A stretch of 64,000 bases of DNA from IMG/VR virus record IMGVR_UViG_3300022744_000001, positions 2,022 through 66,021 of that record; one strand, given 5' to 3'. Below are positions 1-64,000 of the stretch, in pieces (position 1 is the first letter of the stretch; every line of letters begins with the position of its first letter). Source of the stretch: a virus. The notes beneath the pieces are model-generated. The model saw nothing but the letters and a program-made list of their open reading frames with translations. It was not told the origin of the DNA and did not search any database. A program made the position numbers and the translations under genes.

Positions 1-258
1 GCTCTCCACCCAGACGTCTCCGTAGCCGCATTCGAAGAAATCGTAGCCGTGCTTGACAGGGTCAGTGAGCCCTGACGACCGAACGGCCGCTTGGAAGCGC
101 CCGCCGTCCGGACTGCACCCGCCCGACTTCGCGATTATGAAATGCATTACCAGGGCAATGCACCAGCCCCAGAACGTAGCGGATGATTCGCTTGACATAG
201 GCCAGGTGGTACACCGGATCTGCTTGATTCCTTCACTAGCTCAGGCTCTAATCGAGCT

Positions 259-504
259 ATGGCTAGGCTGAAATTCTACTACTGTGAATGTGGGTGCAAG
301 GGCGCCCAGGCTTCCGCGGGCCCTCTGCACTACTGGATCTACAACGACCTTCGCGGGACGTTTACGCTCCGCCAGGGGCATGGGCACTTGGGCACCAAGC
401 TCGGGGAGTTCAAATCCCACGAGAGCGCTACATGGGCGGCCAACGACCACGCCAAGGTCGAAGCCGAGAAGATCGTGGAGCAGCTCCAACCCCTCCTCAG
501 CTGA
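259..504 (+). CDS. small Cys-rich hypothetical protein (81 aa)
   Basis: Six-frame ORF carrying a CxCxC motif and ordinary amino-acid composition. It lies just upstream of the tRNA cluster. Confidence 0.3.
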   Translation: MARLKFYYCECGCKGAQASAGPLHYWIYNDLRGTFTLRQGHGHLGTKLGEFKSHESATWAANDHAKVEAEKIVEQLQPLLS

Positions 505-506
505 AA

Positions 507-583
507 TGGCACCCGCGTAGGGATTCGAACCCCAAACCTCATGGTCCGTAGCCATGTGCTCTATCCAGTTGAGCTACGCGGGC
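507..583 (-). tRNA. tRNA-Arg (anticodon ACG), CCA encoded
   Basis: Hand-folded reverse complement GCCCGCGTAGCTCAACTGGATAGAGCACATGGCTACGGACCATGAGGTTTGGGGTTCGAATCCCTACGCGGGTGCCA. It has a 7-bp acceptor stem, a GCTC/GAGC D-stem, an anticodon loop CTACGGA and a TTCGAAT T-loop. Confidence 0.8.
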
Positions 584-589
584 AGAAAA

Positions 590-666
590 TGGCGTCCGCA
601 GGAAGATTCGAACTTCCAACCTTTGGCTTCGTAGGCCACTGCGCTATCCGATTGCGCCATGCGGAC
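590..666 (-). tRNA. tRNA, Arg-like (anticodon loop CTACGAA, ACG), CCA encoded
   Basis: The reverse complement GTCCGCATGGCGCAATCGGATAGCGCAGTGGCCTACGAAGCCAAAGGTTGGAAGTTCGAATCTTCCTGCGGACGCCA folds as a cloverleaf. The anticodon stem has one mismatch. Confidence 0.7.
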
Positions 667-668
667 AT

Positions 669-744
669 TGGTGGAGAAGAAGGGACTCGAACCCTCAGCC
701 TGTCGCGTGCAAGGCGACTGCTCTTCCAATTGAGCTACTTCCCC
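669..744 (-). tRNA. tRNA-Ala (UGC) with G3:U70 identity pair, CCA encoded
   Basis: Reverse complement GGGGAAGTAGCTCAATTGGAAGAGCAGTCGCCTTGCACGCGACAGGCTGAGGGTTCGAGTCCCTTCTTCTCCACCA. The anticodon loop is CTTGCAC, and a G3.U70 wobble sits in the acceptor stem. Confidence 0.8.
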
Positions 745-749
745 AAACT

Positions 750-824
750 TGGCACCCCAGACGGGTTTCGATCCCGCTTGTCCTGCATGAAAGGCAGGCA
801 TCCTAGCCACTAGATGACTGGGGC
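750..824 (-). tRNA. tRNA-Glu (UUC), CCA encoded
   Basis: Reverse complement GCCCCAGTCATCTAGTGGCTAGGATGCCTGCCTTTCATGCAGGACAAGCGGGATCGAAACCCGTCTGGGGTGCCA. The anticodon loop is CTTTCAT. Confidence 0.75.
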
Positions 825-830
825 ATAAAT

Positions 831-907
831 TGGCGTCCCTCCGGGGATTTGAACCCGCGATTTGCAACTTGAGAGGCTGCTGTCCTTGCCAACTAGACGA
901 GAGGGAC
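831..907 (-). tRNA. tRNA, Glu-like (CUC); T-stem only 3 bp by hand fold
   Basis: Reverse complement GTCCCTCTCGTCTAGTTGGCAAGGACAGCAGCCTCTCAAGTTGCAAATCGCGGGTTCAAATCCCCGGAGGGACGCCA. The acceptor and anticodon arms are good, the anticodon loop is CTCTCAA, and the T-arm is weak. Confidence 0.6.
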
Positions 908-931
908 AAAATCTGGTGTAACTTCCGGGGC

Positions 932-1261
932 ATGCCTCGCAAGACGCAACCCCCGACCGACCTTGAACGAGCGTTCAAAGCCCAGGTGAAAAACACGCTG
1001 AACGCCCTCATTTTGGGGCGAAACATCAGCCGAAATCAACTCGCCAAACGCATGGGAATCTCGATGTCCCGTCTCACCGAGATGCTGGACATACCCTCGC
1101 TGGGCAACATCTCCCGCATCTGCGAAACTCTGAACGTCGAGCCCCAGATCCGACTCAAGGCCGCGAGCCGCAATCGCCCCCCGCCGAAGCTCGAGGAGGG
1201 GGCCCTCAAAGGACGACCCAAGAATGCGCCACCAGAGGCTGAGGATGAATGTCTCGATTGA
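932..1261 (+). CDS. helix-turn-helix DNA-binding protein (XRE-like)
   Basis: Internal ATG of ORF 830..1261 chosen so the CDS does not overlap the tRNA. The segment ISRNQLAKRMGISMSRLTEML is a typical HTH. Confidence 0.45.
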   Translation: MPRKTQPPTDLERAFKAQVKNTLNALILGRNISRNQLAKRMGISMSRLTEMLDIPSLGNISRICETLNVEPQIRLKAASRNRPPPKLEEGALKGRPKNAPPEAEDECLD

Positions 1262-1536
1262 GAGGTACCTAGCCGGGTTCGAGCAAACCATCGAACGGCT
1301 CCCCGGCATCCTCGACCGCTGGGAGAGCATCGAAGACATGCTCTGCGGCGAGTACATCGACCAGCTCGAATGGATGCTCGACGTCCGGGAAGACGTCCTC
1401 AACCTCGCCGTGGAGCAAGGCCAGGGCACCCCGGTTCGTGCCCGCATGGACCGAATCAACGCCGGTCTAGGGCGCCTCAGCATCCGGATCAAAGAGGTCA
1501 TGGGCGTCGATGTTCTCGAGACCCTGACTCCAGAGT

Positions 1537-1611
1537 TGGAGCCCGCAGTGGGAATCGAACCCACAGCCTCCTGTTTACGAAACAGGTGCTCAACCGTTGA
1601 GCTATACGGGC
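1537..1611 (-). tRNA. tRNA-Thr (CGU), CCA encoded
   Basis: Reverse complement GCCCGTATAGCTCAACGGTTGAGCACCTGTTTCGTAAACAGGAGGCTGTGGGTTCGATTCCCACTGCGGGCTCCA. The anticodon loop is TTCGTAA. Confidence 0.8.
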
Positions 1612-1645
1612 GAAAGTAACAGGGGCACTCGTACCCCTGTTGAAA

Positions 1646-2623
1646 TCAGAAGTTGTCCGAAACGACAACCCAGAAGTCGCTGGCCAACTGGGTGTTCTTC
1701 GCGTAGGCGTAGCTCATCCAGAAGTACCCAGCGAGGCCCCAGTTGACGCCCCACGAGTTGCGAACGAGGAATGCACCCGTGGTGCCGTCGGGCATCTTCT
1801 TGGCGTCGTCGTAACCGACGAGCGCGACAGCATGACCGCCCTGCAAGTGTTCCGTGGGACCCGGCAAGCCAAGAAGCGCTTTCTTGGCCATGTCTGCGGT
1901 CATGAAATAATCGTAAACTTGGAACCCAAATCCAACGAGATACCCCATCGCCAACGTGGACTTCATCGTGGCGATGTCCCCGTCCGCGATCGAGTGGTAG
2001 CTCGTGATCAGCTTCGTAGCTGCCTTGGCCCAGAGGTCCGGGGTTGGGTTGACCGTGAACTTCTGGATGTTGTAAGGCCAGCTGGCCTCGTCCAAAATCC
2101 CGTACTTGACTCCGGTCTTGATGGCATCACGAATCGTGGCGCCCGAGTCTTCGTTGACGGTACCTTCGATCTTACGGGTCGCGTAATACTCAAAGAGCCG
2201 CGACACCTGGGTGAACTTCGGGGCGGGAGTCGGGGCCGGGGTCGGCGTGGGAGCCGGAGCCGGGTTGGACACCGCCACGTTGGTCGTGAACGTGACCGAA
2301 CCGTCCGCATTGACCACGACGTTCGAGGTGGTCACCTTGGCGGTAGCCGCGGTAGCTGCCAGCTTCTTCGAAGTCGCCCCGCGGAGGTCGCTGCTCTCGA
2401 TGAGGGCCGCGAACATATTCGCAGTGCAGCTCCCGAGTTCACCTTGGTCCTCGATAGGGCTGCAAATGGGTCGATTGTCGTAAGAGGGTGGGGTAGCAAA
2501 GAAGTTGCCGGACTTGAGACGGTATCCCTCGTCTCGAGCGTCAACAAGCTGCTTCTTCCAACCACCAACATGAACCCTACGAGGGGTCCCGTCCGCATGA
2601 TGTGCAGTCTTGATCATGCACAT
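1646..2623 (-). CDS. papain-like (C1 family) cysteine peptidase with Pro/Thr-rich linker
   Basis: Catalytic motifs are present: QGELGSCTANMF (Gln and Cys), GGHAVALVGYD (His) and NSWGVNWGLAGYFWMSY (Asn-Ser-Trp). An internal PAPAPTPTPAPTPAP linker is inserted. Confidence 0.75.
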   Translation of the reverse strand: MCMIKTAHHADGTPRRVHVGGWKKQLVDARDEGYRLKSGNFFATPPSYDNRPICSPIEDQGELGSCTANMFAALIESSDLRGATSKKLAATAATAKVTTSNVVVNADGSVTFTTNVAVSNPAPAPTPTPAPTPAPKFTQVSRLFEYYATRKIEGTVNEDSGATIRDAIKTGVKYGILDEASWPYNIQKFTVNPTPDLWAKAATKLITSYHSIADGDIATMKSTLAMGYLVGFGFQVYDYFMTADMAKKALLGLPGPTEHLQGGHAVALVGYDDAKKMPDGTTGAFLVRNSWGVNWGLAGYFWMSYAYAKNTQLASDFWVVVSDNF

Positions 2624-2679
2624 ACGCGTGAATAAGAGGGTTAGTTAGCCCGTAAAACTAGCACTTTTGCTAGTCAAAA

Positions 2680-2754
2680 TGGCTCCGAGGGTAGGGGTCG
2701 AACCTACGACCATCCGGTTAACAGCCGGACGCTCTGCCACTGAGCTACCTCGGA
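2680..2754 (-). tRNA. tRNA-Asn (GUU), CCA encoded
   Basis: Reverse complement TCCGAGGTAGCTCAGTGGCAGAGCGTCCGGCTGTTAACCGGATGGTCGTAGGTTCGACCCCTACCCTCGGAGCCA. The anticodon loop is CTGTTAA. Confidence 0.8.
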
Positions 2755-2787
2755 ATAGACTCTGTCCCGCAGGACAGGCCGTAAAAA

Positions 2788-3429
2788 CTACCGTGGTTTT
2801 GCAGTGTCACCTTGGATGTAACCCTGCCGGTCAAGCTCTTCCACGGCGAAGTGGTTCTTCCACTTGATGACCAGGTGCTTCTGCCGGAACTCGTCAACGA
2901 CGATCCGATCCGAGAAAATCGTGACGACCGAGTCGTGGTAGCCGGTTCGGTCGAGAACCTCAACTTCCTGACCCTTGCGGTAGACACGAGAGGTCTGGTT
3001 TGACCACTCATACCCAGCAAGCTCGACTTCCTCTGGGCCGAGAAGCTCTTCCAGAGGCGGTTCGGAAGCCGTGACCGAGCTGGCGAACTTGTCGCTCTCT
3101 TTGGCGGAGTCCTCGACCTTCTTTTCGAAGTCGTGAGGGTCCATGGTCCGAATGTCGAACCACAACGACCGTGCGTGATTCAAGTTGTGGCCACCGGCTC
3201 GGCCGGAGCTGTACGAGACGTACACGGCCTGGGCCTTGAACCAAACCCGAATCGTCCCATCCGGAGACGTCGCGTGCGGCACCTTGAGCCCGTCAACCAC
3301 CTTCCAACGCTCCTTCTTCAAGTGCTCGAGGATTTCAGCTCGAGCTTCAAGGAAGGTCTTGCGCTTGGCGGTCTTGTCAGAGAAGGCCGCGGCGACGCGG
3401 AGGGCGATGTCGATGGGGTGGTTGGCCAT
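2788..3429 (-). CDS. hypothetical protein (213 aa)
   Basis: Clean ORF between two tRNAs with balanced composition. No motif was recognised. Confidence 0.5.
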   Translation of the reverse strand: MANHPIDIALRVAAAFSDKTAKRKTFLEARAEILEHLKKERWKVVDGLKVPHATSPDGTIRVWFKAQAVYVSYSSGRAGGHNLNHARSLWFDIRTMDPHDFEKKVEDSAKESDKFASSVTASEPPLEELLGPEEVELAGYEWSNQTSRVYRKGQEVEVLDRTGYHDSVVTIFSDRIVVDEFRQKHLVIKWKNHFAVEELDRQGYIQGDTAKPR

Positions 3430-3488
3430 GTGTTCCTCTCTCTACGGGCCGCACGAAAAGAGTAGCGCACCGAAGTGCACCCTCGAAA

Positions 3489-3573
3489 TGGCTCCAGGAG
3501 CAGGATTCGAACCTGCGATTGGGTTTCCCCGCGCGGTTAACAGCCGCGTGCACTACCACTATGCGACCCTGGA
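3489..3573 (-). tRNA. atypical 85-nt tRNA with GUU anticodon loop and a long (about 15 nt) variable arm
   Basis: Reverse complement TCCAGGGTCGCATAGTGGTAGTGCACGCGGCTGTTAACCGCGCGGGGAAACCCAATCGCAGGTTCGAATCCTGCTCCTGGAGCCA. It shows a class II shape while carrying an Asn-type anticodon. Confidence 0.6.
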
Positions 3574-3951
3574 ATAGGTGCGCGCGAAGCGCACCGAAAT
3601 AAAATGGGTGGAGGATCCGAGGCCGGGCATCAAAGCACCACGACCGAAGGTTCGAAGCTCTGGCCGCAACACGACGCCAACAGACCTCGGACCCTCCACC
3701 AAGGAAGGCCCCATAAGAGCCTTCCCTCGTTTCTCTTGCCTCAAGCTAGAGTCGTATCGCCCGTCATGTCCCAGCCGCTGGAGCCCCTCAGTATAGTCGA
3801 GGGTCGATCACGCTCTGGCGCTACACGCATGGAGGTACCATGCGCGACGATTCACGCTCTAACCTGTCAGATTTTCAAAGACTTACCCGATGATTTCCAG
3901 CAAGAAGCCCGGAGGCTCGTACCCGAGGGTACCTGTGCACATCGTGTAACT

Positions 3952-4028
3952 TGGTGGGCCTGCGGGGACTCGAACCCCGAACCGTTCGCTTAAGAGGCGA
4001 CTGCACTGACCAGTTGTGCTACAGACCC
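3952..4028 (-). tRNA. tRNA-Lys (CUU), CCA encoded
   Basis: Reverse complement GGGTCTGTAGCACAACTGGTCAGTGCAGTCGCCTCTTAAGCGAACGGTTCGGGGTTCGAGTCCCCGCAGGCCCACCA. The anticodon loop is CTCTTAA. Confidence 0.75.
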
Positions 4029-4077
4029 GAAATTCGCTAATCTACGTCTTGGTACCTGTCCGGAGACAAGTGAAACT

Positions 4078-4152
4078 TGGTGAGGCCAGAGAGACTTGAA
4101 CTCTCAACCGTCGGGTTAAAAGCCCGCTGCACTACCATTGTGCTATGACCTC
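4078..4152 (-). tRNA. tRNA-Lys (UUU), CCA encoded
   Basis: Reverse complement GAGGTCATAGCACAATGGTAGTGCAGCGGGCTTTTAACCCGACGGTTGAGAGTTCAAGTCTCTCTGGCCTCACCA. The anticodon loop is CTTTTAA. Confidence 0.75.
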
Positions 4153-4154
4153 AT

Positions 4155-4242
4155 TGGTGGAGGATGATGGAGTCGAACCACTCAGCCTTAATGACGCCTC
4201 GTTTACAGCGAGACCTGCCTCCCGGGGCACACGTCACCCTCC
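4155..4242 (-). tRNA. tRNA-Tyr (GUA), class II with long variable arm, CCA encoded
   Basis: Reverse complement GGAGGGTGACGTGTGCCCCGGGAGGCAGGTCTCGCTGTAAACGAGGCGTCATTAAGGCTGAGTGGTTCGACTCCATCATCCTCCACCA. The anticodon loop is CTGTAAA. Confidence 0.7.
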
Positions 4243-4949
4243 TCAGATTTGAGAAGAGCTGAGCTTCGATAGCGATCCAACACTCCGTTTTGTGGCTTGC
4301 TCAGCATGGTTGACCCCAGGAAACGTTGAAAAAGATGCAGAAATCCACTCACCCGGAGACACTCCGGGCGTACGAGCCCCAACCCCAAACCGTGGGTTAC
4401 GGTGCAGCTGGAACTAGATTTTTGAGCCTGAAACGACTGAAGCCGCCCGAGGTTTCCCAGGGCGGCTTCGAAGGTACACGGGTTTGTCCCGGTGCTTCTT
4501 ATCCGCCCCTTGTTCCCTCCTCCGGCTTGGCATGGCGATACGAGGAGGGTTGCCAGGGATTAAGGGTGCTCAGATCCGTGGCAATGGATGCGACGGCGCT
4601 TTCAAAGCGCTTCGCGGTCACAAACTGACCCTGACCCTGGCCGCCAACGACGACCATCGCCAAACACAAACCAGCGGCCGACGCCATTCTTGGCATCGTT
4701 CCTTTCTGGGCTGTGGTGGTGAGTATCGTTGACATGACCGTCTCTCGGTTATCGCCCCGGCGGGGCGTCTTGACACTACAGACCCCTCATAAAAGGGGTA
4801 TTGGGCTAGTCGAGGGCCTTCAAAGCCAATCGGCTAGACACCCTCAAGCTACACCGGCCGTTCCGGGGGCCGCAACCACTTTTTTCGTCACCCCTGTCGA
4901 ATTTTCTCCCAGCCCCCTCTAGTGGAAGTTCTTGTGAACTCGCCCTAGT

Positions 4950-5558
4950 GTGCTGCCCAAGACCGCCCAAGCATTCCTCGATGACGTCTCCAAGTCCGTG
5001 AAAGCATCACGGAAATTCGAGTGCGCCGCCTTCGGCTCCGAGTGGGATCGATTCGTCGAAACTTGGATGCCCACCCTTTACGATTTCGTGGCTCAAGCTC
5101 TCGGGCCCTACGGTCGGGAGCCCCTGCCGACCATCCTTCGCATGGAGGACGGGATGCACATGAGCGGGGCGACCGCGAGCTTTCACATGGGCACGGGGCA
5201 GATCCACATTTGCCAGTCGGTCGAGGGAAACCCCGGGCAAACGCTCGAGAAACTCACCCATGAACTCGTGCATGGGGCCCTGGCCCAGTTCCCGAGCGTG
5301 GACCCGTTTTACGACGAAGGGGCAGTCGATTATTCAACTTGGGTTCTCGCACACGCCCCCATCTACGGCAACCTGCGGGAGAGGGTCATCGCCTCAGCGA
5401 GTTTCAACATCAAGATGCGTCGTGAACGGGCAATGAGGGACTTGTCCGACTATGACCGCAAACGTTGGGCCGGAGGATTGTTCTACAACCTCTCTCACGG
5501 TCCAATGCTCCTAGCCAAACTCAGGATGAAGAAAGAGGCGGGCGACTTCACCTGGTAG
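4950..5558 (+). CDS. putative zinc metallopeptidase-like protein (HExxH)
   Basis: The motif LTHELVHGAL (HExxH) is present with a downstream conserved acidic region. The assignment is a guess at family level only. Confidence 0.5.
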   Translation: MLPKTAQAFLDDVSKSVKASRKFECAAFGSEWDRFVETWMPTLYDFVAQALGPYGREPLPTILRMEDGMHMSGATASFHMGTGQIHICQSVEGNPGQTLEKLTHELVHGALAQFPSVDPFYDEGAVDYSTWVLAHAPIYGNLRERVIASASFNIKMRRERAMRDLSDYDRKRWAGGLFYNLSHGPMLLAKLRMKKEAGDFTW

Positions 5559-5574
5559 TGGTGTCACCCACGGC

Positions 5575-5979
5575 ATGGAAACCCCATACGCCGTGATCGC
5601 CATCGTGCAAAAGGGCCCACTGCTCCTCGCTGTCTCCCGGAAAAACAACCCGGAAGACTTGGGCTTCCCAGGGGGCAAAGTCGAGCCCGGAGAAGACCCC
5701 GAAGCTGCTATCCGCCGCGAGCTGCTGGAAGAGACGGGGCTCTCCTCAAACCTCGTGCACAAGGTCTACGAGGCCCTCTCCGTGCACAGCAAGCTCCCAA
5801 CCTGGGCGTACCTCATCGTCCCCGGCCCGCCGTACAAACCTCGAGCCTTAGAGGCCGGTACCTGGGTGGGTTGGGTCAACGCCACCAGGATGCTCGACCC
5901 TCGGAACTCATTCGCACCGTACTATGAGGGCTTGTTCAAAGCCTTGGGCATCAAGTACACTGCGAGGCCCTCGAGATGA
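5575..5979 (+). CDS. NUDIX hydrolase
   Basis: The Nudix box GFPGGKVEPGEDPEAAIRRELLEETGL matches GX5EX7REUXEEXGU. Confidence 0.75.
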   Translation: METPYAVIAIVQKGPLLLAVSRKNNPEDLGFPGGKVEPGEDPEAAIRRELLEETGLSSNLVHKVYEALSVHSKLPTWAYLIVPGPPYKPRALEAGTWVGWVNATRMLDPRNSFAPYYEGLFKALGIKYTARPSR

Positions 5980-6161
5980 AACCATGGAAAAGATTCGAAA
6001 CCCCTACGCGAGCGCAATGGCCCGCCGCTATGGGAAAACCACCAAGGTCATGAAAGACCGCCGCAAAGGACGCGGAGGTTCACGGAACAAGAAGCGGGAG
6101 ATCCTCCACGAGGCAGATCAGTAATCCTGTTGTCCCCTATCTTGAACGGGAAGGTTTCACC

Positions 6162-6491
6162 ATGAACTTGATTCTACGCGTAGCCGCCGCCGAGGCCAAA
6201 GCCGCCGCCGAGGATGAGGCCACCTGGGAGGATGCCCAAGCTGTCCTCCGTGACGCGGCCAAGGACATGGGCGTGACCTACGCTGAGAAGGGTGGCAAGG
6301 TCATCTTGACGAACAAGAAGACCAAAGACTATGGCGAGGTCACCTACTCCGGCGGGAAGGTCCACTTCGAACTGTTCGAGGAGGATGAGGACAAGCCCTA
6401 CTCAAAGGGCACCGTCACCCTCCGGTCCTTCAAAGACAGGGACGACTGGAAAGAAAAGCTCGTGATGACCGTCGAAGGTATCGCGATCTGA
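6162..6491 (+). CDS. hypothetical protein (109 aa)
   Basis: Clean ORF with an N-terminal Ala/Glu-rich helical region. No motif was recognised. Confidence 0.45.
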   Translation: MNLILRVAAAEAKAAAEDEATWEDAQAVLRDAAKDMGVTYAEKGGKVILTNKKTKDYGEVTYSGGKVHFELFEEDEDKPYSKGTVTLRSFKDRDDWKEKLVMTVEGIAI

Positions 6492-6510
6492 CCCCGGTGT
6501 AGCCGTACTC

Positions 6511-6903
6511 ATGTGGTACGGAAGATACGACGACAGCGACCTGGCCCCGGCTCTCCCCAAACCGTGCGCCTGCGACAACGGGCCACCTTCCATCCCGCCC
6601 GACGTCGCCATGGCTCTCTGGGCCGGAAACGACGAACCCTCCATGACCATCTGGGCGCAACCCGATCCCTACGAAGGGCAGTGGCACACGGGACACCCAC
6701 GCGCGGAGTACCTATTCCTTCCCACGGCCTCCAAGGAGGAAAAGGAACTCGAGCAAGCCATCTTCAATGCCTTAGACGCGGGGCTCGATGCCATGTTCCT
6801 ACTGAAAGCGACCCAGGACGTCGTCCAGAAGTGGGCAAGGGCTCACGTCATAAAGGGCGAGCGCCTTGCCGACTGGGAACGTCACGTCAGCTCGGATCAG
6901 TAG
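6511..6903 (+). CDS. hypothetical protein (130 aa)
   Basis: ORF with ordinary composition. It competes with a longer Arg-rich shadow ORF in another frame. Confidence 0.4.
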   Translation: MWYGRYDDSDLAPALPKPCACDNGPPSIPPDVAMALWAGNDEPSMTIWAQPDPYEGQWHTGHPRAEYLFLPTASKEEKELEQAIFNALDAGLDAMFLLKATQDVVQKWARAHVIKGERLADWERHVSSDQ

Positions 6904-7241
6904 GGGTCTCGAGGGCAGGGGATTCCGCGCTCCACCCGATCCTTGAGGAACTCTTCGTGGGCCGCGTCCATCTCCTCTGGGGCAAGCGGAGCGCCGAACT
7001 CCCCGCCGTCCATGAGGTCGCGGATCGACATCTTTTCGATCATCATGTCCTCGACGCAGAACATGCCGTAGACCTTTTCCCCGTTCTCGACCATGTAGAC
7101 CTGAACGTAGAGATGCGGGTAGCCGTCCTTGTCGATGACAAGCTGCCAACGCCCGTCCGCAGGTCGAATGACCCCTTGAGCCTGGGGGTCTTCTTCGAAA
7201 CGACTGATCTTGATATCTTGCAGCATGGGGGACTCCTTCAC
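6897..7241 (-). CDS. hypothetical protein (114 aa)
   Basis: ORF with balanced, acidic composition, convergent with the preceding gene. Confidence 0.4.
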   Translation of the reverse strand: MKESPMLQDIKISRFEEDPQAQGVIRPADGRWQLVIDKDGYPHLYVQVYMVENGEKVYGMFCVEDMMIEKMSIRDLMDGGEFGAPLAPEEMDAAHEEFLKDRVERGIPCPRDPY

Positions 7242-7349
7242 GACCCAACACCGGGTCCGTTAGGGCCGGAGGTCATCCCCCTCACGGCTGTTCATCTACA
7301 AAGTACACCACCTGAACCGGTACCTCAACCCATTTGGTGTCAGAAAAGC

Positions 7350-7682
7350 ATGGCGTGGCTCGGCCCCCGATCGGGCATCCAGTGGTATGTGTACCTTCTC
7401 CGCTCCGAGAAGATCCCCCACCTCTACACGGGCATCACCACCGACCCTGAACGACGCCTGGCCCGCCACAACAACGGCACAGGGGCGAAGTTCACTCGCG
7501 GCCGAGGCCCGTGGTCCATCGCCTACCTCGAGCCCACCATGGACCACCGGGACGCCCTCCGCCGCGAGCGCGAAATCAAAGGCTGGAGCCGAGCCGAGAA
7601 GCTCGAGCTGATCAAGCGACCTTCCGCCGACCCTGTTTCGGCCTCTGCGCCACCGGTGCGACAACGTTCTCGAACTCGGTAA
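7350..7682 (+). CDS. GIY-YIG nuclease domain protein (UPF0213/Slx1-like small endonuclease)
   Basis: YVYLLRSEKIPHLYTGITTDPERRLARHNNGTGAKFT matches the GIY-YIG core with the conserved Arg and Asn. The internal ATG of ORF 6513..7682 was used. Confidence 0.6.
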   Translation: MAWLGPRSGIQWYVYLLRSEKIPHLYTGITTDPERRLARHNNGTGAKFTRGRGPWSIAYLEPTMDHRDALRREREIKGWSRAEKLELIKRPSADPVSASAPPVRQRSRTR

Positions 7683-10600
7683 GCATGCTGTACAGCTGCT
7701 TCCCGATGCTGAGCCCCACAAGGTAGTTGTCCTCCCCAACGCCCGCCGCTTGAAGAGCCGACTCAGGATCAAGGCCATCCGTGGACACGGACACCGCGAC
7801 CTTTTGCATGAGCAGGTCGTACAGCTGCTCTTGCAGGGTTCCCGCATAGACGGGGAACAAGAGGCGCGTTTCCTTGTCCTGCCCGATGCGGTCAATACGC
7901 CCGCCCGCCTGGCGGAAAATCACCGGGTTGCAAGCAGGGTTCTCCATCCAAATTTCCGTGGAAAAATGGACAAGATTGTTGAGGCCCGTTTGAATGGCCA
8001 CCGGGTTCACGACCAGGATGCGGCGCTTTTTCTTGACGATCTCCCTCGTGATCCAGTCCTGGCGCTTGGCCGTGGGAACCTTGTCCGCGTGCAGGATCGG
8101 GGCCTTTTCCTCCGTGTACTTCTCGAGGAGGGCCGACAGGCGCGGCAACAGGTTCGTGTGCCACGAAAAGACCATCACGTTCCGACCCTCGGCCAGCTCA
8201 TCCAGCACGCGGTCAACGAGCCACTGTTCCTTCGCAAGAAGGGTGTCCCTCGAGAACGGGGCTTGCGACGTGACCAGGTCGCCGCCGACCGACTCCGGAT
8301 AGCGGATCTCGAAATCGCCGCTCTCCACGTTGCCCGTGTCACTGGTCGCCCGGTCCAAGTAGCTCGGAAGCTCGGCAAGCTGCCCAAAGAGCTTGCCCGA
8401 CAGGTCTTCCTTGAAGCGGTCCCGCTTGATACGGTTGACAAGGGCCGTCTGCAACGCCGTGTAGCGCTTGGCCAGCTCTTCACCCGGAGCGACCAGATGC
8501 TTTTCCAGGGTGCACTTGGGCAGATCGATCGCTAGGTCGCTCTTGTGCAACGTGACCGAGATGGGCAAAAGGTGCCGGAGCAGGAAGAGCGGAAGGATGC
8601 CCGGAGCGTCCCCAATCATGCGCTCCGAGCGCTGGACACGATCCGAGTTCGAGCCAAATTCAATGACTTCCCCCTTCTCATCCTTGTCCTGCAAAAGGCG
8701 CTTGCGGTAGCCGTACCGGTCCACGAAGACCGAGCTATCGTCACGGCTGAACTCTTCACGGAATGCGGGCGAAAGAGCCCACATATTCATGAACAGGGAC
8801 TTGGCGTAGCCGTTCATGATCGAGCCGGTTTGAAGGATCGTGGGGATGCCGAGAGACGTCAACCGGTGAGCGGAGATCTCCTGTGCCGAGCCCTCCGTGG
8901 CGTACTCGTGCCCTTCATCGAGCACCAAGAAGTCGAACAGGTCTGGGTAGCGTTCCTTGATGTGTTGAGCCAACGCAACACGGCGAGGCTCCGGAACCGC
9001 CTGATAGAGGTGCTCCCCGCACTCTTCCGACGTCTCGAACCGCGCCACCAAGGCGGCCGAGCGGAGCGCGTTGATCCCCGTGGTCAACCCGTTGCCACGG
9101 CTCCCGTGAACACGAAGCTCCCCGCCGAACCACGAGACCACGACCGAGCCCACCAAGACTTGCTCGTTCTCTTTGGTCACCCGTTCCGCGTTGTTCTTGA
9201 GCACCTGGACCGGAGACCACGACGAGTGCGCGTGCGGGTAAGCCTTAGCCACCTCCGCAAAAGCCGCCGCCTGAACCGGACCCCCCGGAGGCAGGAGCAA
9301 GAGAAGGTCCCGAGCGAAGCTCGAGTACGCCCCGTGACTATCCACCGGGCCCAGCTCCCGCCAAACGCTCACGATCTGCTCAGGAGTCCCGGCCGCGGCG
9401 AGCGCATGGGCCAAAGCCGACTTGACCGCGTCCCCCTGGTGTTCCTTGTACGCCTCGACCAGGAGGCCGATCATATCGTCCAGCTCCCCCGCCTTGAAGC
9501 CAGAGAACACGGGAGGCTTGACCCCATCCTTGAGCTTGGATTCGTAGTGGGTGAGAAACTTCTGGCTCATCCGCTCAGACAAGATCGAGGTCAGGGTGCC
9601 GCTAGTAGGCTTGTGCTTAGCCAGCCGAATCGCCCACTTCTGAACGAGCCGAGCAAGCTCGTTTGCGGAGGTCACCGCCCCGTGCTTGCACCGGGCCCGC
9701 TTTTTGGCCAGGTCCACGACGGGCGTCGTGTGGCCGCACTTGGGGCAACGACCGTTACCCACACCTTCCCAGCCGTGCGAGAGCTTGGCTGTCTCACGCG
9801 AAAGGATGGCGATCACCATCCGGTCACTCGTGTTGGTCGCGACCGCTTCGATGTCCGAAACCGAGGACAGAACCCGAACCTCAGCCTCGGGCACCACCAC
9901 CGCGATCTCGTCCGCCCACGACTTGAGCAAGTGCGGAGGACACATCACAAGGAGCCGACGAACGCCAACCGTCTTGGCTGTCATCAGGGCGACCGTGGTC
10001 TTGCCCGAGCCGATCTCGCCGAGCAGGATTGCACCCTTGCCCTTGCGCTGGGCTCGAGTCGCATTGAGGCCGCCCAGGAGCTTGACCAAAGCGCGCGAGG
10101 CATGGGCCTGGGCCGTGAACAGCTTGCGGGGCGACGAAGCGAGCGGGATGGAGGCCGCATCCCGACGAGGGTCGTACAGGATCGGGCACTGCCGTTCCAT
10201 GACGCCCATGAGAGACTTGCCGTAGTGCTTGAGCAGGTCTGCCACAGTCATGGTTTCGACTGCGACTTTCCCCTTGGTCTCCGACCCCGAACCCAACACG
10301 TGGTACTTGTGGGTTTCCATGTCGAGCACGGTCACAACCAGCTTGGGCTGTTGAACCTGCACAACGCCGACCACATCGCCATCCTTGTTGGTCTTTTCCT
10401 CGACCGTACGGTACTCACGATCAAAGACGCCCTTGACGAGCAGAGGCGGGAGGACCCCGGGCACGTCCGGATCGATACGCGACCCGTTGAAGAGCCCCGA
10501 CGCGATACCAGCCGCGATGTGGGCCGGGCGCGGGGGCGTCGCCACTGGGTAGCGGCGCAAAAGCAGGTCCTGGACAGGTAGAGCCGGAAGGACACCCGAC

Positions 10601-11412
10601 ACCGGGATCTTCTGGCCGCCACGGCTCGTCTGAGTCCAAGGGCGAGCCTTGCTCAGGAGCGTGGTCAGGTCCACGGGCCGGATCTGCCAGCTACCAAGCC
10701 CCGTCTCGTAGTATTCGCCCGTCGGCAGGGTGTACAAGGGCGCGGAGCCCTCTTCTGGCAGCTCCGGAATGCTCGAGGCATCCGCCGCCCAGCCTTGAAC
10801 CTGGGTCACGATGGCCGCGTCAGGCGTAGCAATTGGGTCGCACTTGCGGGCAACCAACACGACTTGCTTGAACCCCTCGAAATCAGCCCCGGGGAACCGG
10901 AAACACTGGACGTTGACGAACTCCCGCCCCAGAAGCTCCACCGAGGCGGCAAGGGCGTAGAAGGGTACAACGAACATGAGCACGCCGCCCGTGGCCAGGA
11001 CGGCCGCAAAGCGGGCCAGGAAACGATGCTCGAGGCGACCATGCACCCGGTCAGTGTCATAGGGCGGGTTCAGGTAGAGAAGCCCGATTCCCTTGCGGCG
11101 GTCGAAATCCCACACAACGCGGAAAGCATCGCCATGGAGGGCGTTTTGACCCGATGTGTAGCTGAACCGAGACAGGTTGGCTTTGGCCGCCGCCGCTCGG
11201 ATCGCTTCCATCTCGCAGACGTACACTTCACTGCTTGCAGCCTGGAGGTGCTCTTTGATGGCCAGGATCGCCGCCGCGTCGCCCGCACAAGGGTCAGCGA
11301 ACGATGTCCGCGCCTCTTTCCCCACCGGCGAGAGAAGGCCCGCGATACGCGGAAGAAGATGGGTCGGGGTTGGGTAATACCCCGCGACTGCTATGGATTC
11401 AGGGCGTGCCAT
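7612..11412 (-). CDS. N6-adenine DNA methyltransferase fused to SNF2-family helicase (DarB-like anti-restriction protein)
   Basis: N-terminus: FADPCAGDAAAIL (SAM motif I) and LYLNPPYD (motif IV NPPY, gamma-class N6A methyltransferase). Middle: GSGKT (Walker A) and VLDEGHEY (DEGH box). C-terminus: QAGGRIDRIGQ (SNF2 motif VI). A CxxC...C zinc ribbon sits between the domains. Confidence 0.9.
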   Translation of the reverse strand: MARPESIAVAGYYPTPTHLLPRIAGLLSPVGKEARTSFADPCAGDAAAILAIKEHLQAASSEVYVCEMEAIRAAAAKANLSRFSYTSGQNALHGDAFRVVWDFDRRKGIGLLYLNPPYDTDRVHGRLEHRFLARFAAVLATGGVLMFVVPFYALAASVELLGREFVNVQCFRFPGADFEGFKQVVLVARKCDPIATPDAAIVTQVQGWAADASSIPELPEEGSAPLYTLPTGEYYETGLGSWQIRPVDLTTLLSKARPWTQTSRGGQKIPVSGVLPALPVQDLLLRRYPVATPPRPAHIAAGIASGLFNGSRIDPDVPGVLPPLLVKGVFDREYRTVEEKTNKDGDVVGVVQVQQPKLVVTVLDMETHKYHVLGSGSETKGKVAVETMTVADLLKHYGKSLMGVMERQCPILYDPRRDAASIPLASSPRKLFTAQAHASRALVKLLGGLNATRAQRKGKGAILLGEIGSGKTTVALMTAKTVGVRRLLVMCPPHLLKSWADEIAVVVPEAEVRVLSSVSDIEAVATNTSDRMVIAILSRETAKLSHGWEGVGNGRCPKCGHTTPVVDLAKKRARCKHGAVTSANELARLVQKWAIRLAKHKPTSGTLTSILSERMSQKFLTHYESKLKDGVKPPVFSGFKAGELDDMIGLLVEAYKEHQGDAVKSALAHALAAAGTPEQIVSVWRELGPVDSHGAYSSFARDLLLLLPPGGPVQAAAFAEVAKAYPHAHSSWSPVQVLKNNAERVTKENEQVLVGSVVVSWFGGELRVHGSRGNGLTTGINALRSAALVARFETSEECGEHLYQAVPEPRRVALAQHIKERYPDLFDFLVLDEGHEYATEGSAQEISAHRLTSLGIPTILQTGSIMNGYAKSLFMNMWALSPAFREEFSRDDSSVFVDRYGYRKRLLQDKDEKGEVIEFGSNSDRVQRSERMIGDAPGILPLFLLRHLLPISVTLHKSDLAIDLPKCTLEKHLVAPGEELAKRYTALQTALVNRIKRDRFKEDLSGKLFGQLAELPSYLDRATSDTGNVESGDFEIRYPESVGGDLVTSQAPFSRDTLLAKEQWLVDRVLDELAEGRNVMVFSWHTNLLPRLSALLEKYTEEKAPILHADKVPTAKRQDWITREIVKKKRRILVVNPVAIQTGLNNLVHFSTEIWMENPACNPVIFRQAGGRIDRIGQDKETRLLFPVYAGTLQEQLYDLLMQKVAVSVSTDGLDPESALQAAGVGEDNYLVGLSIGKQLYSMLTEFENVVAPVAQRPKQGRRKVA

Positions 11413-11656
11413 TGGCCTTCACCTTATCGCGGTAGATTTCAGCACAACTGACACAGGTGTGGTCGAGGTGTTTCTCCGTGATCGGAACCTCAAGATCCCA
11501 ACCCTGCCCCGCCTTCGGGTGACCACAAAGAGCCGCGGTCTGGATGCCGCCCCCGAACTTGAGGGGCATGCCTTCCGAAACCGGTCGGATGTGCCAACGA
11601 GCCAACGGCCCCGCATGGATACTCTCACAGAAGGAGTAGGTAACCTTGTTCGACAC
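11399..11656 (-). CDS. small Cys/His-containing hypothetical protein (85 aa)
   Basis: ORF directly upstream of the MTase-helicase gene and overlapping it. Cys and His residues are spaced like a zinc-binding site. Confidence 0.35.
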   Translation of the reverse strand: MSNKVTYSFCESIHAGPLARWHIRPVSEGMPLKFGGGIQTAALCGHPKAGQGWDLEVPITEKHLDHTCVSCAEIYRDKVKANGTP

Positions 11657-11701
11657 TTGAACCTCTACCCCTAGAACGTGCGAGCCCCAGAGAATCTATA
11701 C

Positions 11702-12523
11702 TCAGACGTGCTCGAAAAACAACGACACCTGCTCAGCCAGGACTTGCTCGATCTGGGCATGGTTCGCACTGAAGGCTACACCTCGGCTGTAGCCCAAGGT
11801 CTCGGCGCGCTCGACACGGAACCCGAGCCGGGATGCCTCCCCGAAAGGAGGCGAGCCGTAGTGATGGCCCGAATTTGGGTAGGAAGCGAGCCCCTGCCCC
11901 AGGCAGGCGATGAGAAGCTGTAGGTAAAACCGCCCGTCCTGCAAGATGGGGCACCGAGTCCGCCGATCCAGGTAGGCCACGAACAGGAAAGCCGTGGGCA
12001 CGAGCTTGGCCAACGCCTCTTCGGACAGGGCCTCAGCCTCCCGCGCCTTCTCAGGCAGCATGGCCCGAACGTGCTGAACGATGGGACCCACCTCCACCCG
12101 CTGCTGAGCAGCCCACGTATCGGTAGGCAGCACGATGAATTTCGCCCCGGCCGGATCCACCATGCCAGGCTCCAGCTCGAACAGCTCAGGCAGGAAAAGG
12201 GTCGCAATTGTGCCCTCCGCCTCTTTCTGCCAAGTCACCTTGAACCCGCTCGACTTCAAGACCTCGAGCCGGTCTTCCTTCTTGCGGTACGAGTGGTCTT
12301 TCTGGGTGAAAGCCGCCTTGCGCCCCGACAGCAGGTTCATGACGAAGGGGCGTAGCTCAGCTTCCGACCCCGCAAAGGACACGTGCACCGGCCGAACGTT
12401 GTCCGTGTCGGTCGCGCCACCCTCCCACAAGGCATCCGCCTCGACCAAGGTCAGGCACGAAGCCGAGAAGGATCTGGACTTCCCCTCTTGTTGCGGCGCG
12501 ATGACGATTTCACGGTGGTTCAT
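11702..12523 (-). CDS. hypothetical protein (273 aa) in methyltransferase operon
   Basis: Clean ORF between the two methyltransferase genes on the same strand. No motif was recognised. Confidence 0.55.
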   Translation of the reverse strand: MNHREIVIAPQQEGKSRSFSASCLTLVEADALWEGGATDTDNVRPVHVSFAGSEAELRPFVMNLLSGRKAAFTQKDHSYRKKEDRLEVLKSSGFKVTWQKEAEGTIATLFLPELFELEPGMVDPAGAKFIVLPTDTWAAQQRVEVGPIVQHVRAMLPEKAREAEALSEEALAKLVPTAFLFVAYLDRRTRCPILQDGRFYLQLLIACLGQGLASYPNSGHHYGSPPFGEASRLGFRVERAETLGYSRGVAFSANHAQIEQVLAEQVSLFFEHV

Positions 12524-12578
12524 TTCCCAGACAAACTACTAGGTATTTGACTACCTGGCAATAGGGTAGACCGTAAAT

Positions 12579-14231
12579 TCAATCGTCGGATAGCGCGAGG
12601 TCGAGGATGGAGGTCTCGTTTTGGTCGATGGGTTTGGGTACCTCTACCGGGGCGGGTGGAGGTGCTGACTCCGCTCTCTTTTCGGGGCTTGAGGCTTCGA
12701 TGATGCGGTATTGTGCTCGAGCGATGTACCCCTCGTGCTTCTCGATGGCCACGAAGTTCACCCCCTCGAGAATGGCTGCCACGGCCGTTGTGCCCGAACC
12801 CACGTAGGGGTCGAGGACCACGCCGCCCGGGGGCGTCACGAGGCGCACTAGGTACCTCATCAGCTTGAGAGGCTTCACCGTCGGGTGCTGCTCCGCTCCC
12901 TCGACATCGACCTTCTCCGACGAGGGTGCTTTCGCGCAATAGGTGAACGGGGCATCGGGCTCGAATTGGGCGAAAAAGCGGGAGGCCCCGCCGGAGTCTC
13001 CGCGAGCAATAAAATAAACAGCCCCCTCAAAGGATCGACTTGACCCTCCGCCATGCGAGGTAAGAAGTCCGCTTTGATCATCCAGCTCTTTGCTCGGGCA
13101 CCCAGGGGCGCACTCGTAGACCGGGACTTGCTCTTCCCCGTTCTCATCTCCCGTCTGGGTGCTTGTGTACTCGTGCCCAGCCCCCTCACCAAAGGGTTTC
13201 ATGCCGTCGTCGAACCGGTTGATCACCGGGGCCTTGACCCTCTTGGTACCTACGACTTTGCACCCGTCGCTGTGCACGAGGATGAAGTTCGCAGGCCAAC
13301 GACCCAAAGCCTCAGCCTTGGCAACTTTGGCCGCCATGTCCTGCTTGTAGTCGTCTTTGCGGCCCTCATCGTGCATCCAAGGGCGGTCCCACTCGGGACC
13401 ACCGCACGTGTTGGTCATGTCCGTAGGGCCGCCGAGCCGACCGCCACCCAGAGCGTCGTTTGTCCTGACCCGACACCCGTCGATGTTGATCGCCCCCGTG
13501 CCCGTCGCGAGCACCTGGGCCACCACGGACTTCTCCGCAATGGGCTTGCGGAACACGAGGATGGGCTCCCAGCTCGGCTTCAACGCCGTGCCCCAGCCCT
13601 CCCACTTTTTCGCTTCCTCAGTCGCGGGCTCCGTAACCGGAATGTCGATGCCCACCTGCTTGGCCCCGACCCCATAGGCCCCCACGCCTTTACCGCCCTC
13701 ATCGGTCGTCTGCCGGACCTCTTTACCGTTCACGATGTCATTGAGGTTCTCGCCCCCAACGCCACGCTTGGTACCCACGACCTTGCGCTTGGCCCCCTTC
13801 TTCTTGTCGATGGCCTTGTCGATGCTGTGGGACTTCGGGAAGCCCTGCGACTGCACCCACTGCATGACGCTTTGAGGTCCAAACTGGGTTGCAATCGTGT
13901 CGCGGTTCTCGAACCCCGCCATGCGAATGCCCATCGACATGAGGTCGAAGGTTCGAGTGCCCGCGAACGCGAGAAGATGGCCCCCGGGCTTGAGCACGCG
14001 GAAGCACTCCTTCCAAACCGAGACGGGCGGGATGTCCCACGGCTTGTTCATGAAGTCGCCCGTTTTCAGCTCCGCGCCTTGAAGGTAGGCGATGAGTTCT
14101 TCGGGCGTCGGGTGCTCGTTTCCAAGCCCGTACGGCGGGTCGGTACAGATGGAATCAACCGACTCGTCTGGTAGGGTTTTGAGTATGGCTAAGCAGTCGC
14201 CATGATGCAGGGTGTTCAGCTCGAGGGACAT
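12579..14231 (-). CDS. DNA methyltransferase, beta-class N6-adenine/N4-cytosine (motif IV before motif I), with large internal insertion
   Basis: N-terminal ICTDPPYGLGN (DPPY motif IV) and C-terminal LDPYVGSGTTAVAA (FxGxG SAM motif I). This motif order is beta-class, as in the CcrM/M.RsrI type. An insertion of about 200 aa rich in Gly and Lys is present. Confidence 0.85.
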   Translation of the reverse strand: MSLELNTLHHGDCLAILKTLPDESVDSICTDPPYGLGNEHPTPEELIAYLQGAELKTGDFMNKPWDIPPVSVWKECFRVLKPGGHLLAFAGTRTFDLMSMGIRMAGFENRDTIATQFGPQSVMQWVQSQGFPKSHSIDKAIDKKKGAKRKVVGTKRGVGGENLNDIVNGKEVRQTTDEGGKGVGAYGVGAKQVGIDIPVTEPATEEAKKWEGWGTALKPSWEPILVFRKPIAEKSVVAQVLATGTGAINIDGCRVRTNDALGGGRLGGPTDMTNTCGGPEWDRPWMHDEGRKDDYKQDMAAKVAKAEALGRWPANFILVHSDGCKVVGTKRVKAPVINRFDDGMKPFGEGAGHEYTSTQTGDENGEEQVPVYECAPGCPSKELDDQSGLLTSHGGGSSRSFEGAVYFIARGDSGGASRFFAQFEPDAPFTYCAKAPSSEKVDVEGAEQHPTVKPLKLMRYLVRLVTPPGGVVLDPYVGSGTTAVAAILEGVNFVAIEKHEGYIARAQYRIIEASSPEKRAESAPPPAPVEVPKPIDQNETSILDLALSDD

Positions 14232-14255
14232 GCGCGCCCGGAGGTTTACACCGGG

Positions 14256-15650
14256 TCAGTGCCCGCGAAGTTTCGCTTCCCAAGCCTCACGGCAATAGAG
14301 GGCGATGACACTGGGGGAAGCCTGCACAGCGGACATGCTCTTCTTGAGAATGGGGGTCCGGTTGCCCATCACCAGCTCGATGTCCACCTTGTCCCCGAAC
14401 TTGATCTGGACATTGAGGTTCGCATCAAGGTCCTGGTCGGGCAGGATCGGGCTGCTCTTCAACCACACGCGGATCGACCACGTGTCACTTTGCTGGCGAG
14501 GCGACCCGTAATCCCAGTTGAGGAAGCCCGAGACGTTCTCGTACTTCTCGACCCGGCTGAGTTCCTCGTGCAGGGAACGAAGCTGGTTGTTGAGGTACTC
14601 CCCCAGAACGCTCATGAACGTGGACTGGAGCGTAATGAGCTGCGCTTCGTAGTTGAGGCGAAGGACGCTCGAGGGCTCGAGCGCGGTCTTGACCACCAGG
14701 CTGGCAGCAATGTCCTGAGTCGTCTCCGACGCAGTCAACGTGTCCGCCTCATCCAGATCACGCACGTGAAGCGAGGCGGTCTTGAGTTCACGCTTGACCG
14801 TCTCGATGATCTCTTTCTTGTACTTCGTCCAAGCGCCCGGGGTGAACGACGACCGGTCATGCAGGAACGGAAGCATCTTCTGGGAGATGATTTGGCTGTC
14901 CGAGTAGTCCTCGCTGATCAGGTGCAGGTACGTACGAACGTCCTCTTCCGTGATCCCCGCATCCGGCCACTGCCGCTGAATCGCCTTGGCCGCCTCAATC
15001 GCCGCGTGGTCAATCTCCGACTCCGACGCTTCCCCAGGGCCGGAGATGAGGTCCCCCATGTCCGAGAGGTCGTTCTTCACCACGCCACGCTGGCGAACTT
15101 CCTGCCTGCGGTAGGAGTCGCGAAGGTGGTTGATCAGAGTCGTTCGAAGAAGCCTTTGGGCCTCGTCGTAGGTCTTGCCTTCCCAGTGCAGCATGCCTCG
15201 CTTGGCTTTGTCGATGAGCATGCCCATGGCTTCAACCAAGAAGTCCTGGGCCGCTTCTTTGCCCCCCACGTTCTTGATTGCCCACTTGAGCGCCGAGATG
15301 CCGACTTCCCGCCCGTACGTCGGAGGCACGTGGCGGTTGTCGATCTGGCGGATGTTCTGCGGGGGCGTTGCAAGCGGAGGCAGCTCCGTAACGCCCAGGA
15401 GATGGAAGAGCCCCATCGCCACCTGGCCAAAACCATCCGCAACCGACGTGACCGCGATGCGAAGGTGGAAGTACATATTGGCAGTACGTACGCTCCACGG
15501 AGAAGTAGAGGCAGTCCTGCGGAGGAGGTCGGTGGTGAGGTCGAGCATCACTTCGGCGATGAATAAGAAGATCAGTCGGGGTCTGACTGCCCCGTCGTCT
15601 GTTGCCAGAGCTGGTCTCGAGCCCGGAGCTTCTTGATCTCCGCCACGCAC
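14256..15650 (-). CDS. sigma-factor-like protein (putative; region-2-like segment)
   Basis: The segment EAAQDFLVEAMGMLIDKAKRG...YDEAQRLLRTTLINHLRDSYRRQ resembles sigma70 region 2. The true start is probably an internal Met near 15548. The call is tentative. Confidence 0.45.
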   Translation of the reverse strand: MRGGDQEAPGSRPALATDDGAVRPRLIFLFIAEVMLDLTTDLLRRTASTSPWSVRTANMYFHLRIAVTSVADGFGQVAMGLFHLLGVTELPPLATPPQNIRQIDNRHVPPTYGREVGISALKWAIKNVGGKEAAQDFLVEAMGMLIDKAKRGMLHWEGKTYDEAQRLLRTTLINHLRDSYRRQEVRQRGVVKNDLSDMGDLISGPGEASESEIDHAAIEAAKAIQRQWPDAGITEEDVRTYLHLISEDYSDSQIISQKMLPFLHDRSSFTPGAWTKYKKEIIETVKRELKTASLHVRDLDEADTLTASETTQDIAASLVVKTALEPSSVLRLNYEAQLITLQSTFMSVLGEYLNNQLRSLHEELSRVEKYENVSGFLNWDYGSPRQQSDTWSIRVWLKSSPILPDQDLDANLNVQIKFGDKVDIELVMGNRTPILKKSMSAVQASPSVIALYCREAWEAKLRGH

Positions 15651-15817
15651 CAGGCCAGGTGGTTGTCGTGTGCCTCGTCCTCGATGCGACCCGTGCCGCT
15701 ACAAGTCGGGCAGGTCCCTTCCGGCTGCCCATACGGACCCAGATAGCCCTCCCCGCCGCAACGGGGGCAGTCAACGGCGAGGAGGGCTTGGATAGCGGGG
15801 AGCCGGTCGTCACTCAT
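15572..15817 (-). CDS. DnaJ-type CxxCxGxG zinc-finger protein (81 aa)
   Basis: The motifs CPRCGGEGY and CPTCSGTGR are present. Confidence 0.55.
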   Translation of the reverse strand: MSDDRLPAIQALLAVDCPRCGGEGYLGPYGQPEGTCPTCSGTGRIEDEAHDNHLAWCVAEIKKLRARDQLWQQTTGQSDPD

Positions 15818-16881
15818 CCGGTGTGGGCCTGGAGCACCTTGGGTCGAATGTTCATCTTGCGAGCCACATCCTGGATGGACTTGCCCGCATCGAACATCTC
15901 GATGACGTCGTTCTCGTTCTCAGGGGTGGACTCGTCGGGGTCGCCGCTACCGGCGAGGTACTCGACCGTCATCTTCAACTCGACGATAGACTCCTGACGT
16001 GCACCGAAGGGGTCACCCAAGGTGTCCTCCCACGCGCGACCCGTCGCCTCGTCGTTGCCCTTGTACTGCTCCTGGTAACGACGCGAACGGGTCCGGCACC
16101 AGTTGGCGTAGATGTTGTGCACGCTGCGCGCGAGATACTGCTTGAACAAGGACTTGGAGAGTACCGAGGCCGGGTCCGCGTTCGGATCCACCGCGTTGTC
16201 CTTCTCGTACTCGAGCACGAGTTTGAGGCGCTCGACGTCCTCGCGATCGTACATGGCAGTTCGGCTCGCCCAGCTGCCCTTGGCAGGCACGGGATACCAG
16301 CGGAACAGGGCCGCCTTGAGGCCGCGGCGTTTTGCACAGAAAACACAAAGGGTCTTCGCCCCCGTGTTGCCCTCGTCCGCGACCCAATAACGCTGAGGAA
16401 GCGAGTCGAGGTCGAGACTTTTCCTCAGCCTGTCCACAACCACCGGGAACACGTCCGGGTTGTTCTGGCGGAGGTGCTCGAGGGAGGCCGCGAACTTGAC
16501 CGTGTCGCACCCGCAGGAGCCGCACACGCCCTTCTCACGACGGTAGATGTCTACTCCGAGCTTCTCCTTCATGGCGCCCCTGTGCACGCGCTGGAGGAAC
16601 GTGAACCACGAGATACGAAGGTAGCTCGCAGCCTGAGCGCCGGTGAGCTGCTTGGGCAGGTGCCCCAGCGAAGCCCGGTGCTTCTCGATGACCCTGTTCT
16701 CGAAGAGCTTCATCCACACGTGTTGGAGAAGATCGTCGAAGTTCGAGTTGACCCGGTTGTGCCTCGTGACGAGACGAGCAACGTAGGTGCCGTAAACACG
16801 AACGAGGTCTTTGTTGTCAACAGGAATGTAGTCGTCCTGGTCAACCAAACCCGTGTCGTTCGCCACTGCCGATGCAAGCAT
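15814..16881 (-). CDS. RNA polymerase sigma factor (sigma70/ECF-like) with Cys-rich insertion
   Basis: Region-2-like YVARLVTRH...DDLLQHVWMKLFE and a region-4 HTH KSIQDVARKMNIRPKVLQA. A CGSCGC...CVFCAK insert lies between them. Confidence 0.65.
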   Translation of the reverse strand: MLASAVANDTGLVDQDDYIPVDNKDLVRVYGTYVARLVTRHNRVNSNFDDLLQHVWMKLFENRVIEKHRASLGHLPKQLTGAQAASYLRISWFTFLQRVHRGAMKEKLGVDIYRREKGVCGSCGCDTVKFAASLEHLRQNNPDVFPVVVDRLRKSLDLDSLPQRYWVADEGNTGAKTLCVFCAKRRGLKAALFRWYPVPAKGSWASRTAMYDREDVERLKLVLEYEKDNAVDPNADPASVLSKSLFKQYLARSVHNIYANWCRTRSRRYQEQYKGNDEATGRAWEDTLGDPFGARQESIVELKMTVEYLAGSGDPDESTPENENDVIEMFDAGKSIQDVARKMNIRPKVLQAHTG

Positions 16882-16989
16882 GCAGTCCCCCTATGACCAG
16901 CCTCAGCTCCCCTATTTACCCCGCGGGAGCGCCCCAGAGGGGACACCTTTAGCTGATCTGGCGAACACCCGTCAAGGTGTATTTGAGGG

Positions 16990-17601
16990 TTGGACTACAT
17001 GCGTAGGAGAGTATCGGTGGAATGCCCAAACCTCATATCCCATGAGGACCTCCCTGATATCCACGGAGATGTGGAAAGTGTGCTTGCGGAGATGGAAGCC
17101 CAGCGGGTTTTTTTCGACGCGAGCCTTGGTCTAGTTTCAAGCGAAACCGTAAGCGAAACAGCCATTTACGCCCTACGTGTCCGAAGCCAGGACGAGTCCC
17201 TTATCGACCGCCTCACCACCTTTTGTCTATGGCATAGTGTGGGGAGGGTAAAGTTCGACCTTATCCCACATAGGTGGTCACGTTCCACACGGTGGGCGAA
17301 ACGTACAACGGAAGACCTCATTACCTCTTGGATGAGGTGGGTTGCACACGAGGACACGGAGGCCGTTACCCACGCCCTTCATCGGATGGAGCGCGATCGC
17401 GAAGATGCCTCCATTGAGGCACTGCCCCTTCAATATTGGGCAACCGCGATTCAAGCGCTGACTCAATCGGACCAGTTGACCTCGAAACGCTTTTTTGAGC
17501 GTGCCATGGAGGTCTCCTCACAATTCGGTTTCCCGTCCAACCCGCCTATCTGCTGGACGTACGCGCTCAGTTTTCTCCCTCGAGAGCCTCTTTGCGTTTA
17601 G
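16990..17601 (+). CDS. hypothetical protein (203 aa)
   Basis: ORF of lower GC content with ordinary composition. Confidence 0.45.
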   Translation: MDYMRRRVSVECPNLISHEDLPDIHGDVESVLAEMEAQRVFFDASLGLVSSETVSETAIYALRVRSQDESLIDRLTTFCLWHSVGRVKFDLIPHRWSRSTRWAKRTTEDLITSWMRWVAHEDTEAVTHALHRMERDREDASIEALPLQYWATAIQALTQSDQLTSKRFFERAMEVSSQFGFPSNPPICWTYALSFLPREPLCV

Positions 17602-17935
17602 ACCCTCGGCGATAGCCCGCCAAAAACAACCGGTTTCTCCACGCATGGCCAGGAGGATAGGGGCGAAGGATTTCCTCCAACTCCCTCTCCGCTTGCCCCT
17701 TTGGCCATCCCGCTTGGATGTACGGCCGCCCCGTTTGGCGATCGTAGATAGCCCAAAGCGGAACGCTTTCAACCTTTTGCGTCCGATTTACGCCTCCGCC
17801 CGGAGGGCGTCGGCCAAAATGACTTGGTTTCGGGAGCCATGGCTTCTCAAGAGGCTCTTCTGAGCCTTCACCCTCATTGAGGCTTGACAAGTCCTCGGGA
17901 TCTCCAAGAAAGCCCTCTTCGTCTTCTGGCTTCAT
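17567..17935 (-). CDS. hypothetical acidic protein (122 aa)
   Basis: ORF whose start faces the iteron region. Confidence 0.45.
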   Translation of the reverse strand: MKPEDEEGFLGDPEDLSSLNEGEGSEEPLEKPWLPKPSHFGRRPPGGGVNRTQKVESVPLWAIYDRQTGRPYIQAGWPKGQAERELEEILRPYPPGHAWRNRLFLAGYRRGSKRKEALEGEN

Positions 17936-18160
17936 GAACGCTAGTACACCTCGGTTGGTACCCTTTTGGATGTAACCAACCCTCCATCAGGCGCTCCCTC
18001 GCAAGGAACCCTTCCAGATCTCAACCTCCCCTATGGAGGCCCTTTACCAATGAACCCTATGGTTCTCGCTCCATCCCCTGGAGCCCGTTACCGTTTACCG
18101 TACCTGTTGCTTCTACTGTACCTGCATCGTCATCTACTAGGGGTGCATCTTCTGTATCTG

Positions 18161-18265
18161 CTACGGTTACTGAATCATCTACGGTTACTGAATCATCTAC
18201 GGTTACTGAATCGGTTACTTCTGAATCTACTGAGTCTGGATCTACTGAATCATCATCTGAGTCTG
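18161..18265. repeat. tandem 18-bp iterons (ctacggttactgaatcat x3) plus degenerate copies
   Basis: Two perfect copies at 18161-18178 and 18179-18196, then a third at 18197-18214 with a 2-nt change at its 3' end. Degenerate ctactgaatc-like units follow. The repeats are not coding in any frame with a start codon. Confidence 0.85.
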
Positions 18266-18296
18266 TTTCGGTTTTTTGTTCCTTAGCTTCACTACT

Positions 18297-18392
18297 GATC
18301 CCCTAACGGGGATCATATGGATCAAATTAAGATCCTTAAGGATCTAGATCTAGTAGGGATCCATATTGAGCTACTTCGTATCCGGGGATCAG
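18297..18392. other. low-GC GATC-rich palindrome cluster (8 GATC in about 95 bp); candidate origin or methylation-sensitive regulatory site
   Basis: GATC sites at 18297, 18311, 18320, 18331, 18341, 18347, 18358 and 18387. They sit in perfect palindromes: gatcccctaacggggatc, gatccttaaggatc and gatctagatc. Confidence 0.6.
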
Positions 18393-18470
18393 AGGGGCTA
18401 CTACCTTCTGTCGCCCGTTACCCAAGGGGTGGTTCCTAAGATCCGATTGCTTCTCTTAGGAGCAGAGCCT

Positions 18471-19028
18471 ATGGGACGGTTCTCGAGAGATACAAACGTG
18501 TCCTTCTCGAGCCAAGGTAACCGGGTCTTTTCTGCTCGCTATGGTTCCAGGGAAGCTCCTGGTAGCGGGATCGATCCGGAGACCGATCGAGGGACCCTAT
18601 ACCCTCACCCCCTTGGACACTTTGGGGGCTGTGACGGACTAGAACACCGAGGGGGACAGGTCAATGGGAAAATTCTCCTATGCCGCCTCTGGGGTAAGAG
18701 GAGCATGGTACCAAGCATCGTTACCTTCTCAGACGTAAAGGACGCTCCTTCTATCCGCATGGAGCTTCCAGCTCTCTTGCCTCTTGGGGAACGAATCAAG
18801 CTCCGGGTGACCCTCCGAAGGAAAAACGGGCACCGTACCGAAGAGCTTCGGGTGGATGGCGAGTACAGGGTCGCAGAGACCTCTGTGGACGCCACGTACG
18901 CCCCTCCCAAGCAGATCGTGAAGGTAGAGGCCACCAAGGTCGCGCCCGCCTGGAAGGCGGTGCGTAACCCCTCCCCGCTTCGTCGGCTCCTCCCTCCCAC
19001 TCACTCGAAAGCGGTCCTAGACGAATGA
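18471..19028 (+). CDS. hypothetical protein
   Basis: Internal ATG preceded by an AGGAG ribosome-binding site, directly downstream of the GATC cluster. Confidence 0.45.
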   Translation: MGRFSRDTNVSFSSQGNRVFSARYGSREAPGSGIDPETDRGTLYPHPLGHFGGCDGLEHRGGQVNGKILLCRLWGKRSMVPSIVTFSDVKDAPSIRMELPALLPLGERIKLRVTLRRKNGHRTEELRVDGEYRVAETSVDATYAPPKQIVKVEATKVAPAWKAVRNPSPLRRLLPPTHSKAVLDE

Positions 19029-19324
19029 TGAACCCGTTCCTCCCGAAAGAGTTCCTGTCCCTCCCAGAAGCCATCTGGGTGCCAAGGCTAGGGCCGAGGG
19101 TCTTCCGGGGGGCCGCAGCCGAGATCGTCCTCCAAATGGCTTCTATGAAGGGCCCACGACCCTCCACGGTGAAGCTGGCGCTCCGGCACCTGGTCGAGGA
19201 TATGTCCTCGACCAATCGCATCCGCGTGAAGATCCCCTGGGAGCAACCCGAAGCCGCCCTCGCTCGAGCATTTCTCCGAGCACTCCTTCAAGCGGGTCTC
19301 TGTTTGCCAGTTCCTTCTGCGTAG
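19025..19324 (+). CDS. hypothetical protein (99 aa)
   Basis: ATGA overlap with the upstream ORF. Confidence 0.35.
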   Translation: MMNPFLPKEFLSLPEAIWVPRLGPRVFRGAAAEIVLQMASMKGPRPSTVKLALRHLVEDMSSTNRIRVKIPWEQPEAALARAFLRALLQAGLCLPVPSA

Positions 19325-19381
19325 GTTGTGCACGGTGTGCGGTTGTACTGAGTGTGCAAGCGGCCCGGTGTAGAGGGCTCC

Positions 19382-20095
19382 ATGCACCAACATGGCGTCC
19401 TCTCCGGCTACGAGATCGAGAAACAGCTCAAGGAGGGGCGAATCCAAATCGACCCCTTCAACCCTGACCACGTGAACCCCGCCTCCGTGGACCTCACTCT
19501 GGGGGATCAGGTTCTGGTCTACCGAGACGCGATCGACTACGAGGAGTACGACGTTACGGACGGGAGCGAGATCATCCCCTCCTTGGACAAGAACGTTCTC
19601 GACAGTCGGCAACCCAATCGCACGGTCAGCTACAAGATCGGGCCTCGCGGCTGGGTCCTCAAGCCGGGCGTCGGGTACCTCATGCACACGGCTGAGCGCG
19701 TCTTCACAGAGAGCTTTGTCCCCGTCCTCGATGGCAAGTCCTCGGTAGGGCGGCTCTTCATCAAGGTGCACGAGACGGCCGGGTATGGCGACCCAGGCTT
19801 CAACGGCCAGTACACACTCGAGGTGACCTCCGTTTACCCGGTCCGGGTCTACACGGGCATGCGCATCTGCCAGGTTCGCTTCCACTCGATTGCAGGCCAG
19901 CCGAAGCTCTACCAAGGGCACTACCGGAACGATACGGCCAAGGGTGCCGTGGCCTCCAGGTCCTGGCAGCAGTTCGAGGAGATGGACGAGGCAGCAGTGG
20001 AGCGGCGAATGCTCGAGTGCAAAGAGGACCATGAGGCCGTCCGCCGCTCCGGCTCCGATGACGGCTGCCTCAAGTGCGGCTACTACGCGAAGTAA
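19382..20095 (+). CDS. dcd: dCTP deaminase (Dcd-like) with C-terminal Cys-containing extension
   Basis: SGYEIEKQLKEGRIQIDPF, NPASVDLTLG and VGRLFIKVHETAGYGDPGFNGQYTLEV match dCTP deaminase/dUTPase-fold motifs. Confidence 0.8.
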   Translation: MHQHGVLSGYEIEKQLKEGRIQIDPFNPDHVNPASVDLTLGDQVLVYRDAIDYEEYDVTDGSEIIPSLDKNVLDSRQPNRTVSYKIGPRGWVLKPGVGYLMHTAERVFTESFVPVLDGKSSVGRLFIKVHETAGYGDPGFNGQYTLEVTSVYPVRVYTGMRICQVRFHSIAGQPKLYQGHYRNDTAKGAVASRSWQQFEEMDEAAVERRMLECKEDHEAVRRSGSDDGCLKCGYYAK

Positions 20096-20116
20096 TCTTT
20101 CGTTGCCCCGCCTCGA

Positions 20117-20593
20117 GTGATGATCCTTCGTGTCGCCCAAGCCTACCGAGCGGAGTTCGAACAGATGCTCGCCGAGGGGCGAAAGCTCCGCCGGGACTAC
20201 TACGTCCCGGAACGCTACCGGGCTGAGCCTCAGCCCCCGGGGCTCTACGAAGGCCAGCTCCTCGGCCGCAAGATCAAGCGCATGGACGGCGAATGGGTGC
20301 GCGACAACATCGACGTTGACTTCGTCGAAGGTGGGAACCCCTCCCGCTACTCCTATGTGCCCCTCGACGAGCTTTGGGTCGAGATGTCCCTCTCCCCCGT
20401 GGGTCAGACTGCAACCCTTCTCCATGAGGCAGTTGAATGCCACCTCATGGAGAACTACCAGCTGTCCTACAGCAATGCCCATGACATTGCAGCGTTTTTC
20501 GAGTCTCGCTACCGGCAAGACCCCAACACGCCCCTCGATGTTGCGACGGCCGCCGCTGTAACAGAGGCTTTAGAAACGTTAGGTTTGGTGTAA
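20117..20593 (+). CDS. hypothetical protein (158 aa)
   Basis: Clean ORF. No motif was recognised. Confidence 0.5.
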   Translation: MMILRVAQAYRAEFEQMLAEGRKLRRDYYVPERYRAEPQPPGLYEGQLLGRKIKRMDGEWVRDNIDVDFVEGGNPSRYSYVPLDELWVEMSLSPVGQTATLLHEAVECHLMENYQLSYSNAHDIAAFFESRYRQDPNTPLDVATAAAVTEALETLGLV

Positions 20594-20602
20594 CCTAGCG
20601 CC

Positions 20603-21220
20603 ATGGATCTCTCTGAAACGATTTCTGCCCTTCAACCCGGCGAGATGAAAACCATCATTTCTGCGACGGTTGAGAAACCCAAGCGTGACCTGCAACTTCT
20701 CCCGCTGGTCTACCATCCGAGCCCAATCCTCAACGAGGAGTGCTTTGAGATCCCTGCGGTGACCGAGGACATCGTTTGGTTGGCCAAGGACATGCTCTTC
20801 ACGATGATGAAGCGGCATGGGGTGGGGCTCGCGGCGCCCCAGGTGGGCCACAGCCTTCGACTGTTCGTGGTGGACGTCGGCTGGGTTCGGGGAATCGAGC
20901 ACTCGGACCCCAAGGTGTTCATCAACCCCAGGGTAACTCCCGCGAGCCCGAGCCAGGACAGGGCTCCGGCCGAAATCTCCTCTACCGAGGGCTGCCTCTC
21001 CTTCCCTGGCACGAAGGCTACTTTGCCGCGCTACGAGGTCGTCCACGTTCATGCCCTGGGCATCGACGGCAGGCCATTTGAGCTGTACGCGGACGAGCTT
21101 CTAGGACGCGTGGTGCAGCACGAGAACGACCACTTGAACGGGGTTACCATCCACCCGCACCTCGGTCGCATGCAGCGCCAAGAACTCCGGAAGGGGCTCG
21201 AGAAGGCCCGCCGCGGCTAA
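20603..21220 (+). CDS. def: peptide deformylase
   Basis: All three PDF motifs are present: GVGLAAPQVG, EGCLSFPG and QHENDHLNG. Confidence 0.85.
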   Translation: MDLSETISALQPGEMKTIISATVEKPKRDLQLLPLVYHPSPILNEECFEIPAVTEDIVWLAKDMLFTMMKRHGVGLAAPQVGHSLRLFVVDVGWVRGIEHSDPKVFINPRVTPASPSQDRAPAEISSTEGCLSFPGTKATLPRYEVVHVHALGIDGRPFELYADELLGRVVQHENDHLNGVTIHPHLGRMQRQELRKGLEKARRG

Positions 21221-21241
21221 ACTACCTGTCGCCCGCCCTGG

Positions 21242-22999
21242 GTGATGGACCTCGTACTCCGCGTCGCCTCTCACTTCCTTGTCGGCGGTTTCATCCCCGA
21301 CAAGTTCTTCAAGGCCAAGACGGCCGAGCTGAAGAAGCTCATGCTCACCCCGGCCGGGATGCCCGACGTGACCTCGTTCGAGATTCACGACCGGGTCATC
21401 CCCTTCTACAAGAAGTTCGAGCAGGAGTTGCTCGAGTTCGGGGTGCACCGCTTCGCGGAGGAGTCCATCCGCAGTCGGTTCGAAACCATGCGAGGCATGG
21501 CGGAGAAGATCGCCGAGGGGGCAGCCGGGTTCCACAAGGCCACGAACCAGTTCCCTCCTCGCGGCCCCAAGACCGAAGTCCTGACATCCCTCGAGATGGC
21601 GGTACGAGGCGCCTACGGGGAGAAGGTCAAATATCTCGGGCACGCCTTCAAAACCCAGTGGTTCATCGACGGTGGCCAGCTCGAGGCTTTGGCTGACCGC
21701 CTTTTGAAGAAGGCCACGCCCGCAGAGCTTGGCGCCTTGGAGAGCGCTTCGAACGACGACTTCCGCTCCTCTGTTCTTGACCTCAAGTACGGGTTCTTGA
21801 AGCGAGTGAACGCGGAAGCCGCGGCGCTCAAGCTGGTCAAGAAGACCAAGATCACCTGGGACCCCTTCCAGCGCATCGAGATACTTCGTGCTGCGCTCGA
21901 GGCCAACTACTCGGACAAAGCGGACATGGCGCCTACCGAGTTCGACCTGTTCGGAATGAAGATCGTGGTCAACGACCAATCCGTGGACCAGGACCAGGTC
22001 AATAAGTACGTCGGCTACCTCAAGGAAGCCTACGCTCGCCTCAAGGCCAAGGGGTTTGCCAAGGTCTGGTATGGCACCGTTCTCATCGACTGCCAGCAGT
22101 GCGGGGGCGTCAACTACAACGACGGGGGCGAGGTCGGGGGCCACTACAACATCGGGAAAGACTGGGTGAAGATCTTCGAACGCCCCGGTCCTTTCATCGT
22201 GAAGTTGATGGCTCACGAGCTGGGGCACCGGCACTGGTTCAAGGGCATGTCCTCGGAGCAGCGAGCCCGGTTCAACTCCCTGGTCCGCACGCACGAGGGT
22301 CGAAACCCAAAGAAGGCTGAGGCCAAACTCATCCCTCTCTCCACCGTGGTGAAGCGTCGAAGCACCCTGGACGAAGTTCTCAACCCGCTTGCCAAGGCTC
22401 TCGACCAAGCACTCAAAGACGCTGAAGCACAACGGTTCGACAAGGAGAAGGCCAGGGAGCTTCGGTCTTTCGTCCGCGGGGACGCCCAAGCCCTTTCGAG
22501 GCTGTACCAGTTGGGCTCGAACATGGTCGAGCGGAACGGGGACCTCTACCAAAGCCGTGAGTCACTCCAGCTCGGAACCGAGTTCAGCAAGCTGCTCATG
22601 GATGTGGATGCCGAGTTGGTAGACAAGCTCAACGAGATCCTCAACACGAGCTTGGACTTCAATGAGTCAATCGAGTTCTGGGCGGGCCACTTCCTGACCC
22701 AAACAAAGAAGCTGCACGAGCTGGGCGAGCAGTACCTCATGGCCACGATGAAGGGGCACAACGAGACTGCCAAAATCGAGGCAGAGAAAGCCAAAACCGA
22801 GATCGACACGGCTTGGGGTGCCGACCCCCGCCAAGTCATGCCTGTCTCGGACTACGGCTCATCCAACATCGATGAGGCATTCGCCGAGGTGTTCATGAAG
22901 TACGTCATGGGCGACGACATGAATCGAGACCAGCTCGAGTCGTTCAAGTCTGTGTTCGCCTCGACTGAGGAGTACGACGACCACGACTTCGACGACTAG
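21242..22999 (+). CDS. large hypothetical protein with HExxH zincin-like motif (585 aa)
   Basis: The motif LMAHELGHRHWF is present. The gene ends on TAG. Confidence 0.6.
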   Translation: MMDLVLRVASHFLVGGFIPDKFFKAKTAELKKLMLTPAGMPDVTSFEIHDRVIPFYKKFEQELLEFGVHRFAEESIRSRFETMRGMAEKIAEGAAGFHKATNQFPPRGPKTEVLTSLEMAVRGAYGEKVKYLGHAFKTQWFIDGGQLEALADRLLKKATPAELGALESASNDDFRSSVLDLKYGFLKRVNAEAAALKLVKKTKITWDPFQRIEILRAALEANYSDKADMAPTEFDLFGMKIVVNDQSVDQDQVNKYVGYLKEAYARLKAKGFAKVWYGTVLIDCQQCGGVNYNDGGEVGGHYNIGKDWVKIFERPGPFIVKLMAHELGHRHWFKGMSSEQRARFNSLVRTHEGRNPKKAEAKLIPLSTVVKRRSTLDEVLNPLAKALDQALKDAEAQRFDKEKARELRSFVRGDAQALSRLYQLGSNMVERNGDLYQSRESLQLGTEFSKLLMDVDAELVDKLNEILNTSLDFNESIEFWAGHFLTQTKKLHELGEQYLMATMKGHNETAKIEAEKAKTEIDTAWGADPRQVMPVSDYGSSNIDEAFAEVFMKYVMGDDMNRDQLESFKSVFASTEEYDDHDFDD

Positions 23000-23661
23000 C
23001 CCGCTGTGAGCGTGTCGCGGAGCTTCTCAAGCCCCTTCTTCAAGCGGGTCAGTTTGTCGAAGATGTTGACGTTCTTCTCTCGCTTGTCAATGTGCTCGAC
23101 GTCCTCGATGAGGGTCTTCCACTTGGACTTTTCCACGCTGTGGATCATCACTTGAGCCATGTCACTCGTGATGGATTGAACCTTCTCGTAGAAGCGATCC
23201 ATGAACTTCCGGGCCGTGTTGCCCGCGACCAGCTGCGCATCCGCGAACGCCCGAAGGATGGGCCTAGACCGCTCCGGGCGGGGATGGCCGGGACCTTCCC
23301 AGGCTTCTTCCTCCGCTAGGTCAGCTTCCGGGTCGAACACGTCGCCGTGGAAGTCTCCCCCGATGTGGTAAATCTCCCAGGCCGTGTCATCACAGGGCTT
23401 CTTTTTGAAGTCGTCGAAAGCTTTCGCCATCTTTTTGGAGGACTTTTCGGCGTACTTCACCTCGCCCTCAGAGAGCTTGGCTTGCCTCATCTTGGCGATA
23501 GCAGCCTCGAGCGAGTGCTCGGAGTTGGAGGCGTACTTCGCAAGCCACACCTTGGCGGCTTGGGTGTCTTTGTCCACCGTGGAGATCAGGCCGAGCACCG
23601 TGCGAAGGGCTTGGTCTTTGGAGGCGGTTTTGGCCACATGGAGGATCATGGACATGGTCAA
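22996..23661 (-). CDS. hypothetical protein (221 aa)
   Basis: Clean ORF with a helical, Lys/Glu-rich composition. Confidence 0.5.
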   Translation of the reverse strand: MTMSMILHVAKTASKDQALRTVLGLISTVDKDTQAAKVWLAKYASNSEHSLEAAIAKMRQAKLSEGEVKYAEKSSKKMAKAFDDFKKKPCDDTAWEIYHIGGDFHGDVFDPEADLAEEEAWEGPGHPRPERSRPILRAFADAQLVAGNTARKFMDRFYEKVQSITSDMAQVMIHSVEKSKWKTLIEDVEHIDKREKNVNIFDKLTRLKKGLEKLRDTLTAG

Positions 23662-23918
23662 ACTCCGAACGACTTTCGCTTCTCTGGGTCAGCGTGCCAG
23701 ATGTTGAAGAGGCCCAACGTCTTGTCCTGTTTGCGGCCTTTGGGGACAGGCTCGAGCACAACAATGGGGACCCCACGGTCGTCCACGGAGATGGACTTGA
23801 TGATGGCCTTCTTGTTCTTGTACTTGCCGAACACGACAAGGTCGCCCGGGTTGAAGTAACCCGCAGTTTTCAGGAAGTTCGCCGCAACCCTGAGCGGGGT
23901 GGTTTTCGACGTGGTCAC
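23658..23918 (-). CDS. hypothetical protein (86 aa)
   Basis: ATGA-coupled to the downstream gene. Confidence 0.45.
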   Translation of the reverse strand: MTTSKTTPLRVAANFLKTAGYFNPGDLVVFGKYKNKKAIIKSISVDDRGVPIVVLEPVPKGRKQDKTLGLFNIWHADPEKRKSFGV

Positions 23919-24189
23919 ATCAGGGGCAGCCTAAAAGTAGAAAGGGCGGAACTCTCGTCCCGCCCTTTCACTCACCACTCGTCGGTTCCTACCTGTTGCT
24001 TCCACCTCCGCAATGGGTCACTCACCGTTGTGTAAAACGCGAGTCTCTTCATGCGTCACTACCTCCCTGCGGGGAACGAAGCCCCGCAGACCCTGCGATG
24101 GGCTTTCTAATGGTGGTTACAGGTGTGAAGGGGACCGACTGAAAATCGCGATGCTCTGTGCACCTTACCTAAGAAGGGGCATAAGAAGA

Positions 24190-27100
24190 TCAGGCCGGTA
24201 CATGGGGCATGATCCACCAGTTGGTCCCGTCGCAAGCTGCATGGAATCCTTGGCGCCCAGATGCCCCGAATGCAACACCGGTAGTGGCCAAAGTTCCGTT
24301 GATGTTTCCGGAGCTGGATTTCAATGTGAAAGTGTTGCTATCCGTGGTGGTCTTCATGAGTGTAAGAGAGTGTCCACCGCTACTAGCAGGTGCAGGCAGC
24401 TGAATGTTTGCGATAGCTCCGCCTGATGTGTCGATCATAGTAAACGCGCCAGAAGACAGAGTTCCGCTGCCTCCGAGTGAGTCTACCTTTGAAAGAATGA
24501 TGGCTCCATACCCAACGCCGAACCCGGACCCGGGCCGACGCCCCACATAGAGGTCTACTGAGTTTGTGGTTAGAACTGCGGTGCCTGCTGCTGGGGCGAT
24601 AACCACTGCGCCGTGGTCGCCAGAGCCAGCAGGGGCGCCCGTGGTCAGCGTGATGTCTCCGCCGTTCTGGTTGCCGCCGACAGCCGAAGTTGCTGTGATG
24701 TTGACCGCGCCGCCGACCCCAGAAGTGGCTGTGGTGCCCGCAGAGATATTTACGGTGCCACCAACACCATTGGCGTTGTTGGCGCCTCGGACCGTGACCG
24801 AGCCAGCGGTTCCAGACCCGGTTGAGACACCGCCTGCGATAGTGATGCTTCCACCATTTTGGTTGCTTCCAGCAGCTGCACCCGCGGTAACGACGATGGC
24901 GCCACCTGTGCCTGAACCGCTAGCAGCACCAGCAGTGATAGTGACTTGGCCGCCAGCCCCCGAGGTTGAACCGCCAGCCCCCGCAAGGAGCAGAGCAGTA
25001 CCTCCGCTACCTGTAGCGCCTCCAGCTCCCGCACGAAGGGACGCGCCACCTCCCCCAGAAGAGCCTCGGCTGCTGCCTGCGGTGAAACTGATATCTCCAC
25101 CGGCGCCGGACGTAGCAGAAGCATTCGCGCTGCCTCCTGTAGCGGTGAAGCTACCGCCGTTGCCGCTACCAGTGCCGCCGGTACCTCCAGTGAAGGTAAA
25201 GGAACCGCCGACACCAGTTTGACCAGCTCCACTCGAGGCCGCTCCCGCGTTGAATGTGAAGCTTCCGCCGTTGTTGGCGCTCAAGCTTCCACCGCTGCCG
25301 CCAGTGAAAGTGATCGAACCGCCAGAGCCGCTCGATGTGCTGCCACAAGTGAGGGCGATGGAGCCACCAGCACCCGATGTTGAAGCGCCCGCAGTGATTT
25401 GAAGGGCTCCGCCAGCACCAGAGGTAGAACCGCCCACGCCTGAGAACAGCTGGAGAACAGCACCTGCTCCCGTTGCGCCCGAGGTACCGGGTTGAACCAG
25501 AAGGGCGCCCGCCGCCGAAGCACCGAAACCATCACCGGTTCGAATCGTGGTGGTTCCGCCAACCGCCGACGAACCGCCAGAGACGGCATCCGCCCCCTTG
25601 ATGGTTACAGAGCCTGCTGTGCCGCCGTTAGTCGGGGAGCCACCCGTGATGGTGATTGCACCACCAGCTTGAGTGGTACCTACGCCCGCTCCGCCCGTGA
25701 TGGAGAGGGCTCCGCCAGCACCAGACGTCGTAGCTGCACCACCCTGGAGAGAAAGGGTGCCTCCAGCTCCAGAAGTGGCACCACCAGGACCGCCTTTGAC
25801 GACTACCGAGCCGCCCGTGTTGGTACCTCCAGGAGTGCCGCCTTGGATGGTGACTGTGCCACCGTTACCCGCGGCAAGAGAGGTGCCTCCGTTGATGTTG
25901 AGGGCACCACCAGCACCGGTCAGGCCCCCGGTACCTCCCTGTGCTGTCAGGGAGTACCCAGTTCCAGCTCCGACAAGATCGGCAGGTTTGATAGTCGGGG
26001 AGGTGCCAGTGGTAACAACCACCCCGCTATCAATCAATGCTGTAGCCGCCGAGCTACTCCAGACGGGGACCCCGTTGGTGTTCCCAGAACCTGGGCCTGT
26101 GACCCCGCCCCCACCTCCGGTTCCTCCAAGAGGGAGCACTCGCCACGCGTTGCTGGTGTAGTCCCGCACTAGCAACGCCGCAGAACCACCAGTCAGGGAG
26201 TAATCGGTTGCCGAAGGGCAAATAAGCCGATTGAATGCAGACGATCCAGCATCTTGGTGTTTGAGGGTCAGTGTCGTACTGGAGCGGTTTACAAGGAAAC
26301 GCTGTGAGTAGGACAGGTCGAGGTCAGTGTCGCGGAAGAAGCCCGTAACGGTTGCACCCGAAGTGACCGCATCAAAAAAGATCGTCCGCGCAAAACGCCA
26401 CTTGTAGATGTCTCCAAGCTTGTAGTCGTTGTTGGTGCCGCTGACCGAGACCGACGCGGTCTGCTCGATGGAGGGGTAAGTGAAAAGGTTGTCACTCGTC
26501 CCGCCAAAGTTGTTGTTCGCGAACTTCGAAGCGTTGTTGTTCGTTGCGTCGGTAGTGACAGGATTGTTGAACAACACGATTGAGGCCGGGGCACCGTCGT
26601 CAACCAAGTACCCAGAGGTTCCGACGTTCGCGTTGAAGATCTGAAGGTACCCTCCGTTGGTAATGAATGGGTACCCTGTGATACCTGCCAACCAAGTGCT
26701 TGCTGGGAATTCACAATAGACGTCGAGCGATCCGCCATTGCCTGCATTAATCCACGAAGACGTTGCGGCCCCATCGGTGTAGAGCTGGGAAAATCTCCCC
26801 AAGGTAATCGAGGGGTAATCGCTGGGGCTCATCGTATAGAGGGCCCCAGACGTCTTGTGGTTGACCATCACTACGTTTTCGATTCGACGAGGCAGCTTAA
26901 CGATGACCGCGGGGTCATAGAAGTTCATGACCGCTGTGCCGAGAGGATCTGTTGACGAGCGGCCAACGATCTCACAGTCCGTGAAGTCAAAGGAGTTGCT
27001 ACCGCTAAGGGGTACATTCGTAAGCAGCGTGATTCGACACGGGCCAGGGTGCCTTGCTGCAAGAAGCAGAGCCATGTCGTTATACGTGTTGCCCGAAGGT

Positions 27101-27192
27101 GAGGCTCCCGAGTCAAACACGAAGTCAGCCACCACGATTTCCTCGAAGGTGTGCCCAGCGGCGCTCGACAAAACTGGATAGCGATTCGACAT
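24190..27192 (-). CDS. glycine-rich repetitive tail-fibre-like protein (1000 aa)
   Basis: N-terminal 350 aa is a globular, beta-rich domain. This is followed by about 450 aa of GGxGG/TGGTG repeats (not collagen Gly-X-Y) and a C-terminal domain ending CDGTNWWIMPHVPA. Confidence 0.75.
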   Translation of the reverse strand: MSNRYPVLSSAAGHTFEEIVVADFVFDSGASPSGNTYNDMALLLAARHPGPCRITLLTNVPLSGSNSFDFTDCEIVGRSSTDPLGTAVMNFYDPAVIVKLPRRIENVVMVNHKTSGALYTMSPSDYPSITLGRFSQLYTDGAATSSWINAGNGGSLDVYCEFPASTWLAGITGYPFITNGGYLQIFNANVGTSGYLVDDGAPASIVLFNNPVTTDATNNNASKFANNNFGGTSDNLFTYPSIEQTASVSVSGTNNDYKLGDIYKWRFARTIFFDAVTSGATVTGFFRDTDLDLSYSQRFLVNRSSTTLTLKHQDAGSSAFNRLICPSATDYSLTGGSAALLVRDYTSNAWRVLPLGGTGGGGGVTGPGSGNTNGVPVWSSSAATALIDSGVVVTTGTSPTIKPADLVGAGTGYSLTAQGGTGGLTGAGGALNINGGTSLAAGNGGTVTIQGGTPGGTNTGGSVVVKGGPGGATSGAGGTLSLQGGAATTSGAGGALSITGGAGVGTTQAGGAITITGGSPTNGGTAGSVTIKGADAVSGGSSAVGGTTTIRTGDGFGASAAGALLVQPGTSGATGAGAVLQLFSGVGGSTSGAGGALQITAGASTSGAGGSIALTCGSTSSGSGGSITFTGGSGGSLSANNGGSFTFNAGAASSGAGQTGVGGSFTFTGGTGGTGSGNGGSFTATGGSANASATSGAGGDISFTAGSSRGSSGGGGASLRAGAGGATGSGGTALLLAGAGGSTSGAGGQVTITAGAASGSGTGGAIVVTAGAAAGSNQNGGSITIAGGVSTGSGTAGSVTVRGANNANGVGGTVNISAGTTATSGVGGAVNITATSAVGGNQNGGDITLTTGAPAGSGDHGAVVIAPAAGTAVLTTNSVDLYVGRRPGSGFGVGYGAIILSKVDSLGGSGTLSSGAFTMIDTSGGAIANIQLPAPASSGGHSLTLMKTTTDSNTFTLKSSSGNINGTLATTGVAFGASGRQGFHAACDGTNWWIMPHVPA

Positions 27193-27320
27193 GGTCCCTC
27201 AACTGGAAAACAGCTGCTACCCAAGGCTGGTTTGACAGTAGTTTATTGGGGGCTTTCGCTAACCCTTCAAGCTTCGATAAGCCTCTCATGTAGAGCGCTA
27301 GGCATGAAGGTGCGGTACCC

Positions 27321-28517
27321 ATGACTGCCTCAGCTATCTGCCAGGTCCAAGACGGCGCTGGGCCGTTCCTGACCCCTACCAACGGCCTCGACGTCACTCA
27401 AGGCAATACAGTCTCGATCACGCTCGCTTCAACGACTGACGTGTCTGTTTGGACGCTTCAGATCTTTGGCGTGGATGAAGTCACAGCGACGGCTCCAACG
27501 CTTTCAGGGGTAGACCCGGACACGCACCAAGTCACGACCCCAGGGACAACCGTCACGTTCACGGTTCCGGCTGGGGCGGGCATCGGTCGAGCGTTCCTCA
27601 TTCGCTCTTCCGTGAATGGTGGTGGGTCGAGCCTCACCACGACTTTCGGGCTGTACACGCTGACGTCTTCTGGGCGACGGGTTGGCGCAGTCGGAGAGCG
27701 CTTTGAAGGCAACAACCTTTTCGGGTGGGCCTCGACGGTCAACTCCATCATCCGTGCCGGTGGCGGGGGTGGCGGACTCCCTCCGTTGGCGGGGGTGCAG
27801 TACGCAGTTTTGATGGAAGACCCAGTCGGGGTCCTCACCTTCCAGCAACTGACTCAGAACATGATTGCCCCGGCTTTCGCGATTGCGTCTTTCGCGAAAA
27901 CCGCCCCCAGCGGTTCCGCAACCTTGGTTCGCCGCGGGCAGCTGCTCTCAGGTCTCACAGCAGCCGCGACCTACACTTCCGGGCCCCCAACCTCGGCGAG
28001 CATCGCCAACACGTTAGGGGGCAGCTCAGACGTCGGGGACAACCCCCCGGGGCCTTGGACGATCAACGCCCCTTACGCCACGGCTTCCATGTCTGGGGCG
28101 ATCAGGCGGATCGGTTCTGACCTTGGGTTGAACCCAACCTGGACCTTCACTCTGACCGCCACGAAAAACGCACTCTCGGTTCAGAGCGGCGTGACCGTCA
28201 CATGGACCCGAGACGTGTACTGGGGCGTCGGCCCGGCTGGCTTTTCCACAGAAGCGGACATCGTGGGGTTGGCGGGTAGCACGCTTCAAGTCGGGCGAAA
28301 CCGCATCATCACGGTGAGCCCCTCGAACGAGAAAGTCTACTACGCCTACCCCAAGGCAGATGGCCTCGCCACATTCACTTTGAACAACTTCCCAGCCTCG
28401 TTCCTGGCTCCGGTCGAGGTGCAAGTCACCAACGTCAACAGCGTGACGAGCACCTACTACCTCTACGAGTCAACGAACCTCCTCACCGGTTCCAACCTCA
28501 ACTTCGTGGTGACGTGA
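27321..28517 (+). CDS. hypothetical structural protein (398 aa)
   Basis: Clean ORF between the two fibre genes, rich in Thr, Ser and Gly. Confidence 0.55.
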   Translation: MTASAICQVQDGAGPFLTPTNGLDVTQGNTVSITLASTTDVSVWTLQIFGVDEVTATAPTLSGVDPDTHQVTTPGTTVTFTVPAGAGIGRAFLIRSSVNGGGSSLTTTFGLYTLTSSGRRVGAVGERFEGNNLFGWASTVNSIIRAGGGGGGLPPLAGVQYAVLMEDPVGVLTFQQLTQNMIAPAFAIASFAKTAPSGSATLVRRGQLLSGLTAAATYTSGPPTSASIANTLGGSSDVGDNPPGPWTINAPYATASMSGAIRRIGSDLGLNPTWTFTLTATKNALSVQSGVTVTWTRDVYWGVGPAGFSTEADIVGLAGSTLQVGRNRIITVSPSNEKVYYAYPKADGLATFTLNNFPASFLAPVEVQVTNVNSVTSTYYLYESTNLLTGSNLNFVVT

Positions 28518-28518
28518 C

Positions 28519-29820
28519 ATGGCCATCGGGTTAACTGACATTCTCGTTGCGCTTGGCAACTTCCCGCTGCTCGAGGACATCTTCTTGAAGGGGGGTTTTC
28601 GGGCGGTAGATAACCCCGAAGCGAGAGACGACATTGACCCCAGCATGCAGAAAAGCGGGATGCTCGTTTGGGTGGAGTCCGAAGGGAAGCTCTACCAAAT
28701 GGCAGAAGGGTGGGTTGAGGTCTCTCTTGGGCCAGGCAACGGCTCTACTAACACAGTCCCCGTTTGGTCAAACCCCTCGAACACTCTGGCAAACAGCACA
28801 GATTCGATCGGGGCGGTTAGGTTAGGCTCAAGTGCCGGACAAAACATCATCGTACAACCCACAGCATCCCTTGATGCTGGAGGTGCGAACGTAGAGGTCA
28901 ACGGAGGGGCGGGCGGGCCGACTTCCAATGGAGGTTATGCCTTACTTTACGGCGGTGCTGGTGGGGAGACATCTGGAGATGGCGGCAACGCCTATGTGGC
29001 AGCAGGCGATGCGACCACCGAGGGTCACGGCGGGTACGTTACAATCAATGGTGGTTATGCCGAAGGCACTGACAAAAACGGCGGAAGTGTTCATCTTGAA
29101 GGCGGGCTCCCAACTGGACTCGGGTCACCTGGGAGTATATCGCTCCAAGCGGCGGGCAACACTTCAACAGTTGGCGGCAACGTTGTCCTTAGTGTTGGAG
29201 AGGGCTCGTCCGCCGCTAATGATGGTACCGTACTAATTGCTACCGTAGGAAACTCCAGTCGCGCAGCCCGTCTTCAGTTCCTTGGGAGTAACACTAACCC
29301 CATCAGCATCAAAGCCCCGGCAACGGTCACCACCTACGAGATGACGCTTCCTAGCTCCCAAGGCGGAGCAGGTACCGTTCTGACCAACGATGGTAGCGGC
29401 GGTTTGACTTGGTCCGCTGGTGGCGGAGGCATGGGGGACTATCAGATTAACGCTTCTGTAACGTCCCCTGACGCCACTCCCTTGACGGTTCACACTTACA
29501 CGGACCCAGTGAACACTGATCGTGCCATTATTTGCTATGACATTTTAGCGACGGCGATTGGGCCTTTCGGGAACCGCTACGCGTCGTTCAAAATCAATGC
29601 AGTGTTCGAAATGGACGCCATTTCCGAAGTGATCCACCCTCGAGAAGTCACATACCTAAACGGCCCTGTTCGGACAAACCCCGCTTGGAATGTGCAGTTT
29701 GACATCGTGGGGGCTGACATCAATCTTCAAGTGGTTGGCGAGTCCAATGGTACCGAAGGAACACGATGGCGGATCGTCGGGTTCATTACTCGCAGCGGCT
29801 TCACGTTCTCCGAGGCGTGA
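28519..29820 (+). CDS. glycine-rich tail-fibre-like protein, paralogous to 24190..27192
   Basis: It shares the TN(T/G)VPVWS motif and GGAGG-type repeats with the 1000-aa protein. Confidence 0.7.
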   Translation: MAIGLTDILVALGNFPLLEDIFLKGGFRAVDNPEARDDIDPSMQKSGMLVWVESEGKLYQMAEGWVEVSLGPGNGSTNTVPVWSNPSNTLANSTDSIGAVRLGSSAGQNIIVQPTASLDAGGANVEVNGGAGGPTSNGGYALLYGGAGGETSGDGGNAYVAAGDATTEGHGGYVTINGGYAEGTDKNGGSVHLEGGLPTGLGSPGSISLQAAGNTSTVGGNVVLSVGEGSSAANDGTVLIATVGNSSRAARLQFLGSNTNPISIKAPATVTTYEMTLPSSQGGAGTVLTNDGSGGLTWSAGGGGMGDYQINASVTSPDATPLTVHTYTDPVNTDRAIICYDILATAIGPFGNRYASFKINAVFEMDAISEVIHPREVTYLNGPVRTNPAWNVQFDIVGADINLQVVGESNGTEGTRWRIVGFITRSGFTFSEA

Positions 29821-30262
29821 TGAGCTTCGATAGCACGTCGAGGAATCCGACGTTGTAGAGCGCGTTGGGTCGTCGCTCCTGGACGACCCGAATGCACTCC
29901 TCCCCGGTCATGCCCGTGAGCATGTGCAAGGCCAGGGCACTCACGAGCCCACTACGGTTCCACCCCATCTGGCAGGTGACCAGCACCGGTCTCTTGGCTT
30001 GGAGGGCCAGGGTGACGCCCCGAGCCCCCTTTACAGCGATGTGCAGCTCCCGCTCCGTGATGGGGCGCTCTTGGTCCTCGTTTGGGGCGTAGATGACCTC
30101 GAGCCCAGGGAACCGCTTCTCCGGGGGCTGGTTCTCTTTGGCGCAGAGAACGAGCACCTTGAACCCCACGGAAGCCAAGTAGCTCCCCTCGGGGGGCTTG
30201 GAGCCTTGCCAGAGGCCAGGGTGGATTTCGTTGACATCGAGCCCTGCGGGGTAAACCTTCAT
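29801..30262 (-). CDS. dual-specificity / protein-tyrosine phosphatase (CX5R)
   Basis: VTCQMGWNRSG matches the HCxxGxxRS P-loop. Confidence 0.75.
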   Translation of the reverse strand: MKVYPAGLDVNEIHPGLWQGSKPPEGSYLASVGFKVLVLCAKENQPPEKRFPGLEVIYAPNEDQERPITERELHIAVKGARGVTLALQAKRPVLVTCQMGWNRSGLVSALALHMLTGMTGEECIRVVQERRPNALYNVGFLDVLSKLITPRRT

Positions 30263-30326
30263 GCCTCAGTGACACCGGTATAGAAACTCCAGGGCTCCTG
30301 CGTTACCAGGGCAAGGAGAACGAGCC

Positions 30327-30584
30327 ATGTCGAAGTGTCAAGCCGGAACCCACATCACCATCGAACGCGACGGTCGCGAAATCGACGTCCTGGTCAACGG
30401 GTTCGTCATCCTGGAAGAGGGTCAGGTTGTTGATGCGGAGTTCACCGACGCCCACGACGACAACGGCGAGATCAAGCTCACCGAGAGCGAAATCGATACC
30501 GCTACCGACGAACTGATGGGCTCCTATGACAACCATCTCGAGGACGGGGAGGAGTTCCCGGAGCATGGCTACGACCACGACTGA
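30327..30584 (+). CDS. small acidic hypothetical protein (85 aa)
   Basis: Highly acidic clean ORF. Confidence 0.45.
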   Translation: MSKCQAGTHITIERDGREIDVLVNGFVILEEGQVVDAEFTDAHDDNGEIKLTESEIDTATDELMGSYDNHLEDGEEFPEHGYDHD

Positions 30585-30742
30585 GGGTTTGTTTTAGGTA
30601 GACGATCGCAGGCATTCTGGAGTACAACATCCAGACTGATCTTTTGTGACATCCCTGTGTCAGACCATGCGCAACATATAGCGCCGCTGACCATGAGGCT
30701 CTACTACTCCTAGTAGAGCCTGTAAATTCGTTACGTCAAGGG

Positions 30743-30771
30743 TTGACGCGTTACAAAATGCGGGATACGTT
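30743..30771 (+). promoter_or_regulatory. sigma70-like promoter TTGACG-N17-TACGTT
   Basis: ttgacg at 30743-30748, a 17-nt spacer and tacgtt at 30766-30771. The same architecture recurs at 62979 and 63150. Confidence 0.45.
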
Positions 30772-30841
30772 GCGGGTACTTTCCAAGGTTCATTGCCACC
30801 TTGAAGCGCAAGCCCCCAACTCCAAAACCCCCGGAAAGTGA

Positions 30842-30874
30842 AAGCGGCTGACCCCCTCAGCCGCTTTCGTCTTT
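30842..30874. terminator. intrinsic terminator hairpin (10-bp perfect stem, CCCCC loop) followed by a T-rich tract
   Basis: aagcggctga-ccccc-tcagccgctt followed by tcgtcttt. It overlaps the stop codon of minus-strand ORF 30857..31156. Confidence 0.55.
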
Positions 30875-31156
30875 ATGCATGCAGGGGAAGCAAATCCGGT
30901 AGGTCGTGAACCGGCCATTGAGCGGGCGATACGCTTCTCCTTTGGCAGGGATGGCTCTCGCGCACAAGCAGCACTCCCAAGGCTTTTTGGTGATGGTCCG
31001 GGCCCAGAGGACTCGGACAGTGCAGCCCTCGACGGTCAGGTTGGAGAGGTAGGAGGTCCCGGGGAGGAACTCCTTCTTGTTCGTGATTGAGACCACAGAG
31101 TAGGTTTGGCACAGAACCGGTGTCAGTGTCACCGATGCGTGATGCCCCCGCCCCAC
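30857..31156 (-). CDS. Cys-rich hypothetical protein (99 aa)
   Basis: ORF with a CCLC...CFPC pattern. It overlaps the ARH start. Reality uncertain. Confidence 0.3.
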   Translation of the reverse strand: MGRGHHASVTLTPVLCQTYSVVSITNKKEFLPGTSYLSNLTVEGCTVRVLWARTITKKPWECCLCARAIPAKGEAYRPLNGRFTTYRICFPCMHKDESG

Positions 31157-32049
31157 TTCTTGGTCAAGCCATCGCTGATGCCCTGGGTATGCCGTTCGAG
31201 TTGTGTGGTCCCGAAGATCCCAAGTTGAAGGACTGGGATGGGCAGACCTACCACTCGAGCGAGTACCACAAGCTCATGCCAGGGCAGTGGTCCGACGACA
31301 CGATGATGGCCAAGCTCCTGGCCGAAAGCCTTCTCCAGGTGGGCGGGTATGACCCGGAGAACGCAGCCAAACGCTACCTGGGTTGGTACAAGAGCGGGGA
31401 CCACCGGGGGATGGGGACGGCGACCAGGACCGCCCTCGGTCGCCTGGACGAGGGCAAGGATTGGTCGGAGTCCGGAGTCGAGAACGCCCAGGGGAACGGG
31501 ACCGCCATGAGGGCGATCCCTCTCGGGGTTTTCTTCCGGAACCGTCTCGACCTCCTCGTCGAGGCTGCAAGCTTGGACTCTCACATCACCCATCGGTCGG
31601 ACGAGGCTGAGGAGGGGGCGATCGCAATCGCCCTGGCTGCCGCATACCTCTACCGTGGCCTCCCGAAGGATGAGCTTCCAGAGGCTATCTCGAGGCGGCT
31701 CAAAGACGGCCCCATCAAGACCGGAGTCATGAAGTGCGAGTTCTACCTTCGCACCGGCGGAGTCTCGGTTGGGGAAGCACTCCGAGTCATTGGCACGAAA
31801 CCCCACGTGGTCCAGACCGTGCCCGCTGCCCTGGCCGCGTTCCTTTTGTCCAAGACCTACCTGGAGGCTGTCCAAGCTGCGATTCGGGCCGGGGGCGATA
31901 CGGACACCACAGCCGCCATCGCCGGTGGCCTGGCGGGCATCTACTACGGTCGCCAAGCCATCCCCGCGGACCTCATCCCTCCGCTCGAGGCCGCAGACGC
32001 CCTCAGTGGGCTCGACTTCCAACTCAACACCCCTGCCCGTGAACTCTGA
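31135..32049 (+). CDS. ADP-ribosylglycohydrolase (ARH/DraG family)
   Basis: GQAIADALGMPFE, GQWSDDT, GNGTAMR and GGDTDTTAAIAGGLAGIYYG are characteristic ARH motifs. Confidence 0.85.
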   Translation: MRDAPAPLLGQAIADALGMPFELCGPEDPKLKDWDGQTYHSSEYHKLMPGQWSDDTMMAKLLAESLLQVGGYDPENAAKRYLGWYKSGDHRGMGTATRTALGRLDEGKDWSESGVENAQGNGTAMRAIPLGVFFRNRLDLLVEAASLDSHITHRSDEAEEGAIAIALAAAYLYRGLPKDELPEAISRRLKDGPIKTGVMKCEFYLRTGGVSVGEALRVIGTKPHVVQTVPAALAAFLLSKTYLEAVQAAIRAGGDTDTTAAIAGGLAGIYYGRQAIPADLIPPLEAADALSGLDFQLNTPAREL

Positions 32050-32207
32050 GACCCTCCGCTGCATGGGGCTGGGGATTTGCCCCCAGTGCAAAGGGCCAGC
32101 TCGGAATGAGCCACCCTCGGGCTACTTCTGGTGTCCAAAGTGCAAGCGAATTCTTTGGCATTTGCGCCGGATAGCGGCTACCACTGCCAAATCGGAGGGT
32201 TCGGGGG

Positions 32208-33047
32208 ATGCTGGAAGACAACAAGCTGAGGATTTTCGAGAGGTTCTCGGTAGACAAGGAGCTTCCGAAGTTCCAAAAGCCGAAGGGTGAGAACGTAGAA
32301 CTCGTTCGAGCGGACGGGTCCACGGACCACGCCGTGATTTACGAGTTTGCGATCGACCTGGTCAATAGAGGCTGGACAGAGGGCATCGAAATCACGGAAG
32401 CCGTCGCGGACCGGATTACGTTGCGGGGCCGAGTCAAAGGGTTTCGTGGCTGGCTCCGGAAGCTGCTCCATTGGGTCACCCAGAGGCCGAGCATCACCAT
32501 CCCTCAGTTCTTCACCCTCGTGAAGGGTTCCGTGAAGGACCTCGAGATCGTGGAGGCGCGTGCCAAGGGGTACGAGGAGGCCATCTCCAACGCCCGCAAG
32601 TTCGGCCAGAAAGCCCTCGTTGAGGAGCTGACACAGAACCTGGTTGCGGTCCGGCTCGAGGCGCACTTGGTCACGATGGGGCTGACCAAGTACCTGACCG
32701 AGGACAAGCTCGTCGAATTCGTGAAGCTGTGCCCGAAGGGGCTCCGGCTCGACTGGATCGCGAACTTTGGGCGTCGCATCCCCACAGAGCTGCTCGAGCG
32801 CAAGCTCGCCTGCGACGAACGGTTCCTCTTCGACAACTACGTCATCCTCCACTACGACCCCAAAGGCAAGAGCTGGAAGGAAACGGAAGCCGAGAAGGCC
32901 GCCCGCAAAGACCCGATCCTCTTCGGGGTCATGAAGGGGCGCCGCCAGCTCTACTACCTCGGGGACTGGGTCGATGAGCTTTGCGACCTCACGCTCGACC
33001 AGATTGCAGATACGATTGGGAAGAGTGCGATCGGGGAGCTGAAATAA
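32208..33047 (+). CDS. hypothetical protein (279 aa)
   Basis: Clean ORF upstream of the HNH gene. No motif was recognised. Confidence 0.5.
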   Translation: MLEDNKLRIFERFSVDKELPKFQKPKGENVELVRADGSTDHAVIYEFAIDLVNRGWTEGIEITEAVADRITLRGRVKGFRGWLRKLLHWVTQRPSITIPQFFTLVKGSVKDLEIVEARAKGYEEAISNARKFGQKALVEELTQNLVAVRLEAHLVTMGLTKYLTEDKLVEFVKLCPKGLRLDWIANFGRRIPTELLERKLACDERFLFDNYVILHYDPKGKSWKETEAEKAARKDPILFGVMKGRRQLYYLGDWVDELCDLTLDQIADTIGKSAIGELK

Positions 33048-33051
33048 CCCA

Positions 33052-33729
33052 GTGGACAGTAGCGCAGAAGAGTTTGAGCAGATAGTGCGCGAGAGTTTAT
33101 CCGCTGCACAAGCCCTACGAAAACTGGACCGGGCTACCGTGGGGTCCAACTACGACTGGGTGCGTCGGGAGGTTCAACGGTTTGGGCTCGACACATCTCA
33201 CTGGGGAAGAGCTGGTGCTCGCAATACAACCCCGAACCTCGATGAGGTTTTCATTGAGAATGGTGCCTACTCAACAGGTCTTGTTAAGACGATCATTCTT
33301 CGTGAACGTTTACTCCCGGAGCTGTGTGCTGAGTGTGGATTAGGACCCTCCTGGAGGGGTAAGAAATTAGTCCTCCGCCTTGACCACAAAAACGGGAAAC
33401 GAAGTGATCACCGGCTCGGAAACTTGCGTTTTCTGTGTCCGAACTGCGACTCTCAAACAGAGACATTTTGCGGTCGCAACAAACGTCTCCCAGCCAAGCT
33501 GTGTAAATGCGGGGTGGCAATAGGGCAGCAGTCCGCAGCTTGCAGGTCGTGCACGGCAAAAAGCAGAAAACCAACAACGAAAATCGTTTGGCCTCCATTC
33601 GAGGAAGTGCAGGAAAGGGTCAAAAACACCTCCTTCCTTGCCACAGCCAAACATCTTGGTGTATCAGATAATGCAGTTCGGAAGTTTTTACGCTCCCGTG
33701 CCCGAGTGGTTGAAGGGGCAGGATTCTAA
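33052..33729 (+). CDS. HNH homing endonuclease
   Basis: LDHKNGKRSDHRLGNLRFLCPNCDSQ is an HNH motif. GC content is locally lower. The stop codon lies inside the downstream tRNA. Confidence 0.8.
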   Translation: MDSSAEEFEQIVRESLSAAQALRKLDRATVGSNYDWVRREVQRFGLDTSHWGRAGARNTTPNLDEVFIENGAYSTGLVKTIILRERLLPELCAECGLGPSWRGKKLVLRLDHKNGKRSDHRLGNLRFLCPNCDSQTETFCGRNKRLPAKLCKCGVAIGQQSAACRSCTAKSRKPTTKIVWPPFEEVQERVKNTSFLATAKHLGVSDNAVRKFLRSRARVVEGAGF

Positions 33730-33783
33730 ATCCTTGGGGCCGCAAGGCCCACGCCGCAGGTTCGAACCCTGCCGGGAGCGCCA
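33692..33783 (+). tRNA. class II (Ser-like) tRNA with anticodon CUA, a putative amber suppressor; CCA encoded
   Basis: GCTCCCGTGCCCGAGTGGTTGAAGGGGCAGGATTCTAAATCCTTGGGGCCGCAAGGCCCACGCCGCAGGTTCGAACCCTGCCGGGAGCGCCA. The acceptor stem is 7 bp and perfect, the D-arm is Ser-like (GCCCGAGTGGTTGAAGGG), the anticodon loop is TTCTAAA, there is a long variable hairpin and a canonical T-arm. Confidence 0.5.
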
Positions 33784-33784
33784 G

Positions 33785-34111
33785 TCAAGAGCGTAAAGCG
33801 AGAGGAAGCCGCTGAACAAGTCGTTTTGCGGCGGGCTCGAGCGCGATGGCGGTCACCTCGTTGTCTCGGTCCGGCTCCCGAAACAAGCTGACCCTGAACC
33901 CTCGACGGGTCGCATCCTCCGCGAGACGAGTCAGGGAAGGCTCATCAGGGCTCTCGAGGAGAGCGAGGTAGTTCGACTGCTCGAACCACTCCCGCTCGAC
34001 CTCCGGGTGCTCCGCGACGAACCCTCGCATGGCGTGAGCTGCTTGGACAGCTTGCGCGCCAAGAGGGAGGTCGCTTCGGACAATGAGGTAGAGTTTGTCA
34101 CCCATCCTCAT
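33785..34111 (-). CDS. peptidyl-tRNA hydrolase, Pth2-like
   Basis: KLYLIVRSDLPLGAQAVQAAHA and a Pth2-like length (108 aa). The stop codon is 1 nt after the tRNA CCA. Confidence 0.55.
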   Translation of the reverse strand: MRMGDKLYLIVRSDLPLGAQAVQAAHAMRGFVAEHPEVEREWFEQSNYLALLESPDEPSLTRLAEDATRRGFRVSLFREPDRDNEVTAIALEPAAKRLVQRLPLALRS

Positions 34112-34535
34112 CGTCGGTACCTTCCTCGTCTTCGTCGTCGCTCAGGTGCAACCCAACCCTGTGAATGACCTCCTCTGGAATCCCGGCCGCCCGGAGCTTC
34201 CCGTCCCAGTCAGCGTAGGGGCGGTCCCCGCCACCCCACTTGCGCTCGCCCACGAAGAACATGGGAGGGTCACTGTGGATTTTCCCGTGAGGGGTCTCAA
34301 CGTAGGGCCAGATCTCCAAGGGCGAGTCGTTGCAGCACCCGCAGTTGTGCCGCATGTCGAACTTGGTCACCTGGCTGTTCACTGAGGCTGAGCAGTAGGC
34401 GACCTTGTTCCAGCGGCCGACATGCTTGCGCAGATCAGGGTAGAGTTCGGCCAGTTTGGCCAACCTCTCCGCTTCCTGGTCCTTTGCCCGGGCTTCCCCC
34501 CGGGCTTGTTGGATCTCTTCAGCGATGGTACCCAT
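34098..34535 (-). CDS. hypothetical protein with acidic C-terminal tail
   Basis: Clean ORF overlapping the Pth2 start. Confidence 0.45.
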   Translation of the reverse strand: MGTIAEEIQQARGEARAKDQEAERLAKLAELYPDLRKHVGRWNKVAYCSASVNSQVTKFDMRHNCGCCNDSPLEIWPYVETPHGKIHSDPPMFFVGERKWGGGDRPYADWDGKLRAAGIPEEVIHRVGLHLSDDEDEEGTDDEDG

Positions 34536-34538
34536 GGC

Positions 34539-34991
34539 TCAGGCCGCCTTCCGCTCAAACTTCGGGCGGAGACCCGCAAGCCACATACCGATGTCGTCCT
34601 CGGAGATAGCGGCTCCGCCCCCGAAGCTCTGGAGAAGGCTGTGGAGCGCTCGAGGGCTCAAGACCTCCGCGGTCGTTCGCTCGATTTGGACATACTCGAG
34701 GCCCCGGAGCATTCCGAGCAGCACCAGGTGCAGTCGGATCCAGTACCGGCCATCCCGCTTCTGGTCCCACAGGCGAGACCGGTCGTAACCGGTCTCGGGG
34801 CGGCGGTAGGGTTTGAGGGCTCGTTTGCCGTTGACCCTCCTACCATCCTCACCCCGCTGGGAGCGGAGGGTGGCGATGGCGTCGGCCGACCCGGGCGTCC
34901 AAGCCAGCTCTTGGAGCTGGCGGCGGATCCCCATCTGGGCGTCGGTCAGGGTCTTGAGTTCAGTGCGCAGCTTCTTGATAGTTTCCTTCAT
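34539..34991 (-). CDS. hypothetical protein (150 aa)
   Basis: Clean ORF. Confidence 0.45.
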   Translation of the reverse strand: MKETIKKLRTELKTLTDAQMGIRRQLQELAWTPGSADAIATLRSQRGEDGRRVNGKRALKPYRRPETGYDRSRLWDQKRDGRYWIRLHLVLLGMLRGLEYVQIERTTAEVLSPRALHSLLQSFGGGAAISEDDIGMWLAGLRPKFERKAA

Positions 34992-35504
34992 GATTTCCTC
35001 CAGTTCGCGTTGTGTTCAGGTCGATGACGAGACTGAACGGCGCGTGGAGGACCACGAGGAGCGTGCGCTAAAGGATGTAGCTAGTGACCCATGACTTCCA
35101 TCCTAAACACCGGACCGCGGGGGTCAAGAGGGGAAATTCGATCTGGTCGGTTTAGGCTCGAGGGGGCTCGCGCGTTACCAGGGCAAGGAAGGCTGGTGTC
35201 AGATGGCAACGAAGAGCGGATTCGTGTTCAAGAAGGAAGGGTTCGTGATCGAGTTCAAGCAGGACGACGGTCGTTGGACCGACGACTTGGGAGGCGTGAC
35301 CCTCAACGAGTTCAGCGCCGAATCGGACGCGCAGGTTGTCCTGGACTCTCTTCGCACCCTGGAAGGGGTTTGGGCGAGCCGGGAGTACCGCATCAGCCCG
35401 GTGTGGTTCGAGTGAGCTTGTAGAGGGGGTTCCGTTCCCTCTCGCGCTCGACAAGGTCACGACAGAACTCGCACTCGGCTGCATGGCCGGACAGGGGCTC
35501 GTGG

Positions 35505-36146
35505 CTAAAAACCACCCGCTCCAAGTTGGCGGCGGACAAATGAGAGGAGGCGTCCTGCTCGAGAGCTGAGGCCACCTTCAATAGGGCTTGGCGGAGTTCT
35601 TCGTCCATGCTCCTTAAGACGCTCGAGCCCGCCTGAAACTGAGCAGTGGTCATACTCTTTTCTGGCCCATCGCCCCCGCTCCTCGGCCCGGTAGGCCACC
35701 AGCTCGGGGTCGCTCCCGTGCACAACGGCCCGGGTGTCGAAGTCGATGAGGTAGTCCTCCTCGTTGAAGGGGAGGGGCCATTTGATAAGGGTCTCGCAGA
35801 CCACCGGGTGGTCGTTCGCGCTCATGTTTTGGCGCAGGACCCGGTTTCGCCCCGCAAGAGCGTTAGGCACCTCCTCGTAACGCCGAACCCGTCCGCCCAC
35901 GAACACGACGCCCGATTCGTCCACACGCGACCCCTGGACTCGAGTCGAGAACCGGAAGCCATAAGGCCGCGCGCCAACCCGGGCCTCGGCTTCTTGGGTC
36001 AAATCCAAAGCCAGGCGAAGGTCCCAAACCGGAACGGGGATCGCCCGCTCCTCGATGTACATGGAGCCTTGGAAGAGAAACAGGACGTGGTGGGTCTCTC
36101 CGTACCCCACGACTCTTCCGCTATCGGGATGCAGTAGCTCGGACAA
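35505..36146 (-). CDS. hypothetical protein (213 aa)
   Basis: Clean ORF. It was examined for Tpt1/2H-phosphoesterase motifs, which were not convincing. Confidence 0.45.
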   Translation of the reverse strand: MSELLHPDSGRVVGYGETHHVLFLFQGSMYIEERAIPVPVWDLRLALDLTQEAEARVGARPYGFRFSTRVQGSRVDESGVVFVGGRVRRYEEVPNALAGRNRVLRQNMSANDHPVVCETLIKWPLPFNEEDYLIDFDTRAVVHGSDPELVAYRAEERGRWARKEYDHCSVSGGLERLKEHGRRTPPSPIEGGLSSRAGRLLSFVRRQLGAGGF

Positions 36147-36461
36147 GAGGAATCTCCTTCGGCAAAGTGTTCACGTACGCCTCGAGCTTGGAGCGCTCGG
36201 CGGCGGTGAGTTGTAAAAAGGTAGACACCTGGCGAAGGTCGGCGGCAAGGCGGTCTTTGCTGCTGAACGGAAACATTCCGCTCTCAATCATGATGGCTTT
36301 CGCCATCATCGAAACAAATCCGCCGTTGTTGTACGAGTTTGTAAGCGCGCTCCGGACACACAGCATAGGGGCCTCCGGGGGTAGGCAACCGATGACGTGC
36401 AGTAACATGCCACAATAGCCGGAACTTCCCGAGCGCGCCAGGGCCCGGTGTCCAAGAGGGC

Positions 36462-36956
36462 ATGATCAAGTACCTCAAGGGCGACGCTACCGAACCCCAG
36501 GGCGCCGGAACCAAGTTCATCATCCACGTGGTCAACGACCGAGGCGGTTGGGGCGCAGGTTTCGTTTTGGCCCTCTCCCGCAAGTGGAAGGGGCCCGAGC
36601 AGTCGTATCGGAAGTACAGCCCACTCACTCTCGGCCAGATTCAGGTGGTGCCCGTCGAGCGACATCCGGGAGGCGTCCCGTACCTCTACGTCGTGAATAT
36701 GTGTGCCCAAACGGGGTACGGCCGCGGCAACCGGAACCTCCACCGTACCAACGAACCCGACGACCAGATCCCGTTGCGGTACGACGCCCTCCAGACGTGT
36801 CTTGAGCAAGTTGCAGAAGAGGCCACTGTCCTCGGCGCTGCAATCCACGCTCCTCGGTTCGGGTGCGGGCTCGCCGGGGGAAAGTGGGAGCTTGTCGAGC
36901 CCATCATTCAAAGTGCCCTTGAAGACCTTCCCGTTTTCATCTACGACCTGCCGTGA
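36462..36956 (+). CDS. macro domain protein (ADP-ribose binding/processing)
   Basis: IIHVVNDRGGWGAGFVLAL and AIHAPRFGCGLAGGKWELVEPII resemble the Gly-rich loops of MacroD/Appr-1-pase macro domains. Confidence 0.65.
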   Translation: MIKYLKGDATEPQGAGTKFIIHVVNDRGGWGAGFVLALSRKWKGPEQSYRKYSPLTLGQIQVVPVERHPGGVPYLYVVNMCAQTGYGRGNRNLHRTNEPDDQIPLRYDALQTCLEQVAEEATVLGAAIHAPRFGCGLAGGKWELVEPIIQSALEDLPVFIYDLP

Positions 36957-37339
36957 TGGACACGAAAAAGCTCATGAAGCAGCTCATGGAGATGACCGAA
37001 GACTACATGCAAAAGCTGCTCTTCAAGTCGTGGTGCCTTCAGCAACGCGACGAACGGAAAGCACGCTTGGCTGCTGTTATGGAGCTTTCCGTGGAACTCG
37101 ACAAAATCCGACGGGTCAACCAGTTCGGCACAGGGTTGGCGGAGACGGTGCTCGAGAACATCATCCAAGGCGAATGGGAGCGAGCGCATGAAGGGGCTCA
37201 ACTCTTTCGCTTCAACGAAGAGAACCAAGAGTTGCGAAACCAGTTCGCGCCCCTTTGGAACAAGTTCGTTGTCTTGACCGAGGCAGCCTGCGTCTTGACT
37301 CGAGTACGGGAGCAAGTAGGGAGTGTGAAGCCGAGCTGA
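36953..37339 (+). CDS. hypothetical protein (128 aa)
   Basis: ATGA-coupled to the macro-domain gene. Confidence 0.45.
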   Translation: MMDTKKLMKQLMEMTEDYMQKLLFKSWCLQQRDERKARLAAVMELSVELDKIRRVNQFGTGLAETVLENIIQGEWERAHEGAQLFRFNEENQELRNQFAPLWNKFVVLTEAACVLTRVREQVGSVKPS

Positions 37340-37355
37340 TGGTGTACCCGCCCTC

Positions 37356-37838
37356 ATGCGACCTGCTACGCGAGAGGGTTGGAAGATCATCTCTATCACG
37401 GCTCACCGAACGTTGACCGGGCAAGACCGAACGTTCATCCGAGCTGGGATGAAGCTGCTGGTACAAAACCCCACCGTCGATGCGATCTACGTCGGGGGCG
37501 CTCGAGGGGGAGATACGATCGCGCTCCAAGCCGCCGCAGAGTTCCGAAAGGGCTCGAGGCCGCAGTTGGTTGTCGTCTGTCCCGACACAGAGGCGGCCCA
37601 ACCTTTTCAGGCCCGCCAATGGTTTCACTTGGCTGACGAGGTCATCGAGCTTGGAAACCCCATCACTCGAGAGGACGGCTTTGAGTCCTACCGCATCCGC
37701 AACAAGTACCTTGTTGATCACTGCACCACTCTCGTCGCCTTCTACAACGGAGACAAAGACACGGGCACCGGGCATGCCGTCCAGTATGCCGAGTCTCTCG
37801 GTGTTGTTGTCCGTACAGTCCCGATTGTCGGAAGGTAA
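37356..37838 (+). CDS. DprA/Smf-like SLOG Rossmann-fold protein (domain only)
   Basis: GGARGGDTIALQAA, LVVVCPD, RNKYLVDHCTTLVAF and GTGHAVQYAESLGV parallel DprA motifs. Confidence 0.6.
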   Translation: MRPATREGWKIISITAHRTLTGQDRTFIRAGMKLLVQNPTVDAIYVGGARGGDTIALQAAAEFRKGSRPQLVVVCPDTEAAQPFQARQWFHLADEVIELGNPITREDGFESYRIRNKYLVDHCTTLVAFYNGDKDTGTGHAVQYAESLGVVVRTVPIVGR

Positions 37839-37841
37839 AAC

Positions 37842-38243
37842 ATGCTCACAGCTATCCTGCTCCTCTGCATCGCCATCGTTGCCATGGTGGGCGTTCTGAT
37901 CTTCGAAACGGCCAACCTCCGAGGGGCGTTCCACGAGATGCAGAAAGCTCTCCAAGACGCCGTTCGAACGAGTGAAGAACTCGACGCGAAGGAGGACGAA
38001 GAGGGGGATCAGCTCGAGATTGAATGGCGAGACAGGTTCAACGAGATGCAAGACACGCTGAACCGCCTCGAGTTGAACCTGGGGCGGGTCAATCAGCGTG
38101 TGGCCCGGCTACAAGCCAAGTCAAAGGCGGGCAGCACGAAGAAGAAGGCCAAGTTCGACCTCATCCAAGGGGGCCAGAAGAACCCCCAAGAGGAGCGTCC
38201 GCAGGTGATTCAGCTTCACCCTGAGCCTCGAGACCCAAGCTGA
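37842..38243 (+). CDS. membrane-anchored coiled-coil protein (133 aa)
   Basis: N-terminal transmembrane helix LLLCIAIVAMVGVLIF followed by a charged helical region. Confidence 0.5.
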   Translation: MLTAILLLCIAIVAMVGVLIFETANLRGAFHEMQKALQDAVRTSEELDAKEDEEGDQLEIEWRDRFNEMQDTLNRLELNLGRVNQRVARLQAKSKAGSTKKKAKFDLIQGGQKNPQEERPQVIQLHPEPRDPS

Positions 38244-39036
38244 AAATCTTGCTCACTTGGGGGTTGCCGTAATCAGAATGCCCCGTGTAGACGGTGAGGT
38301 TTTCAAAATGCTTGTACTCCCCCGGTGAGTGCGTGTGCCCGCAGAGCACGGTGAACTTGACCTCGGGGAACAGGGACGCGACGTCCGCCAACATGGCGCC
38401 GAACGTGAGGTTCGTGAACCACGGGAGCCAGTTCTTGTCGGAGATGCGGTCCCGGTAAAAGCAGGACTCCCGAAAGGGCGGGATGTGCGTTGCAAAGAAA
38501 ACCTGCTTGTACTTCCGAGCCGCGGCGACGAGGTTCGGCCGAGCTTCCTCAGCCATTTGCTTGGCCACCTCCCTGCACTTTTCGATGTGCCCGTATCGCT
38601 CCTTGTCTCGAAACTCCTCGATGACCTTGAAGTCGTTCATGATGACGTTCGACCCTTCGGGGTCCCCCGAACGAGCGTCGTACCAACCCCCGTGGCCAAC
38701 GAGCGCGATTTCCGGAGTCAGCTCCACGACGCCCGCGGCGTTCAGCCAGGAGAGGTTCTTCACGGCTTGGCTGTCATGGAGAACCTGTGCGATCAGGCGA
38801 CCCTTCTCGAGAGAGCCGTTATAGAAGTCGTGGTTTCCGAGCACGAAATAAACGGGGATCTCAACCTTCGATGCGAACAAGACCAGGTTGAAGGCGAGTG
38901 AGGGGCACTCCGCGATATCCCCGGTCATCACGATGGCGTCCGCTTGGGTCAGTCTGCGAACGTACTTCGCGAACTTCGCGGTACCCGCGGGAGGTAGGAA
39001 ATTGAAATGGGGGTCCGTGATCCAGGCGAGGCGCAT
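38161..39036 (-). CDS. calcineurin-like metallophosphoesterase
   Basis: The motifs ITDPH, GDIAE, GNHD and CGHTH are present. Confidence 0.8.
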   Translation of the reverse strand: MRLAWITDPHFNFLPPAGTAKFAKYVRRLTQADAIVMTGDIAECPSLAFNLVLFASKVEIPVYFVLGNHDFYNGSLEKGRLIAQVLHDSQAVKNLSWLNAAGVVELTPEIALVGHGGWYDARSGDPEGSNVIMNDFKVIEEFRDKERYGHIEKCREVAKQMAEEARPNLVAAARKYKQVFFATHIPPFRESCFYRDRISDKNWLPWFTNLTFGAMLADVASLFPEVKFTVLCGHTHSPGEYKHFENLTVYTGHSDYGNPQVSKIFSLGLEAQGEAESPADAPLGGSSGPLG

Positions 39037-39055
39037 GGAAGCGGGTACACCGAGG

Positions 39056-39493
39056 TCAACGAACTCGAACCCACTTCACCGAAGGCCGCAGAGTGGAAAT
39101 CCTCATCGCTCGGTCTACGGGGTCCACCGCGGTGTGAACTCGAGCGTCCCCGTTCGAGCCCGGGTAGTAGTGGATCGTGACTGCCTTCTTTGGCTCGTGA
39201 GCCGGGAGTGCGGGAGGCGGTGTCCACTGGGGCTCGAGGGATTCGATGTGTTTCTGCACCAGGACCGCAACCCGCAAAAGCTCTTGCTTCGCTTGGTCCC
39301 CTCTGGTCGCGTCTGCGTACAGGGTTTTCAGGAGTTGACGAAAGCCAACCTTGAATTTAGCTTTGAGCCCGCCAAGCAGCTTTTCTGCTTGGGCTTTCGA
39401 CTCAGCCAAACGAACCATCTCAAAGTCCCGGGGGGACAGCCCAGAGGCACGCAAAAGCCCGATCACGACTTGAGGGTTTTCGCGCTCCAACAC
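39056..39493 (-). CDS. hypothetical protein (145 aa)
   Basis: Clean ORF. Confidence 0.45.
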   Translation of the reverse strand: MLERENPQVVIGLLRASGLSPRDFEMVRLAESKAQAEKLLGGLKAKFKVGFRQLLKTLYADATRGDQAKQELLRVAVLVQKHIESLEPQWTPPPALPAHEPKKAVTIHYYPGSNGDARVHTAVDPVDRAMRISTLRPSVKWVRVR

Positions 39494-39543
39494 AGGGCCT
39501 CCTAGTACGCCGGTGTATCAAGAGAAACCGCAGGACAAAGGAA

Positions 39544-40431
39544 ATGTTGCGCTACACCGACCAGACCCTGAACTGTCGTGATTGCCCCTCCACGTTCGTC
39601 TTCACCGCTGCTGAGCAAGAGCGGTTCGCCAAGACGACCACTGAAGATGGCTCTCCGCTCTCCCCTCCCAAACGCTGTGCCGAGTGTCGGCAGAAGAAGC
39701 GCGAGAGAAACAACCAGCAAGGGGCGGGGTCGGCGGATACCGGAACCCAGCCGGGGCAGGTGGGCAGCACTCGGCTTCGCGTCACCCGTCCAACGGCAAT
39801 GCCCGGACACAGGCTCCTGTCATCCAGTATCGCCGTGGGGTTGGGGACAGCGCTCCGCCCCGCCAACAAGGAATGTCCGAGAGTTTTTCGCAGGGCTACG
39901 GGCGCCAAGCAGCTCCTGACCGGGGTAAGAAGGTCCAAGGAGAGCGAAGAACTGATGCCTACTCGGAAAGGCGTTCGCGCAAGCGCAACGACTGGCAAGA
40001 TCAGGACCAAGACGGCTGACAAGATCGACACGTCAGAACACGACCTGGTCATCACCTTCCGCGGCGTTCGAGTCGTCGAAAGCGGCCCTTACAAAGGAAC
40101 CAAGTCCGTAGACCGGACCGAGGTCTACGTGAAGGGCAAGAAACTCGCTATGGTGTCGCGAATCGAGTTCGTGCACGGCGCCGGGGAGCCGCTACCTCAC
40201 GTGCAGTTCACGTTCAGCACCCTCGACCCACAACTCGTGAAGGCCAACCCAGCTATCAAAGAGCTGTACGAGCGGAACGTGGAGCCCGTTAAAAGCGTGC
40301 TGCCCTGGGCCTTCTACACGAGCCCAGTGGGCAACCGTGAGCCTGGCCAGGCATTGAACGTGCTCGACTTGGGGATGGTCAAACCTGCCGCCCCCGAGCC
40401 AACCAAGGAAAAGAAACGGCGCAAGAGATGA
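39544..40431 (+). CDS. hypothetical protein with N-terminal Cys cluster (295 aa)
   Basis: CRDCP...CAECR is followed by a basic region. Confidence 0.45.
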   Translation: MLRYTDQTLNCRDCPSTFVFTAAEQERFAKTTTEDGSPLSPPKRCAECRQKKRERNNQQGAGSADTGTQPGQVGSTRLRVTRPTAMPGHRLLSSSIAVGLGTALRPANKECPRVFRRATGAKQLLTGVRRSKESEELMPTRKGVRASATTGKIRTKTADKIDTSEHDLVITFRGVRVVESGPYKGTKSVDRTEVYVKGKKLAMVSRIEFVHGAGEPLPHVQFTFSTLDPQLVKANPAIKELYERNVEPVKSVLPWAFYTSPVGNREPGQALNVLDLGMVKPAAPEPTKEKKRRKR

Positions 40432-40830
40432 GGGTCAGTCCACGTCGTCAACCGGGCGCGGCCACACCAGGCGACCCATTTCCGAGCCGCAGGAGCTGCA
40501 CGCCCGAACCTCGTGCACAGCCCCGTCCACCGTCACCGGACGATGAGGTAGGGCGTTGAACTCGGTGCGAGAATACGGGAAACCACACTGACACAGCCGG
40601 TGGGCGATCGAGCGAAGACGTAGCGTTGCAGTACCCATATGGACCCTCCCTTCGATGAGTCCGTTCCATCTACTGGCAAATATAAGCCATGTTCCAAAAA
40701 ATGTGAAGTGGAAAATGTCGATTTCGCTTGACTAGCTTTTTCCGCTACGTCCTGCACACGCAGGGGAGGGGTTTTCTTCCAACTGGGTTGAGATTCGGAC
40801 CCTCTCGCGCGTTCTAGGGGTGAGGAGATT

Positions 40831-41199
40831 TTGATGTCACAGGAAACAGCAATCGAGACCCGCCCTTGTGAACTGTGCAAGGGGAGCGGAAGAAGGACCG
40901 GAACCAACCACCCGTGCTTGGTTTGCGATGGGATCGCCAGATTCCCGTCTTTCGATTCGGAGCGCATCCTGGGGCTCATCTTGACCCAAGGCCGCCTTAC
41001 GTCCGAGATTCATGCGATGACCGAGGACGAGACCTTGAACAGTCGGGCCTTTTTCGTCTGGGCGACCATCAGGAAACTCAAAGGGGTGTCCGACCCCATG
41101 GAACAAGTCCACGCCGGGCTCGCCATTACAGGGGACCCCTTCCGTACGGAGCTGGAAACTTTGGCTGGAGAGCTTTACACGAAAGAGGTTGCGGCGTGA
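40831..41199 (+). CDS. zinc-finger hypothetical protein (122 aa)
   Basis: The motif CELCKGSG...CLVCDG is present. Confidence 0.45.
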   Translation: MMSQETAIETRPCELCKGSGRRTGTNHPCLVCDGIARFPSFDSERILGLILTQGRLTSEIHAMTEDETLNSRAFFVWATIRKLKGVSDPMEQVHAGLAITGDPFRTELETLAGELYTKEVAA

Positions 41200-41840
41200 A
41201 CGCAGCACAGTACCTGGGCAAGCGGTGGGAGAAAACGTTGCAGGTGCTTCGGGTGCCTTCAGCCCCCGCCACCACGGCAATGATCTCAGAGATCCTTCAC
41301 CAGTACGCTGAGCCCGGCCGGGCCTACCACAACCTCGAGCACCTTCGCTTTTGCTTCACCGTGATAGACGACGTCATGGCGAAGCTCCCCGGCATCGGCG
41401 CCGTAGAACTCGCGCTCTGGTACCACGATTTCTTCTACGACACGCACGCTCAAGACAACGAGGAGCGAAGTGCTGCTCACGCTCGAGACCAACTCATTGG
41501 TTCTGGGTTCGGCCGCGGCTTCGCCAACCAAGTCGAAAACCTGATCCTCGCCACGAAGCACTCGAACGAGCCGAAGACACGGGAAGCCAAAGTCCTGCTC
41601 GACGTGGACATCTCCATTTTCAGCGCGACCACAGAAGAGTACGACGCCTACGAGACCGGGATTCGTCGCGAATACCACTGGGTCCCTGAAGAACAGTTCC
41701 GGGCCCGCCGTGTTGAAGTGCTCGAGCGCTTCCTGTCTCGGCAGTGGATTTATGCTACGCCCGAGTTCAGAAGCGGGCCGTACGAGACGCTCGCTCGAGC
41801 CAACCTCACGCGCGCCATTGCGGCACTGAAGGCCCCATGA
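41196..41840 (+). CDS. HD-domain metal-dependent phosphohydrolase-like protein
   Basis: A GTG start overlaps the upstream stop codon. The motifs HNLEH...WYHD...D are present. Confidence 0.55.
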   Translation: MNAAQYLGKRWEKTLQVLRVPSAPATTAMISEILHQYAEPGRAYHNLEHLRFCFTVIDDVMAKLPGIGAVELALWYHDFFYDTHAQDNEERSAAHARDQLIGSGFGRGFANQVENLILATKHSNEPKTREAKVLLDVDISIFSATTEEYDAYETGIRREYHWVPEEQFRARRVEVLERFLSRQWIYATPEFRSGPYETLARANLTRAIAALKAP

Positions 41841-41981
41841 ACAGCCCTTTGTTCAAGCACTCCGCGAAATACTGCACTCACTGCCAGAAAAACTCGAGGG
41901 AGCAGGTTCACTACCAGCGAGGCTTCAACAAGGGTGTGCACTGGCAATGCAAGATCTGTGGGAGAAAGTCCGTGCGTTGCT

Positions 41982-43628
41982 CTAAGTGAATCGGTGCCCG
42001 CCGGACTCCTTGGAGTCGTACATGGCGGCATCCGCGATCCGTACAAGGCTCTCAGGCTCACGCCCGTGCGTTGGGAACAAGGCCAGACCGATGCTGGCGC
42101 GAACCCCAACCTCTTCTCCGGAGGGCAGCTCGATAGGCTCCCCTACCAAGTTGAGGATCTTCGTCGCCACTGGGCCTGCATCGCCTTCTTGCGCAAGGTC
42201 GTCCAGCACAACGACGTACTCGTCGCCCCCTAGTCTGGCCACGACGTCGGTTCTTCGCACGCAAGCTCGGAGCCGGGCCGCGACCTCCTTGAGCACGATG
42301 TCTCCAGCGTCATGGCCGTGAGTGTCATTGACCTCTTTGAAGCCGTCGAGGTCGATGAACAGGACTGCGAGCTTGCTGTCGTACTGCTCTGCTCGAGCGA
42401 GCTTCGAAGCCAACGTGTTCATCAGCGTCGCCCGGTTCTGGAGCCCCGTGAGCGGGTCAGTATGGGCTGCTTTGATGAGGGCTGCCTCGGTCCTCTTTCG
42501 CTCAGTTACGTCACGGGCCACAACATAGAGCTTCCCCTCCACGTGAGCAGGGAAGTGCCAGGAGAGCCATCGCCACGTCCCATCTTTGCACCGGGCCCTG
42601 CACTCGAACTTCACCCCGTCGTAACCGCTGGCGAGCTTTGAGAGCTGCTCCTGCATGTCCATCCGGTCATCCGGGTGGAGCAGGTCGAAGATGGGGCGGC
42701 AAAGCAGCTCGTCCTCGGAGAAGCCCAGGACGCGAGTGAACGAGGGGTTCACTCGGATGAAGTAGCCGTCAAGCCGTGCGACACAGATGAGGTCAAGGCT
42801 CACGGTGAAGAGTCGATCGCGCTCTTCCTCGGCTCGTTTGCGGTCCGTGACGTCGGTGGCGGCCCAAAGGTAGCCAACGAGGTCTCCGGTGTCTTCTCGC
42901 ATGACCACCGTCTTCGCGCTGACCCAGAGAATGGATCCGTCGGGCCGAAGAAATCGGAACTCATGCTCGAACGAGAGGCCGAGGTCTGTGAGCCGCCGCC
43001 ACGCCATCATGACCGCTCGTCGGTCGTCTGGGTGCACAGCTCGAGTCCAGCCTTGCCCGTAGCACTCCTCGAGAGACAGGCCGCACATCTCCGACCAGGT
43101 TCGGTTCACAAACCCGCACCGGCCATGCTCGTTGGTCATGAGGGTGCCCGCGGGGGTCTCGTGGATGAACGCTCGGAGCTTGCTCTCGCTCTCGCGAAGG
43201 GCCCGCTCCATGTTCTTGGTGGCAGAGATGTCCCGGAAGGTGAGTAGAGCCCCGTGCGGTTTCTGCCCAGGCTTCTGAAGCGGGCGCGTGTTCGTGCTGA
43301 CCCAAACGGCAGTCCCATTCGGGCGAGCAACCTCCAGCACAACACTCGAGAGGGCGATGCCCGTGCGCAGGGACACTACGGCCGGGTGGTCATCCTTCGA
43401 AAGGAGAGACCCGTCCTCGCATGAAATACGAGGCGCATCGGACATATACTTTCCGATCAGGTCCTTCTCTGTAACCCCGAGGATCCGGGCCGCACAAGGG
43501 TTCGCCTCAACGATCTGTTCGGTTGCATCGATGACGAAGACCCCCTCCTCCATTGATTCGATCAAGGAGCGGTAGAATGCCTCATCTAACTGCAATCCCG
43601 CACTTTTGGTTACGTCTGAGTTCGGCAT
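41982..43628 (-). CDS. PAS-PAS-PAS-GGDEF diguanylate cyclase-like protein (GGDEY variant)
   Basis: Three PAS-like blocks are followed by LFIDLDGFKEVND and RLGGDEYVVVL. The gene ends on TAG. Confidence 0.8.
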   Translation of the reverse strand: MPNSDVTKSAGLQLDEAFYRSLIESMEEGVFVIDATEQIVEANPCAARILGVTEKDLIGKYMSDAPRISCEDGSLLSKDDHPAVVSLRTGIALSSVVLEVARPNGTAVWVSTNTRPLQKPGQKPHGALLTFRDISATKNMERALRESESKLRAFIHETPAGTLMTNEHGRCGFVNRTWSEMCGLSLEECYGQGWTRAVHPDDRRAVMMAWRRLTDLGLSFEHEFRFLRPDGSILWVSAKTVVMREDTGDLVGYLWAATDVTDRKRAEEERDRLFTVSLDLICVARLDGYFIRVNPSFTRVLGFSEDELLCRPIFDLLHPDDRMDMQEQLSKLASGYDGVKFECRARCKDGTWRWLSWHFPAHVEGKLYVVARDVTERKRTEAALIKAAHTDPLTGLQNRATLMNTLASKLARAEQYDSKLAVLFIDLDGFKEVNDTHGHDAGDIVLKEVAARLRACVRRTDVVARLGGDEYVVVLDDLAQEGDAGPVATKILNLVGEPIELPSGEEVGVRASIGLALFPTHGREPESLVRIADAAMYDSKESGGHRFT

Positions 43629-43679
43629 GCACCTACTGTCCCCACGGATGGAGCCATTTTAGCGGTGCAAAAGAAGGTT

Positions 43680-44135
43680 CTAGGCGGCGGTTTCCCACAT
43701 TAGAGTGTAGCGGAGCCGATAGCCTTTTCCGCGGACGTATTCGATCTGCCCTTCCTGAACTTGCGCTCGTAGCGCTTGCCGGAGGTAGTGCAGGAAGACT
43801 TCCCGATGTTCTACAGCTAACGTCCCGTCTTGAACGGCCCGATCAACCAAGGTTTTGGCCTCGTACGAGGGGTACGTGCCATCCGTTGCCTTGCGCCGCA
43901 GGAAAGCGATGAAACGCCACGCTTTTTGGTACGCTTGCGTCTTGATTTTTTCGCGGGACTGTCGAGGAGAAGGGCGGGGAGCGCGAGATTCCGCGTAGGA
44001 GGCGAACATAAGCGACTCGAGCACCTTATGTTCCTTGATAAGTTTCACAGCTGCTACCGCTGCGTTACGCCCCTCTTCCCCGCTGGTGGATTCGGTCAGG
44101 TCGATAAGCTTCTGGATCTTTTCCAGGATGTTCAC
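43680..44135 (-). CDS. hypothetical protein (151 aa)
   Basis: Clean ORF. Confidence 0.5.
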   Translation of the reverse strand: MNILEKIQKLIDLTESTSGEEGRNAAVAAVKLIKEHKVLESLMFASYAESRAPRPSPRQSREKIKTQAYQKAWRFIAFLRRKATDGTYPSYEAKTLVDRAVQDGTLAVEHREVFLHYLRQALRAQVQEGQIEYVRGKGYRLRYTLMWETAA

Positions 44136-44475
44136 GTCTGTCCCCCAATTTTCGCAACGATCCCCTTACAGCCGCTGCGAGGCCATACGCAATACACCAT
44201 GTTGGCCAGCCGTCACCATTTTTCCGCGGCCTTTGTTGCGCTTTTGTTCTAAACCGTTGAAACCAAACGGTTTTGAACGAGTCACAACACGATTGAACAG
44301 GGCGGCCAGGCGTTTTTGGTGTTTTCCCTTTCGTTGCTGCTACTTACAGTGGTTTTCCACAGCTTATCGTACCATGTGGGATTATACCGATACGCGAAAA
44401 AGGGCCTGTGTCAGGATCATTTCGAGTGTGTCCCTTTGGACACACCCGTTTCAACAATTCCCTAATCATTCCAAT

Positions 44476-45090
44476 ATGGAGGCTATGCCGCAGAGCCTCG
44501 ATTGGACGCCCGTTTTTTCCCCGCCGCCCGAGCCCATTTCGGTTCGGTTGAAGGTGCCGTGGCTGGTTCAGCTCGGTGCGAAGTGTCCTGGTTGTGGGGT
44601 GCCCGTTTCCAATTTGGGCTCGATCACGCACGAGTGCGGCGAGGTTCTGGAGGTCGTCGATTCCGCTCCGGCCCTGGTGCTGTTGGTCAGGTATCCCGCG
44701 GGGTATCTCGTGGTGAGATCCGACCGTTGGGACAGGTATCTCATCAAAGTGCCATGCACGAGCCCTATCGAAGGTGACTCGCGGGTGCCGCTCAGCACTT
44801 TGCATGGCGAGCCTTGGGTTATTTGGGATCGCACTGGAACGAAAGAACCGCACTGGGAGCGAGCACACCACTGCCCTGAATGCGGAAAAGCCCACGACCA
44901 CCCGATCTCGGACACCGTGTTCAGGTGTGAATGTCGTACGAGGTTACTCCCCTTGCCCGCGGAAATCATTGTTGGATTTACCCCCGCAGACGTTGTGGGA
45001 AAACTGTGGGATGAACGCGCCCTCGTGGTCAAACATCGAGGGCGACACCTTTTGTGGTCCATGTTGAACTTCCCCCGTCCAGAGGTGTAG
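44476..45090 (+). CDS. Cys-rich (zinc-ribbon) hypothetical protein
   Basis: Internal ATG placed after a structured intergenic region. CPGCG and CPECG pairs are present. Confidence 0.45.
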   Translation: MEAMPQSLDWTPVFSPPPEPISVRLKVPWLVQLGAKCPGCGVPVSNLGSITHECGEVLEVVDSAPALVLLVRYPAGYLVVRSDRWDRYLIKVPCTSPIEGDSRVPLSTLHGEPWVIWDRTGTKEPHWERAHHCPECGKAHDHPISDTVFRCECRTRLLPLPAEIIVGFTPADVVGKLWDERALVVKHRGRHLLWSMLNFPRPEV

Positions 45091-45097
45091 TCCAGTT

Positions 45098-45340
45098 GTG
45101 ACCTGTCAGCGGTGCAGCTCAGCTCGAGTAGCGTTCATGGTTGCCACCACGACGGGGGTCCGGTTCACCCAAGTAGGCGAATCCTTCGCTGAGGTCGTTC
45201 CTCACGGCATGGGCATCACGGATATGGGGGACTCGCTCCGGATGCGCTGGTGCCTTGACTGCGGTCAAATTCAAGGGCAGTGGCCGGTCAAACGAACGCC
45301 GCTCGAGCCGCCGCCCTTGAAACGCCCTCACTCGAAATAG
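45098..45340 (+). CDS. small zinc-ribbon protein (80 aa)
   Basis: The motif CQRC...CLDCG is present. Confidence 0.35.
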   Translation: MTCQRCSSARVAFMVATTTGVRFTQVGESFAEVVPHGMGITDMGDSLRMRWCLDCGQIQGQWPVKRTPLEPPPLKRPHSK

Positions 45341-45774
45341 GCGACAATCTTCGACATATGGATGGGCCCTGGGAGGCCCTCCCCGTTTACTCGAACCACC
45401 CTCCAAGCCTTGATCCCAGAGGCGGTCGCTTTCTCACTGAAAGACTGAGCGGCGGCTCGAGCGGTGTTGGCCCCAACAGCGAGGGCAACTGCGCCGAGGG
45501 TAAGGGCTCCGAGAAATCCCCTTCGTGTAAGGGCTGTGGTTTGACGAGCTTGGATTTTCATACCGCCTCTTTCGCAGCAAAGGACTATAGCCGGAGAAAC
45601 TTGCGCCGCTCTTTGAGTCTCGACCTCCACAGGTCGAACTTCAACTTGCCATCGTCCCTCTTTTGCACAAGAAGGCGCTCAACGCCAGCGCCGACGAGAA
45701 GACTCGCAAACATCCAAGCCACGAGATCCATGGTTTCCCATACACCGCAGTTCCTTTGCTGGAACTGCTTAGGC

Positions 45775-46239
45775 ATGCAGATCTGGTTTGGTATCGGTGA
45801 CCACGAGGTTCAAATTAGCCTGCACGGCCCCGGGCTCAGGCTGTCCTTGGCCAAACCCGGACTCCTCGAGCAGGACGGGTGCTCCATTCTCCCCGATGCT
45901 GAAATTGAAGAGGGGTGGGAGTATGAGATTCGACCCATTGATCGGGGCTACCTCACTGAGGTGAACTCGCGAGGCTGGGCGTACGAGGCAAGCTATCTCT
46001 GGGTCAACCCCAACACGCAAGTCCCGGAGTTGGCTGAGACTCGGCTGGTCCTCTGCCGAGAAGAGGATGCTAGCTGGGGCCTCTACATCTACCCGGAAGG
46101 CGGCACAGACCTGGTGCTTGCGCTTCCCCTCGCAGTGGCTGAGACATTGGAAGCAGTGTTCCGGTCTTACCCCGCACCTCATGGCTTCGTTCCTGTGCTC
46201 ATTCCAGGGGGCGCATCGGAAGATGGGGCGGCCCCATAA
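45775..46239 (+). CDS. hypothetical protein (154 aa)
   Basis: Internal ATG of a longer ORF. The protein is acidic. Confidence 0.45.
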   Translation: MQIWFGIGDHEVQISLHGPGLRLSLAKPGLLEQDGCSILPDAEIEEGWEYEIRPIDRGYLTEVNSRGWAYEASYLWVNPNTQVPELAETRLVLCREEDASWGLYIYPEGGTDLVLALPLAVAETLEAVFRSYPAPHGFVPVLIPGGASEDGAAP

Positions 46240-46279
46240 TTCGACCTGGCCTCGGTCGAAGTTTGGGGTAGGTAGCGGC

Positions 46280-46744
46280 ATGCCCCTGATCGCGTTGGAT
46301 GACGTTGGTCGTTTACTCCACCAGCACCCCAAACACGCATTTCTCTCGGGGGACCCGAAGGAAACGCTACCCAAAGCCGCACACTCGCTCGTTCAATCCC
46401 TGGGCCTCAAGCAGCTGTGGCAGGTGCTGACTTTCTCTCCGCGAGAGTTGCTCGCGCACGACCCCTCGAGTCAAACCCTTCTCGAGCCCATCGCAAACGC
46501 CTTGGCTCCCTACAGCTTGGCGTTGCGGGAGAACGCCCCGTTCGCGCTCCGGACGGGCAATCGTTACGTCAAATCCATCTCAGAGGGCACCAACATTTTG
46601 ATGCCCTTCTACGAGGACACGACGTTCTACTGGACACGGTGGACGGCCATGACCGCCGCTACGAAGCTGGCGATAGCCTTCCCCGGGATTACTCCCGTCT
46701 TCCGCTCAGAGACGTTGCGGCTTGGTTATGTGCTTCGCCCCTAG
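46280..46744 (+). CDS. hypothetical protein (154 aa)
   Basis: Internal ATG. Confidence 0.4.
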   Translation: MPLIALDDVGRLLHQHPKHAFLSGDPKETLPKAAHSLVQSLGLKQLWQVLTFSPRELLAHDPSSQTLLEPIANALAPYSLALRENAPFALRTGNRYVKSISEGTNILMPFYEDTTFYWTRWTAMTAATKLAIAFPGITPVFRSETLRLGYVLRP

Positions 46745-47739
46745 ACGTTCGCGACCGCGGGCCTCACGGGCATGATGGCGTTGGGCCCGTCGAACAAAGC
46801 CCAAGGCCAGAGACCGGAACGAATCGCGGCGTCTCGAGTACGCTGCCAACGACCTCCGGGGATGTTGGCGTTCCATCGTCCGAAGTTCGAGGTTCCGAGC
46901 ATCTGGAGCAGGACTCGCGGGAGCAGCTCGCGGCTACCGCTTGCCACCTTCCAGGCGTTTTGAAGGCACGTGACCGCAATGGCCGGGGCGTTCACGGAGT
47001 TCGAGTACCACACCGCGAAGGCAAGCTCGAGAGCTGGTGTTAGGGTTGCAGTGGTGACGTCCGCCCCAATCACCTGCTCGACGGTCGAGATGCCGTTGAG
47101 GTTGAGTCGGCGACTCTGGAATGCCTTCTCCATGTGCTCGAGCCCGTAGAGCCGCTGTGTGGTGAACGTAGCAGGGTCCGAGAAGAGCTGAGAGAACAGG
47201 GTCGCCCATCGAGCGGCTTGGTCCCACTGGGGTCCGTTCGGAGGAACCCGACCTCCCGCGGGCGTCAACTCGTTCCGGATCAATGCCCCATGAACCGTTG
47301 CCCCAGCTTTCACTTGAAGCTGCTTGCCTGCAACCGTCACCGTCTGGTCGGCGGCGTAGCGAAGCACTCCGGACGGGGAAAGGACCCACCCCCGGGCCCT
47401 GAAGCCCGCCTGGATGGCCGCCGCCGCAGGTGTGGTGGCCACGGCAAGGACTCGAGCGAGCAGGGCGCCTAGCGGTCCCTGGTCGTCCTCTGCGTTGAAG
47501 TCCTCATTCGCGAGTTCCTTCGGGTAGACGATGATGAACTGGTCCGGCCCAGCCGTGAGCCCCGTCCCATCGAACATCACCACGGTGCCAAAAGTCCCGT
47601 TGGTCTCTACCTTGGTAGTGAGCCAGTAGAACCGCTCCGCGGACAACTTGCTCGTTGGAACCGGGATAGCTGTAGCCCCGACAACCATCGGTCCCGAGTA
47701 ATCCCCAAACTGCCTCCATTGAACGTTCGGCATGGCCAC
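46741..47739 (-). CDS. hypothetical protein (332 aa), possibly structural
   Basis: Clean ORF with a Thr/Ala/Gly-rich composition. Confidence 0.55.
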   Translation of the reverse strand: MAMPNVQWRQFGDYSGPMVVGATAIPVPTSKLSAERFYWLTTKVETNGTFGTVVMFDGTGLTAGPDQFIIVYPKELANEDFNAEDDQGPLGALLARVLAVATTPAAAAIQAGFRARGWVLSPSGVLRYAADQTVTVAGKQLQVKAGATVHGALIRNELTPAGGRVPPNGPQWDQAARWATLFSQLFSDPATFTTQRLYGLEHMEKAFQSRRLNLNGISTVEQVIGADVTTATLTPALELAFAVWYSNSVNAPAIAVTCLQNAWKVASGSRELLPRVLLQMLGTSNFGRWNANIPGGRWQRTRDAAIRSGLWPWALFDGPNAIMPVRPAVANV

Positions 47740-47768
47740 CTCACGGTGTAGGGGCCATAAGAAAGCTG

Positions 47769-47796
47769 TTGACTACGATGTAGTGGCAGCTATGCT
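47769..47796 (+). promoter_or_regulatory. sigma70-like promoter TTGACT-N16-TATGCT upstream of gene 47836
   Basis: Lies in the divergent intergenic region between 47739 and 47836. Confidence 0.4.
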
Positions 47797-47835
47797 TCTA
47801 GGCTCGCCTTAAGGGCAGAAAGCGTTTCCCTAGTC

Positions 47836-48612
47836 ATGCGCCAGGACATGCCCAAAGTCGTTGTTGAACGTGGGCGCACCAACGCCACGTACAGCTACCG
47901 CGACCACCGCTCCTCTCGGAAAAAGGCAGAGGATGACCTCCCTCGCAACGAGGGGATGCGTCGTCCTTATGGCTGGGAGAAGAAGCAGCTGAACGAGACG
48001 CTCGCACCATTGCGTCGGTTCCTGCGTAGCCGAGTCGGGCAGCCGTGGGACAAGGTCTACTCCGAAATCAGCGAGAACCTGAAAGCCTCGAATCCGGTTC
48101 AGCAGCACGTCCGCGACCACCTGAAGGACTACGTGTTCTTCACCGTCGTTGTGAAGAACGGGCGTTACGAGGGACCTCGTCGTGGTGACCTCGGCTGGAC
48201 CGTTCGCCTGCGCAAGGGTGACCTTTACGTGAACGAGGCTGGCATCCTCTGCCAGCTCCGCCATGACGGGCCTAAGAAGGGCGACTCCCGGTACAAGTCG
48301 TACGTGGTCTCGGCCATCACTGAGAAGGCGGGCGGGAGCCGCCACCTTCACCGGACGAAGACGACCTACTTCCTGGCCCGGAAGAAGGACTATGCACCCG
48401 CGAGCGGTGAGGTCGTTGTCGAAACCATCGAAGCTGTGTCCTTCGAATCGGCCCGGGACCTCTTCAACGAGCGCTACCGCAAAAACCCCGTGGTGGCGGA
48501 GAGCTGGGTGTCCTCGGTCAACTGTCGCTGCACGAAGTGCATCCAATACCAGTCCGAGAGCCACCAGATGAGGCAAGCTCGCGAGCGAGAGAAGCTCAGC
48601 GCAGCTGGATAG
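47836..48612 (+). CDS. hypothetical basic protein (258 aa)
   Basis: Clean ORF with a C-terminal CRCTKC motif. Confidence 0.5.
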   Translation: MRQDMPKVVVERGRTNATYSYRDHRSSRKKAEDDLPRNEGMRRPYGWEKKQLNETLAPLRRFLRSRVGQPWDKVYSEISENLKASNPVQQHVRDHLKDYVFFTVVVKNGRYEGPRRGDLGWTVRLRKGDLYVNEAGILCQLRHDGPKKGDSRYKSYVVSAITEKAGGSRHLHRTKTTYFLARKKDYAPASGEVVVETIEAVSFESARDLFNERYRKNPVVAESWVSSVNCRCTKCIQYQSESHQMRQAREREKLSAAG

Positions 48613-49153
48613 GGGCAGCCTTCTTTGTCGTGAACGCCTGCTCGGTTTCCTCGTTCGTCACGATGCCGATGTTCTTGATCTTGTCCGTGGGGAAGCCGAA
48701 GAAGCCCGAGAACATGGCGCCCATGCCTGTCTCGTATTGGTCTCGGTAGGCTTGCTGGCGCGCGATCAAGGACTTCTGGTCAGCTTCGAAGCTCTGGCGG
48801 CCCGACTGGATTTGCAGCTGGATTCGCTCATACATCTTCGAATCGAAGTTCGGGTTGTGCTCCTTGATGAACTGCACCAGGGCCTTTGACCCATCCGCCC
48901 CGTAGCGGCTTTGGATGGCCCCGTCGTAGACCTTCTTGAGGTCGTCCGTGTACATGGACGGGACCTGAGCCATCTCTTTGAGGGTGGAGAAGTAGTTCGA
49001 GTAGTTGTTCTTGTCTTGGTCGTACTGGGCAACGAGCCCGTTCTCCATGCGCACGCACGTGTTGTAGAAGCCGAACAGAACGAACGCGAAAATGATCACC
49101 ACCAGGAAAAGCCCAGCGATGCCTGCCAACAGAAACTTCATAGCCGTAGACAT
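48596..49153 (-). CDS. LemA family membrane protein
   Basis: N-terminal transmembrane helix and the MFSGFFGFP motif. Confidence 0.7.
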   Translation of the reverse strand: MSTAMKFLLAGIAGLFLVVIIFAFVLFGFYNTCVRMENGLVAQYDQDKNNYSNYFSTLKEMAQVPSMYTDDLKKVYDGAIQSRYGADGSKALVQFIKEHNPNFDSKMYERIQLQIQSGRQSFEADQKSLIARQQAYRDQYETGMGAMFSGFFGFPTDKIKNIGIVTNEETEQAFTTKKAAPIQLR

Positions 49154-49165
49154 TGTCTCTCCTCT

Positions 49166-50056
49166 TCAACCCTCAAGGGTTTGGTAGAACTTTTCGACGT
49201 CGAGTGCGATGGTGACCGGGTAGGGCCCTGGCTCGCCCACGAACGTGAAGTCCGTATCGGGGCGGGTCCCCCACTCACCCTTTTCTCGGTAGGGGAAGCC
49301 TCGGACCCAAGTAGCGGCCGACGGGTTGATAGCCAGCGCAACTGCGATGACGTCATGCAGGGCTTTGCCGTTCGGGTGCTTCTGAAAGTAGGTGAGCATC
49401 CCAAGCTTCAAGAGGTCGAGTCCTGGGTGAGCCCCGTCCGGAAGCTGAACGCTCTGGTCGTAGATGATCCCGTGGCACACGTTCTTGGTGACAAATCGCT
49501 TGGTAGGGATGGCTTCAGTTGAGATCAGGGCTTTGGCCGCGGGAACGTCCCCGTTGAGGTTGAACGTCGGGCAGGTGATGCGGCCTTCGAATTTGGGAAG
49601 GCGGAATTCCGGCGGCACCACGTTGTCGCCTGCAAACCCGCCCTGGCAGGTCCAATTCTGGAAGAACGGTTTGGCTCCTCGAGCTTGGAGGGCCTCGTGG
49701 ACATTGGTCAGGGCGGCCCCCGTGACAAGGTGGGTTGCGCCCCCATCGAGAGCCCCGTGGATGACCTCGACCGCGGTCCCGTCTGGGATGCAAGGACCAA
49801 AGCCCCCCAACCAGTCACGGTAGAACCCAGCCACTCGAGGCGCTTCCTTCTTGGGTGTCCCAGCCCCTACAAGCACGTCTGGGCGGCCCAGAAGCGCCAG
49901 GACGTGCTTGGCCAACCCGACCTGGTCGTGACCTCCAGGGAAGACTGTGATGGCCCGCAAATCCACTCGAGGGTGGGTTGCGAGGATGCAGAGGGCCATG
50001 GCGTCATCGGGGTCGCCGGTCTCCATGTCGAAGACCATCTTGATTCGTTTGGCCAT
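49166..50056 (-). CDS. nucleoside hydrolase (IU-NH family)
   Basis: DMETGDPDDAMAL (aspartate cluster), LVTGAALTNVHEAL and TFNLNGDVPAAKA match IU-NH motifs. The start was trimmed to the Met at 50056, which is TGATG-coupled to the upstream gene. Confidence 0.7.
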   Translation of the reverse strand: MAKRIKMVFDMETGDPDDAMALCILATHPRVDLRAITVFPGGHDQVGLAKHVLALLGRPDVLVGAGTPKKEAPRVAGFYRDWLGGFGPCIPDGTAVEVIHGALDGGATHLVTGAALTNVHEALQARGAKPFFQNWTCQGGFAGDNVVPPEFRLPKFEGRITCPTFNLNGDVPAAKALISTEAIPTKRFVTKNVCHGIIYDQSVQLPDGAHPGLDLLKLGMLTYFQKHPNGKALHDVIAVALAINPSAATWVRGFPYREKGEWGTRPDTDFTFVGEPGPYPVTIALDVEKFYQTLEG

Positions 50057-51189
50057 CACCGGTGCCTCTTGTGTGTGGGCTTCTCGTCCCCGAACACGTC
50101 GTGGTAGTGGAACACGAACATCAGCCCAATCGAGATCGCTAACCCGATGATCACGGACACGACCCACTGGGTTGTTGTGGGTACAACGCTCGCGGCGAGG
50201 TACTCGAAGTCCTTCATGGGCTTGCGTTGGTAGTTCTGAATCACATGAGAACGAAAGAGCCCGAGGATGGGTTCGCGCTCGAGAGGGAGCCCTTGAACCG
50301 CGGCCTCCAGCTCGACTTCGAAGTTCTTCCTCACGGTCCAAGCCATGACCTCGGCCCACACGATCTGGTTCGTTTGGTCGAGACCTAGAACCAGCACCGC
50401 GTCATTTTTCTTCGCTCCAACCCAGAACTCTTCCAGGGCGTAGAAGAAGTCACGCGGCTTGTGGGACACGACCACGATGAGGTTGACCTGTTTTTTCGGC
50501 CCCACCTCGCCGTTGATTTTCTCGAGCTGCCGGTTCCACTCGTCCGCATCAGGCAAGGCCACCCCCACCTGCACGAGCCTCTTCAAGTGCCAGTAGTCGT
50601 AGACCTGGTCCGGGTAAGCAGGCAGGACATCCTGATACTTCTCCGTGAGCCCTTGGTGGCGGAATACGGAGTCGGGAGAGGCTTTGACGTAGTTCTCGTA
50701 CGAGTGGGTCCGAGCTACCGGCTCGCCCACCTTCGTGGCACCCCAACGGGGAGGCGTGATCGTGCCTTGCCGGTCGATACGGGAGATCTCGAATTGGCCG
50801 AGTGACGTGTAGACATCCCAGTCGAAATCATACGGGTGGTCGTAACACGTCTCGTAGCAGGTGTCATAGCAACGGTCGTAGCAGTAGCTGGGGTTCTTGG
50901 CCGTGCCTCCGCACTTGCGTCGGTTGCAGTTGTGCGGGTTGCATTTGTACGGGTGGCATCGGTAGCTGTGTTCGCAGCTCACCCGCTCTTGCTTTTTGCC
51001 GGTCACTGTACCGTTGAGGACTTCAACGTCGCCGGTGTCCTGGTAGTAAACGATCGCGGCCGAGCCGCCCGCTACCATGGCTTGAGCGGCCAAGTGGAGC
51101 GCGAATTCCTTCCACGTGATGCCGTGGAAGAAAGCGCGGCCAACGATAGCCGGGAGAATGGCGACTGCGAATAGAAGTAGGAAGACCAT
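50056..51189 (-). CDS. two-TM Cys-rich membrane protein (377 aa)
   Basis: Hydrophobic N- and C-termini and a Cys cluster CEHSYRCHPYKCNPHNCNRRKCG. Confidence 0.55.
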   Translation of the reverse strand: MVFLLLFAVAILPAIVGRAFFHGITWKEFALHLAAQAMVAGGSAAIVYYQDTGDVEVLNGTVTGKKQERVSCEHSYRCHPYKCNPHNCNRRKCGGTAKNPSYCYDRCYDTCYETCYDHPYDFDWDVYTSLGQFEISRIDRQGTITPPRWGATKVGEPVARTHSYENYVKASPDSVFRHQGLTEKYQDVLPAYPDQVYDYWHLKRLVQVGVALPDADEWNRQLEKINGEVGPKKQVNLIVVVSHKPRDFFYALEEFWVGAKKNDAVLVLGLDQTNQIVWAEVMAWTVRKNFEVELEAAVQGLPLEREPILGLFRSHVIQNYQRKPMKDFEYLAASVVPTTTQWVVSVIIGLAISIGLMFVFHYHDVFGDEKPTHKRHR

Positions 51190-51758
51190 CGGTGCCCACT
51201 AAAGACACCGATGGTTTGACAATTTGCTGGTTTTTCTCACCAGTAGTCCCACCGGATGTGGCGGGGGTAGCGGTCGGGGATACGCTCGAACTGGCGGGTT
51301 CGGAGGGCGTCGTGGACGAGACGCCGAGCGCTTTTCCAGTTCATCCGTTGTGCCCACCGGCAGTAACCGATGGTCATAACGCTGTAGCCTCGCAGCTTCT
51401 TATGCCTTGAACGCTTCTTTCGACGGTAGTTCGTGTGCACTCGTCCCTCGTAGGGCGCCAAAGGGGCGTCCTAACGGGGCTTCGTGTCGGTCGTAGATGG
51501 TCGGCATGGGTCGTCTACACCATAGATGGTTTCGCCGCTGGCGACAAACTCTTCCGCCCACCGCACGAGAACCTGGTCCTCAACGTAGTAAAGGGCGGTC
51601 CCGTCGTTGCCCTTCTGCTGGTTGATGCTGTTCGAGATGAGCTGACCCAGGCGTAAATGAGGGCTGCTCACCCAGGCCGCGTAGAGGCGGTTGATGACTT
51701 CCTTCTTCTGTTCTGGTGTAAAGGCTCTATCTTGCATGACTACTTCCTGGAGGGTCGC

Positions 51759-52106
51759 ATGGCATTTCCGAAAAGCAAACGCAGAAAAATCACAGTGGAT
51801 GGGGTCACCTATCACTACGTGATCGTTCCCGCCGCCGCGGGCCTCACGCGCACCATGACCTTAAGAGTGCAACGGGTCGCCGACGGGGAGCACTTCGTGT
51901 TCAGGGCGATCGACACAACTTACGACCCGGGAAAAGCGGTACGCGAGTTCGTGAGCCCCATCTCGGGGGAAGTGTCGAACGACTCCAATGGGGTCACTCC
52001 GAAGGATGTGGCCGCGGCGATTCGTGGCGAACGCATCTCCGGTGTGTGGCAGCTCAGCCCGGTCACCGGTCAAAAGCAGCCTGCATCAATGGGCGGAGTT
52101 TGTTGA
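51759..52106 (+). CDS. hypothetical protein (115 aa)
   Basis: Internal ATG. Confidence 0.4.
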   Translation: MAFPKSKRRKITVDGVTYHYVIVPAAAGLTRTMTLRVQRVADGEHFVFRAIDTTYDPGKAVREFVSPISGEVSNDSNGVTPKDVAAAIRGERISGVWQLSPVTGQKQPASMGGVC

Positions 52107-52638
52107 GGTCCTCCTCGAAACCCTCGCCCACTCGAATCTTGAATACGTTCGGGTGGGCGAAGTCCAGGTTCCAAGGAGACTCCAACATCACGCCGAGACC
52201 ACGAGGGCGCCACTGCAACCAACGCAGCATGTACGCAGGCCAGTCGTCGAACAAGACACGCCCGTAGACGAGCCCTTTGTCCTCCGTGATGGTCACAGGA
52301 ACGTTGGGTAGGTATTTGCGGCACCACTCGACCTTTTCAGTCCAAGCACTCGCTGTACGAAAAGGCCCCTTCGTCAGTACCGTGGTTTGAAACCCCATCT
52401 GCTGCATCGTGAGGACAACCCGAAAACCCTCTCGGATTGGAGGCAACCTCCGCCAGAACCCTGGTTGTGACTTGATGAGAGTTTTGCGGGCATCGAGCCA
52501 CGCTGGTATATCCTCCCCCTCGAACTTTGGCTCGCCAGGGTAAGCGATCTTCTCGAGAGCTGCTTTCATCCCGCCGTAGTAGTCGGCGATGGTGCCGTCC
52601 ATGTCTATAAGGGCGATTTTCTCAGGTGCTTGTTCCAT
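52063..52638 (-). CDS. 5'(3')-deoxyribonucleotidase (NT5C-like HAD phosphatase)
   Basis: IALIDMDGTIADYY is a DxDGT HAD motif, with downstream NT5C-like conservation. Confidence 0.7.
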   Translation of the reverse strand: MEQAPEKIALIDMDGTIADYYGGMKAALEKIAYPGEPKFEGEDIPAWLDARKTLIKSQPGFWRRLPPIREGFRVVLTMQQMGFQTTVLTKGPFRTASAWTEKVEWCRKYLPNVPVTITEDKGLVYGRVLFDDWPAYMLRWLQWRPRGLGVMLESPWNLDFAHPNVFKIRVGEGFEEDLNKLRPLMQAAFDR

Positions 52639-52946
52639 TGGTGTAGAGGTACACCGATGGAACCCACAACAAAGATGTTGCAGCTTCTACCCGCCACTCC
52701 TGAGTGGAGCGCAGCCTTCCTTGAACCCTCCAGCAAAGACGTCACCTTTCGCCCTGTACTCATGTGGGCGCTTTGCGCGGACGGCGAACGAACCAAGGTT
52801 CACGGGGTTGTTTGCATCGAGGGGCAAATCCTTCCCGTTTCAGATTGCCCAGCATTTGTCGGGTACCTTGATCCGACCCTTACCGTGACCGAACGGAAAA
52901 AACGCATCAGCATGTTTCGTGGGGTCACGGTGTAGAGGGGCCTATC

Positions 52947-53504
52947 ATGCCTGACCTGGACCTGACCGAGGAGGAATGGGCTGCTTTGCTTCGGGCCTCG
53001 GATGAAACCTCCCCCAAGAAACAAGAGCCAAAACCGTCCACTGGGGTTCCAACTCAACCCTTACGAACCCGGTACGAGTTGGACGAGCAGTTCCCGAACC
53101 AACGACGGGACCTCGTTTGCCCTGAGTGCGGTAGCCAAATGACGCTCAAAGACAGCCGGAATGGCGTCTTCTATGGGTGCGTGCGTTGGCATGAGACCCG
53201 GTGCAAAGGCTCGCACTCAGCTCACCGAAGCACGGGGCTGCCTATGGGCATTCCCGCGACCGCGAACACGAAGAAACTCCGGATGGATGCCCACGCCTCA
53301 TTCGACCAGCTGTGGAAGACCGGTCGAATGAAGAGACCCGAAGCATACGCCTGGTTGTCCAAACAACTCGAGCTACCCCCGGCGCAAACCCACATCTCCA
53401 TGTTCGACGATGAGATGTGTCGAAAAGTTATACGGGTAGTTGAACGTGAGTTCACACCTCAGAGTCGATTCGACTTGATGGATGAGTGGGACGGTACCCT
53501 ATGA
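52947..53504 (+). CDS. protein with topoisomerase-type C4 zinc ribbon
   Basis: The motif CPECGSQMTLKDSRNGVFYGCVRWHETRC is present. Confidence 0.5.
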   Translation: MPDLDLTEEEWAALLRASDETSPKKQEPKPSTGVPTQPLRTRYELDEQFPNQRRDLVCPECGSQMTLKDSRNGVFYGCVRWHETRCKGSHSAHRSTGLPMGIPATANTKKLRMDAHASFDQLWKTGRMKRPEAYAWLSKQLELPPAQTHISMFDDEMCRKVIRVVEREFTPQSRFDLMDEWDGTL

Positions 53505-53780
53505 CCATTGATGAGTCAGCCAAACTGAGTAAACTACGCGCCACAGAGAACCAACGTTGGGCAGAAATGGAGAGGGCCCTAGACCGATTCAATCAATCCC
53601 TAGCTCGGTTTGAGGGTTGGGTTACCTGCGAAGCGATTCGAGTAAGGAAGTTAGCGTTAGCAACCCCGGTGGCCGAGGATAGCCCCCGCAAGAAAACTTG
53701 ACGCCCTCGAGAGGGTGACTAATCAAGGTTGCCTGCGCCCCGCAAATTCCGTGTAAATTCGGCGTGTCACGTCTTTTCAG

Positions 53781-54137
53781 TTGGCGAGTTTGTGCCACAC
53801 TCGCAGGATGCTTAGGCAGCTCTTCTCCCCCCGAACCAAACTCGACAAGCCCGCTCTGGACCGCCAAACCCAAGAGGCCCTTCGCTGGGAGCGAATGGGG
53901 GAACTCTGGGCAGAGGACCAGTTCGGGAGCGTCTATGGCAGAGAGGCATCGCTGAGGCTTCTGGCTGAGCGCCTTTCGACCTCTCGAACCGCACCCAATC
54001 AACACCAGTGGTCCCGGCTCATCCTCGCCTATGAGCGGCGCTGGGACGCTTTGCGTCGAGACTGGGCTCTGCGGCGAAGCTACGAGCCCAAACCCTACCT
54101 CTACCGAGCGCTAGGGTTTCTCCGCAATCACAGTTGA
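53781..54137 (+). CDS. hypothetical protein (118 aa)
   Basis: Clean ORF. A TTGACG-N16-TAATCA promoter-like site lies at 53698-53725. Confidence 0.4.
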   Translation: MASLCHTRRMLRQLFSPRTKLDKPALDRQTQEALRWERMGELWAEDQFGSVYGREASLRLLAERLSTSRTAPNQHQWSRLILAYERRWDALRRDWALRRSYEPKPYLYRALGFLRNHS

Positions 54138-54153
54138 AAACGAGCACGTTTGC

Positions 54154-54729
54154 GTGCATAACTCCGCCTTGATGCACGCAAATCCTACGAAATCCTCCAT
54201 CGGCTTCCTCGCAGCCCCAAGTGACGCGACCCTGACCGCGCTCTGCGCCAAGCACACCTCACTCACTCGTGTGCAATGGAATCTGCGACCTTTCGGCCCG
54301 GAGTTCATGGGACGGGTCTGGGTGGATGAGATGGAGCACCTCCAGTTCAGGAGAACTCACCACTACTTCCACACGTACTTCCGGTCTCCCAGCGAGGTCG
54401 CTGTACGTGTAGCCCTCGCCCTCGCCCTCGAAGCCACGGAACCAGCACTATCTCCCGCTCGGGCCGCCGCGCTTCTCTCCAAATCCGAGACCGTGGTCAT
54501 CCGGAAGATCGACCGAGAACTCAAGGTCAAGATCAACCGAAGTAGCCCGCTCGAGCACTTCAGCGTCTGGGTGCACCCTAAGAGCAGAGAGCAAGTGCGC
54601 GTCTCCAGTGTCAACTTCGGTGAAGTCCGCGTCATGTATGTGGGCAGAACGCTTGAAACCGACACTCAGCGTGAACCTAGCTTTGTATCCAACTTCCGCC
54701 TCCTTGGGGTTGAGCAGTTAGCGGTGTAG
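54154..54729 (+). CDS. hypothetical protein (191 aa)
   Basis: Clean ORF. Confidence 0.45.
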   Translation: MHNSALMHANPTKSSIGFLAAPSDATLTALCAKHTSLTRVQWNLRPFGPEFMGRVWVDEMEHLQFRRTHHYFHTYFRSPSEVAVRVALALALEATEPALSPARAAALLSKSETVVIRKIDRELKVKINRSSPLEHFSVWVHPKSREQVRVSSVNFGEVRVMYVGRTLETDTQREPSFVSNFRLLGVEQLAV

Positions 54730-54958
54730 CGTGGTGAGTGACTCTCGAGGAAGATGAGGATACCGGGGTTCTTGTGCAGATTGGGGCGGAAGAGGTCGGG
54801 TATTATCCTGACGGGACGCCCATGATCATGTACTTCCCTCTGGATTTTGATTACCCGCCCAAGCCCGGCACTCTGGAACACCAGGAGGCCATCGCCCCCT
54901 ACGTCCACGCTCTCATTTTCGCGTTCGCCCCAGGCCCCCAGGACATCGACTTCTGACT

Positions 54959-55621
54959 ATGAACACCCGCACGCTCTACAAGCGGCTCCGCCGCGCCAGC
55001 AAGAACCCGTTCGAGACTGCGTTTGGCAGCCGCTTCGGCATCGACATTCTTCTCCCCACCTCTCTGCTCGCAGAGCAACAACCGCCCAAGCCCGAGCTGC
55101 CTCCCGACCTCATGCAAGGGGTGTTCATCGGGGACTTTGTCCCTGCCAAGGAGGAGGAAGAGGAAAAGCCCCATACCCGAATCGTAAGCGTTTACGCGGC
55201 GGATGGCGACGGCCCGGAAAAACGAGAAGCGCTCGTCCCGGGGAGCGTGCGCGAGATTGAGCCCATCGAGGGGCGACGTCGATTCACTTGGTACGAGGCC
55301 ACTGATTGGAGAGACGATGGTTCGAAGCTTGGAACGCACACGCCCTATTTTGAACCTTGGGTTCTACAGGAGATCGCGTACCAGGAGTGGCAGCAAAAAG
55401 CACAGGATGATGTTGCGCACCCCGTGCTGGCGAGACTCAAAGAGATTCACCGGCACGCATCGAAACGAACCGTGTACGTGCTCAACGACGGGCTTCATGT
55501 GACCTACCTGTTCAAGACGTATGACAGGGACCGCGAGCACCTCATGGACATTGCTCGCACGGCGAGCCGGGCCATCCGCTTCGCAGAGCGGCAAGGGGTT
55601 CCGATTCGAGTCCGGGTCTAG
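54959..55621 (+). CDS. hypothetical protein (220 aa)
   Basis: Clean ORF. Confidence 0.45.
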   Translation: MNTRTLYKRLRRASKNPFETAFGSRFGIDILLPTSLLAEQQPPKPELPPDLMQGVFIGDFVPAKEEEEEKPHTRIVSVYAADGDGPEKREALVPGSVREIEPIEGRRRFTWYEATDWRDDGSKLGTHTPYFEPWVLQEIAYQEWQQKAQDDVAHPVLARLKEIHRHASKRTVYVLNDGLHVTYLFKTYDRDREHLMDIARTASRAIRFAERQGVPIRVRV

Positions 55622-56376
55622 TTCGGCAAGCTCTGAATCCGAAGGGTCGAACGCAGCTTGAGCAGCTCCTCGTAGGGCAGCTCGACCCGGTCCCCCTCAA
55701 CGTCCAAGGCCACCGGGTAGCCGTGCACCTCGGGCATCTGCTCGACGTCTTCGACTATGTCCATGAAGACCTGCTCCGGCATCTTCACCGACTGCTCGAA
55801 TCCGTTCTCCCACACAGAGAGGACTACGTCCTCGCCCACGCGCTTGATTCGGTAGCTGATCATTCACCCAAGGTTTCCCACAAGTGAACTAACAGGGATT
55901 TACCAGCACTTCTCGTACGTTGTAGTGCATTATCCCCGTTTTCTCCACATCACCCGTTCAGACGAGCCAAGACCTGGGTGTACAGCTCCTCCGGCACCTC
56001 AACCCAGTAGTCGCCCTTCTGAGGCGCTCGCAGCTGAAGGCGGTAGTTCTTCCCTGTCACCGACTGACCGACAACCTGGCCAGATTCCCCGTAGTGGAAC
56101 TTGAGCACGTCGCGTACCTCATGGCCGACGACCAGCACTCCAACCTCTCGCATCTTCTTCTCTGTCATGCTCCAGTTTACACCGCGGTGTACTAGGGCGC
56201 ATGGGCGACGATACCGTGAGCTTGGATGACGTGGAGTGCATCCGAGAGACCAACAGTGCAATCCTCTGCCGGATCGGGGACAAGAGGAAGCGGGAGGTTT
56301 GGATACCTCAGAGCCAAGTACATGACGACAGCGAAGTGTACGCCAAAGGCCACAAAGGCAAGCTTGTGGTCACCCA

Positions 56377-56835
56377 GTGGTTTGCAGAACAAGAGGGGCT
56401 CGAGTGAACTTTCAGTTCGGGGTTTACGCAGAGATTGAACTACTCGTTGATTTGACCTACTCGGGCGTCACTGTGGCGCTCGCGGACGGCCATGACGCTG
56501 AGGCCCAGCTCTGGATGGGGGAAGGGAAGAAGCGGAGGGTCTACGAGCCTTTTCGAGTCGATGACCGTGTCCGCCAGTACAACATCGTCCCGCTCATCCC
56601 AGATGTGAAAGAGGGTGGCGTTTACCTATGGACCTGGATCGCTCACTACTACTGGACCCCGCCAAACTCGAACGTTACGATCCGCCGCTCCGATATCACG
56701 CTCGCCCGCACCGGGAGGATGCGCTATCGGCTCGAGGTCAAGACGTGGCAAAACGAAGCGATTCAGTATCTTCTTGACAAGTACACGTCACAAATTATGG
56801 AAGAGTCCTATCGAGCCACGAACGTGCGCGGCTAA
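56377..56835 (+). CDS. hypothetical protein (152 aa)
   Basis: Clean ORF. Confidence 0.45.
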   Translation: MVCRTRGARVNFQFGVYAEIELLVDLTYSGVTVALADGHDAEAQLWMGEGKKRRVYEPFRVDDRVRQYNIVPLIPDVKEGGVYLWTWIAHYYWTPPNSNVTIRRSDITLARTGRMRYRLEVKTWQNEAIQYLLDKYTSQIMEESYRATNVRG

Positions 56836-56843
56836 GGACGGCC

Positions 56844-57260
56844 ATGGACCTGACCATTACAGCGGTATGCGTGCTTGTCATCAACCCCAAGGGCCAGGTG
56901 CTCCAGGTAGCTCGCCGGGGCACCACCGACCAGTGGGGCATCGTTGGCGGCAAGGTGGAGCCCCCGGACAAGTCCCCAGCTCACGCCGCAGCGCGCGAGG
57001 TCCGGGAGGAGTCAGGGGTCATCGTCAAGGTGCACCACCTCATCCCGCTTTTCACGAGCATGGCGGACGAGGAGTTCGTCTGCCAAACCTTCCTCGCGCT
57101 CGAGTACGACGACACGGACATGGTGACCGAGACCGAAGAGGGGCCTGTCCAGTGGGGCTCCTACAGCAACGTCATCGAAGGTCCGTTTGGAGAGTACAAC
57201 CGTCGGCTCCTCGAGAAGTTCTCCATGGTCAAGGCGGTCCTTGGGCGATTGGCCTACTGA
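56844..57260 (+). CDS. NUDIX hydrolase (second copy)
   Basis: GGKVEPPDKSPAHAAAREVREESG is a Nudix box. Confidence 0.75.
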   Translation: MDLTITAVCVLVINPKGQVLQVARRGTTDQWGIVGGKVEPPDKSPAHAAAREVREESGVIVKVHHLIPLFTSMADEEFVCQTFLALEYDDTDMVTETEEGPVQWGSYSNVIEGPFGEYNRRLLEKFSMVKAVLGRLAY

Positions 57261-57289
57261 CCTGGAGGGGTAGGGGGTACACTGCGGGT

Positions 57290-57649
57290 ATGACTCGCAG
57301 CATCAACTCCCTACGCGACCTCTTCTCGGGCACCCCTGTGGTCAACCCGACGCTCCAAGAGCTGGCGAACGAACGGCCGCCGCACACCATCTACGAGCAG
57401 TCAGGGAACGACATCACGGCGCGGATGCCCGGAGAGACCGCTGAGGACCACCCAGCCTACCCGCATGAATTGGTAGCCATGGCTCGAGCCCAGCGCTCCC
57501 AAGTTCGAGGCAGGCTCGAGGCGGAGGGGGCCGGGACCTATGTGGCGCCGCCGGTACCCGAGTTCAACGAGGAGGAGTTCCACCCGCCGGTAGACCCCAA
57601 CGCTTGTCCGTTGCGTCCCGGTGATGTATGGCCTTGGCCGAAGGAGTGA
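57290..57649 (+). CDS. hypothetical protein (119 aa)
   Basis: Internal ATG of a long shadow ORF. Confidence 0.4.
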   Translation: MTRSINSLRDLFSGTPVVNPTLQELANERPPHTIYEQSGNDITARMPGETAEDHPAYPHELVAMARAQRSQVRGRLEAEGAGTYVAPPVPEFNEEEFHPPVDPNACPLRPGDVWPWPKE

Positions 57650-57652
57650 CCT

Positions 57653-57916
57653 TTGGCGACCCACAGCGACCTTACCCCCGAGATGATCGCGAACGCTGAA
57701 CAGAAGCTGGCTCGACGGATCGAGTTGCTCATGGGGTTCGAGGAGGGGCGGGTCACCGTCAAGCTCTTTGACCCCGCCATGCCCGGCAAAACCGGCATGG
57801 AGTTCAACGCCACCCCTCCCCTGACCCAACAAGAGGAGGCACAGATCTTGAGCTACATCAAGGCCATGAACGCAATGATGGGTGGGAGCCCCATCATTGA
57901 ACCCGGCAAAGCCTAG
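57653..57916 (+). CDS. hypothetical protein (87 aa)
   Basis: Clean small ORF. Confidence 0.4.
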   Translation: MATHSDLTPEMIANAEQKLARRIELLMGFEEGRVTVKLFDPAMPGKTGMEFNATPPLTQQEEAQILSYIKAMNAMMGGSPIIEPGKA

Positions 57917-59031
57917 TAGCCTCGTTCCGGGGACGTCGCGCCCTTCTTGTCGTCGCCCACGAGCCAACCGATGGAGGGTCGGATCGCCCCAGACTCCATC
58001 TGGTGTGCGCCCACGAACCCACCAAGGAACTCCATCTCGAACTTCTGGTCGAAGTAGAACCAGGTGAACGGGGCGCGCGAGAGCCCAAGAGGGAGGTCGT
58101 CTGGGCTGGGGCCGTGCCATCCAGCTCCGCCCTTGAGGTGCTCCCCAAAGGCATAGGAGTTCCTCCTCGGACTGTCGTACCGAAGGTACGGGAAGAACTG
58201 GTTGATCCACCCCGTTACGAACGGGCCGCCCGACCCACCGCTCTCCTTGTAGAGGCTCTGCCAGAACTTCGCGTTGGCGCGGCCCTCGGCCGCCCGTACG
58301 AACTCGTCGAGGGTCGGCACAAGGTCGTTGACCCACCAGCTCAGGTCGAACTCGGCCAACGCCTGGGCACGCGCTACAACGTCCTTCCAGTCCTGCACCG
58401 TCCCGAGCAACGTGATCTCGGGGATGCCGCAGCAGGTGCGGACCGCGTAGGTGAAGTACGCACTCATCGACTCCATGAGCACCACTTCGGAGGCCGCCTT
58501 CTCGACACCGCCCGTGGTCGAGAAATTCGAGCGCACAAGCTTCACCTTCTCCTGTCCGATGTTCTCCCCGATCTTCGCGGAGAACTCGTCGAAGGCACCG
58601 GGCCAGTCGTTGTGCGGGCTGCCCTTCACGAAGCCGTCTCGGCGGATCTCGATGAGCTTCTTCTCGCCCTCCTTCGAGCCCAGAACAAACCGCTGGCGAA
58701 GCGCCTCAGCGTTCTTCAGGACGTGCTGGGAGAATCCCTGGGCGATGGCCAGCCAGATGTCGTCCGGGGACAGGACGAGCGGGTAGTGGTCGGCAAACGC
58801 TATGTGGACGGCCTGCAAAAAGCCGTTCTTGGGGGCGTACACCTTGATGACGTCGGGAGTGTTCGCGCCGAACGCTTCGGCCCCGGCTTCGTTGATGATG
58901 CTCTGACCTTTGACTGCGCTCTGTGTTCTGGGGTTCACCCAAGGGGGCATTGTGAGCCGCTCGAGCACCGTTGCCGCGGGAAGCCGCTCCGTGTTTTGCT
59001 TGACGTTCGTTACTTGGAATGTGGTGGGCAT
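57913..59031 (-). CDS. hypothetical protein (372 aa)
   Basis: Clean ORF with good composition. No motif was recognised. Confidence 0.55.
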   Translation of the reverse strand: MPTTFQVTNVKQNTERLPAATVLERLTMPPWVNPRTQSAVKGQSIINEAGAEAFGANTPDVIKVYAPKNGFLQAVHIAFADHYPLVLSPDDIWLAIAQGFSQHVLKNAEALRQRFVLGSKEGEKKLIEIRRDGFVKGSPHNDWPGAFDEFSAKIGENIGQEKVKLVRSNFSTTGGVEKAASEVVLMESMSAYFTYAVRTCCGIPEITLLGTVQDWKDVVARAQALAEFDLSWWVNDLVPTLDEFVRAAEGRANAKFWQSLYKESGGSGGPFVTGWINQFFPYLRYDSPRRNSYAFGEHLKGGAGWHGPSPDDLPLGLSRAPFTWFYFDQKFEMEFLGGFVGAHQMESGAIRPSIGWLVGDDKKGATSPERGY

Positions 59032-59068
59032 TCCGCCTTATACACCGCGCCGCGGATTTTGCAGCGAA

Positions 59069-59551
59069 TCAGCGACCGAGGTCGCGTTCCTTGCGCTCCC
59101 ACATGGCTTCATGGGCCAGGTGCATCTCGAGGCCGCAGGAATAACCCTCCTCCACAGCGCGACGTTCGTTGTAGTCGTAGAGCTTGTCCTGAGCGATCAT
59201 TTCGGCTGTGTCCACCCAAAGCTCGGGGGTCACCTTCTTGCCCGCCAGAGCGCGAATCACGAGAGCCTTGAACTCTTCGGCCGTTCCACCCGCGGACACA
59301 AACATTCCGCGGAAGTGCATGGCGGCGTTGCGGTGAATCCGGAGGTGGTGAGCGCGAGCTTCCGCCTCGCTGAGCCGATCCCCGTCACGGTCGTATTCCG
59401 GATGAGGGACGTTCCCGCCGTGAAAGCGGCACTTGTGCCAGGTATCAAGGTCCGAGTTGAGCCAGCCACCGCCACGGCAAGGGCACTTGGAGGGGTTGAC
59501 TTCCGCCCACATCCCGCGCTCAAGCTCGTTGTATTCGTGCTGCATGCTCAT
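59069..59551 (-). CDS. hypothetical protein (160 aa) with CPC/His-rich motif
   Basis: Clean ORF. Confidence 0.45.
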   Translation of the reverse strand: MSMQHEYNELERGMWAEVNPSKCPCRGGGWLNSDLDTWHKCRFHGGNVPHPEYDRDGDRLSEAEARAHHLRIHRNAAMHFRGMFVSAGGTAEEFKALVIRALAGKKVTPELWVDTAEMIAQDKLYDYNERRAVEEGYSCGLEMHLAHEAMWERKERDLGR

Positions 59552-59659
59552 CTTCGTACCCGTCCTTCCTTGCCTAAAGAACGCGGAAGGCCCTCAGAAT
59601 CTATACTGGGAGCAGCGATTTTTCGAGAGCTGTGAGCAAGCCAGCGGAATCAAAAGCGT

Positions 59660-60292
59660 TTACCGTCCAGCCTCACGAGCTGCCCGGCGGCGGTTGTCGA
59701 TGGGGATGAGTCCGGACCAACCCGTTCCCAGGGCTTCGATGGCTTTATAGATGGCCGCGGCGTGGGGTTGCAGCACGTCGTACGGGGCGTTGGCGATCCA
59801 GAACATCTGGGACGCGCAGAAGGTCCCAGGCTCTTGCACGGAGTGGTCTACCCGGAGCAGGCCCTCCATGTGGTTGAACGCCGGACTGTCGAGCATGTCC
59901 TCGGTGATCTCGGCCATCTTCTCCCCGGGTTTGAACTGGGGTGGCGGGCGCAGCATTGCGTGGCGGAACCCATTCCCACCCTCGTCGTACTCTTTGGCCT
60001 CTCCCAGGTAAATGTAAGGCTGCACGTTCTCGAACGCCCAGCGGGTCGGGTCAAGGATGCTCTTGTCCTTGAGGACGACCCAGCCGTGGTGAACCCAACC
60101 CACGTGGGAGAGATGGCCGAACACCGGGGACTCGGGGCTGACCTTGCCACGGAAGTGCCCGTACACGGCCGTTGCCCCTTCCACGAGCTTGGCGGCTTCG
60201 GTCGCGAGCCAGAAGCACTGTCCTGCCCAATACGCAGCGGGTCGCTTCGTCACCTTCTCGAGCATTTCAAGGGTGAGTTGTTCAGGTCGCAT
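59660..60292 (-). CDS. hypothetical protein
   Basis: Internal Met of ORF 59660..60352. Confidence 0.45.
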   Translation of the reverse strand: MRPEQLTLEMLEKVTKRPAAYWAGQCFWLATEAAKLVEGATAVYGHFRGKVSPESPVFGHLSHVGWVHHGWVVLKDKSILDPTRWAFENVQPYIYLGEAKEYDEGGNGFRHAMLRPPPQFKPGEKMAEITEDMLDSPAFNHMEGLLRVDHSVQEPGTFCASQMFWIANAPYDVLQPHAAAIYKAIEALGTGWSGLIPIDNRRRAAREAGR

Positions 60293-62025
60293 TGGGAGTC
60301 TCCTTGTGGTCCTCGTGCTCTGCCATGAACTTGAGTCGCCCCCTGACGCCATGGGACTCGACCCACACCTGGCAGTGCTCGCACCAGCGCTCGACCACGG
60401 TCATCGTGGTCATGGCCAACGGACCAAGGTCAATGACTCGCCCGTCAGCTGTTTGGCATTCGAAACTCTTCCCAGGGGAGGTCTCGAGTCGGCGGTTCCG
60501 CTCTTCTCCATGCTTCGGCATTCGCTCCTACCAGCCGAGGCCAATATACCTCAGCATCTTGGTAACGCGCGAGCGAATCCGAACCTAAACTCAGGCGGGA
60601 CGTTTTCCGAGGATATCGATGAGCTGCAATTCCTGTATGCTGGTCAACCCCATGCAGTAGAGGTAGCCTTGCACGAACCCTACCCATTGAAGGGCTCGCT
60701 CTGGTTTGCCTCGACCCACCATGTCCCGGGCCTCCCCGAGCATCCAACGGAGGTGAGCGTAGACGTCCCGTGGGTGGGTTGAGTGAGGGTTTCTGACCGG
60801 GGCCAAGCTGTCGCCAGCGGCTTCCAAGATGATCTGGTCCATGGCGTCAATCACGCCCTCGAGCCAGCCTTCTGGGCACTCTTCCATCACAACCCTCCCG
60901 CTGGGCCAAGGAACTTCTGCAAGCGACGCTGGAAGTCTCGCACGGCCACCTCGAGCTTGCCTGTGGTCGCGAGGGCAGTCAGCCCGAACACGGACACGGT
61001 CGGGCCGTCCCGGCCACTGTTGGGCCCCTCGTAGGTGAGGGTCCCGCGCCACTGCTTGTCATCATAGGGCCAGACCTCGACACATTGCCCGTGGGCGATG
61101 AGTTCGTACCCACCTCCCATCTCCGCTTTCTTCATCCTACGGCCCATGAAAACCGGCGGCTTTTCCGTGGGAACCACCCGTAATGGCGTTCGCATCACAC
61201 ACCCACCTCGCGGTTTTCAGCTACACCGGGTAGCGCCCACAGCGGCGGGTAGATCGACCTTTTGCCAGTGGGCTCGAACTGCTCGAGCACCTCAGCAAGG
61301 GAAAGCGTCAGCTTCGAATCACCTTCGATGAGAAGGTCCAGGGTTTCTAACCTCCCCTCGCCCCAGTGAGTGCACGAAACCCACCCAACTTTGGATGTGG
61401 TTTTGTGCTGAAGGTAAGCGCCTCGATACAACCAAATAGGCGGAAGCTCGACCTGCATACAAACGTGACCCCCAGCAATAGAACACCGGCCTCTGAGCTG
61501 ACTAGGGGGCAGTCTCAGAGGCCGGTGGAGACCACGGAGGGGGATGGGTCTCCGTTCTATTACACCGGTGTCAGGGTTTAAGTGCAAGGGGGTAGTTTTG
61601 ATCCTGTATTTGGGTAAGGGGCACGTTCGAGGTCTACAGTTTGAGCTTGAGTCGCAAGAGGCCGTGCTCTGGGTGCGTGAAGGGGACGACTTTCAGGCAA
61701 CTCTGGTCTCAGACAAAGGCCCTCTTCTGCACACAGCAGTGCAAGATGAATGGCGGATCTTCGTCCTTCCAGGGCCTGGGGAATGGCGGGCCACTTTCCT
61801 TGGCCCTAAAAAAGCCCCCGAGACCGTGTTCGTTGGCGTGCGGTGTACGGATCAAGGCAAGGTTCTCACAGTTTTCTGAGGTGTATGCCAGATTGGGTCT
61901 GCCGAACGTGCGGGGAATGGACGGGAGACGGTCGCGGGGGCGACGGCCCTCCTTCGTTTTGCCGGTGCGATCGAGAGCGAATCCGCTCGAGCGGGGAGCC
62001 CATCCCGCCCGAAACTCAACGGGCC

Positions 62026-62547
62026 ATGACTAACTCCGAGCGTGCGGCACCGGAGCCTCGTCGCCCCATCCCGCCACCCCCGCCACCCCAGGTGACCAAA
62101 AAGTGCTACATTTGCGGCTCGGACGATGTCGCCACGGAGATTGCGGCTAGGTCGGGACAAGTCCCTCTGGGGCCCGAGATTTTCTACCGAGCGGTCGAAG
62201 ACACGTGCCGCAACTGCGGGGAGACCGGGGACTTCAACCGGGAGAACGACTTCCGAATTGAGGCCGCGTACCTCGAGTCAGGGGTTCGGTTTGTGCGCGA
62301 GACCCTGGCTTGGTTTGAGTCCGAGGGCACCTCGATGGTCGAAATCGACCGCTGCCTTCGCATGAAGATCGGCACCTGCGGGAAGTGGGCTCAGGGGAAG
62401 TCCATCACGGCCGAGGCCGTAGCGCTCATGCAGATCTTGAAGACCTTCCCATGGCTGCTCAACGTGGCAGACAACGACTTCTCCGATGCGGACGGGGAAA
62501 TTGCGAAGATGCTTCGGGAGCACCTGCTGATCGACGTCCCTCAGTAG
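62026..62547 (+). CDS. hypothetical protein with CxxC pairs
   Basis: Internal ATG. The motif CYICG...CRNCG is present. Confidence 0.4.
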   Translation: MTNSERAAPEPRRPIPPPPPPQVTKKCYICGSDDVATEIAARSGQVPLGPEIFYRAVEDTCRNCGETGDFNRENDFRIEAAYLESGVRFVRETLAWFESEGTSMVEIDRCLRMKIGTCGKWAQGKSITAEAVALMQILKTFPWLLNVADNDFSDADGEIAKMLREHLLIDVPQ

Positions 62548-62978
62548 GGCAGGTTGTCCTGGGGGTCGGTGGGCGGGAGCGTCGGAACGCTCTGGGCGTA
62601 GCGCACCCACGCCTCGAACGAGAGAGGGGTGGTGTGCTTTTCGGCGCAGGACGAGACGTAGTCGTCGTAGGCGGCTCGGGCTTCTTGTTCTTGGATCAGG
62701 CTGGTCATGTCCACCTAACGCATGGGGCTCGACGATTCTGAACCGGAATCGTAGGCTCCGCCCATGGATTACGACCAGCAGCCCGACCGAGACACGGAAG
62801 CACTCAAAACCGCATGGGGTTCTGTCCGCGAGGCCGCTACCGCCGTGGAGGCCGCCCAATCCGCTATGCGGTCCGTAGGGGTGCGCCTCACAGTGAACGT
62901 GAGTTTGCCACCGGGCGTGCCCCTTTACACGGAAGTTCCGGCTCCTTCCGAGCGCCCCAAAAGAGTCGGCCGGAACGA

Positions 62979-63007
62979 TTGACTTCCTTTGTTTTTACGG
63001 ATAGTTT
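62979..63007 (+). promoter_or_regulatory. sigma70-like promoter TTGACT-N17-TAGTTT placed 6 nt upstream of tRNA-like element 1
   Basis: ttgact at 62979-62984 and tagttt at 63002-63007, with the predicted start site at about 63014. Confidence 0.5.
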
Positions 63008-63013
63008 GCGATC

Positions 63014-63099
63014 GGAAGCGTCTTGGTAGTCCAGGCCCCCGTCTTCTTCTTCGCAGCCAGCGGGGGCCTGGGGTGCAGGTTCGATTCCTGCCGCTTCCT
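63014..63099 (+). ncRNA. tRNA-like RNA: perfect 7-bp acceptor and canonical T-arm (GCAGG-TTCGATT-CCTGC), but the core is replaced by a 10-bp perfect hairpin with a 21-nt loop
   Basis: GGAAGCG at the 5' end pairs with CGCTTCC at the 3' end. ccaggccccc (63031-63040) pairs with gggggcctgg (63062-63071). No canonical D-arm or anticodon arm could be drawn. Confidence 0.5.
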
Positions 63100-63149
63100 C
63101 TTTACCCCGGCGCGAGGGTTCAGCCGCCCATAAAAAAGGGCAAGCGGGC

Positions 63150-63178
63150 TTGACGCGTGTAGGATCAATTACTACTTT
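63150..63178 (+). promoter_or_regulatory. sigma70-like promoter TTGACG-N17-TACTTT upstream of tRNA-like element 2
   Basis: ttgacg at 63150-63155 and tacttt at 63173-63178, with the predicted start site at about 63184. Confidence 0.5.
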
Positions 63179-63183
63179 CTGAG

Positions 63184-63259
63184 GGAAGCGCTCGGTGGCC
63201 AGGCGTCCCCCATGTCCCCCATGTGGCGTCCGGTGAGGGTTCGAATCCCCCGCTTCAGC
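63184..63259 (+). ncRNA. degenerate paralogue of tRNA-like element 1
   Basis: It shares the 5' GGAAGCG...GGT.G.CCAGG segment and a 3' TTCGAAT T-loop-like segment with CGCTTCA. The stems are imperfect. It contains a tandem cccccatgt x2. Confidence 0.35.
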
Positions 63260-63263
63260 TTTA

Positions 63264-63830
63264 TCAGCACTCCTCGAGCTGTCCGTCTCGCAACCACCCG
63301 TGATACGAACCGCAGATGATGCTGGGGGTCACGGTGATGTTGGGTGGGGTCCCGGTTCGGGTCCACCAGCCGCCCCCGCTGGCAGGGCCGTCCACGACCC
63401 AATCGCCCCCGGGCGTACGCACCACCAGGACGTCGCCGTCAGGGCTCTTCGCGAAGCTTGTGCCTTTGAGCCAGCTCGCAATCCACATCGAGCCCACTGG
63501 GGCTTGTCCGAGCACCGTGAGGTCGCCCGTCCCCGGGTGCCGGTACATCCGGGTCTTGCCCACCTGCCACTGGTCCGCGGGCATGAACTCGTACTGGCAC
63601 GCCACGCAATGAGTCGGCCACCGGGGGTCGGCCCGGTCCACGCCGTCCAAGGTGTGCTCCCCCTCGAGCTGATTTGCAAAGGGGTATGGCATCTGACCGA
63701 TGGTTGCTTTTGCGTCGTGCCCCCACTCGTGAACACACGGGGTGGCGCTCGAGGAGTAGGTGAAGCGCCGCAAGGACACCTCAGCTACTTCGGTAGGTTC
63801 AAGTAGGTAACAGGTAATCTTGCGGGTCAT
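63264..63830 (-). CDS. hypothetical protein (188 aa)
   Basis: Clean ORF. Confidence 0.45.
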   Translation of the reverse strand: MTRKITCYLLEPTEVAEVSLRRFTYSSSATPCVHEWGHDAKATIGQMPYPFANQLEGEHTLDGVDRADPRWPTHCVACQYEFMPADQWQVGKTRMYRHPGTGDLTVLGQAPVGSMWIASWLKGTSFAKSPDGDVLVVRTPGGDWVVDGPASGGGWWTRTGTPPNITVTPSIICGSYHGWLRDGQLEEC

Positions 63831-64000
63831 GCCTAAGACGGTGCATAAAAAGAAGGAGGGGAGGCTTTCACCTCCCCTCCTTTGGGCTTTGTTTCAAGAC
63901 GGGATGCCAGCAGCCGCTGTCCTGAGTTCTCCCCAGGCACCATACGCCCCGGATAGTCTTAGAGGGTGACCTCGTCGTTGATCCCACGGAAGCCGTGGAA

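What the first reader, a model, noticed from the sequence alone, without database searches (positions are those of the whole stretch)
29801..37838. Concentration of ADP-ribose-processing enzymes: phosphatase, ADP-ribosylglycohydrolase, macro domain, SLOG/DprA-like
A CX5R dual-specificity phosphatase (29801-30262), a DraG/ARH-family ADP-ribosylglycohydrolase (31135-32049), a macro-domain protein (36462-36956) and a DprA-like SLOG Rossmann protein (37356-37838) all lie within 8 kb. A metallophosphoesterase (38161-39036) and an HD-domain phosphohydrolase (41196-41840) follow immediately. Macro and ARH domains are the two known enzyme classes that erase ADP-ribose from proteins, DNA and RNA. A phage carrying both suggests reversal of host ADP-ribosyltransferase defences (DarT-like DNA ADP-ribosylation, RNA ADP-ribosylating toxins), or tight control of a phage-encoded ADP-ribosyltransferase located elsewhere in the genome.
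Basis: partly seen in the sequence, partly recalled or inferred. Interest (0 to 1): 0.7.

Follow-up and report, generated by a model that had tools for sequence, protein, structure and literature searches.

The report
ADP-ribose erasers in a huge phage
A roughly 448-kb uncultured phage carries both known kinds of ADP-ribose-removing enzyme, plus several phosphatases, within 12 kb. The enzyme calls are real, but this is a further example of phage gene sets already described, not a new kind of system.

Summary

The window is part of a 448-kb phage contig. Two relatives at 50-60% protein identity keep the order DSP, ARH, amber-suppressor tRNA, PTH2, macro-SLOG, HD.

Only macro-SLOG is a tight module, with an ATGA stop/start overlap in both relatives. 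The other genes lie in several transcription units on both strands. In more distant huge phages ARH sits beside NAD+ salvage genes, without macro, SLOG or DSP.

No Pfam-detectable ADP-ribosyltransferase lies within the window plus 10 kb on each side.

SCO6735 removes ADP-ribose from thymidine in DNA and rescues cells from DarT, and its Asn and Gln are conserved here. Phage macro proteins (AdfM) are proven anti-DarT2 factors. An anti-DarT-like role is therefore the best inference for macro. The ARH substrate is unknown.

Macro/SLOG/Nudix co-occurrence in phages was already described in 2022. Verdict: new member of a known kind, moderate interest.

The parts
29801..30262 (-). Cys-based dual-specificity/tyrosine phosphatase (DSPc), 153 aa
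   Evidence: Pfam DSPc 37.9 bits against a cut-off of 33.5. PHROG 10650 'dual specificity phosphatase'. P-loop C97-QMGWN-R103-S and general-acid D63 are present. Conserved in L007 (57% identity) and L009 (55%).
31135..32049 (+). ARH/DraG-family ADP-ribosylglycohydrolase, 304 aa (alternative starts at 31087 and 31189)
   Evidence: Pfam ADP_ribosyl_GH E=5.7e-73. PHROG 6572 E=4e-45. Solved relatives: 2cwc, 1t5j, 8za7, Tri1 (6dre) and DraG. Invariant D15, E22, D54, D55, G120-N121-G122, H153, D255, T256, D257, T258. NCBIfam Tri1 and DraG equivalog scores fall far below their cut-offs.
33692..33783 (+). tRNA with CUA anticodon (amber suppressor) and a long variable arm; lies inside the block and is not an ADP-ribose enzyme
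   Evidence: ARAGORN. Rfam tRNA 52 bits against a gathering score of 29. CUA-anticodon tRNAs sit in the same ARH-PTH2 interval in L007 (one copy) and L009 (two copies).
33785..34111 (-). PTH2-like peptidyl-tRNA hydrolase domain protein, 108 aa
   Evidence: Pfam PTH2 44.4 bits against a cut-off of 23. PDB Bit1 (1q7s) E=1e-4. Conserved in L007 and L009. A PTH2 gene also lies about 4 kb from ARH in L012 and L013.
34098..34991 (-). Two conserved ORFs of unknown function (145 aa at 34098-34535; 150 aa at 34539-34991), upstream of PTH2 on the same strand
   Evidence: No Pfam or PHROG hit. tblastn matches in L009 for both (60% and 39% identity) and in L007 for the 150-aa ORF only.
36462..36956 (+). 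Macrodomain protein of the ALC1-like (TARG1/DarG/SCO6735) class, BT1257/SCO6735 subfamily, 164 aa
   Evidence: phmmer against PDB: BT1257 E=5e-39, SCO6735 E=1.4e-34, at 47.6% and 44.4% identity. Equivalents of SCO6735 Val25, Asn27, Gln85, Gly126 and Gly128 are present (V23, N25, Q83, G134, G136). Lys34 is replaced by Ala32. The mobile loop is longer and Arg-rich (PMC9411070). PHROG 335 E=4e-27. Weak DarG hits only.
36953..37339 (+). 128-aa unknown ORF between macro and SLOG; its start overlaps the macro stop codon
   Evidence: GTGATG overlap with the macro stop. A homologue lies upstream of macro in L009 (37% identity). No family hit.
37356..37838 (+). Stand-alone SLOG-superfamily Rossmannoid protein (YpsA/DprA-like), 160 aa
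38161..39036 (-). Calcineurin-like metallophosphoesterase, 291 aa
   Evidence: Pfam Metallophos E=6e-15. PHROG 1649. Motifs DPH, GD, GNHD, H and GHTH are present. Present in L007 (50% identity), absent from L009.
41196..41840 (+). HD-superfamily phosphohydrolase of the COG4339 type, 214 aa
   Evidence: Homologue names. PHROG 19425 E=8e-23. Invariant H45, H49, H77, D78, D136, D138. Marginal profile match to the YedJ HD protein, E=0.076. The AF2 model's closest folds are class-I phosphodiesterases, but weakly. Conserved in L007 and L009.

Best explanation
This is a conserved accessory region of a roughly 448-kb uncultured phage. It holds several independently transcribed 'eraser' enzymes, not one integrated ADP-ribose pathway.

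The one true module is the macro-(o128)-SLOG operon. The macrodomain belongs to the SCO6735/BT1257 branch of the TARG1/DarG class. It most likely strips ADP-ribose from thymidine in single-stranded phage DNA, and possibly from uracil in RNA or from acidic protein residues. That would make it an orphan-antitoxin-type counter to DarT2-like host toxins, as AdfM is in PhiKZ and T4. The translationally coupled YpsA/DprA-like SLOG protein is inferred to assist, either by binding single-stranded DNA as the DprA Rossmann core does, or by binding or cleaving the released ADP-ribose-type nucleotide.

The ARH enzyme has an intact two-metal site. It is inferred to remove a different ADP-ribose linkage, most plausibly on protein arginine, as its DraG and Tri1 relatives do.

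The DSP, metallophosphoesterase and HD enzymes are genuine phosphohydrolases in the same conserved block, but they are not shown to act on ADP-ribose.

Shown: domain identities, catalytic residues, gene coupling and synteny. Inferred: all substrates and the counter-defence role.
For: - Domain and residue evidence.
- Macro is 44% identical to SCO6735, with the Asn27 and Gln85 equivalents conserved. SCO6735 de-ADP-ribosylates thymidine in DNA and rescues E. coli and Streptomyces from DarT; Q85A and the Asn27 mutant abolish activity (PMC9411070).
- Phage macro proteins AdfM of PhiKZ and T4 neutralise DarTG2 (PMC13309987; 10.1101/2025.11.20.689424). Phage NADAR AdfN neutralises DarTG1 (PMC11825919).
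- Macro-SLOG stop/start overlap in two relatives.
- No ADP-ribosyltransferase family has a Pfam hit on record for any called gene in the roughly 84 kb examined, which fits orphan erasers.
- The ARH family is widespread on 380-620-kb contigs with invariant catalytic residues.
- Mixed strand orientation and interspersed unrelated genes.
- In L011-L013 and Serratia phage BF, ARH occurs without any homologue of the window's macro, SLOG or DSP nearby.
Against: - No biochemical data exist for any of these proteins.
- The macro protein lacks the Lys34 equivalent that matters for SCO6735 activity on DNA.
- It has no detectable sequence similarity to PhiKZ AdfM (blastp E=1.9) and only weak DarG hits.
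- The host, and whether it has DarT, is unknown.
- Iyer et al. 2022 (PMC9503650) argue from distribution that phage Macro and SLOG domains mainly target small ADP-ribose-derived signals, not macromolecules.
- ARH specificity cannot be read from sequence: it scores below the Tri1 and DraG equivalog cut-offs.
- The block DSP..ARH..macro-SLOG..HD is kept across about 50% protein divergence with turnover of intervening genes. This could reflect functional linkage that I am discounting.
Confidence: 0.45

Rival explanations
1. Signal or toxin scavenging. Macro, SLOG, ARH, the two Nudix proteins and the phosphoesterases divide the labour of destroying small NAD+-derived immune molecules, such as Thoeris cyclic ADP-ribose isomers, His-ADPR and ADP-ribose-1''-phosphate, instead of repairing macromolecules.
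For: - Iyer et al. 2022 (PMC9503650, sections 3.4.4 and 3.7.4) report that Macro, SLOG, NADAR and Nudix co-occur in DNA viruses more than expected by chance. They also report SLOG-Macro neighbourhoods and fusions, and predict degradation of cyclic ADP-ribose-like signals.
- Two Nudix genes lie in the window.
- The HD model resembles cyclic-nucleotide phosphodiesterases.
Against: - The closest characterised macro homologue acts on DNA and protein adducts (PMC9411070).
- The same paper argues that ARH (ARG) domains prefer macromolecular adducts.
- SLOG matches DprA, ShosA and YpsA better than ThsA or LOG.
- The Nudix proteins are generic MutT-like and lie 20-30 kb away.
Confidence: 0.22
2. One integrated ADP-ribose removal and disposal pathway. 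ARH and macro cut ADP-ribose off targets, then DSP, metallophosphoesterase, HD and Nudix degrade it. This would be a phage version of the ARG-plus-phosphatase systems predicted in bacteria.
For: - Iyer et al. 2022, section 3.8 describe bacterial ARG-centred neighbourhoods. There ARG is coupled to a rhodanese-phosphatase-superfamily enzyme, sometimes with calcineurin-like, HD, Macro or NADAR genes, and with no transferase nearby.
- Here DSP and ARH are divergently arranged about 0.9 kb apart, and about 0.5 kb apart in L007.
- The whole set is syntenic in three phages.
- L009 carries a vWA (Ro60-like) gene between DSP and ARH.
Against: - No Nudix or WYL transcription factor is present.
- DSP and ARH are separated by 5 kb in L009.
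- The metallophosphoesterase is missing from L009.
- The genes are not co-oriented.
- ARH in L011-L013 and Serratia phage BF lacks these partners.
- The DSP's nearest relatives are protein tyrosine phosphatases.
Confidence: 0.15
3. Writer-eraser control. The erasers tune or confine the activity of the phage's own ADP-ribosyltransferase or transferases (Alt/ModA/ModB-like, or sirtuin-like) encoded elsewhere on the contig.
For: - Large phages often encode ADP-ribosyltransferases (PMC9503650).
- In Streptomyces BE-cluster phages the same macro family sits next to a gene annotated as Sir2.
- About 80% of the contig could not be examined.
Against: - No ADP-ribosyltransferase or sirtuin family has a Pfam hit on record for any called gene in the window plus 10 kb on each side, nor in the 20-kb loci of relatives.
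- Known writer-eraser pairs are usually adjacent.
Confidence: 0.12
4. Nucleotide, NAD+ or RNA housekeeping. ARH and macro recycle ADP-ribose-type by-products, for example of NAD+ turnover or 2'-phosphotransferase RNA repair, as part of the phage's nucleotide metabolism, and do not counter defence.
For: - In L012 and L013, ARH is flanked by NadM-like and NAMPT genes and lies near an NAD+-dependent ligase, Thg1 and PTH2.
- In Serratia phage BF, ARH is 4 kb from NMNAT and PnuC.
- In Streptomyces phage Francob, the same macro family lies among RNA ligase, polynucleotide kinase and tRNA genes.
- The window holds dCTP deaminase, NT5C, nucleoside hydrolase and Nudix genes.
Against: - No NAD+ salvage, RNA ligase or Tpt1/KptA gene is detected in the window plus 10 kb on each side.
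- NAD+ salvage in phages is itself regarded as a counter to NAD+-depleting defences, so this overlaps with counter-defence.
Confidence: 0.1

Closest known systems
SCO6735 (Streptomyces coelicolor) and BT1257 macrodomains; ALC1-like class with TARG1 and DarG
   Same: 44-48% identity over the whole domain. It has the same longer mobile loop and the same replacement of the TARG1 Lys84/Asp125 dyad by Gln and Ala. The Val25, Asn27, Gln85, Gly126 and Gly128 equivalents are conserved (PMC9411070).
   Different: It is phage-encoded. Lys34 is replaced by Ala. The mobile loop is about 9 residues longer and rich in Arg rather than Lys. It is translationally coupled to a SLOG gene in relatives. Its activity is untested.
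AdfM (PhiKZ gp104; T4 Tk.4), phage macrodomain anti-DarT2 factors
   Same: Stand-alone phage macrodomain of the DarG-related class, in a jumbo phage, with no DarT partner. The conserved catalytic Asn is present (PMC13309987).
   Different: No detectable pairwise sequence similarity to PhiKZ gp104 (blastp E=1.9), so it is a different subfamily. No evidence for a phage nucleus here.
Viral SLOG-Macro/NADAR neighbourhoods and fusions (Iyer, Burroughs, Anantharaman, Aravind 2022)
   Same: A YpsA/DprA-like stand-alone SLOG sits next to a Macro gene in a large phage, with Nudix genes in the same genome.
   Different: No NADAR was detected in the region examined. ARH is also present, which that survey found in only about 5% of jumbo phages.
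DraG, Tri1 and other bacterial ARH-family arginine ADP-ribosylhydrolases
   Same: Same Pfam family and the same two-metal Asp/Thr motifs.
   Different: It scores far below the NCBIfam equivalog cut-offs (108.7 against 490 for Tri1; 96.9 against 337 for DraG). No DraT or Tre1 partner is present. Its closest solved relatives (2cwc, 1t5j) carry only generic or hypothetical names in the PDB.
Bacterial ARG-centred systems with rhodanese-phosphatase-superfamily partners (Iyer et al. 2022, section 3.8)
   Same: ARH without a linked transferase, lying near a Cys-based phosphatase, a calcineurin-like enzyme, an HD enzyme and a Macro gene.
   Different: It is encoded by a phage, not a host. It lacks the Nudix or WYL regulator and the chaperones. 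The genes are not an operon.

Membership tests
ARH / ADP-ribosylglycohydrolase (Pfam PF03747) | Profile match above the curated cut-off | tested here: met
   246.5 bits against a cut-off of 26.2.
ARH / ADP-ribosylglycohydrolase (Pfam PF03747) | Two-metal site: Asp/Thr pairs (SDDT and GGDTDT) and the TH motif | tested here: met
   D54, D55, H153, D255, T256, D257 and T258 are invariant in 16 homologues.
DraG or Tri1 equivalog (arginine-specific hydrolases) | NCBIfam equivalog score above the cut-off | tested here: not met
   Tri1 108.7 against 490; DraG 96.9 against 337.
Macrodomain, ALC1-like class, SCO6735/BT1257 subfamily | Significant full-length similarity to solved members | tested here: met
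   E=5e-39 and 1.4e-34; 47.6% and 44.4% identity.
Macrodomain, ALC1-like class, SCO6735/BT1257 subfamily | SCO6735 functional residues Asn27, Gln85, Gly126/Gly128 and Lys34 | tested here: inconclusive
   N25, Q83, G134 and G136 are present; Lys34 is replaced by Ala32 (PMC9411070).
Macrodomain (Pfam PF01661) | Pfam Macro profile above the cut-off | tested here: not met
   No hit at E<=0.01. The L007 homologue scores 14.9 bits against a cut-off of 22.
DarG antitoxin (DarTG2) | Adjacent DarT toxin, a C-terminal DarT-binding domain, and an equivalog score above the cut-off | tested here: not met
   The protein is 164 aa with a macro domain only. No DarT hit is on record for neighbouring genes. NCBIfam DarG gives 21.9 bits against a cut-off of 250. 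PADLOC DarG gives 23 bits over 34 residues.
AdfM (phage anti-DarT2 macro) | Removes DarT2-made ADP-ribose from DNA and rescues from DarT2 | not testable with these tools
   Needs an assay. Sequence similarity to PhiKZ gp104 is absent.
SLOG superfamily, YpsA/DprA-like | Rossmannoid SLOG fold | tested here: met
SLOG superfamily, YpsA/DprA-like | Gly-rich nucleotide loop (GGxxGxD) and second conserved motif | tested here: met
   GGAxGxDT, ADE..EL and GT are invariant in 18 sequences.
SLOG superfamily, YpsA/DprA-like | Pfam YpsA or DprA profile above the cut-off | tested here: not met
   YpsA scores 17.2 bits against a cut-off of 27.7. Three homologues carry precomputed PF02481 hits. No PDB hit by sequence or profile.
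DSPc (Pfam PF00782) | Profile above the cut-off, CX5R loop and general-acid Asp | tested here: met
   37.9 bits against a cut-off of 33.5. C97-X5-R103 and D63 are present.
Calcineurin-like metallophosphoesterase (PF00149) | Profile above the cut-off and the five metal-binding motifs | tested here: met
   56.6 bits against a cut-off of 21.5. DPH, GD, GNHD, H and GHTH are present.
HD superfamily phosphohydrolase | H..HD..D metal motif on an all-helical fold | tested here: met
   Invariant H45, H49, H77, D78, D136, D138. The AF2 model is all-helical, with weak best matches to class-I phosphodiesterases. The Pfam HD profile itself gives no hit.
Bacterial ARG-centred system (Iyer 2022, section 3.8) | ARG tightly coupled to a phosphatase, plus a Nudix or WYL regulator, encoded by a cell | tested here: not met
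   It is phage-encoded. No regulator is present. DSP is divergent and up to 5 kb away in L009.

The most novel reading that the evidence does not exclude
The block kept across this phage clade (DSP, ARH, amber-suppressor tRNA, PTH2, two unknown ORFs, macro-SLOG, metallophosphoesterase, HD) may be a dedicated 'orphan antitoxin island'. Each enzyme would undo a different covalent lesion made by host toxin-type defences:
- macro-SLOG: ADP-ribose on DNA;
- ARH: ADP-ribose on proteins of the translation or transcription machinery;
- PTH2: blocked or acylated aminoacyl-tRNA;
- DSP: defence-kinase phosphorylation;
- metallophosphoesterase and HD: cyclic nucleotide signals.

The recurrent ARH-PTH2 proximity, seen in five huge-phage loci, would then reflect a shared target in translation.
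Probability: 0.15. Interest if true: 0.7.

Novelty: new member of a known kind. Interest (0 to 1): 0.38.

Why it matters
No paper found in the held library reports a function for a phage ARH-family enzyme, although macro (AdfM) and NADAR (AdfN) counter-defence factors were proven in 2025-2026. This clade of 380-620-kb phages offers a widespread, catalytically intact ARH and a translationally coupled macro-SLOG pair as concrete test candidates. Showing what they erase would reveal which ADP-ribosylating defences matter in the uncultured hosts of huge phages. It would also settle whether viral SLOG partners handle DNA or small ADP-ribose signals. On present evidence this extends a described pattern; it does not reveal a new one.

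Tried and rejected
- Megablast of the 12-kb region against 50,697 phage records found nothing.
- A viral-contig scan with ARH found no confirmed relative.
- Sequence and profile searches of PDB with SLOG gave only noise; the fold search was needed.
- A PDB sequence search with HD gave nothing, and the profile gave only a marginal YedJ match.
- PADLOC gave nothing except a short DarG match for macro, so SLOG is not a sequence relative of ShosA.
- TAG recoding, suggested by the suppressor tRNA, was not supported in the window. 18 of 64 called genes end in TAG, and no TAG read-through ORF was convincing.
- Macro is not a close relative of PhiKZ AdfM (blastp E=1.9).
- ARH-macro proximity is not general. 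There is no macro within 12 kb of ARH in Serratia phage BF, and none within 10 kb in L011-L013.
- A search for a transferase: no ADP-ribosyltransferase or sirtuin family appears among the precomputed Pfam hits of any called gene in the window plus 10 kb on each side. The rest of the contig could not be fetched.
- Promoter and terminator scans were at background level.
- The Nudix proteins could not be assigned to ADP-ribose pyrophosphatases.
- Pfam found nothing for the unknown ORFs in the block or in relatives, apart from a treble-clef zinc domain in the 295-aa ORF and sub-threshold matches.

Full report
**What the window is.** The macro ORF is encoded, with identical protein sequence, on a 448,224-bp metagenomic contig (ENA ERZ27252002 k141_47206) and on shorter contigs from three other samples. 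The window has about 60% GC throughout. It carries eleven tRNA genes at 507-4239 and Gly-rich, fibre-like ORFs at 24190-29820. One ORF (50056-51189) matches PHROG 2087 at E=6e-101 and has relatives in 504 phage records. There is no nucleotide match to 50,697 phage genomes. It is best read as an uncultured huge phage. No capsid or terminase gene lies in the window, so that rests on indirect evidence.

**Checking the observation.**
- The DSP phosphatase passes the Pfam cut-off (37.9 against 33.5 bits). It has the C97-X5-R103 loop and Asp63, and its nearest solved relatives are archaeal tyrosine phosphatases and DUSP13.
- The ARH call is very strong (Pfam E=5.7e-73). The SDDT and GGDTDT metal motifs, an N-terminal Asp/Glu pair, GNG and the TH histidine are invariant in 16 homologues.
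- The macro ORF gives no Pfam hit. It matches the solved macrodomains BT1257 and SCO6735 at E=5e-39 and 1.4e-34, with 47.6% and 44.4% identity.
- The metallophosphoesterase passes Pfam and has all five metal motifs.
- The HD protein has no Pfam, NCBIfam or PDB sequence hit. It belongs to a large family that sources name 'predicted metal-dependent HD superfamily phosphohydrolase' and matches PHROG 19425 'phosphohydrolase'. It has invariant H45, H49, H77, D78, D136 and D138. It folds as an all-helical domain whose closest, though weak, structural matches are class-I cyclic-nucleotide phosphodiesterases.

**Anatomy and conservation.** The genes are not one operon.
- DSP is on the minus strand.
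- ARH is on the plus strand, about 0.9 kb away and divergent from DSP.
- Next come a 279-aa unknown ORF, an HNH-like ORF and a tRNA with a CUA anticodon.
- PTH2 and two unknown ORFs follow on the minus strand.
- macro, o128, SLOG and o133 are on the plus strand.
- The metallophosphoesterase is on the minus strand, HD on the plus strand, and a PAS-GGDEF protein on the minus strand.

Two relatives were found through the SLOG protein: L007 on a 469-kb contig and L009 on a 66-kb contig. At 50-60% protein identity they keep the order DSP, ARH, CUA-tRNA, PTH2, o150 (and, in L009, o145), macro-SLOG, HD. The genes in between turn over:
- the window's 279-aa ORF has no detectable match in either relative;
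- L009 has a Ro60-like gene and other ORFs between DSP and ARH;
- L009 lacks the metallophosphoesterase and the GGDEF protein.

In both relatives the SLOG ATG overlaps the macro TGA (ATGA). In the window the o128 ORF is inserted between them, and its start overlaps the macro stop. A third relative, L008, has the SLOG gene without macro or ARH nearby.

ARH homologues of 45-57% identity occur on many contigs of 380-620 kb.
- In two of these (L012, L013), ARH lies next to NadM-like and NAMPT genes, a UvrD helicase, a PTH2 gene about 4 kb away, Thg1, an HD_4 protein and an NAD+-dependent ligase.
- No homologue of the window's macro, SLOG or DSP is detectable in L011, L012 or L013.
- In Serratia phage BF, ARH is 4 kb from NMNAT and PnuC, with no macro within 12 kb.

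So the full 'concentration' is a feature of one clade. Only macro-SLOG behaves as a module.

**Search for a writer.** The precomputed Pfam hits for every called gene in the window and 10 kb on each side include no ADP-ribosyltransferase or sirtuin family. PADLOC finds only a short DarG-like match in the macro protein. About 80% of the contig could not be read with the tools, so a distant transferase is not excluded.

**Most likely mechanism.** The nearest characterised relative of the macro protein, SCO6735, removes ADP-ribose from thymidine in single-stranded DNA. It also inhibits DarT and rescues E. coli and Streptomyces from DarT. It uses Gln85 and Asn27 in place of the TARG1 Lys/Asp dyad (PMC9411070).
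- The window protein keeps the equivalents V23, N25, Q83, G134 and G136.
- It lacks the Lys34 equivalent (Ala32).
- It has a longer, Arg-rich mobile loop.

Stand-alone phage macrodomains, AdfM of PhiKZ and of T4, have been shown to neutralise DarTG2 by cleaning phage DNA (PMC13309987; bioRxiv 10.1101/2025.11.20.689424). Phage NADAR proteins do the same against DarTG1 (PMC11825919). TARG1-like macrodomains also reverse uracil ADP-ribosylation of RNA (PMC13036486).

I therefore infer that the macro protein is an orphan-antitoxin-type nucleic-acid de-ADP-ribosylase. The coupled SLOG protein would assist it, either by binding single-stranded DNA as the DprA Rossmann core does, or by handling the nucleotide product. 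ARH, with an intact active site, is inferred to remove a different linkage, most plausibly arginine-ADP-ribose as in DraG and Tri1. It scores far below both equivalog cut-offs, and I found no experimental work on any phage ARH. The three phosphohydrolases are real, but nothing ties them to ADP-ribose beyond proximity.

**Rivals.** Iyer et al. 2022 (PMC9503650) had already surveyed viral NAD+/ADP-ribose domains.
- They report Macro, SLOG, NADAR and Nudix co-occurring more than expected.
- They report SLOG-Macro neighbourhoods and fusions.
- They find ARG in about 5% of jumbo phages and SLOG in 31%.
- They favour degradation of small ADP-ribose-derived immune signals for Macro and SLOG.
- They describe bacterial ARG-centred systems coupled to Cys-based, calcineurin-like and HD phosphatases.

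The window resembles both patterns, but it lacks the regulator and the operon structure of the latter. The other alternatives considered are writer-eraser control and a housekeeping role in NAD+ or RNA metabolism. The NAD+ salvage context of ARH in distant relatives supports the housekeeping reading.

**Novelty and verdict.** All six proteins fall into existing PHROG families, and the general pattern has been published. What is new is modest:
- a specific huge-phage clade with both eraser classes a few kilobases apart in a conserved block;
- a translationally coupled macro-SLOG pair of the SCO6735 subfamily;
- a recurrent, unexplained proximity of ARH to PTH2 and, in this clade, to an amber-suppressor tRNA.

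I rate it a new member of a known kind, with moderate interest as a source of test candidates.

Noticed in passing
window 33692-33783 (+); L007 5872-5947 (-); L009 6823-6899 and 7158-7231 (-): There is a tRNA with a CUA (amber-suppressor) anticodon. In the window it is 92 nt with a long variable arm (Rfam 52 bits). CUA-anticodon tRNAs are conserved between ARH and PTH2 in two relatives. Yet 18 of 64 called genes in the window end in TAG, and no TAG read-through ORF was convincing, so recoding is not evident here.
   Followed up: partly
window 33785-34111 (-); L012 14025-14522; L013 15096-15566: A PTH2-type peptidyl-tRNA hydrolase domain gene lies within about 1.5-4 kb of ARH in five huge-phage loci, including distant ones that lack macro and SLOG. 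This association is not mentioned in the 2022 survey and remains unexplained.
   Followed up: partly
window 41982-43628 (-): A 548-aa protein has three PAS domains and a GGDEF diguanylate cyclase domain (motif GGDEY). It is phage-encoded, lies next to the HD gene, and is conserved at 59% identity in L007.
   Followed up: partly
window 507-4239 (-): An array of eleven tRNA genes: Arg x2, Ala, Glu x2, Thr, Asn x2, Lys x2 and Tyr.
   Followed up: no
window 33052-33729 (+): A 225-aa ORF has an HNH-like motif (LDHKNG...NLRFLCPNC) read by eye. Its 3' end overlaps the suppressor tRNA. It has no detectable match in L007 or L009, so it is probably a mobile homing-endonuclease insertion. There is no Pfam support beyond a weak HTH match.
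   Followed up: no
window 5575-5979 (+), 56844-57260 (+), 49166-50056 (-), 52063-52602 (-), 19352-20095 (+), 20603-21220 (+): Other nucleotide-related accessory genes are present: two generic MutT-like Nudix hydrolases, an inosine-uridine nucleoside hydrolase, an NT5C 5'-nucleotidase and a dCTP deaminase. There is also a peptide deformylase.
   Followed up: partly
L009 2042-3697 (-): A Ro60-like protein (TROVE plus vWA_Ro60) is inserted between the DSP and ARH homologues in a related phage contig.
   Followed up: no
L012 4155-7178; L013 6048-8540: Distant huge phages place their ARH gene directly downstream of a NadM-like (nucleotidyltransferase plus Nudix) gene and a NAMPT gene. It also lies near Thg1, a tRNA-synthetase-like gene, HD_4 and an NAD+-dependent ligase.
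   Followed up: no
window 39544-40431 (+): A 295-aa ORF has an N-terminal treble-clef zinc domain (Pfam zf_Tbcl, E=7e-13). It is conserved in L007 and L009, and its function is unknown.
   Followed up: no

What the first reader, a model, noticed from the sequence alone, without database searches (positions are those of the whole stretch)
33692..33783. Putative amber-suppressor class II tRNA (anticodon CUA) fused to the end of an HNH endonuclease gene
Hand folding gives a canonical Ser-like cloverleaf: a perfect 7-bp acceptor stem, a GCCCGAGTGGTTGAAGGG D-arm, a long variable hairpin, a TTCGAAC T-loop and an encoded CCA. The anticodon loop is UUCUAAA, which gives anticodon CUA and would decode UAG. 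At least two genes in the window (the PAS-GGDEF gene and the 585-aa HExxH gene) end on TAG. A phage-borne suppressor could therefore cause programmed readthrough or mark stop-codon reassignment, as reported in some large phages. The tRNA shares its first 38 nt with the HNH ORF, and a Pth2-like gene ends 1 nt after its CCA.
Basis: partly seen in the sequence, partly recalled or inferred. Interest (0 to 1): 0.72.

Follow-up and report, generated by a model that had tools for sequence, protein, structure and literature searches.

The report
Phage amber-suppressor tRNA paired with Pth2
A 448-kb phage genome carries a real, evolutionarily conserved tRNA that reads the UAG stop codon although UAG is an ordinary stop there, and in about a hundred related loci such stop-reading tRNAs sit next to the same small peptidyl-tRNA-hydrolase-like gene.

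Summary
ARAGORN and Rfam both call a 92-nt class II tRNA with anticodon CUA at 33692-33783(+). It is a selected gene: seven homologues from other huge-phage contigs keep the cloverleaf through compensatory changes (16 of 25 pairs) and keep a CUA or UUA anticodon.

The body is serine-like (D-arm motif, long variable arm, G73), so SerRS, which ignores the anticodon, probably charges it.

In the roughly 70 kb read, TAG ends about 22% of genes, nothing coding follows it, and no conserved gene has an in-frame TAG. The HNH "fusion" is incidental: a low-GC homing-endonuclease gene landed upstream and its frame runs to a TAA in the anticodon loop.

The informative neighbour is the Pth2-like gene. In 18 of 24 Pth2-like loci first examined, and 49 of 78 IMG/VR loci (about 66 counting odd UUCAA or UCUA loops), a CUA, UUA or UCA tRNA lies within 2.2 kb. 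These include cluster C mycobacteriophages, Lak phages and a 735-kb phage.

I found no paper describing this pairing. Its function is inferred, not shown.

The parts
33692..33783 (+). Class II (long variable arm) tRNA with anticodon CUA, discriminator G73 and encoded CCA. It is an amber-suppressor type with a Ser-like body.
   Evidence: ARAGORN; Rfam RF00005 at 52 bits; cloverleaf fold. In 7 homologues, 99.4% of cells are paired and 16 of 25 pairs show compensatory changes.
33726..33728 (+). Anticodon CTA, inside the 7-nt loop TTCTAAA (33724-33730). U33 and A36-A37-A38 are present. Bases 33727-33729 (TAA) serve as the stop codon of the HNH ORF.
   Evidence: Sequence, ARAGORN anticodon position 35, ORF end.
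33052..33729 (+). Free-standing HNH homing-endonuclease gene. Other callers start it at 33085 or 33139. It is of foreign composition and its frame runs 38 nt into the tRNA.
   Evidence: phrog_10822 E=5e-42, matching residues 4-215 of 225. GC 51.9% and GC3 0.51, negative codon score. Gene calls.
33785..34111 (-). Pth2-like (peptidyl-tRNA hydrolase 2 fold) gene of 108 aa, convergent with the tRNA. It is the conserved partner of stop-reading tRNAs in related loci.
   Evidence: PF01981 at 44.4 bits against a cut-off of 23. AlphaFold pLDDT 96.6, and the Foldseek top hits are Pth2 structures with TM 0.74-0.79. Linkage statistics.
34098..34991 (-). Two genes of unknown function (145 aa at 34098-34535 and 150 aa at 34539-34991) upstream of the Pth2-like gene on the same strand. 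They are conserved with it in the closest relatives.
   Evidence: ORFs; no Pfam or PHROG match; homologues next to Pth2 in L126 and L138.
32208..33047 (+). 279-aa gene (phrog_10081, annotated 'transposase'). Together with the HNH gene and the tRNA it fills the slot that, in the closest relative L126, holds only a 76-nt UUA tRNA.
   Evidence: synteny with L126.
31087..32049 (+). ADP-ribosylglycohydrolase gene. It is the synteny anchor on the other side of the tRNA slot.
   Evidence: PF03747 E=7e-73; ortholog directly beside the tRNA in L126.

Best explanation
The feature is a functional tRNA gene of a roughly 448-kb phage. It reads the amber stop codon UAG.

Shown:
- It has a canonical cloverleaf.
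- Its anticodon loop (U33, CUA, A37, A38) is of the kind that decodes efficiently.
- It belongs to a family of class II stop-reading tRNAs in other huge-phage contigs whose stems co-vary while the anticodon stays CUA or UUA.

Inferred:
- It is charged with serine by the host seryl-tRNA synthetase. That enzyme recognises the long variable arm and the acceptor end, not the anticodon.
- It then competes with release factor 1 at UAG, so a fraction of ribosomes insert an amino acid and read on to the next stop.

In the part of the genome that can be read, UAG is still an ordinary terminator. The effect would therefore be partial read-through or modulation of termination, not a changed code.

The tRNA is one half of a conserved two-part module. 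The other half is the adjacent Pth2-like hydrolase. Across many phage lineages this gene is followed by one or two tRNAs with anticodon CUA, UUA or UCA.

The most economical reading (inferred) is that the hydrolase clears the by-products of suppression. Ribosomes that read through run on and stall, peptidyl-tRNA drops off, and the scarce suppressor tRNA and other tRNAs are tied up. A dedicated hydrolase would keep them recycled.

The overlap with the HNH gene is a by-product of a homing endonuclease inserting just upstream. Here the tRNA can only be transcribed from the + strand, together with the ADP-ribosylglycohydrolase, 279-aa and HNH genes, and then cut out by RNase P. That cut would sever the last 12 codons of any HNH message.
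For: - tRNA calls.
- Covariation in 7 homologues: 99.4% of cells paired, 16 of 25 pairs compensatory, 0 of 500 shuffles reach this, and structures with the 3' partners slid by 1-3 columns drop to 29-55% paired. The 5-bp variable-arm helix is among the co-varying helices.
- Ser-like body: the exact D-arm motif GCCCGAGTGGTTGAAGGG occurs in 105 tRNAs from the 120 genome stretches returned by the scan. 104 of them are tRNA-Ser, and all 61 that encode CCA have G73.
- Pth2 linkage in 24 loci: a CUA, UUA or UCA tRNA lies within 2.2 kb in 18 loci. That is 20 suppressors and 25 other tRNAs near Pth2, against 1 and 35 farther away (odds ratio 28, p=9e-6).
- Pth2 linkage in 78 IMG/VR loci found with the Pth2 alignment alone: 49 have such a tRNA within 2.2 kb. 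It is the nearest tRNA in 47 of the 76 loci that have any tRNA, nearly always downstream on the same strand (54 and 62 near, 4 and 82 far; odds ratio 18, p=6e-12).
- About 17 further loci carry tRNAs with UUCAA or UCUA loops.
- The reverse search also works: loci found by a tRNA pattern (L131, L133) have the Pth2-like gene next door.
- Rfam supports nearly all of the Pth2-adjacent tRNAs checked. L135 missed the gathering score, L141 is marginal, and the IkeLoa tRNA was not scanned.
- The closest relative, L126 (Pth2 72% identical), has a different tRNA (76 nt, UUA, opposite orientation) in the same slot. The tRNA was therefore replaced while a stop-reader was kept.
- In the 735-kb phage LR756501.1 the Pth2 gene itself contains two in-frame TAGs next to two CUA tRNAs. 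There the hydrolase can only be made once suppression is on.
- The Pth2 fold is confirmed.
Against: - No target of read-through was found. TAG ends 22% of genes here and 47% in L129, with no coding or conserved extension behind it. A benefit of suppression is therefore not evident.
- The acceptor stem (C2-G71, U3-A70) differs from the GGAGAGG stem of the cellular tRNA-Ser found. Overall identity does not separate Ser from Tyr (0.59-0.70 against 0.56-0.65). The discriminator is G in 6 and A in 5 of 11 family members. Serine charging is therefore likely, not proven.
- The Pth2-like family lacks the GKGK lysine and the DAGxT motif seen in the canonical human Pth2 (Bit1) sequence. It has PGxQ and REPD instead. 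Its substrate may not be ordinary peptidyl-tRNA.
- No promoter or terminator consensus lies near the tRNA, and there are no expression data.
- The linkage statistics count loci, not independent evolutionary events.
- Some Pth2-like loci have no suppressor nearby: L150, L152, XacN1, RAS14 and Aeromonas phage 65.2.
Confidence: 0.62

Rival explanations
1. Code-switch module. The phage does use UAG as a sense codon, but only in genes outside the window, such as late structural or lysis genes. The tRNA, with Pth2 as an accessory, turns those genes on late in infection, as proposed for recoded gut phages.
For: - The same Pth2-suppressor pairing occurs in phages that are recoded. LR756501.1 has in-frame TAGs in its Pth2 gene. 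In Lak-B7 coding density rises from 0.43 to 0.84 when TAG is read as sense.
- Borges et al. report that recoding is concentrated in late genes while early genes stay in the standard code, and that some standard-code relatives carry suppressors.
- Only about 70 kb of 448 kb could be read, and it holds no structural genes.
Against: - TAG is a frequent true terminator here (18 of 82 genes) and in relatives.
- The genome is 60% GC, whereas the recoded phages described are low-GC with the reassigned stop depleted.
- Only TAG->Gln and TGA->Trp were seen in that survey, not a Ser-type body.
- Cluster C mycobacteriophages carry the same pairing and are deposited with ordinary gene annotation.
Confidence: 0.15
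2. tRNA-guided, release-factor-independent termination. The stop-reading tRNA takes over the nascent chain at the stop codon, or merely marks that codon. The Pth2-like enzyme then hydrolyses that particular peptidyl-tRNA, on or off the ribosome. The protein is released without the host RF1 (for CUA or UUA) or RF2 (for UCA).
For: - The pairing of a hydrolase with a stop-decoder is tight and recurrent, whatever the tRNA body (class I or II) and whichever stop is read.
- The cognate stop codon stays abundant, and nothing conserved lies behind it.
- The active-site loops of the Pth2-like family are altered, which is compatible with a specialised substrate.
Against: - This is pure inference. No such mechanism is known.
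- In recoded phages with the same pairing, UAG is clearly translated as an amino acid inside genes.
- The conserved, co-varying long variable arm points to selection for charging by a class II-specific synthetase.
- A single CUA tRNA covers only one of the three stops.
Confidence: 0.08
3. Counter-defence or ribosome-rescue kit. The tRNA occupies the A site at stop codons, or keeps ribosomes moving when host toxins or abortive-infection systems attack termination or cut mRNA at stop codons. Pth2 frees the stalled peptidyl-tRNAs, helped by tmRNA in some phages.
For: - Iyer et al. 2021 place phage PTH2 among RNA-repair and ribosome-rescue functions.
- In mycobacteriophage IkeLoa the Pth gene, the CUA tRNA and a tmRNA lie in one array.
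- RtcB lies near the module in L146.
- The window holds many candidate conflict genes: methylases, an SNF2 helicase, an ADP-ribosylglycohydrolase and NUDIX genes.
Against: No defence system that acts on stop codons or release factors was identified here. No PADLOC or comparable test was run. This idea does not explain the need for three different anticodons better than the main explanation does.
Confidence: 0.1
4. Neutral accident or decaying gene. A redundant phage tRNA-Ser copy suffered one anticodon mutation (CGA to CUA) and is tolerated or non-functional.
For: A single base change would produce it. The phage has at least 30 other tRNAs.
Against: Homologues diverged to a mean column identity of 78%. 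They keep CUA or UUA and every stem through compensatory changes. The position next to Pth2 recurs in about 100 loci. No sense-anticodon homologue was found by pattern search.
Confidence: 0.03
5. Pyrrolysine tRNA, as ARAGORN labels it.
For: Anticodon CUA.
Against: As I recall them, tRNA-Pyl features are a 3-nt variable loop, a shortened D loop without G18G19, and a 6-bp anticodon stem. This tRNA instead has a 20-nt variable arm, a GG-containing D loop and a standard TTCGAAC T loop. No pyl genes turned up among the proteins scanned.
Confidence: 0.01

Closest known systems
Suppressor tRNAs of standard-code jumbo phages: Xanthomonas phage XacN1 (two CUA tRNAs) and Agrobacterium phage Atu_ph07 (one UCA tRNA)
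   Same: These are large (385-490 kb) high-GC phages with many tRNAs. They use the standard code, the cognate stop codon is still in use, and no read-through target was found. Pth genes are present in the genome.
   Different: Those papers do not connect the suppressor with a Pth gene. In XacN1 the suppressors lie in the terminal repeats. The only Pth2-like match to my query there is a weak domain inside a 279-aa ORF with no tRNA within 5 kb. The tRNA here is class II and Ser-like.
Cluster C mycobacteriophages (Bixzunavirus and Myrnavirus, e.g. IkeLoa and Phabba): an annotated 'peptidyl tRNA hydrolase' followed by tRNA(cta)
   Same: The Pth2-like protein is homologous (42-45% identity). A CUA tRNA lies 130-250 nt downstream. 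The genomes are high-GC and deposited with ordinary gene annotation.
   Different: There the pair is embedded in a large tRNA array with a tmRNA. The CUA tRNAs are short class I molecules with unusual arms; Phabba's scores only 30.8 bits in Rfam. I found no paper commenting on the pairing.
Suppressor tRNAs and 'code change modules' of stop-codon-recoded phages (crAss-like, Lak, Agate, Jade; Borges et al.)
   Same: A phage-encoded CUA tRNA is charged by a host synthetase. Some standard-code relatives already carry suppressors. A Pth2-like gene also sits beside stop-reading tRNAs in Lak-B7 and in the TAG-recoded 735-kb phage LR756501.1.
   Different: Those genomes are low-GC with the reassigned stop depleted. 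Reassignments are to Gln or Trp. The described module is tRNA plus synthetase plus release factor, with no hydrolase ('hydrolase', 'peptidyl' and 'Pth' each occur 0 times in that paper). Here TAG terminates about 22% of genes and the tRNA body is Ser-like.
Serine-inserting amber suppressors: E. coli supD (serU, CGA to CUA) and phage T4 psu1+ (my own knowledge, not tested here)
   Same: A class II tRNA-Ser body with anticodon CUA. It works because SerRS does not read the anticodon.
   Different: Those are laboratory or spontaneous mutants of normal tRNA-Ser genes. This one is a naturally conserved lineage with a non-canonical acceptor stem (C2-G71, U3-A70).
Pth2 / PTRH2 (Bit1) and archaeal peptidyl-tRNA hydrolase 2 (PF01981)
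   Same: Same fold (TM 0.74-0.79 to 3erj, 1q7s, 2zv3, 1xty). The AxQ..HA motif and the C-terminal T-containing strand are conserved.
   Different: The protein is shorter. The GKGK loop and DAGxT(Q)IAPG loop are replaced by PGxQ and (F)REPDxxNE. Sequence similarity to solved Pth2 structures is weak (E=1e-4).

Membership tests
tRNA (Rfam RF00005) | Cloverleaf scoring above the family gathering score | tested here: met
   52 bits against 29, model positions 1-71 of 71. ARAGORN agrees. The minimum-free-energy fold is a cloverleaf.
Nonsense (amber) suppressor tRNA | Anticodon CUA at positions 34-36 of a 7-nt loop with U33 and a purine at position 37 | tested here: met
   The loop is UUCUAAA. The same CUA or UUA loop is kept in 7 homologues.
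Nonsense (amber) suppressor tRNA | Aminoacylated and able to insert an amino acid at UAG in vivo | not testable with these tools
   This needs acid-gel northern blots and an amber reporter or mass spectrometry.
Bacterial tRNA-Ser (SerRS substrate) | Long variable arm with a stem of 4 or more bp | tested here: met
   The variable region is 20 nt with a 5-bp stem. In the family this helix is 100% paired, with 4 of 5 pairs compensatory.
Bacterial tRNA-Ser (SerRS substrate) | Ser-type D arm (3-bp stem with C11-G24, GGYYGAAGG loop) | tested here: met
   The exact motif GCCCGAGTGGTTGAAGGG was found in 105 cellular tRNAs, of which 104 are tRNA-Ser.
Bacterial tRNA-Ser (SerRS substrate) | Discriminator G73 | tested here: met
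   G73 here. In the wider family it is G in 6 and A in 5 of 11 members.
Bacterial tRNA-Ser (SerRS substrate) | Acceptor pairs G2-C71 and A3-U70, as in E. coli identity studies (my own knowledge) | tested here: not met
   Here the pairs are C2-G71 and U3-A70. The cellular tRNA-Ser listed as closest matches mostly begin GGAGAGG.
tRNA-Pyl | 3-nt variable loop, small D loop lacking G18G19, 6-bp anticodon stem, pyl genes nearby (my own knowledge) | tested here: not met
   The variable arm is 20 nt and the D and T loops are standard. No pyl genes turned up among the proteins scanned.
tRNA-Sec | Anticodon UCA and an 8/5 acceptor/T-stem geometry (my own knowledge) | tested here: not met
   The anticodon is CUA and the geometry is 7/5.
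Stop-codon-recoded phage (code 15-like, TAG as sense) | In-frame TAG inside conserved genes, or ORFs that merge when TAG is read as sense | tested here: not met
   Only one weak merge appears, at 51237-51860, and it is two small ORFs. tblastn against relatives shows no TAG inside alignments of window genes. This covers the 64-kb window; the stop-usage and merge tests were not run on the 7.2-kb left flank.
Stop-codon-recoded phage (code 15-like, TAG as sense) | The reassigned stop is rare or absent as a terminator | tested here: not met
   Stop usage is TGA 54, TAG 18, TAA 10. The post-TAG extension scores -0.20 per codon.
Stop-codon-recoded phage (code 15-like, TAG as sense) | Recoding confined to late genes elsewhere in the genome | not tested
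Pth2 (PF01981) | Pfam score above the curated cut-off, and the Pth2 fold | tested here: met
   44.4 bits against 23. pLDDT is 96.6, and the top 13 Foldseek PDB hits are Pth2-family chains.
Pth2 (PF01981) | Canonical active-site loops (GKGK lysine, DAGxT) | tested here: not met
   They are replaced by PGxQ and REPD. Q23, H26, F77, E79, P80, D81 and T87 are invariant in 46 homologues. Whether hydrolase activity is retained cannot be told from sequence.
Free-standing HNH homing endonuclease | HNH family match, foreign composition, and absence from the same slot in a close relative | tested here: met
   phrog_10822 E=5e-42. GC3 is 0.51. L126 has no HNH gene between Pth2 and the ADP-ribosylglycohydrolase.

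The most novel reading that the evidence does not exclude
The Pth2-like hydrolase and the stop-codon-reading tRNA act together as one machine. This would be a phage-encoded, tRNA-guided way of ending or re-routing translation at a chosen stop codon without the host release factor. CUA or UUA would stand in for RF1, and UCA for RF2. The hydrolase would specifically cleave the peptidyl form of that tRNA. That would account for three observations: the cognate stop stays common in these genomes, nothing conserved lies behind it, and the pair persists through changes of tRNA body, anticodon and host.
Probability: 0.08. Interest if true: 0.95.

Novelty: new variant of a known kind. Interest (0 to 1): 0.68.

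Why it matters
Natural suppressor tRNAs in phages that keep the standard code have been reported (XacN1, Atu_ph07) but never explained. Showing that they are selected rules out the accident explanation. Showing that they travel with one particular small hydrolase gives the first handle on their function.

The pairing spans phages from 28% to 72% GC and genomes from about 150 kb to 735 kb. It covers both recoded and standard-code genomes.

The module is also present in cultured, genetically tractable cluster C mycobacteriophages. The question of what the tRNA and the Pth2-like protein do becomes directly testable by deletion, ribosome profiling and tRNA charging assays.

The result also matters for annotation. 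A CUA tRNA alone is not evidence of a changed genetic code.

Tried and rejected
- Exact DNA patterns from the anticodon arm, with the anticodon fixed or free, found nothing in viral or genome collections. No sense-anticodon parent was identified.
- blastn of 8 kb around the tRNA against 50,697 phage records gave no match.
- The search for related loci with the single Pth2 protein failed, and with the 279-aa protein it gave one unrelated low-GC locus without tRNAs.
- The one TAG-as-sense merge candidate, 51237-51860(-), was rejected. It is two small ORFs, and the second has its own start.
- Alignments that seemed to run past stop codons (37356-38243; the DUF4419 gene; the 34098-34991 pair) are neighbouring genes in the same frame with their own ATG, or insignificant BLAST extension.
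- The four ORFs joined by single TAA codons (19352-22999) are chance. Only 8 of 37 adjacent same-strand gene pairs share a frame.
- Coding density under alternative codes is uninformative at 60% GC, because spurious ORFs fill everything. It works only for low-GC loci such as Lak.
- Overall sequence identity does not separate Ser from Tyr or Leu bodies. The assignment rests on the D-arm motif, the arm length and G73.
- L132 and L134 matched the tRNA pattern but are degenerate 5' fragments, not tRNAs.
- No sigma-70 promoter or intrinsic terminator consensus was found near the tRNA.
- I ran no further search on the 585-aa HExxH gene. It ends in an acidic tail, and its 51-codon extension has a neutral coding score and overlaps the opposite-strand gene.
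Full report
**1.

ARAGORN reports 12 tRNAs in the window. One lies at 33692-33783(+) with anticodon CTA. Its label 'Pyl' is simply ARAGORN's name for any CUA anticodon. Rfam's tRNA model matches 33692-33780 at 52 bits against a gathering score of 29 (E=2.8e-8). The minimum-free-energy fold is a cloverleaf at -44.4 kcal/mol.

Read by hand, the tRNA has these parts:
- acceptor GCUCCCG/CGGGAGC, 7 of 7 pairs
- U8, G9
- D stem CCC/GGG with loop G-AGUGGUUGAA
- anticodon stem CAGGA/UCCUU, with one C27.U43 mismatch
- anticodon loop UUCUAAA
- a 20-nt variable region with hairpin GGGCC-GCAA-GGCCC
- T arm GCAGG-UUCGAAC-CCUGC
- discriminator G and an encoded CCA

The HNH ORF 33052-33729 overlaps the first 38 nt. 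It terminates on the TAA made of anticodon bases U35 and A36 plus A37. The Pth2-like ORF 33785-34111(-) ends one base after the CCA.

**2. Source and setting**

A look-up by exact protein sequence places the window on ENA ERZ27252002 contig k141_47206, which is 448,224 bp. An assembly of run SRR7614061 from a second source (Logan) is identical across the HNH-tRNA-Pth2 region.

The window is about 60% GC throughout. It has no nucleotide match among 50,697 phage records.

Its genes are typical of the accessory regions of huge phages: DNA methylases, an SNF2-like helicase, dCTP deaminase, peptide deformylase, NUDIX, an ADP-ribosylglycohydrolase, PAS-GGDEF and DUF4419.

The tRNA array at 507-4239 continues beyond the left edge, giving at least 30 tRNAs in all. 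I found no release factor or aminoacyl-tRNA synthetase among the proteins I scanned or in the gene tables returned.

**3. The HNH 'fusion' is incidental**

The PHROG HNH profile (phrog_10822, E=5e-42) is matched by residues 4-215 of 225, almost to the profile's end. Residue 214 is where the tRNA begins.

The HNH gene has GC 51.9% and GC3 0.51. Its neighbours have GC3 near 0.8, and its score under the genome's codon model is negative.

The closest relative, L126, has Pth2 72% identical and conserved gene order on both sides. There the slot between Pth2 and the ADP-ribosylglycohydrolase is only 110 nt and holds a different tRNA: 76 nt, anticodon UUA, on the other strand.

So the 279-aa gene, the HNH gene and the class II CUA tRNA form a replacement cassette. 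The HNH reading frame simply runs on until the first stop, which happens to lie in the anticodon loop. One consequence follows by inference: RNase P cleavage at the tRNA's 5' end would remove the last 12 codons and the stop from any HNH message.

**4. TAG is not reassigned in the DNA that can be read**

I called genes with a codon-usage model trained on the window's long ORFs. The results were:
- Stop usage among 82 complete genes is TGA 54, TAG 18 and TAA 10.
- The in-frame stretch from each TAG to the next stop scores -0.20 per codon, against +0.27 inside genes. The median extension is 18.5 codons.
- Reading TAG as sense merges only one pair of weakly scoring small ORFs, at 51237-51860. The second has its own start.
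- tblastn of window genes, extended through their stops, against related loci found no conserved extension. The PAS-GGDEF homologue ends at the same residue. The DUF4419 and 4950-5558 homologues stop at the aligned position.
- The 585-aa HExxH protein ends in an acidic tail. Its extension has a neutral coding score and overlaps the opposite-strand gene.

Relatives behave the same way. The stop read by their own suppressor is still common: TAG ends 17 of 36 genes in L129 (CUA), and TGA ends 13 of 27 in L138 (UCA).

The other roughly 370 kb of the contig, where structural genes must lie, could not be inspected.

**5. The tRNA is a selected gene, not an accident**

Searches starting from the Pth2-like protein and from a degenerate tRNA pattern recovered homologous class II tRNAs in other large contigs: L127, L129, L131, L133, L135 and L136. 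Further members came later (L149, L156, L178, L223).

In the 7-sequence alignment the mean column identity is 78%. On it:
- 99.4% of cells in the five helices form standard pairs.
- 16 of 25 pairs show changes on both sides.
- No shuffle out of 500 reaches the observed values.
- Sliding the 3' partners by 1-3 columns drops pairing to 29-55%.

The anticodon loop stays Y-U-YUA-A-A: CUA in six sequences and UUA in one. The long variable arm itself co-varies (4 of 5 pairs), which argues for selection on recognition by a class II-specific synthetase.

**6. Which amino acid?**

The exact D-arm motif of this tRNA was found in 105 tRNAs from the 120 stretches of bacterial genomes that the scan returned. 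104 of them are tRNA-Ser (anticodons GGA, UGA, CGA), and all 61 that encode CCA have G73. The 20-nt variable arm and G73 fit Ser.

As I recall the identity rules, Tyr and Leu tRNAs depend on A73. Against a simple Ser assignment:
- The acceptor stem is C2-G71 and U3-A70 rather than GGAGAGG.
- Overall identity does not separate Ser from Tyr.
- Among 11 family members the discriminator is G in six and A in five.

I put serine at about 0.55-0.6 for this tRNA. It is not tRNA-Pyl or tRNA-Sec on anatomy.

**7. The Pth2-like neighbour is the key**

Every one of the first relatives reached through the Pth2-like protein had a stop-reading tRNA beside it:

| Locus | Anticodon | Distance from Pth2 |
|---|---|---|
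| L126 | UUA | 32 nt |
| L127 | UUA | 787 nt |
| L129 | CUA | 1.7 kb |
| L137 (453 kb, 38% GC) | CUA | 34 nt |
| L138 (490 kb) | two UCA | about 0.9 kb |
| L146 | CUA | 389 nt |
| L147 | CUA | 506 nt |
| L148 | UUA | 2.0 kb |
| L149 | CUA | 626 nt |

The same holds in deposited phages:
- Mycobacterium phage IkeLoa has an annotated 'peptidyl tRNA hydrolase' followed by 'tRNA-Pyl(cta)'.
- Phabba, the uncultured huge phages LR756500.1, LR756501.1 and LR745208.1, and Lak-B7 all show the pairing.

Loci found from the tRNA side (L131, L133) have the Pth2-like gene next door.

Exceptions are L150, LR745206.1 and the remote Pth2-like domains of XacN1, RAS14 and Aeromonas phage 65.2. Serratia phage BF has its CUA tRNA 3.3 kb away.

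Pooled over 24 loci:
- Within 2.2 kb of Pth2 there are 20 suppressors and 25 other tRNAs in 111 kb.
- Beyond that there are 1 suppressor and 35 other tRNAs in 230 kb.
- The odds ratio is 28 and p=9e-6.

A larger test searched IMG/VR with the Pth2 alignment alone and returned 78 loci:
- 49 have a CUA, UUA or UCA tRNA within 2.2 kb.
- It is the nearest tRNA in 47 of the 76 loci that have any tRNA, almost always downstream on the same strand.
- Counts are 54 suppressors and 62 others near Pth2, against 4 and 82 far away. The odds ratio is 18 and p=6e-12.
- About 17 of the remaining loci carry, in the same place, tRNAs whose odd 6- or 8-nt anticodon loops contain UUCAA or UCUA.

Rfam confirms nearly all of the tRNAs checked. 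L135 missed the gathering score, L141 is marginal, and IkeLoa's was not scanned.

These counts are loci, not independent events. Even so, the tRNA bodies (class I and II), the anticodons, the orientations and the host GC (28-72%) all differ. The window and its closest relative hold different tRNAs in the same slot. That points to maintenance of the pairing rather than mere inheritance.

**8. The Pth2-like protein**

It passes Pfam PF01981 at 44.4 bits against a cut-off of 23. It is only weakly similar in sequence to solved Pth2 structures (1q7s, E=1e-4).

AlphaFold, run on 46 homologues, gives pLDDT 96.6. The top Foldseek PDB hits are all Pth2 enzymes with TM 0.74-0.79.

The family motifs are KLYLxVRxDLxPGxQAVQAAHA and FREPDxxNExTAIAxEP...LPLAL. 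The GKGK and DAGxT(Q)IAPG loops seen in the canonical human Pth2 (Bit1) sequence are missing. The substrate or mechanism may therefore differ.

In LR756501.1 the gene carries two in-frame TAGs (MS*IYK... and ...EFP*IYEQW). There it can only be made when the neighbouring CUA tRNAs are active.

**9. How it most likely works**

Shown: this is a conserved, structurally intact tRNA with an amber-reading anticodon loop, and it is part of a recurrent Pth2-tRNA pair.

Inferred:
- It is charged, probably with serine, by a host synthetase.
- It competes with RF1 at UAG and gives partial read-through.
- The hydrolase recycles the peptidyl-tRNAs produced by the ensuing run-on and stalling, or keeps the suppressor itself free.

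Rivals:
- A late-gene code switch in the unseen part of the genome (0.15).
- A counter-defence or ribosome-rescue role (0.10).
- tRNA-guided, release-factor-independent termination (0.08).
- A neutral mutant tRNA-Ser (0.03, contradicted).
- tRNA-Pyl (0.01).

**10. Comparison with what is known**

Suppressor tRNAs in standard-code jumbo phages have been described for XacN1 and Atu_ph07. In both cases the cognate stop is abundant and no target was found.

Recoded phages use CUA or UCA tRNAs. They are low-GC, deplete the reassigned stop, and reassign it to Gln or Trp. The module described for them is tRNA plus synthetase plus release factor.

PTH2 has been noted in jumbo phages and interpreted as ribosome rescue after tRNA cleavage, without mention of suppressors.

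No paper in the searchable library connects PTH2 or peptidyl-tRNA hydrolase with suppressor tRNAs. That library is incomplete, so I cannot say the pairing has never been reported.

**11. Verdict**

- The tRNA is real and functional-looking.
- Stop-codon reassignment is not supported for the DNA available.
- The HNH overlap is incidental.
- The tRNA alone is a new member of a known kind. Its Ser-like class II body in a high-GC standard-code genome, and above all its conserved partnership with a divergent Pth2-like gene, make it a new variant worth experimental follow-up. That follow-up is feasible in cluster C mycobacteriophages.

Noticed in passing
L142 (LR756501.1, 735,411 bp) 4986-5309: The Pth2-like gene of the largest deposited phage genome has two in-frame TAG codons (MS*IYK... 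and ...EFP*IYEQW), with two CUA tRNAs 2.1 kb downstream. That phage reads TAG as sense, at least in this gene.
   Followed up: partly
L158, L160, L165-L167, L169, L171, L173, L175, L177, L179, L183-L185, L191, L220 (IMG/VR), 20-1,600 nt downstream of the Pth2-like gene: These tRNAs have abnormal anticodon loops that ARAGORN reports as 4-base 'ttca' or 'tcta', 2-base 'tc', or 'ttc'. All contain UUCAA or UCUA. They may be opal or amber decoders with 8- or 6-nt loops, possibly quadruplet or frameshift decoders.
   Followed up: partly
L146 (JGI 3300048091 Ga0495626_0000046, 162,660 bp, 72% GC) 6001-6790: The Pth2-like gene plus a canonical 74-nt CUA tRNA sit among genes that look bacterial, probably actinobacterial: RtcB, PadR, an esterase, an ABC transporter, HisKA_3/GerE two-component genes and anti-sigma genes. 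The module may also exist in cellular genomes, plasmids or prophages.
   Followed up: no
L049 (Stenotrophomonas maltophilia E77, NZ_RAUX01000004.1) around 570-587: An 87-nt class II-shaped tRNA carries the Ser-type D arm but anticodon CGU (Thr) and discriminator A. It is the closest single match (73%) to the window tRNA and could be a mis-decoding or mobile-element tRNA.
   Followed up: no
window 19352-22999 (+): Four strongly coding ORFs lie in one frame, separated only by single TAA codons: dCTP deaminase, a 157-aa ORF, peptide deformylase and the 585-aa HExxH protein. Each has its own start 24-51 nt downstream. Two of the starts are preceded by a similar motif (CCCGCCTCGAGTGATG and CCCGCCCTGGGTGATG). 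Same-frame adjacency is not enriched genome-wide (8 of 37 pairs), so this is probably chance.
   Followed up: partly
window 37356-38243 (+) and L126 5003-5815: A 160-aa gene (weakly DNA_processg_A/YpsA-like in relatives) and a 133-aa membrane-protein gene are joined as stop, one codon, ATG in the same frame. The arrangement is conserved in the closest relative and looks like translational coupling.
   Followed up: yes
window 507-4239 (-) and L004 13548-14859: A tRNA array of about 19 genes includes duplicates (two Arg-ACG, two Asn-GUU, two Glu, two Lys, three Pro). One tRNA-Asn at 3489-3573 is unusually long at 85 nt. A 'tRNA-Tyr' at 4155-4239 is called by ARAGORN but does not reach the Rfam gathering score. 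No tRNA-Ser was seen in the part read.
   Followed up: no
window 7350-7682 (+): A 110-aa GIY-YIG ORF, a second homing-endonuclease type, overlaps the 3' end of the 1,266-aa methylase-helicase gene on the other strand.
   Followed up: no
window 24190-27192 (-): A 1,000-aa ORF has no Pfam match, and its codon usage is atypical enough that my gene caller skipped it.
   Followed up: no
window 41982-43628 (-); L126 7279-8634; L127 17925-18479: There are signalling and candidate anti-defence genes in this phage clade. The window has a triple-PAS GGDEF diguanylate cyclase, L126 has an AcrVA2-like protein (weak hit), and L127 has an Acb5-family protein.
   Followed up: no

Follow-up and report, generated by a model that had tools for sequence, protein, structure and literature searches.

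In most bacteria, cyclic di-GMP (c-di-GMP) governs motility, pili, exopolysaccharide, biofilm and development, and it is on these traits that the adsorption and spread of phages depend. We analyzed a 64,000-nucleotide stretch of DNA (positions 2,022 to 66,021 of the viral record IMGVR_UViG_3300022744_000001; hereafter the window) that encodes a GGDEF-domain protein with three PAS-type sensor domains and the unusual signature GGDEY. The locus raises the question of whether large viruses set the second-messenger levels of their hosts according to signals that they sense themselves.

The open reading frame given in the initial annotation was confirmed at exactly its position on the minus strand and contains no frameshifts or premature stops. 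Domain annotation with Pfam and NCBIfam upheld the proposed architecture: the 548-aa product is a soluble PAS-PAS-PAS-GGDEF protein and, judged from its sequence, a predicted sensor diguanylate cyclase. The GGDEF domain matched Pfam PF00990 (E 7.8e-45, spanning positions 1-160 of the 161-position profile) and NCBIfam TIGR00254 (E 2.2e-44), and the three PAS stretches were recovered by Pfam PAS (E 1.6e-41) and PAS_4 (E 1.4e-40) and by the NCBIfam sensory_box model (three stretches, E 2.2e-62), scores that are far beyond chance. In the AF2 model of the whole protein (pLDDT 86.9), a long linker helix joins PAS domain 3 to the GGDEF domain. PAS domain 3 also matched the PAS domain of PDB entry 8px4 (E 2.8e-21), and PAS domain 1 is the least conserved of the domains, with a mean identity of 50% across six orthologs. 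Foldseek matches of the PAS domains to DosP, FixL, LOV-PAS and NifL hold at fold level only (14-20% identity), and the cyclase sequence has no NCRF motif of the LOV signature GxNCRFLQ. Scanning for promoters and terminators near the gene returned nothing above shuffled controls. Translation beyond the TAG stop would lengthen the protein by only 18 aa, and in a TAG-recoding test, prompted by a CUA tRNA, antisense-frame GC3 confounds the signal.

Table 1 Features of the cyclase locus, in window coordinates.
Feature	Position	Strand	Description
HD-superfamily phosphohydrolase gene	41196..41840	+	214 aa; phrog_19425, E 3e-22; converges on the cyclase 3' end
Triple-PAS GGDEF gene	41982..43628	-	ATG start, TAG stop, 548 aa (ORF list; Pfam, NCBIfam and PHROGs scans)
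GGDEF catalytic domain	41994..42467	-	aa 388-545 (Pfam)
Signature GGDEY	42216..42230	-	G467-Y471; read directly
I-site RxxD	42246..42257	-	R458-R-T-D461; allosteric product-inhibition site
Specificity residue Asp443	42300-42302	-	Asp in 119/119 homologs
A-site stretch DLDGFKEVND	42324..42353	-	D426, K431, N434, D435; metal/base binding; invariant in 16/16 aligned sequences
PAS domain 3	42474..42806	-	aa 275-385
PAS domain 2	42834..43196	-	aa 145-265; PAS_3 type, W..VHPDD motif
PAS domain 1	43209..43580	-	aa 17-140
DUF2786 gene	43680..44135	-	151 aa; Pfam DUF2786 N-terminal, weak winged-helix match C-terminal

We then compared the active site with that of homologs. The intact A-site context and the GGDEY reading of the initial annotation were both borne out (D426-L-D-G-F-K-E-V-N434-D435 and G467-Y471), and the I-site that it had listed as a check, without noticing its presence, is there. 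Across 16 aligned sequences, D426, K431, N434, D435, H439, D443, R465, G467, G468, D469, E470 and K540 are invariant, as are R458 and D461 of the I-site, whose RxxD pattern recurs in 113 of 119 homologs; in the phage protein it is followed by five residues (V-V-A-R-L) and then by GGDEY. Cyclase residues 385-545 align with residues 285-446 of the PleD chain in 1w25 at a consistent offset, and the PleD guanine contacts N335 and D344 are what we take to be the Asn and Asp positions tested here. In the C-terminal K-x-x-G-R motif, K540 is invariant and the +4 position, where Arg is expected, is Gly (K-E-S-G-G-H-R). K-x-x-G-G-H-R was considered as a sign of inactivity and rejected, since Gly is common at this position (27 of 113 homologs, with Arg in 46 and Lys in 25).

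GGDEY is the fixed signature of the whole clade: position 5 is Tyr in all nine clade members, with a codon that alternates between TAC and TAT, versus Phe in all seven Myxococcaceae-type cousins. The signature has been written as [G/A/S]G[D/E]E[F/Y], which allows Tyr, as a statement of the signature and not as an assay (PMC6456294). We do not regard GGDEY as degenerate, because it fits this published form, because Tyr is kept in all nine orthologs despite the TAC/TAT turnover, and because the other checked catalytic residues are invariant, dN/dS is low and the fold overlays the GGDEF domain of YfiN. For "GGDEY", the searchable literature yielded unrelated peptides only and no biochemical assay of an enzyme with this signature, and the only other GGDEY proteins among 120 homologs are two PAS-GGDEF-EAL hybrids (P0045 and P0060). 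The GGDEF domains of GGDEF-EAL hybrids are often regulatory, not catalytic. The enzyme described here is a natural test of whether a GGDEF signature tolerates Tyr as its fifth residue.

The nine orthologs share 48-74% identity, and their synonymous sites are saturated. Purifying selection acts on all four domains, with dN/dS of ~0.07-0.26 overall, 0.10-0.15 in the GGDEF domain and 0.07-0.26 in the PAS domains; such selection is also expected for a non-enzyme that binds GTP or c-di-GMP. The GGDEY clade was monophyletic in 100 of 100 replicates, and its sister link to the Myxococcaceae-type proteins, calculated on the PAS3 and GGDEF core, is weak (23 of 100 bootstraps). Given this value and a GC content of 60% versus 72%, we did not accept Myxococcaceae as the host.

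The initial annotation had described a stand-alone minus-strand gene among phage accessory genes. The strand and the accessory-gene setting hold up in the gene context, and the isolation holds only in part: the DUF2786 gene lies 51 nt upstream on the same strand and may be co-transcribed with the cyclase gene, and the HD phosphohydrolase gene converges from the other side. A DUF2786 gene is also immediately upstream in one further locus (L006), an unannotated same-strand gene occupies this position in three (L002, L010 and L011), and no such gene is found in two (L007 and L008). The HD phosphohydrolase adjoins the cyclase in six of six loci, and six contigs, between 34 kb and 470 kb long, preserve the gene order. 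The cousins of GGDEF type lie on chromosomes, one of them (P0123) on a 3.66-Mb contig. The HD protein alignment displays an invariant H..H..HD..H..D pattern. We rejected its identification as an HD-GYP c-di-GMP phosphodiesterase, as it has no GYP motif and no match in PDB, Pfam or NCBIfam. A search of the window for c-di-GMP riboswitches and other RNA families detected tRNAs only, and the 82 kb inspected revealed neither a c-di-GMP riboswitch nor genes of the PilZ, EAL or HD-GYP types, and therefore no known phage-side c-di-GMP receptor.

A second cyclase with GAF-GGDEF architecture (P0126) is encoded ~30 kb away on the same contig. It has an RHSD I-site, a GGEEF signature and the specificity Asp, and by its residues it appears to be a fully canonical cyclase. 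Neither this second sensor cyclase nor the fixation of GGDEY across the clade had been picked up in the initial annotation.

We describe the element that carries these genes as a tailed-phage-like genome of ~450 kb, within a lineage of about 450-470 kb. The region consists of about 75% ORFans and includes an 11-tRNA array, HNH and GIY-YIG homing endonucleases, peptide deformylase, PTH2 and a nucleotide-metabolism gene set, and neither ribosomal nor core metabolic genes were seen across 82 kb. One gene matched phrog_1383, a "virion structural protein" (E 5e-53), and the phrog_2087 gene is found in 504 phage records versus 10 plasmid records and the phrog_1383 gene in 482 versus 5, a phage-to-plasmid ratio of about 70-140 fold for the pair. 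The fold of a 398-aa protein matched Caudovirales proteins in Foldseek at E 8e-16, some of them annotated as tail-fibre or baseplate proteins, versus only E 1.6e-4 for any solved structure, and its homologs lie on contigs whose lengths equal those of six contigs of the cyclase clade. A Gly-rich, fibre-like protein of 1000 aa is also encoded, with no tblastn match in phages. The large ORFans (1000, 585, 464, 433, 398 and 355 aa) had no match in PHROGs or NCBIfam, except that the 433-aa protein weakly matched a PHROG whose function is not known; sub-threshold Pfam hints point to ATLF on the 585-aa protein and to Sigma70_r2 and GerE on the 355-aa protein.

The element might instead be a megaplasmid, another large extrachromosomal element or a mis-binned cellular fragment, with the cyclase as ordinary replicon cargo, and we consider this unlikely. 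No major capsid, portal or terminase gene is present in the 82 kb inspected of the 448-kb contig, a pattern scan of IMG/VR with the cyclase protein found no relative of the clade, the phrog_2087 and phrog_1383 genes also reside on a few 0.8-0.9-Mb replicons labelled plasmids, and Ig-like beta-sandwiches, a fold type also found in adhesins, make up the tail-fibre-like protein. The phage bias of the phrog pair, the Foldseek contrast and the gene content all argue the other way, as does the lack of any clade member among the matches listed from 185,579 species-representative genomes (GTDB), a weak scan with generic GGDEF patterns. The matches listed from the GTDB and JGI metagenome scans were generic PAS-GGDEF proteins only (full-length identity <=32%), and both scans are uninformative for the distribution of the clade. 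Far less probable still, to the point of being negligible, is a decaying passenger recently captured from a host chromosome without a role for the element, the fossil host gene that the initial annotation had named as its refutation. Its appeal lies in the architecture that the protein has in common with chromosomal Myxococcaceae-type proteins (42% identity over 95% of length), but the selection and synteny data refute it: nine diverged orthologs with saturated synonymous sites have retained low dN/dS and an alternating Tyr codon, gene order is conserved, the frame is intact, and the GC content of the gene (61%) is close to that of the element (60%) and not to that of the Myxococcaceae contig (72-73%).

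Two further readings, both raised in the initial annotation, concern the chemistry of the protein. If the GGDEF domain were silent, the protein would be a receptor or scaffold for c-di-GMP (at the I-site) or GTP (at the A-site) that reads host c-di-GMP and does not write it. A strictly conserved RxxD, an F-to-Y change fixed at the base of the clade, GGDEF-EAL hybrids as the other natural GGDEY cases and a searchable literature with no assayed GGDEY enzyme would all suit such a role, to which we nevertheless assign a low probability. Known receptor-type GGDEF domains have lost their A-site catalytic residues and kept the I-site, whereas here the A-site is complete and the checked catalytic residues (the metal-binding Asp, D469/E470, N434 and D443) are invariant. 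Moreover, the GGDEF domain is the sole output domain, the second cyclase of the genome is apparently fully canonical, and Tyr falls inside the accepted signature (PMC6456294). That the enzyme makes another cyclic dinucleotide, such as 3',3'-cGAMP, or that its product serves chiefly as a decoy or interferent for CBASS/STING-type defence and not in normal c-di-GMP signalling, is very unlikely. The Tyr is unusual enough to suggest altered chemistry, and one report describes phages that interfere with cyclic-nucleotide immunity (PMC12657218). The Hypr GGDEFs that make 3',3'-cGAMP (GacA and Bd0367) have the GGDEF fold in common with the phage cyclase, but they carry Ser or Thr at the Watson-Crick-face position (Ser348 in GacA), and a Ser-to-Asp mutant yielded c-di-GMP as its sole product (PMC6456294). 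The corresponding phage residue is Asp443, Asp in all clade members and in each of the 119 homologs, and N434 is retained. PADLOC returned no match for either cyclase or for the HD, Metallophos or DUF2786 proteins. Furthermore, c-di-GMP activates, and does not block, bacterial TIR-STING effectors, which counts against a decoy.

The reading that we favor is that the gene probably encodes a sensor diguanylate cyclase, cytoplasmic and catalytically competent, of a ~450-470 kb tailed-phage-like lineage. Counting against this reading are the Gly four residues after K540, the hybrid nature of the other GGDEY proteins, the lack of a relative in the IMG/VR scan, and the absence of capsid, portal and terminase genes and of known c-di-GMP receptors from the 82 kb inspected. 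Host c-di-GMP reprogramming, as first proposed in the initial annotation, is retained as its leading putative function. The enzyme itself would be an ordinary PAS-GGDEF cyclase, product-inhibited in the best reading. The activity of the Tyr variant, its physiological effect, a PAS ligand, expression during infection and a host are all inferred. In the proposed mechanism, the three PAS domains would receive an intracellular signal, and the long helix between PAS domain 3 and the GGDEF domain would transmit control over the pairing of two GGDEF domains. Each GGDEF domain would bind one GTP, and the pair would condense the two into c-di-GMP, which would bind the RxxD I-site and so limit output. 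Virus-controlled c-di-GMP, together with that of the second, GAF-sensing phage cyclase, would add to the host pool. The expected outcome is a shift to a high-c-di-GMP state, in which motility or pili would go down, exopolysaccharide and adhesion would go up, and the cell surface would be altered. This might promote virus production, keep the virus within a dense host population or exclude competing phages.

A conserved, apparently functional c-di-GMP sensor enzyme accompanied by a second one suggests that the virus can probably set the sessile or motile signalling state of its host. More tentatively, and at somewhat less than even chances, this ~450-kb phage lineage may carry its own multi-input c-di-GMP sensory system of at least two cyclases, one with three PAS domains and one with a GAF domain, both with intact feedback sites. 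If so, the virus and not the host would read cues from inside the cell or from its environment (redox, oxygen, light or metabolites, for example) during a long infection, and a host second-messenger level set by the virus would combine environmental sensing with behavioral control. If the enzyme were merely active and constitutive, it would be one more host-derived accessory gene. Links between phages and this pathway are described in two reports: the receptor glycan of N4 requires c-di-GMP (PMC8669472), and the cyclase YfiN is a target of phage peptides (PMC8085984). Phage GGDEF genes are annotated in few genomes and we found none characterized; two sensor cyclases of a huge-phage lineage, under selection and in conserved synteny, offer a concrete and cheap test case.

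Finally, we compared the cyclase with known systems. Among phages, Bordetella Vojvodinavirus LK3 and Pseudomonas Yuavirus have annotated GGDEF genes, and their lysogens are hyper-biofilm formers (PMC8471281); these are small temperate siphoviruses with predicted phage GGDEF cyclases that, unlike the gene described here, have no triple-PAS sensor. In no phage record does the match span at least 80% of the 548-aa protein; the matches are to GGDEF alone or to one PAS plus GGDEF, at <40% identity. In a survey of 224 jumbo phages, the main text does not discuss GGDEF cyclases, and the HD-GYP phosphodiesterases that it reports act on cyclic di- or oligonucleotides (Iyer et al. 2021, PMC7824862); they degrade the signal that the phage cyclase is predicted to synthesize. 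Phage G (499 kb) is likewise of megaphage size and has a diguanylate cyclase, known there by annotation only (gp350, "probable diguanylate cyclase DgcQ"; PMC12484599), and its host is a Bacillus-group Firmicute, named Bacillus megatherium in the jumbo-phage survey (PMC7824862). Among cellular proteins, the PAS-PAS-PAS-GGDEF proteins of Myxococcaceae MAGs (P0010-P0016; P0012 is HVP61539.1) have a domain order identical to that of the phage cyclase, are collinear with it over ~95% of length at 40-43% identity, and have every catalytic residue and the RxxD I-site in common with it. They differ in reading GGDEF where the phage protein reads GGDEY, and their genes sit amid chromosomal RNase J, Ser/Thr kinase and MFS transporter genes on contigs of 72% GC. 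The best solved-structure relatives of the GGDEF domain are YfiN/TpbB (PA1120) and PA0575 of Pseudomonas aeruginosa and PleD of Caulobacter (PDB matches 5m3c, E 7e-37, and 1w25, E 5.5e-27). In Foldseek, the modelled domain overlays YfiN 4iob at 44% identity with an rmsd of 0.9 A, and it overlays 4urg_B, an "active-like dimer" of T. maritima, with 2.7 A. YfiN, PA0575 and PleD have the same A-site and I-site layouts as the phage cyclase, but are cellular proteins with Phe in the signature and other sensor modules, namely periplasmic/HAMP modules, EAL hybrids and receiver domains.

The open reading frame singled out by the initial annotation was confirmed, running from an ATG start to a TAG stop, and its proposed three-PAS plus GGDEF architecture held up in domain annotation: Pfam placed GGDEF at residues 388-545 (E 7.8e-45) together with three PAS stretches (PAS E 1.6e-41, PAS_4 E 1.4e-40), and NCBIfam returned three 'sensory_box' stretches (E 2.2e-62) and TIGR00254 GGDEF (E 2.2e-44). 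An AlphaFold2 model, computed from a 16-sequence alignment, contained three PAS folds and a GGDEF fold (mean pLDDT 86.9) with a long linker helix at ~residues 375-415; its pTM is low (0.39) because inter-domain packing is uncertain. No membrane helix was apparent in the protein, the top 19-residue hydropathy window (1.62) lying within the well-folded PAS1.

Read from the sequence, the A-site stretch is D426-L-D-G-F-K431-E-V-N434-D435, the further active-site residues are H439, D443, R465 and K540, and the signature is G467-G-D-E-Y471. The I-site RxxD, flagged earlier as worth checking, is present as R458-R-T-D461, exactly five residues before GGDEY. The offset to PleD is constant (query 385-545 vs 1w25 chain 285-446), which supports the numbering of the PleD residues that we take to be equivalent (D327, K332, N335, D336, D344, R359-D362, G368-E371). 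Only two positions depart from the textbook GGDEF pattern: Tyr replaces Phe at motif position 5, and K+4 in the C-terminal K-E-S-G-G-H-R motif is Gly, which is common at this position (27 of 113 homologs; 46 have Arg and 25 Lys). Superposing the modelled catalytic domain gave 0.9 A on the GGDEF domain of YfiN/TpbB (44% identity) and 2.7 A on chain 4urg_B, the Thermotoga 'active-like dimer'; the nearest solved chain by sequence is 5m3c, the GTP-bound PA0575 GGDEF domain (E 7e-37).

A search of 5.8 billion proteins recovered eight more clusters that share the architecture and are 48-74% identical (P0002-P0009, which with the window's cyclase form the GGDEY clade), a next tier at ~42% identity (P0010-P0016, of which P0012 is named Myxococcaceae bacterium) and, beyond these, generic PAS-GGDEF proteins at <=34% identity. 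The clade reads GGDEY in 9/9 with an I-site RR[S/T/N]D, the second group reads GGDEF in 7/7 with R[A/S][S/T]D, and catalytic residues are invariant in all 16 aligned sequences (9 clade members and 7 cousins). Among the best 120 homologs GGDEY occurs in 11, namely the nine of the clade and two unrelated PAS-GGDEF-EAL proteins branching elsewhere. Neighbour-joining of the PAS3+GGDEF core recovered the clade as monophyletic in 100/100 bootstraps and grouped it with the Myxococcaceae-type proteins in only 23/100. With saturated dS values set aside, Nei-Gojobori dN/dS across the six orthologs with DNA was 0.07-0.26 in each domain (0.10-0.15 for the GGDEF domain), and the Tyr codon switches between TAC and TAT. 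Judged from these alignments, selection maintains GGDEY as a signature of the clade.

Clade-wide conservation with invariant catalytic residues, monophyly, the dN/dS range and the TAC/TAT turnover exclude a decaying passenger gene, so that the fossil host gene named initially as a refutation of the idea is itself refuted. A protein acting only as a receptor, proposed earlier as a degenerate c-di-GMP receptor, is possible but disfavoured: no catalytic residue is lost, the A-site is complete, and Tyr is included in the signature as written by Hallberg et al. 2019, [G/A/S]G[D/E]E[F/Y] (PMC6456294). Synthesis of a different cyclic dinucleotide, or service as a defence decoy, is likewise disfavoured. 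At the base Watson-Crick edge, canonical enzymes place an Asp where Hypr cGAMP synthases have a Ser, and a Ser-to-Asp mutant of a Hypr enzyme is a diguanylate cyclase only (PMC6456294). In the cyclase this residue is Asp443, not the Hypr Ser, as it is Asp in 119/119 homologs examined, and the idea of another product was not borne out; for the decoy idea, neither cyclase nor the neighbours scanned gave a defence-system match. The cyclase is a regular PAS-GGDEF family member, and the accepted signature allows its Tyr variant.

An identical protein is encoded on a 448,224-bp ENA contig, of which the window represents ~326.7-390.7 kb, and the ortholog contigs measure 469,776, 127,685, 75,547, 50,300, 43,759 and 33,943 bp. 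Gene order is kept across five other loci, with some genes absent in individual loci: Zn-ribbon, NT5C, phrog_2087 protein, (DUF2786), cyclase and a convergent HD phosphohydrolase, followed by zf_Tbcl, Metallophos, PTH2 and ADP-ribosylglycohydrolase. Unlike the clade cyclase, the Myxococcaceae-type P0012 has ordinary chromosomal genes as neighbours, and a cousin-cluster member sits on a 3.66-Mb contig. The pairing of HD phosphohydrolase and cyclase is kept in 6/6 loci, with overlapping 3' ends in 4/6. This neighbour has the pattern H..H..HD..H..D, with no GYP motif, no Pfam, NCBIfam or PDB relative and no characterised relative; it may be tied in function to the cyclase. Related elements are set apart by insertions in the conserved block: one locus carries a TnpB/Cas12f1-like gene (L008:3477-4892), another the genes for a protein with a weak AcrVA2-like match (L011:17647-19002) and a cREC_REC domain protein (L011:7259-7609).

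Features of the window and of the flanking contig piece L172
Feature	Position	Strand	Remarks
tRNA array, 11 genes	507-4239	-	Arg x2, Ala, Glu x2, Thr, Asn x2, Lys x2, Tyr
DUF6094 + SNF2-type helicase fusion, 1266 aa	7612-11412	-	weak PADLOC matches: DpdE, BrxH, ZorD helicase regions
N6/N4 DNA methyltransferase, 550 aa	11399-14231 (span)	-	near helicase fusion
ORFan, 355 aa	15814-16881	-	sub-threshold Sigma70_r2 and GerE-type HTH matches
dCTP deaminase	19352-20095	+	
Peptide deformylase	20603-21220	+	
ORFan, 585 aa	21242-22999	+	HELGH zinc-metalloprotease motif; sub-threshold anthrax-lethal-factor-domain match
1000-aa protein	24190-27192	-	long Gly/Ser/Thr/Ala-rich repeat region
398-aa all-beta protein	27321-28517	+	conserved; model pLDDT 86.7
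433-aa protein	28519-29820	+	partner of 398-aa protein
DSPc dual-specificity phosphatase	29801-30262		
ADP-ribosylglycohydrolase	31087-32049	+	
tRNA, CUA anticodon	33692-33783	+	class II, long variable arm, G73, encoded CCA; Rfam tRNA 52 bits
Peptidyl-tRNA hydrolase PTH2	33785-34111	-	
164-aa protein	36462-36956	+	PHROG 'phosphatase' match; weak DarG-like (macrodomain) match
HD-superfamily phosphohydrolase, 214 aa	41196-41840	+	phrog_19425; convergent with cyclase gene
PAS-PAS-PAS-GGDEF cyclase, 548 aa	41982-43628	-	
phrog_1383 'virion structural protein'	48596-49153	-	E 5e-53
phrog_2087	50056-51189	-	E 6e-101
Second cyclase (P0126), 346 aa	L172:1-716	-	GAF (28-153), GGDEF (178-329, E 1.9e-39)

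The element is very probably a huge tailed phage, and the phage-type setting described initially gains support from the phage enrichment of phrog_1383 and phrog_2087 and from the Caudovirales-like fold of the 398-aa protein. Of 50,697 phage records, 482 have the phrog_1383 gene and 504 the phrog_2087 gene, the jumbo phages XacN1 and Aeh1 among them, and in Aeromonas phage Aeh1 the two are near neighbours. In a fold comparison with Caudovirales proteins the 398-aa protein reached E 8e-16 (annotated matches include tail fibre, tail and baseplate-wedge), and all solved structures gave generic Ig-like matches only (E 1.6e-4 or weaker). A third piece of phage evidence is the adjacent Gly-rich 1000-aa protein, which resembles phage fibres in composition, and 24190-29820 is probably a tail-fibre module. 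About three-quarters of the genes in the annotated 82 kb of the 448-kb contig are ORFans, and no ribosomal or core-metabolism gene was found there; the 82 kb holds endonucleases of the HNH and GIY-YIG types, the helicase fusion, a DNA methyltransferase and two NUDIX proteins. Its peptide deformylase, PTH2 and dCTP deaminase are translation and nucleotide-metabolism genes of a kind typical for very large phages. A non-phage replicon would fit the lack of capsid, portal and terminase genes in the accessible 82 kb and of relatives in an IMG/VR scan, but it is an unlikely reading given that, out of 72,556 plasmid records, no more than 5 carry the phrog_1383 gene and 10 the phrog_2087 gene.

Homologs of the modular 398-aa family come from metagenomes only, on contigs up to 512 kb, some equal in size to six clade contigs; several other huge contigs bearing this family are without the clade cyclase, which therefore appears to be an accessory gene of a sub-lineage. 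GC is 60% in the element, 52.5-60% in its relatives, 61% in the cyclase gene and 72% in the Myxococcaceae contig; the fit of the cyclase to its element indicates an old capture.

The CUA tRNA, labelled 'Pyl' by ARAGORN, is a candidate Ser-type amber suppressor; an HNH endonuclease gene (33139-33729, +) immediately precedes it. Of the ORFs called roughly, ~31% end in TAG, the cyclase and the gene upstream of it among them, and read-through would add only 18 aa to the cyclase. The tRNA array is interrupted by small ORFs and a Peptidase_C1 gene (1646-2623), a GIY-YIG endonuclease gene lies opposite the 5' end of the helicase fusion, and an inosine-uridine nucleoside hydrolase gene separates phrog_1383 from phrog_2087. 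An NT5C gene is present, and the left flank carries ThiF-like and nucleoside-deoxyribosyltransferase-like genes. The ADP-ribosylglycohydrolase and the 164-aa protein may form an ADP-ribosylation reversal set, possibly for counter-defence, and the sub-threshold matches of the 355-aa ORFan suggest that it may encode a phage sigma factor of divergent sequence.

The second cyclase lies on the same 448-kb contig, ~9 kb past the window's right edge (window-equivalent ~73.1-74.2 kb) and ~30 kb from the first. It reads RHSD at the I-site and GGEEF at the signature, and has the specificity Asp and a K-Q-R-G-R-N motif. Its ortholog P0127 (61% identity) is on a 75,547-bp Logan contig matching that of clade member P0003 in size and source, so the two cyclases are probably inherited as a pair in two elements or more. 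That one element has two sensor cyclases, each with its own kind of input domain, makes it more likely that its use of c-di-GMP is deliberate.

N-terminal sensor domains gate productive GGDEF pairing via the connecting helix, and the RxxD site binds product, leading to inhibition. GGDEF domains work as dimers, with one GTP per monomer (PMC6456294). The three PAS domains would sense a cytoplasmic cue and control pairing of the GGDEF domains, which, once paired, would make c-di-GMP to a level capped by the I-site; we infer that the host would be shifted toward a high-c-di-GMP state. Four papers lend indirect support to the phage relevance of c-di-GMP: the N4 receptor glycan depends on it (PMC8669472), the host cyclase YfiN is a target of phage peptides (PMC8085984), Bordetella phages with a GGDEF gene have lysogens that make excess biofilm (PMC8471281), and exopolysaccharide and development are under c-di-GMP control in Myxococcus (PMC4877007). 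No receptor for c-di-GMP was found on the phage side: there was no c-di-GMP riboswitch, nor any PilZ, EAL or HD-GYP gene in the 82 kb.

Phage GGDEF genes have already been annotated in Yuavirus and Vojvodinavirus siphoviruses (PMC8471281) and in megaphage G (PMC12484599), and PHROGs holds several GGDEF families labelled 'unknown function'; no phage record covered >=80% of the cyclase. A survey of 224 jumbo-phage genomes treats HD-GYP phosphodiesterases, cyclases being absent from its main text (PMC7824862). The features new here are a sensor of three PAS domains, a signature fixed as GGDEY, synteny kept across a lineage of ~450-kb elements and a companion cyclase with a GAF domain.
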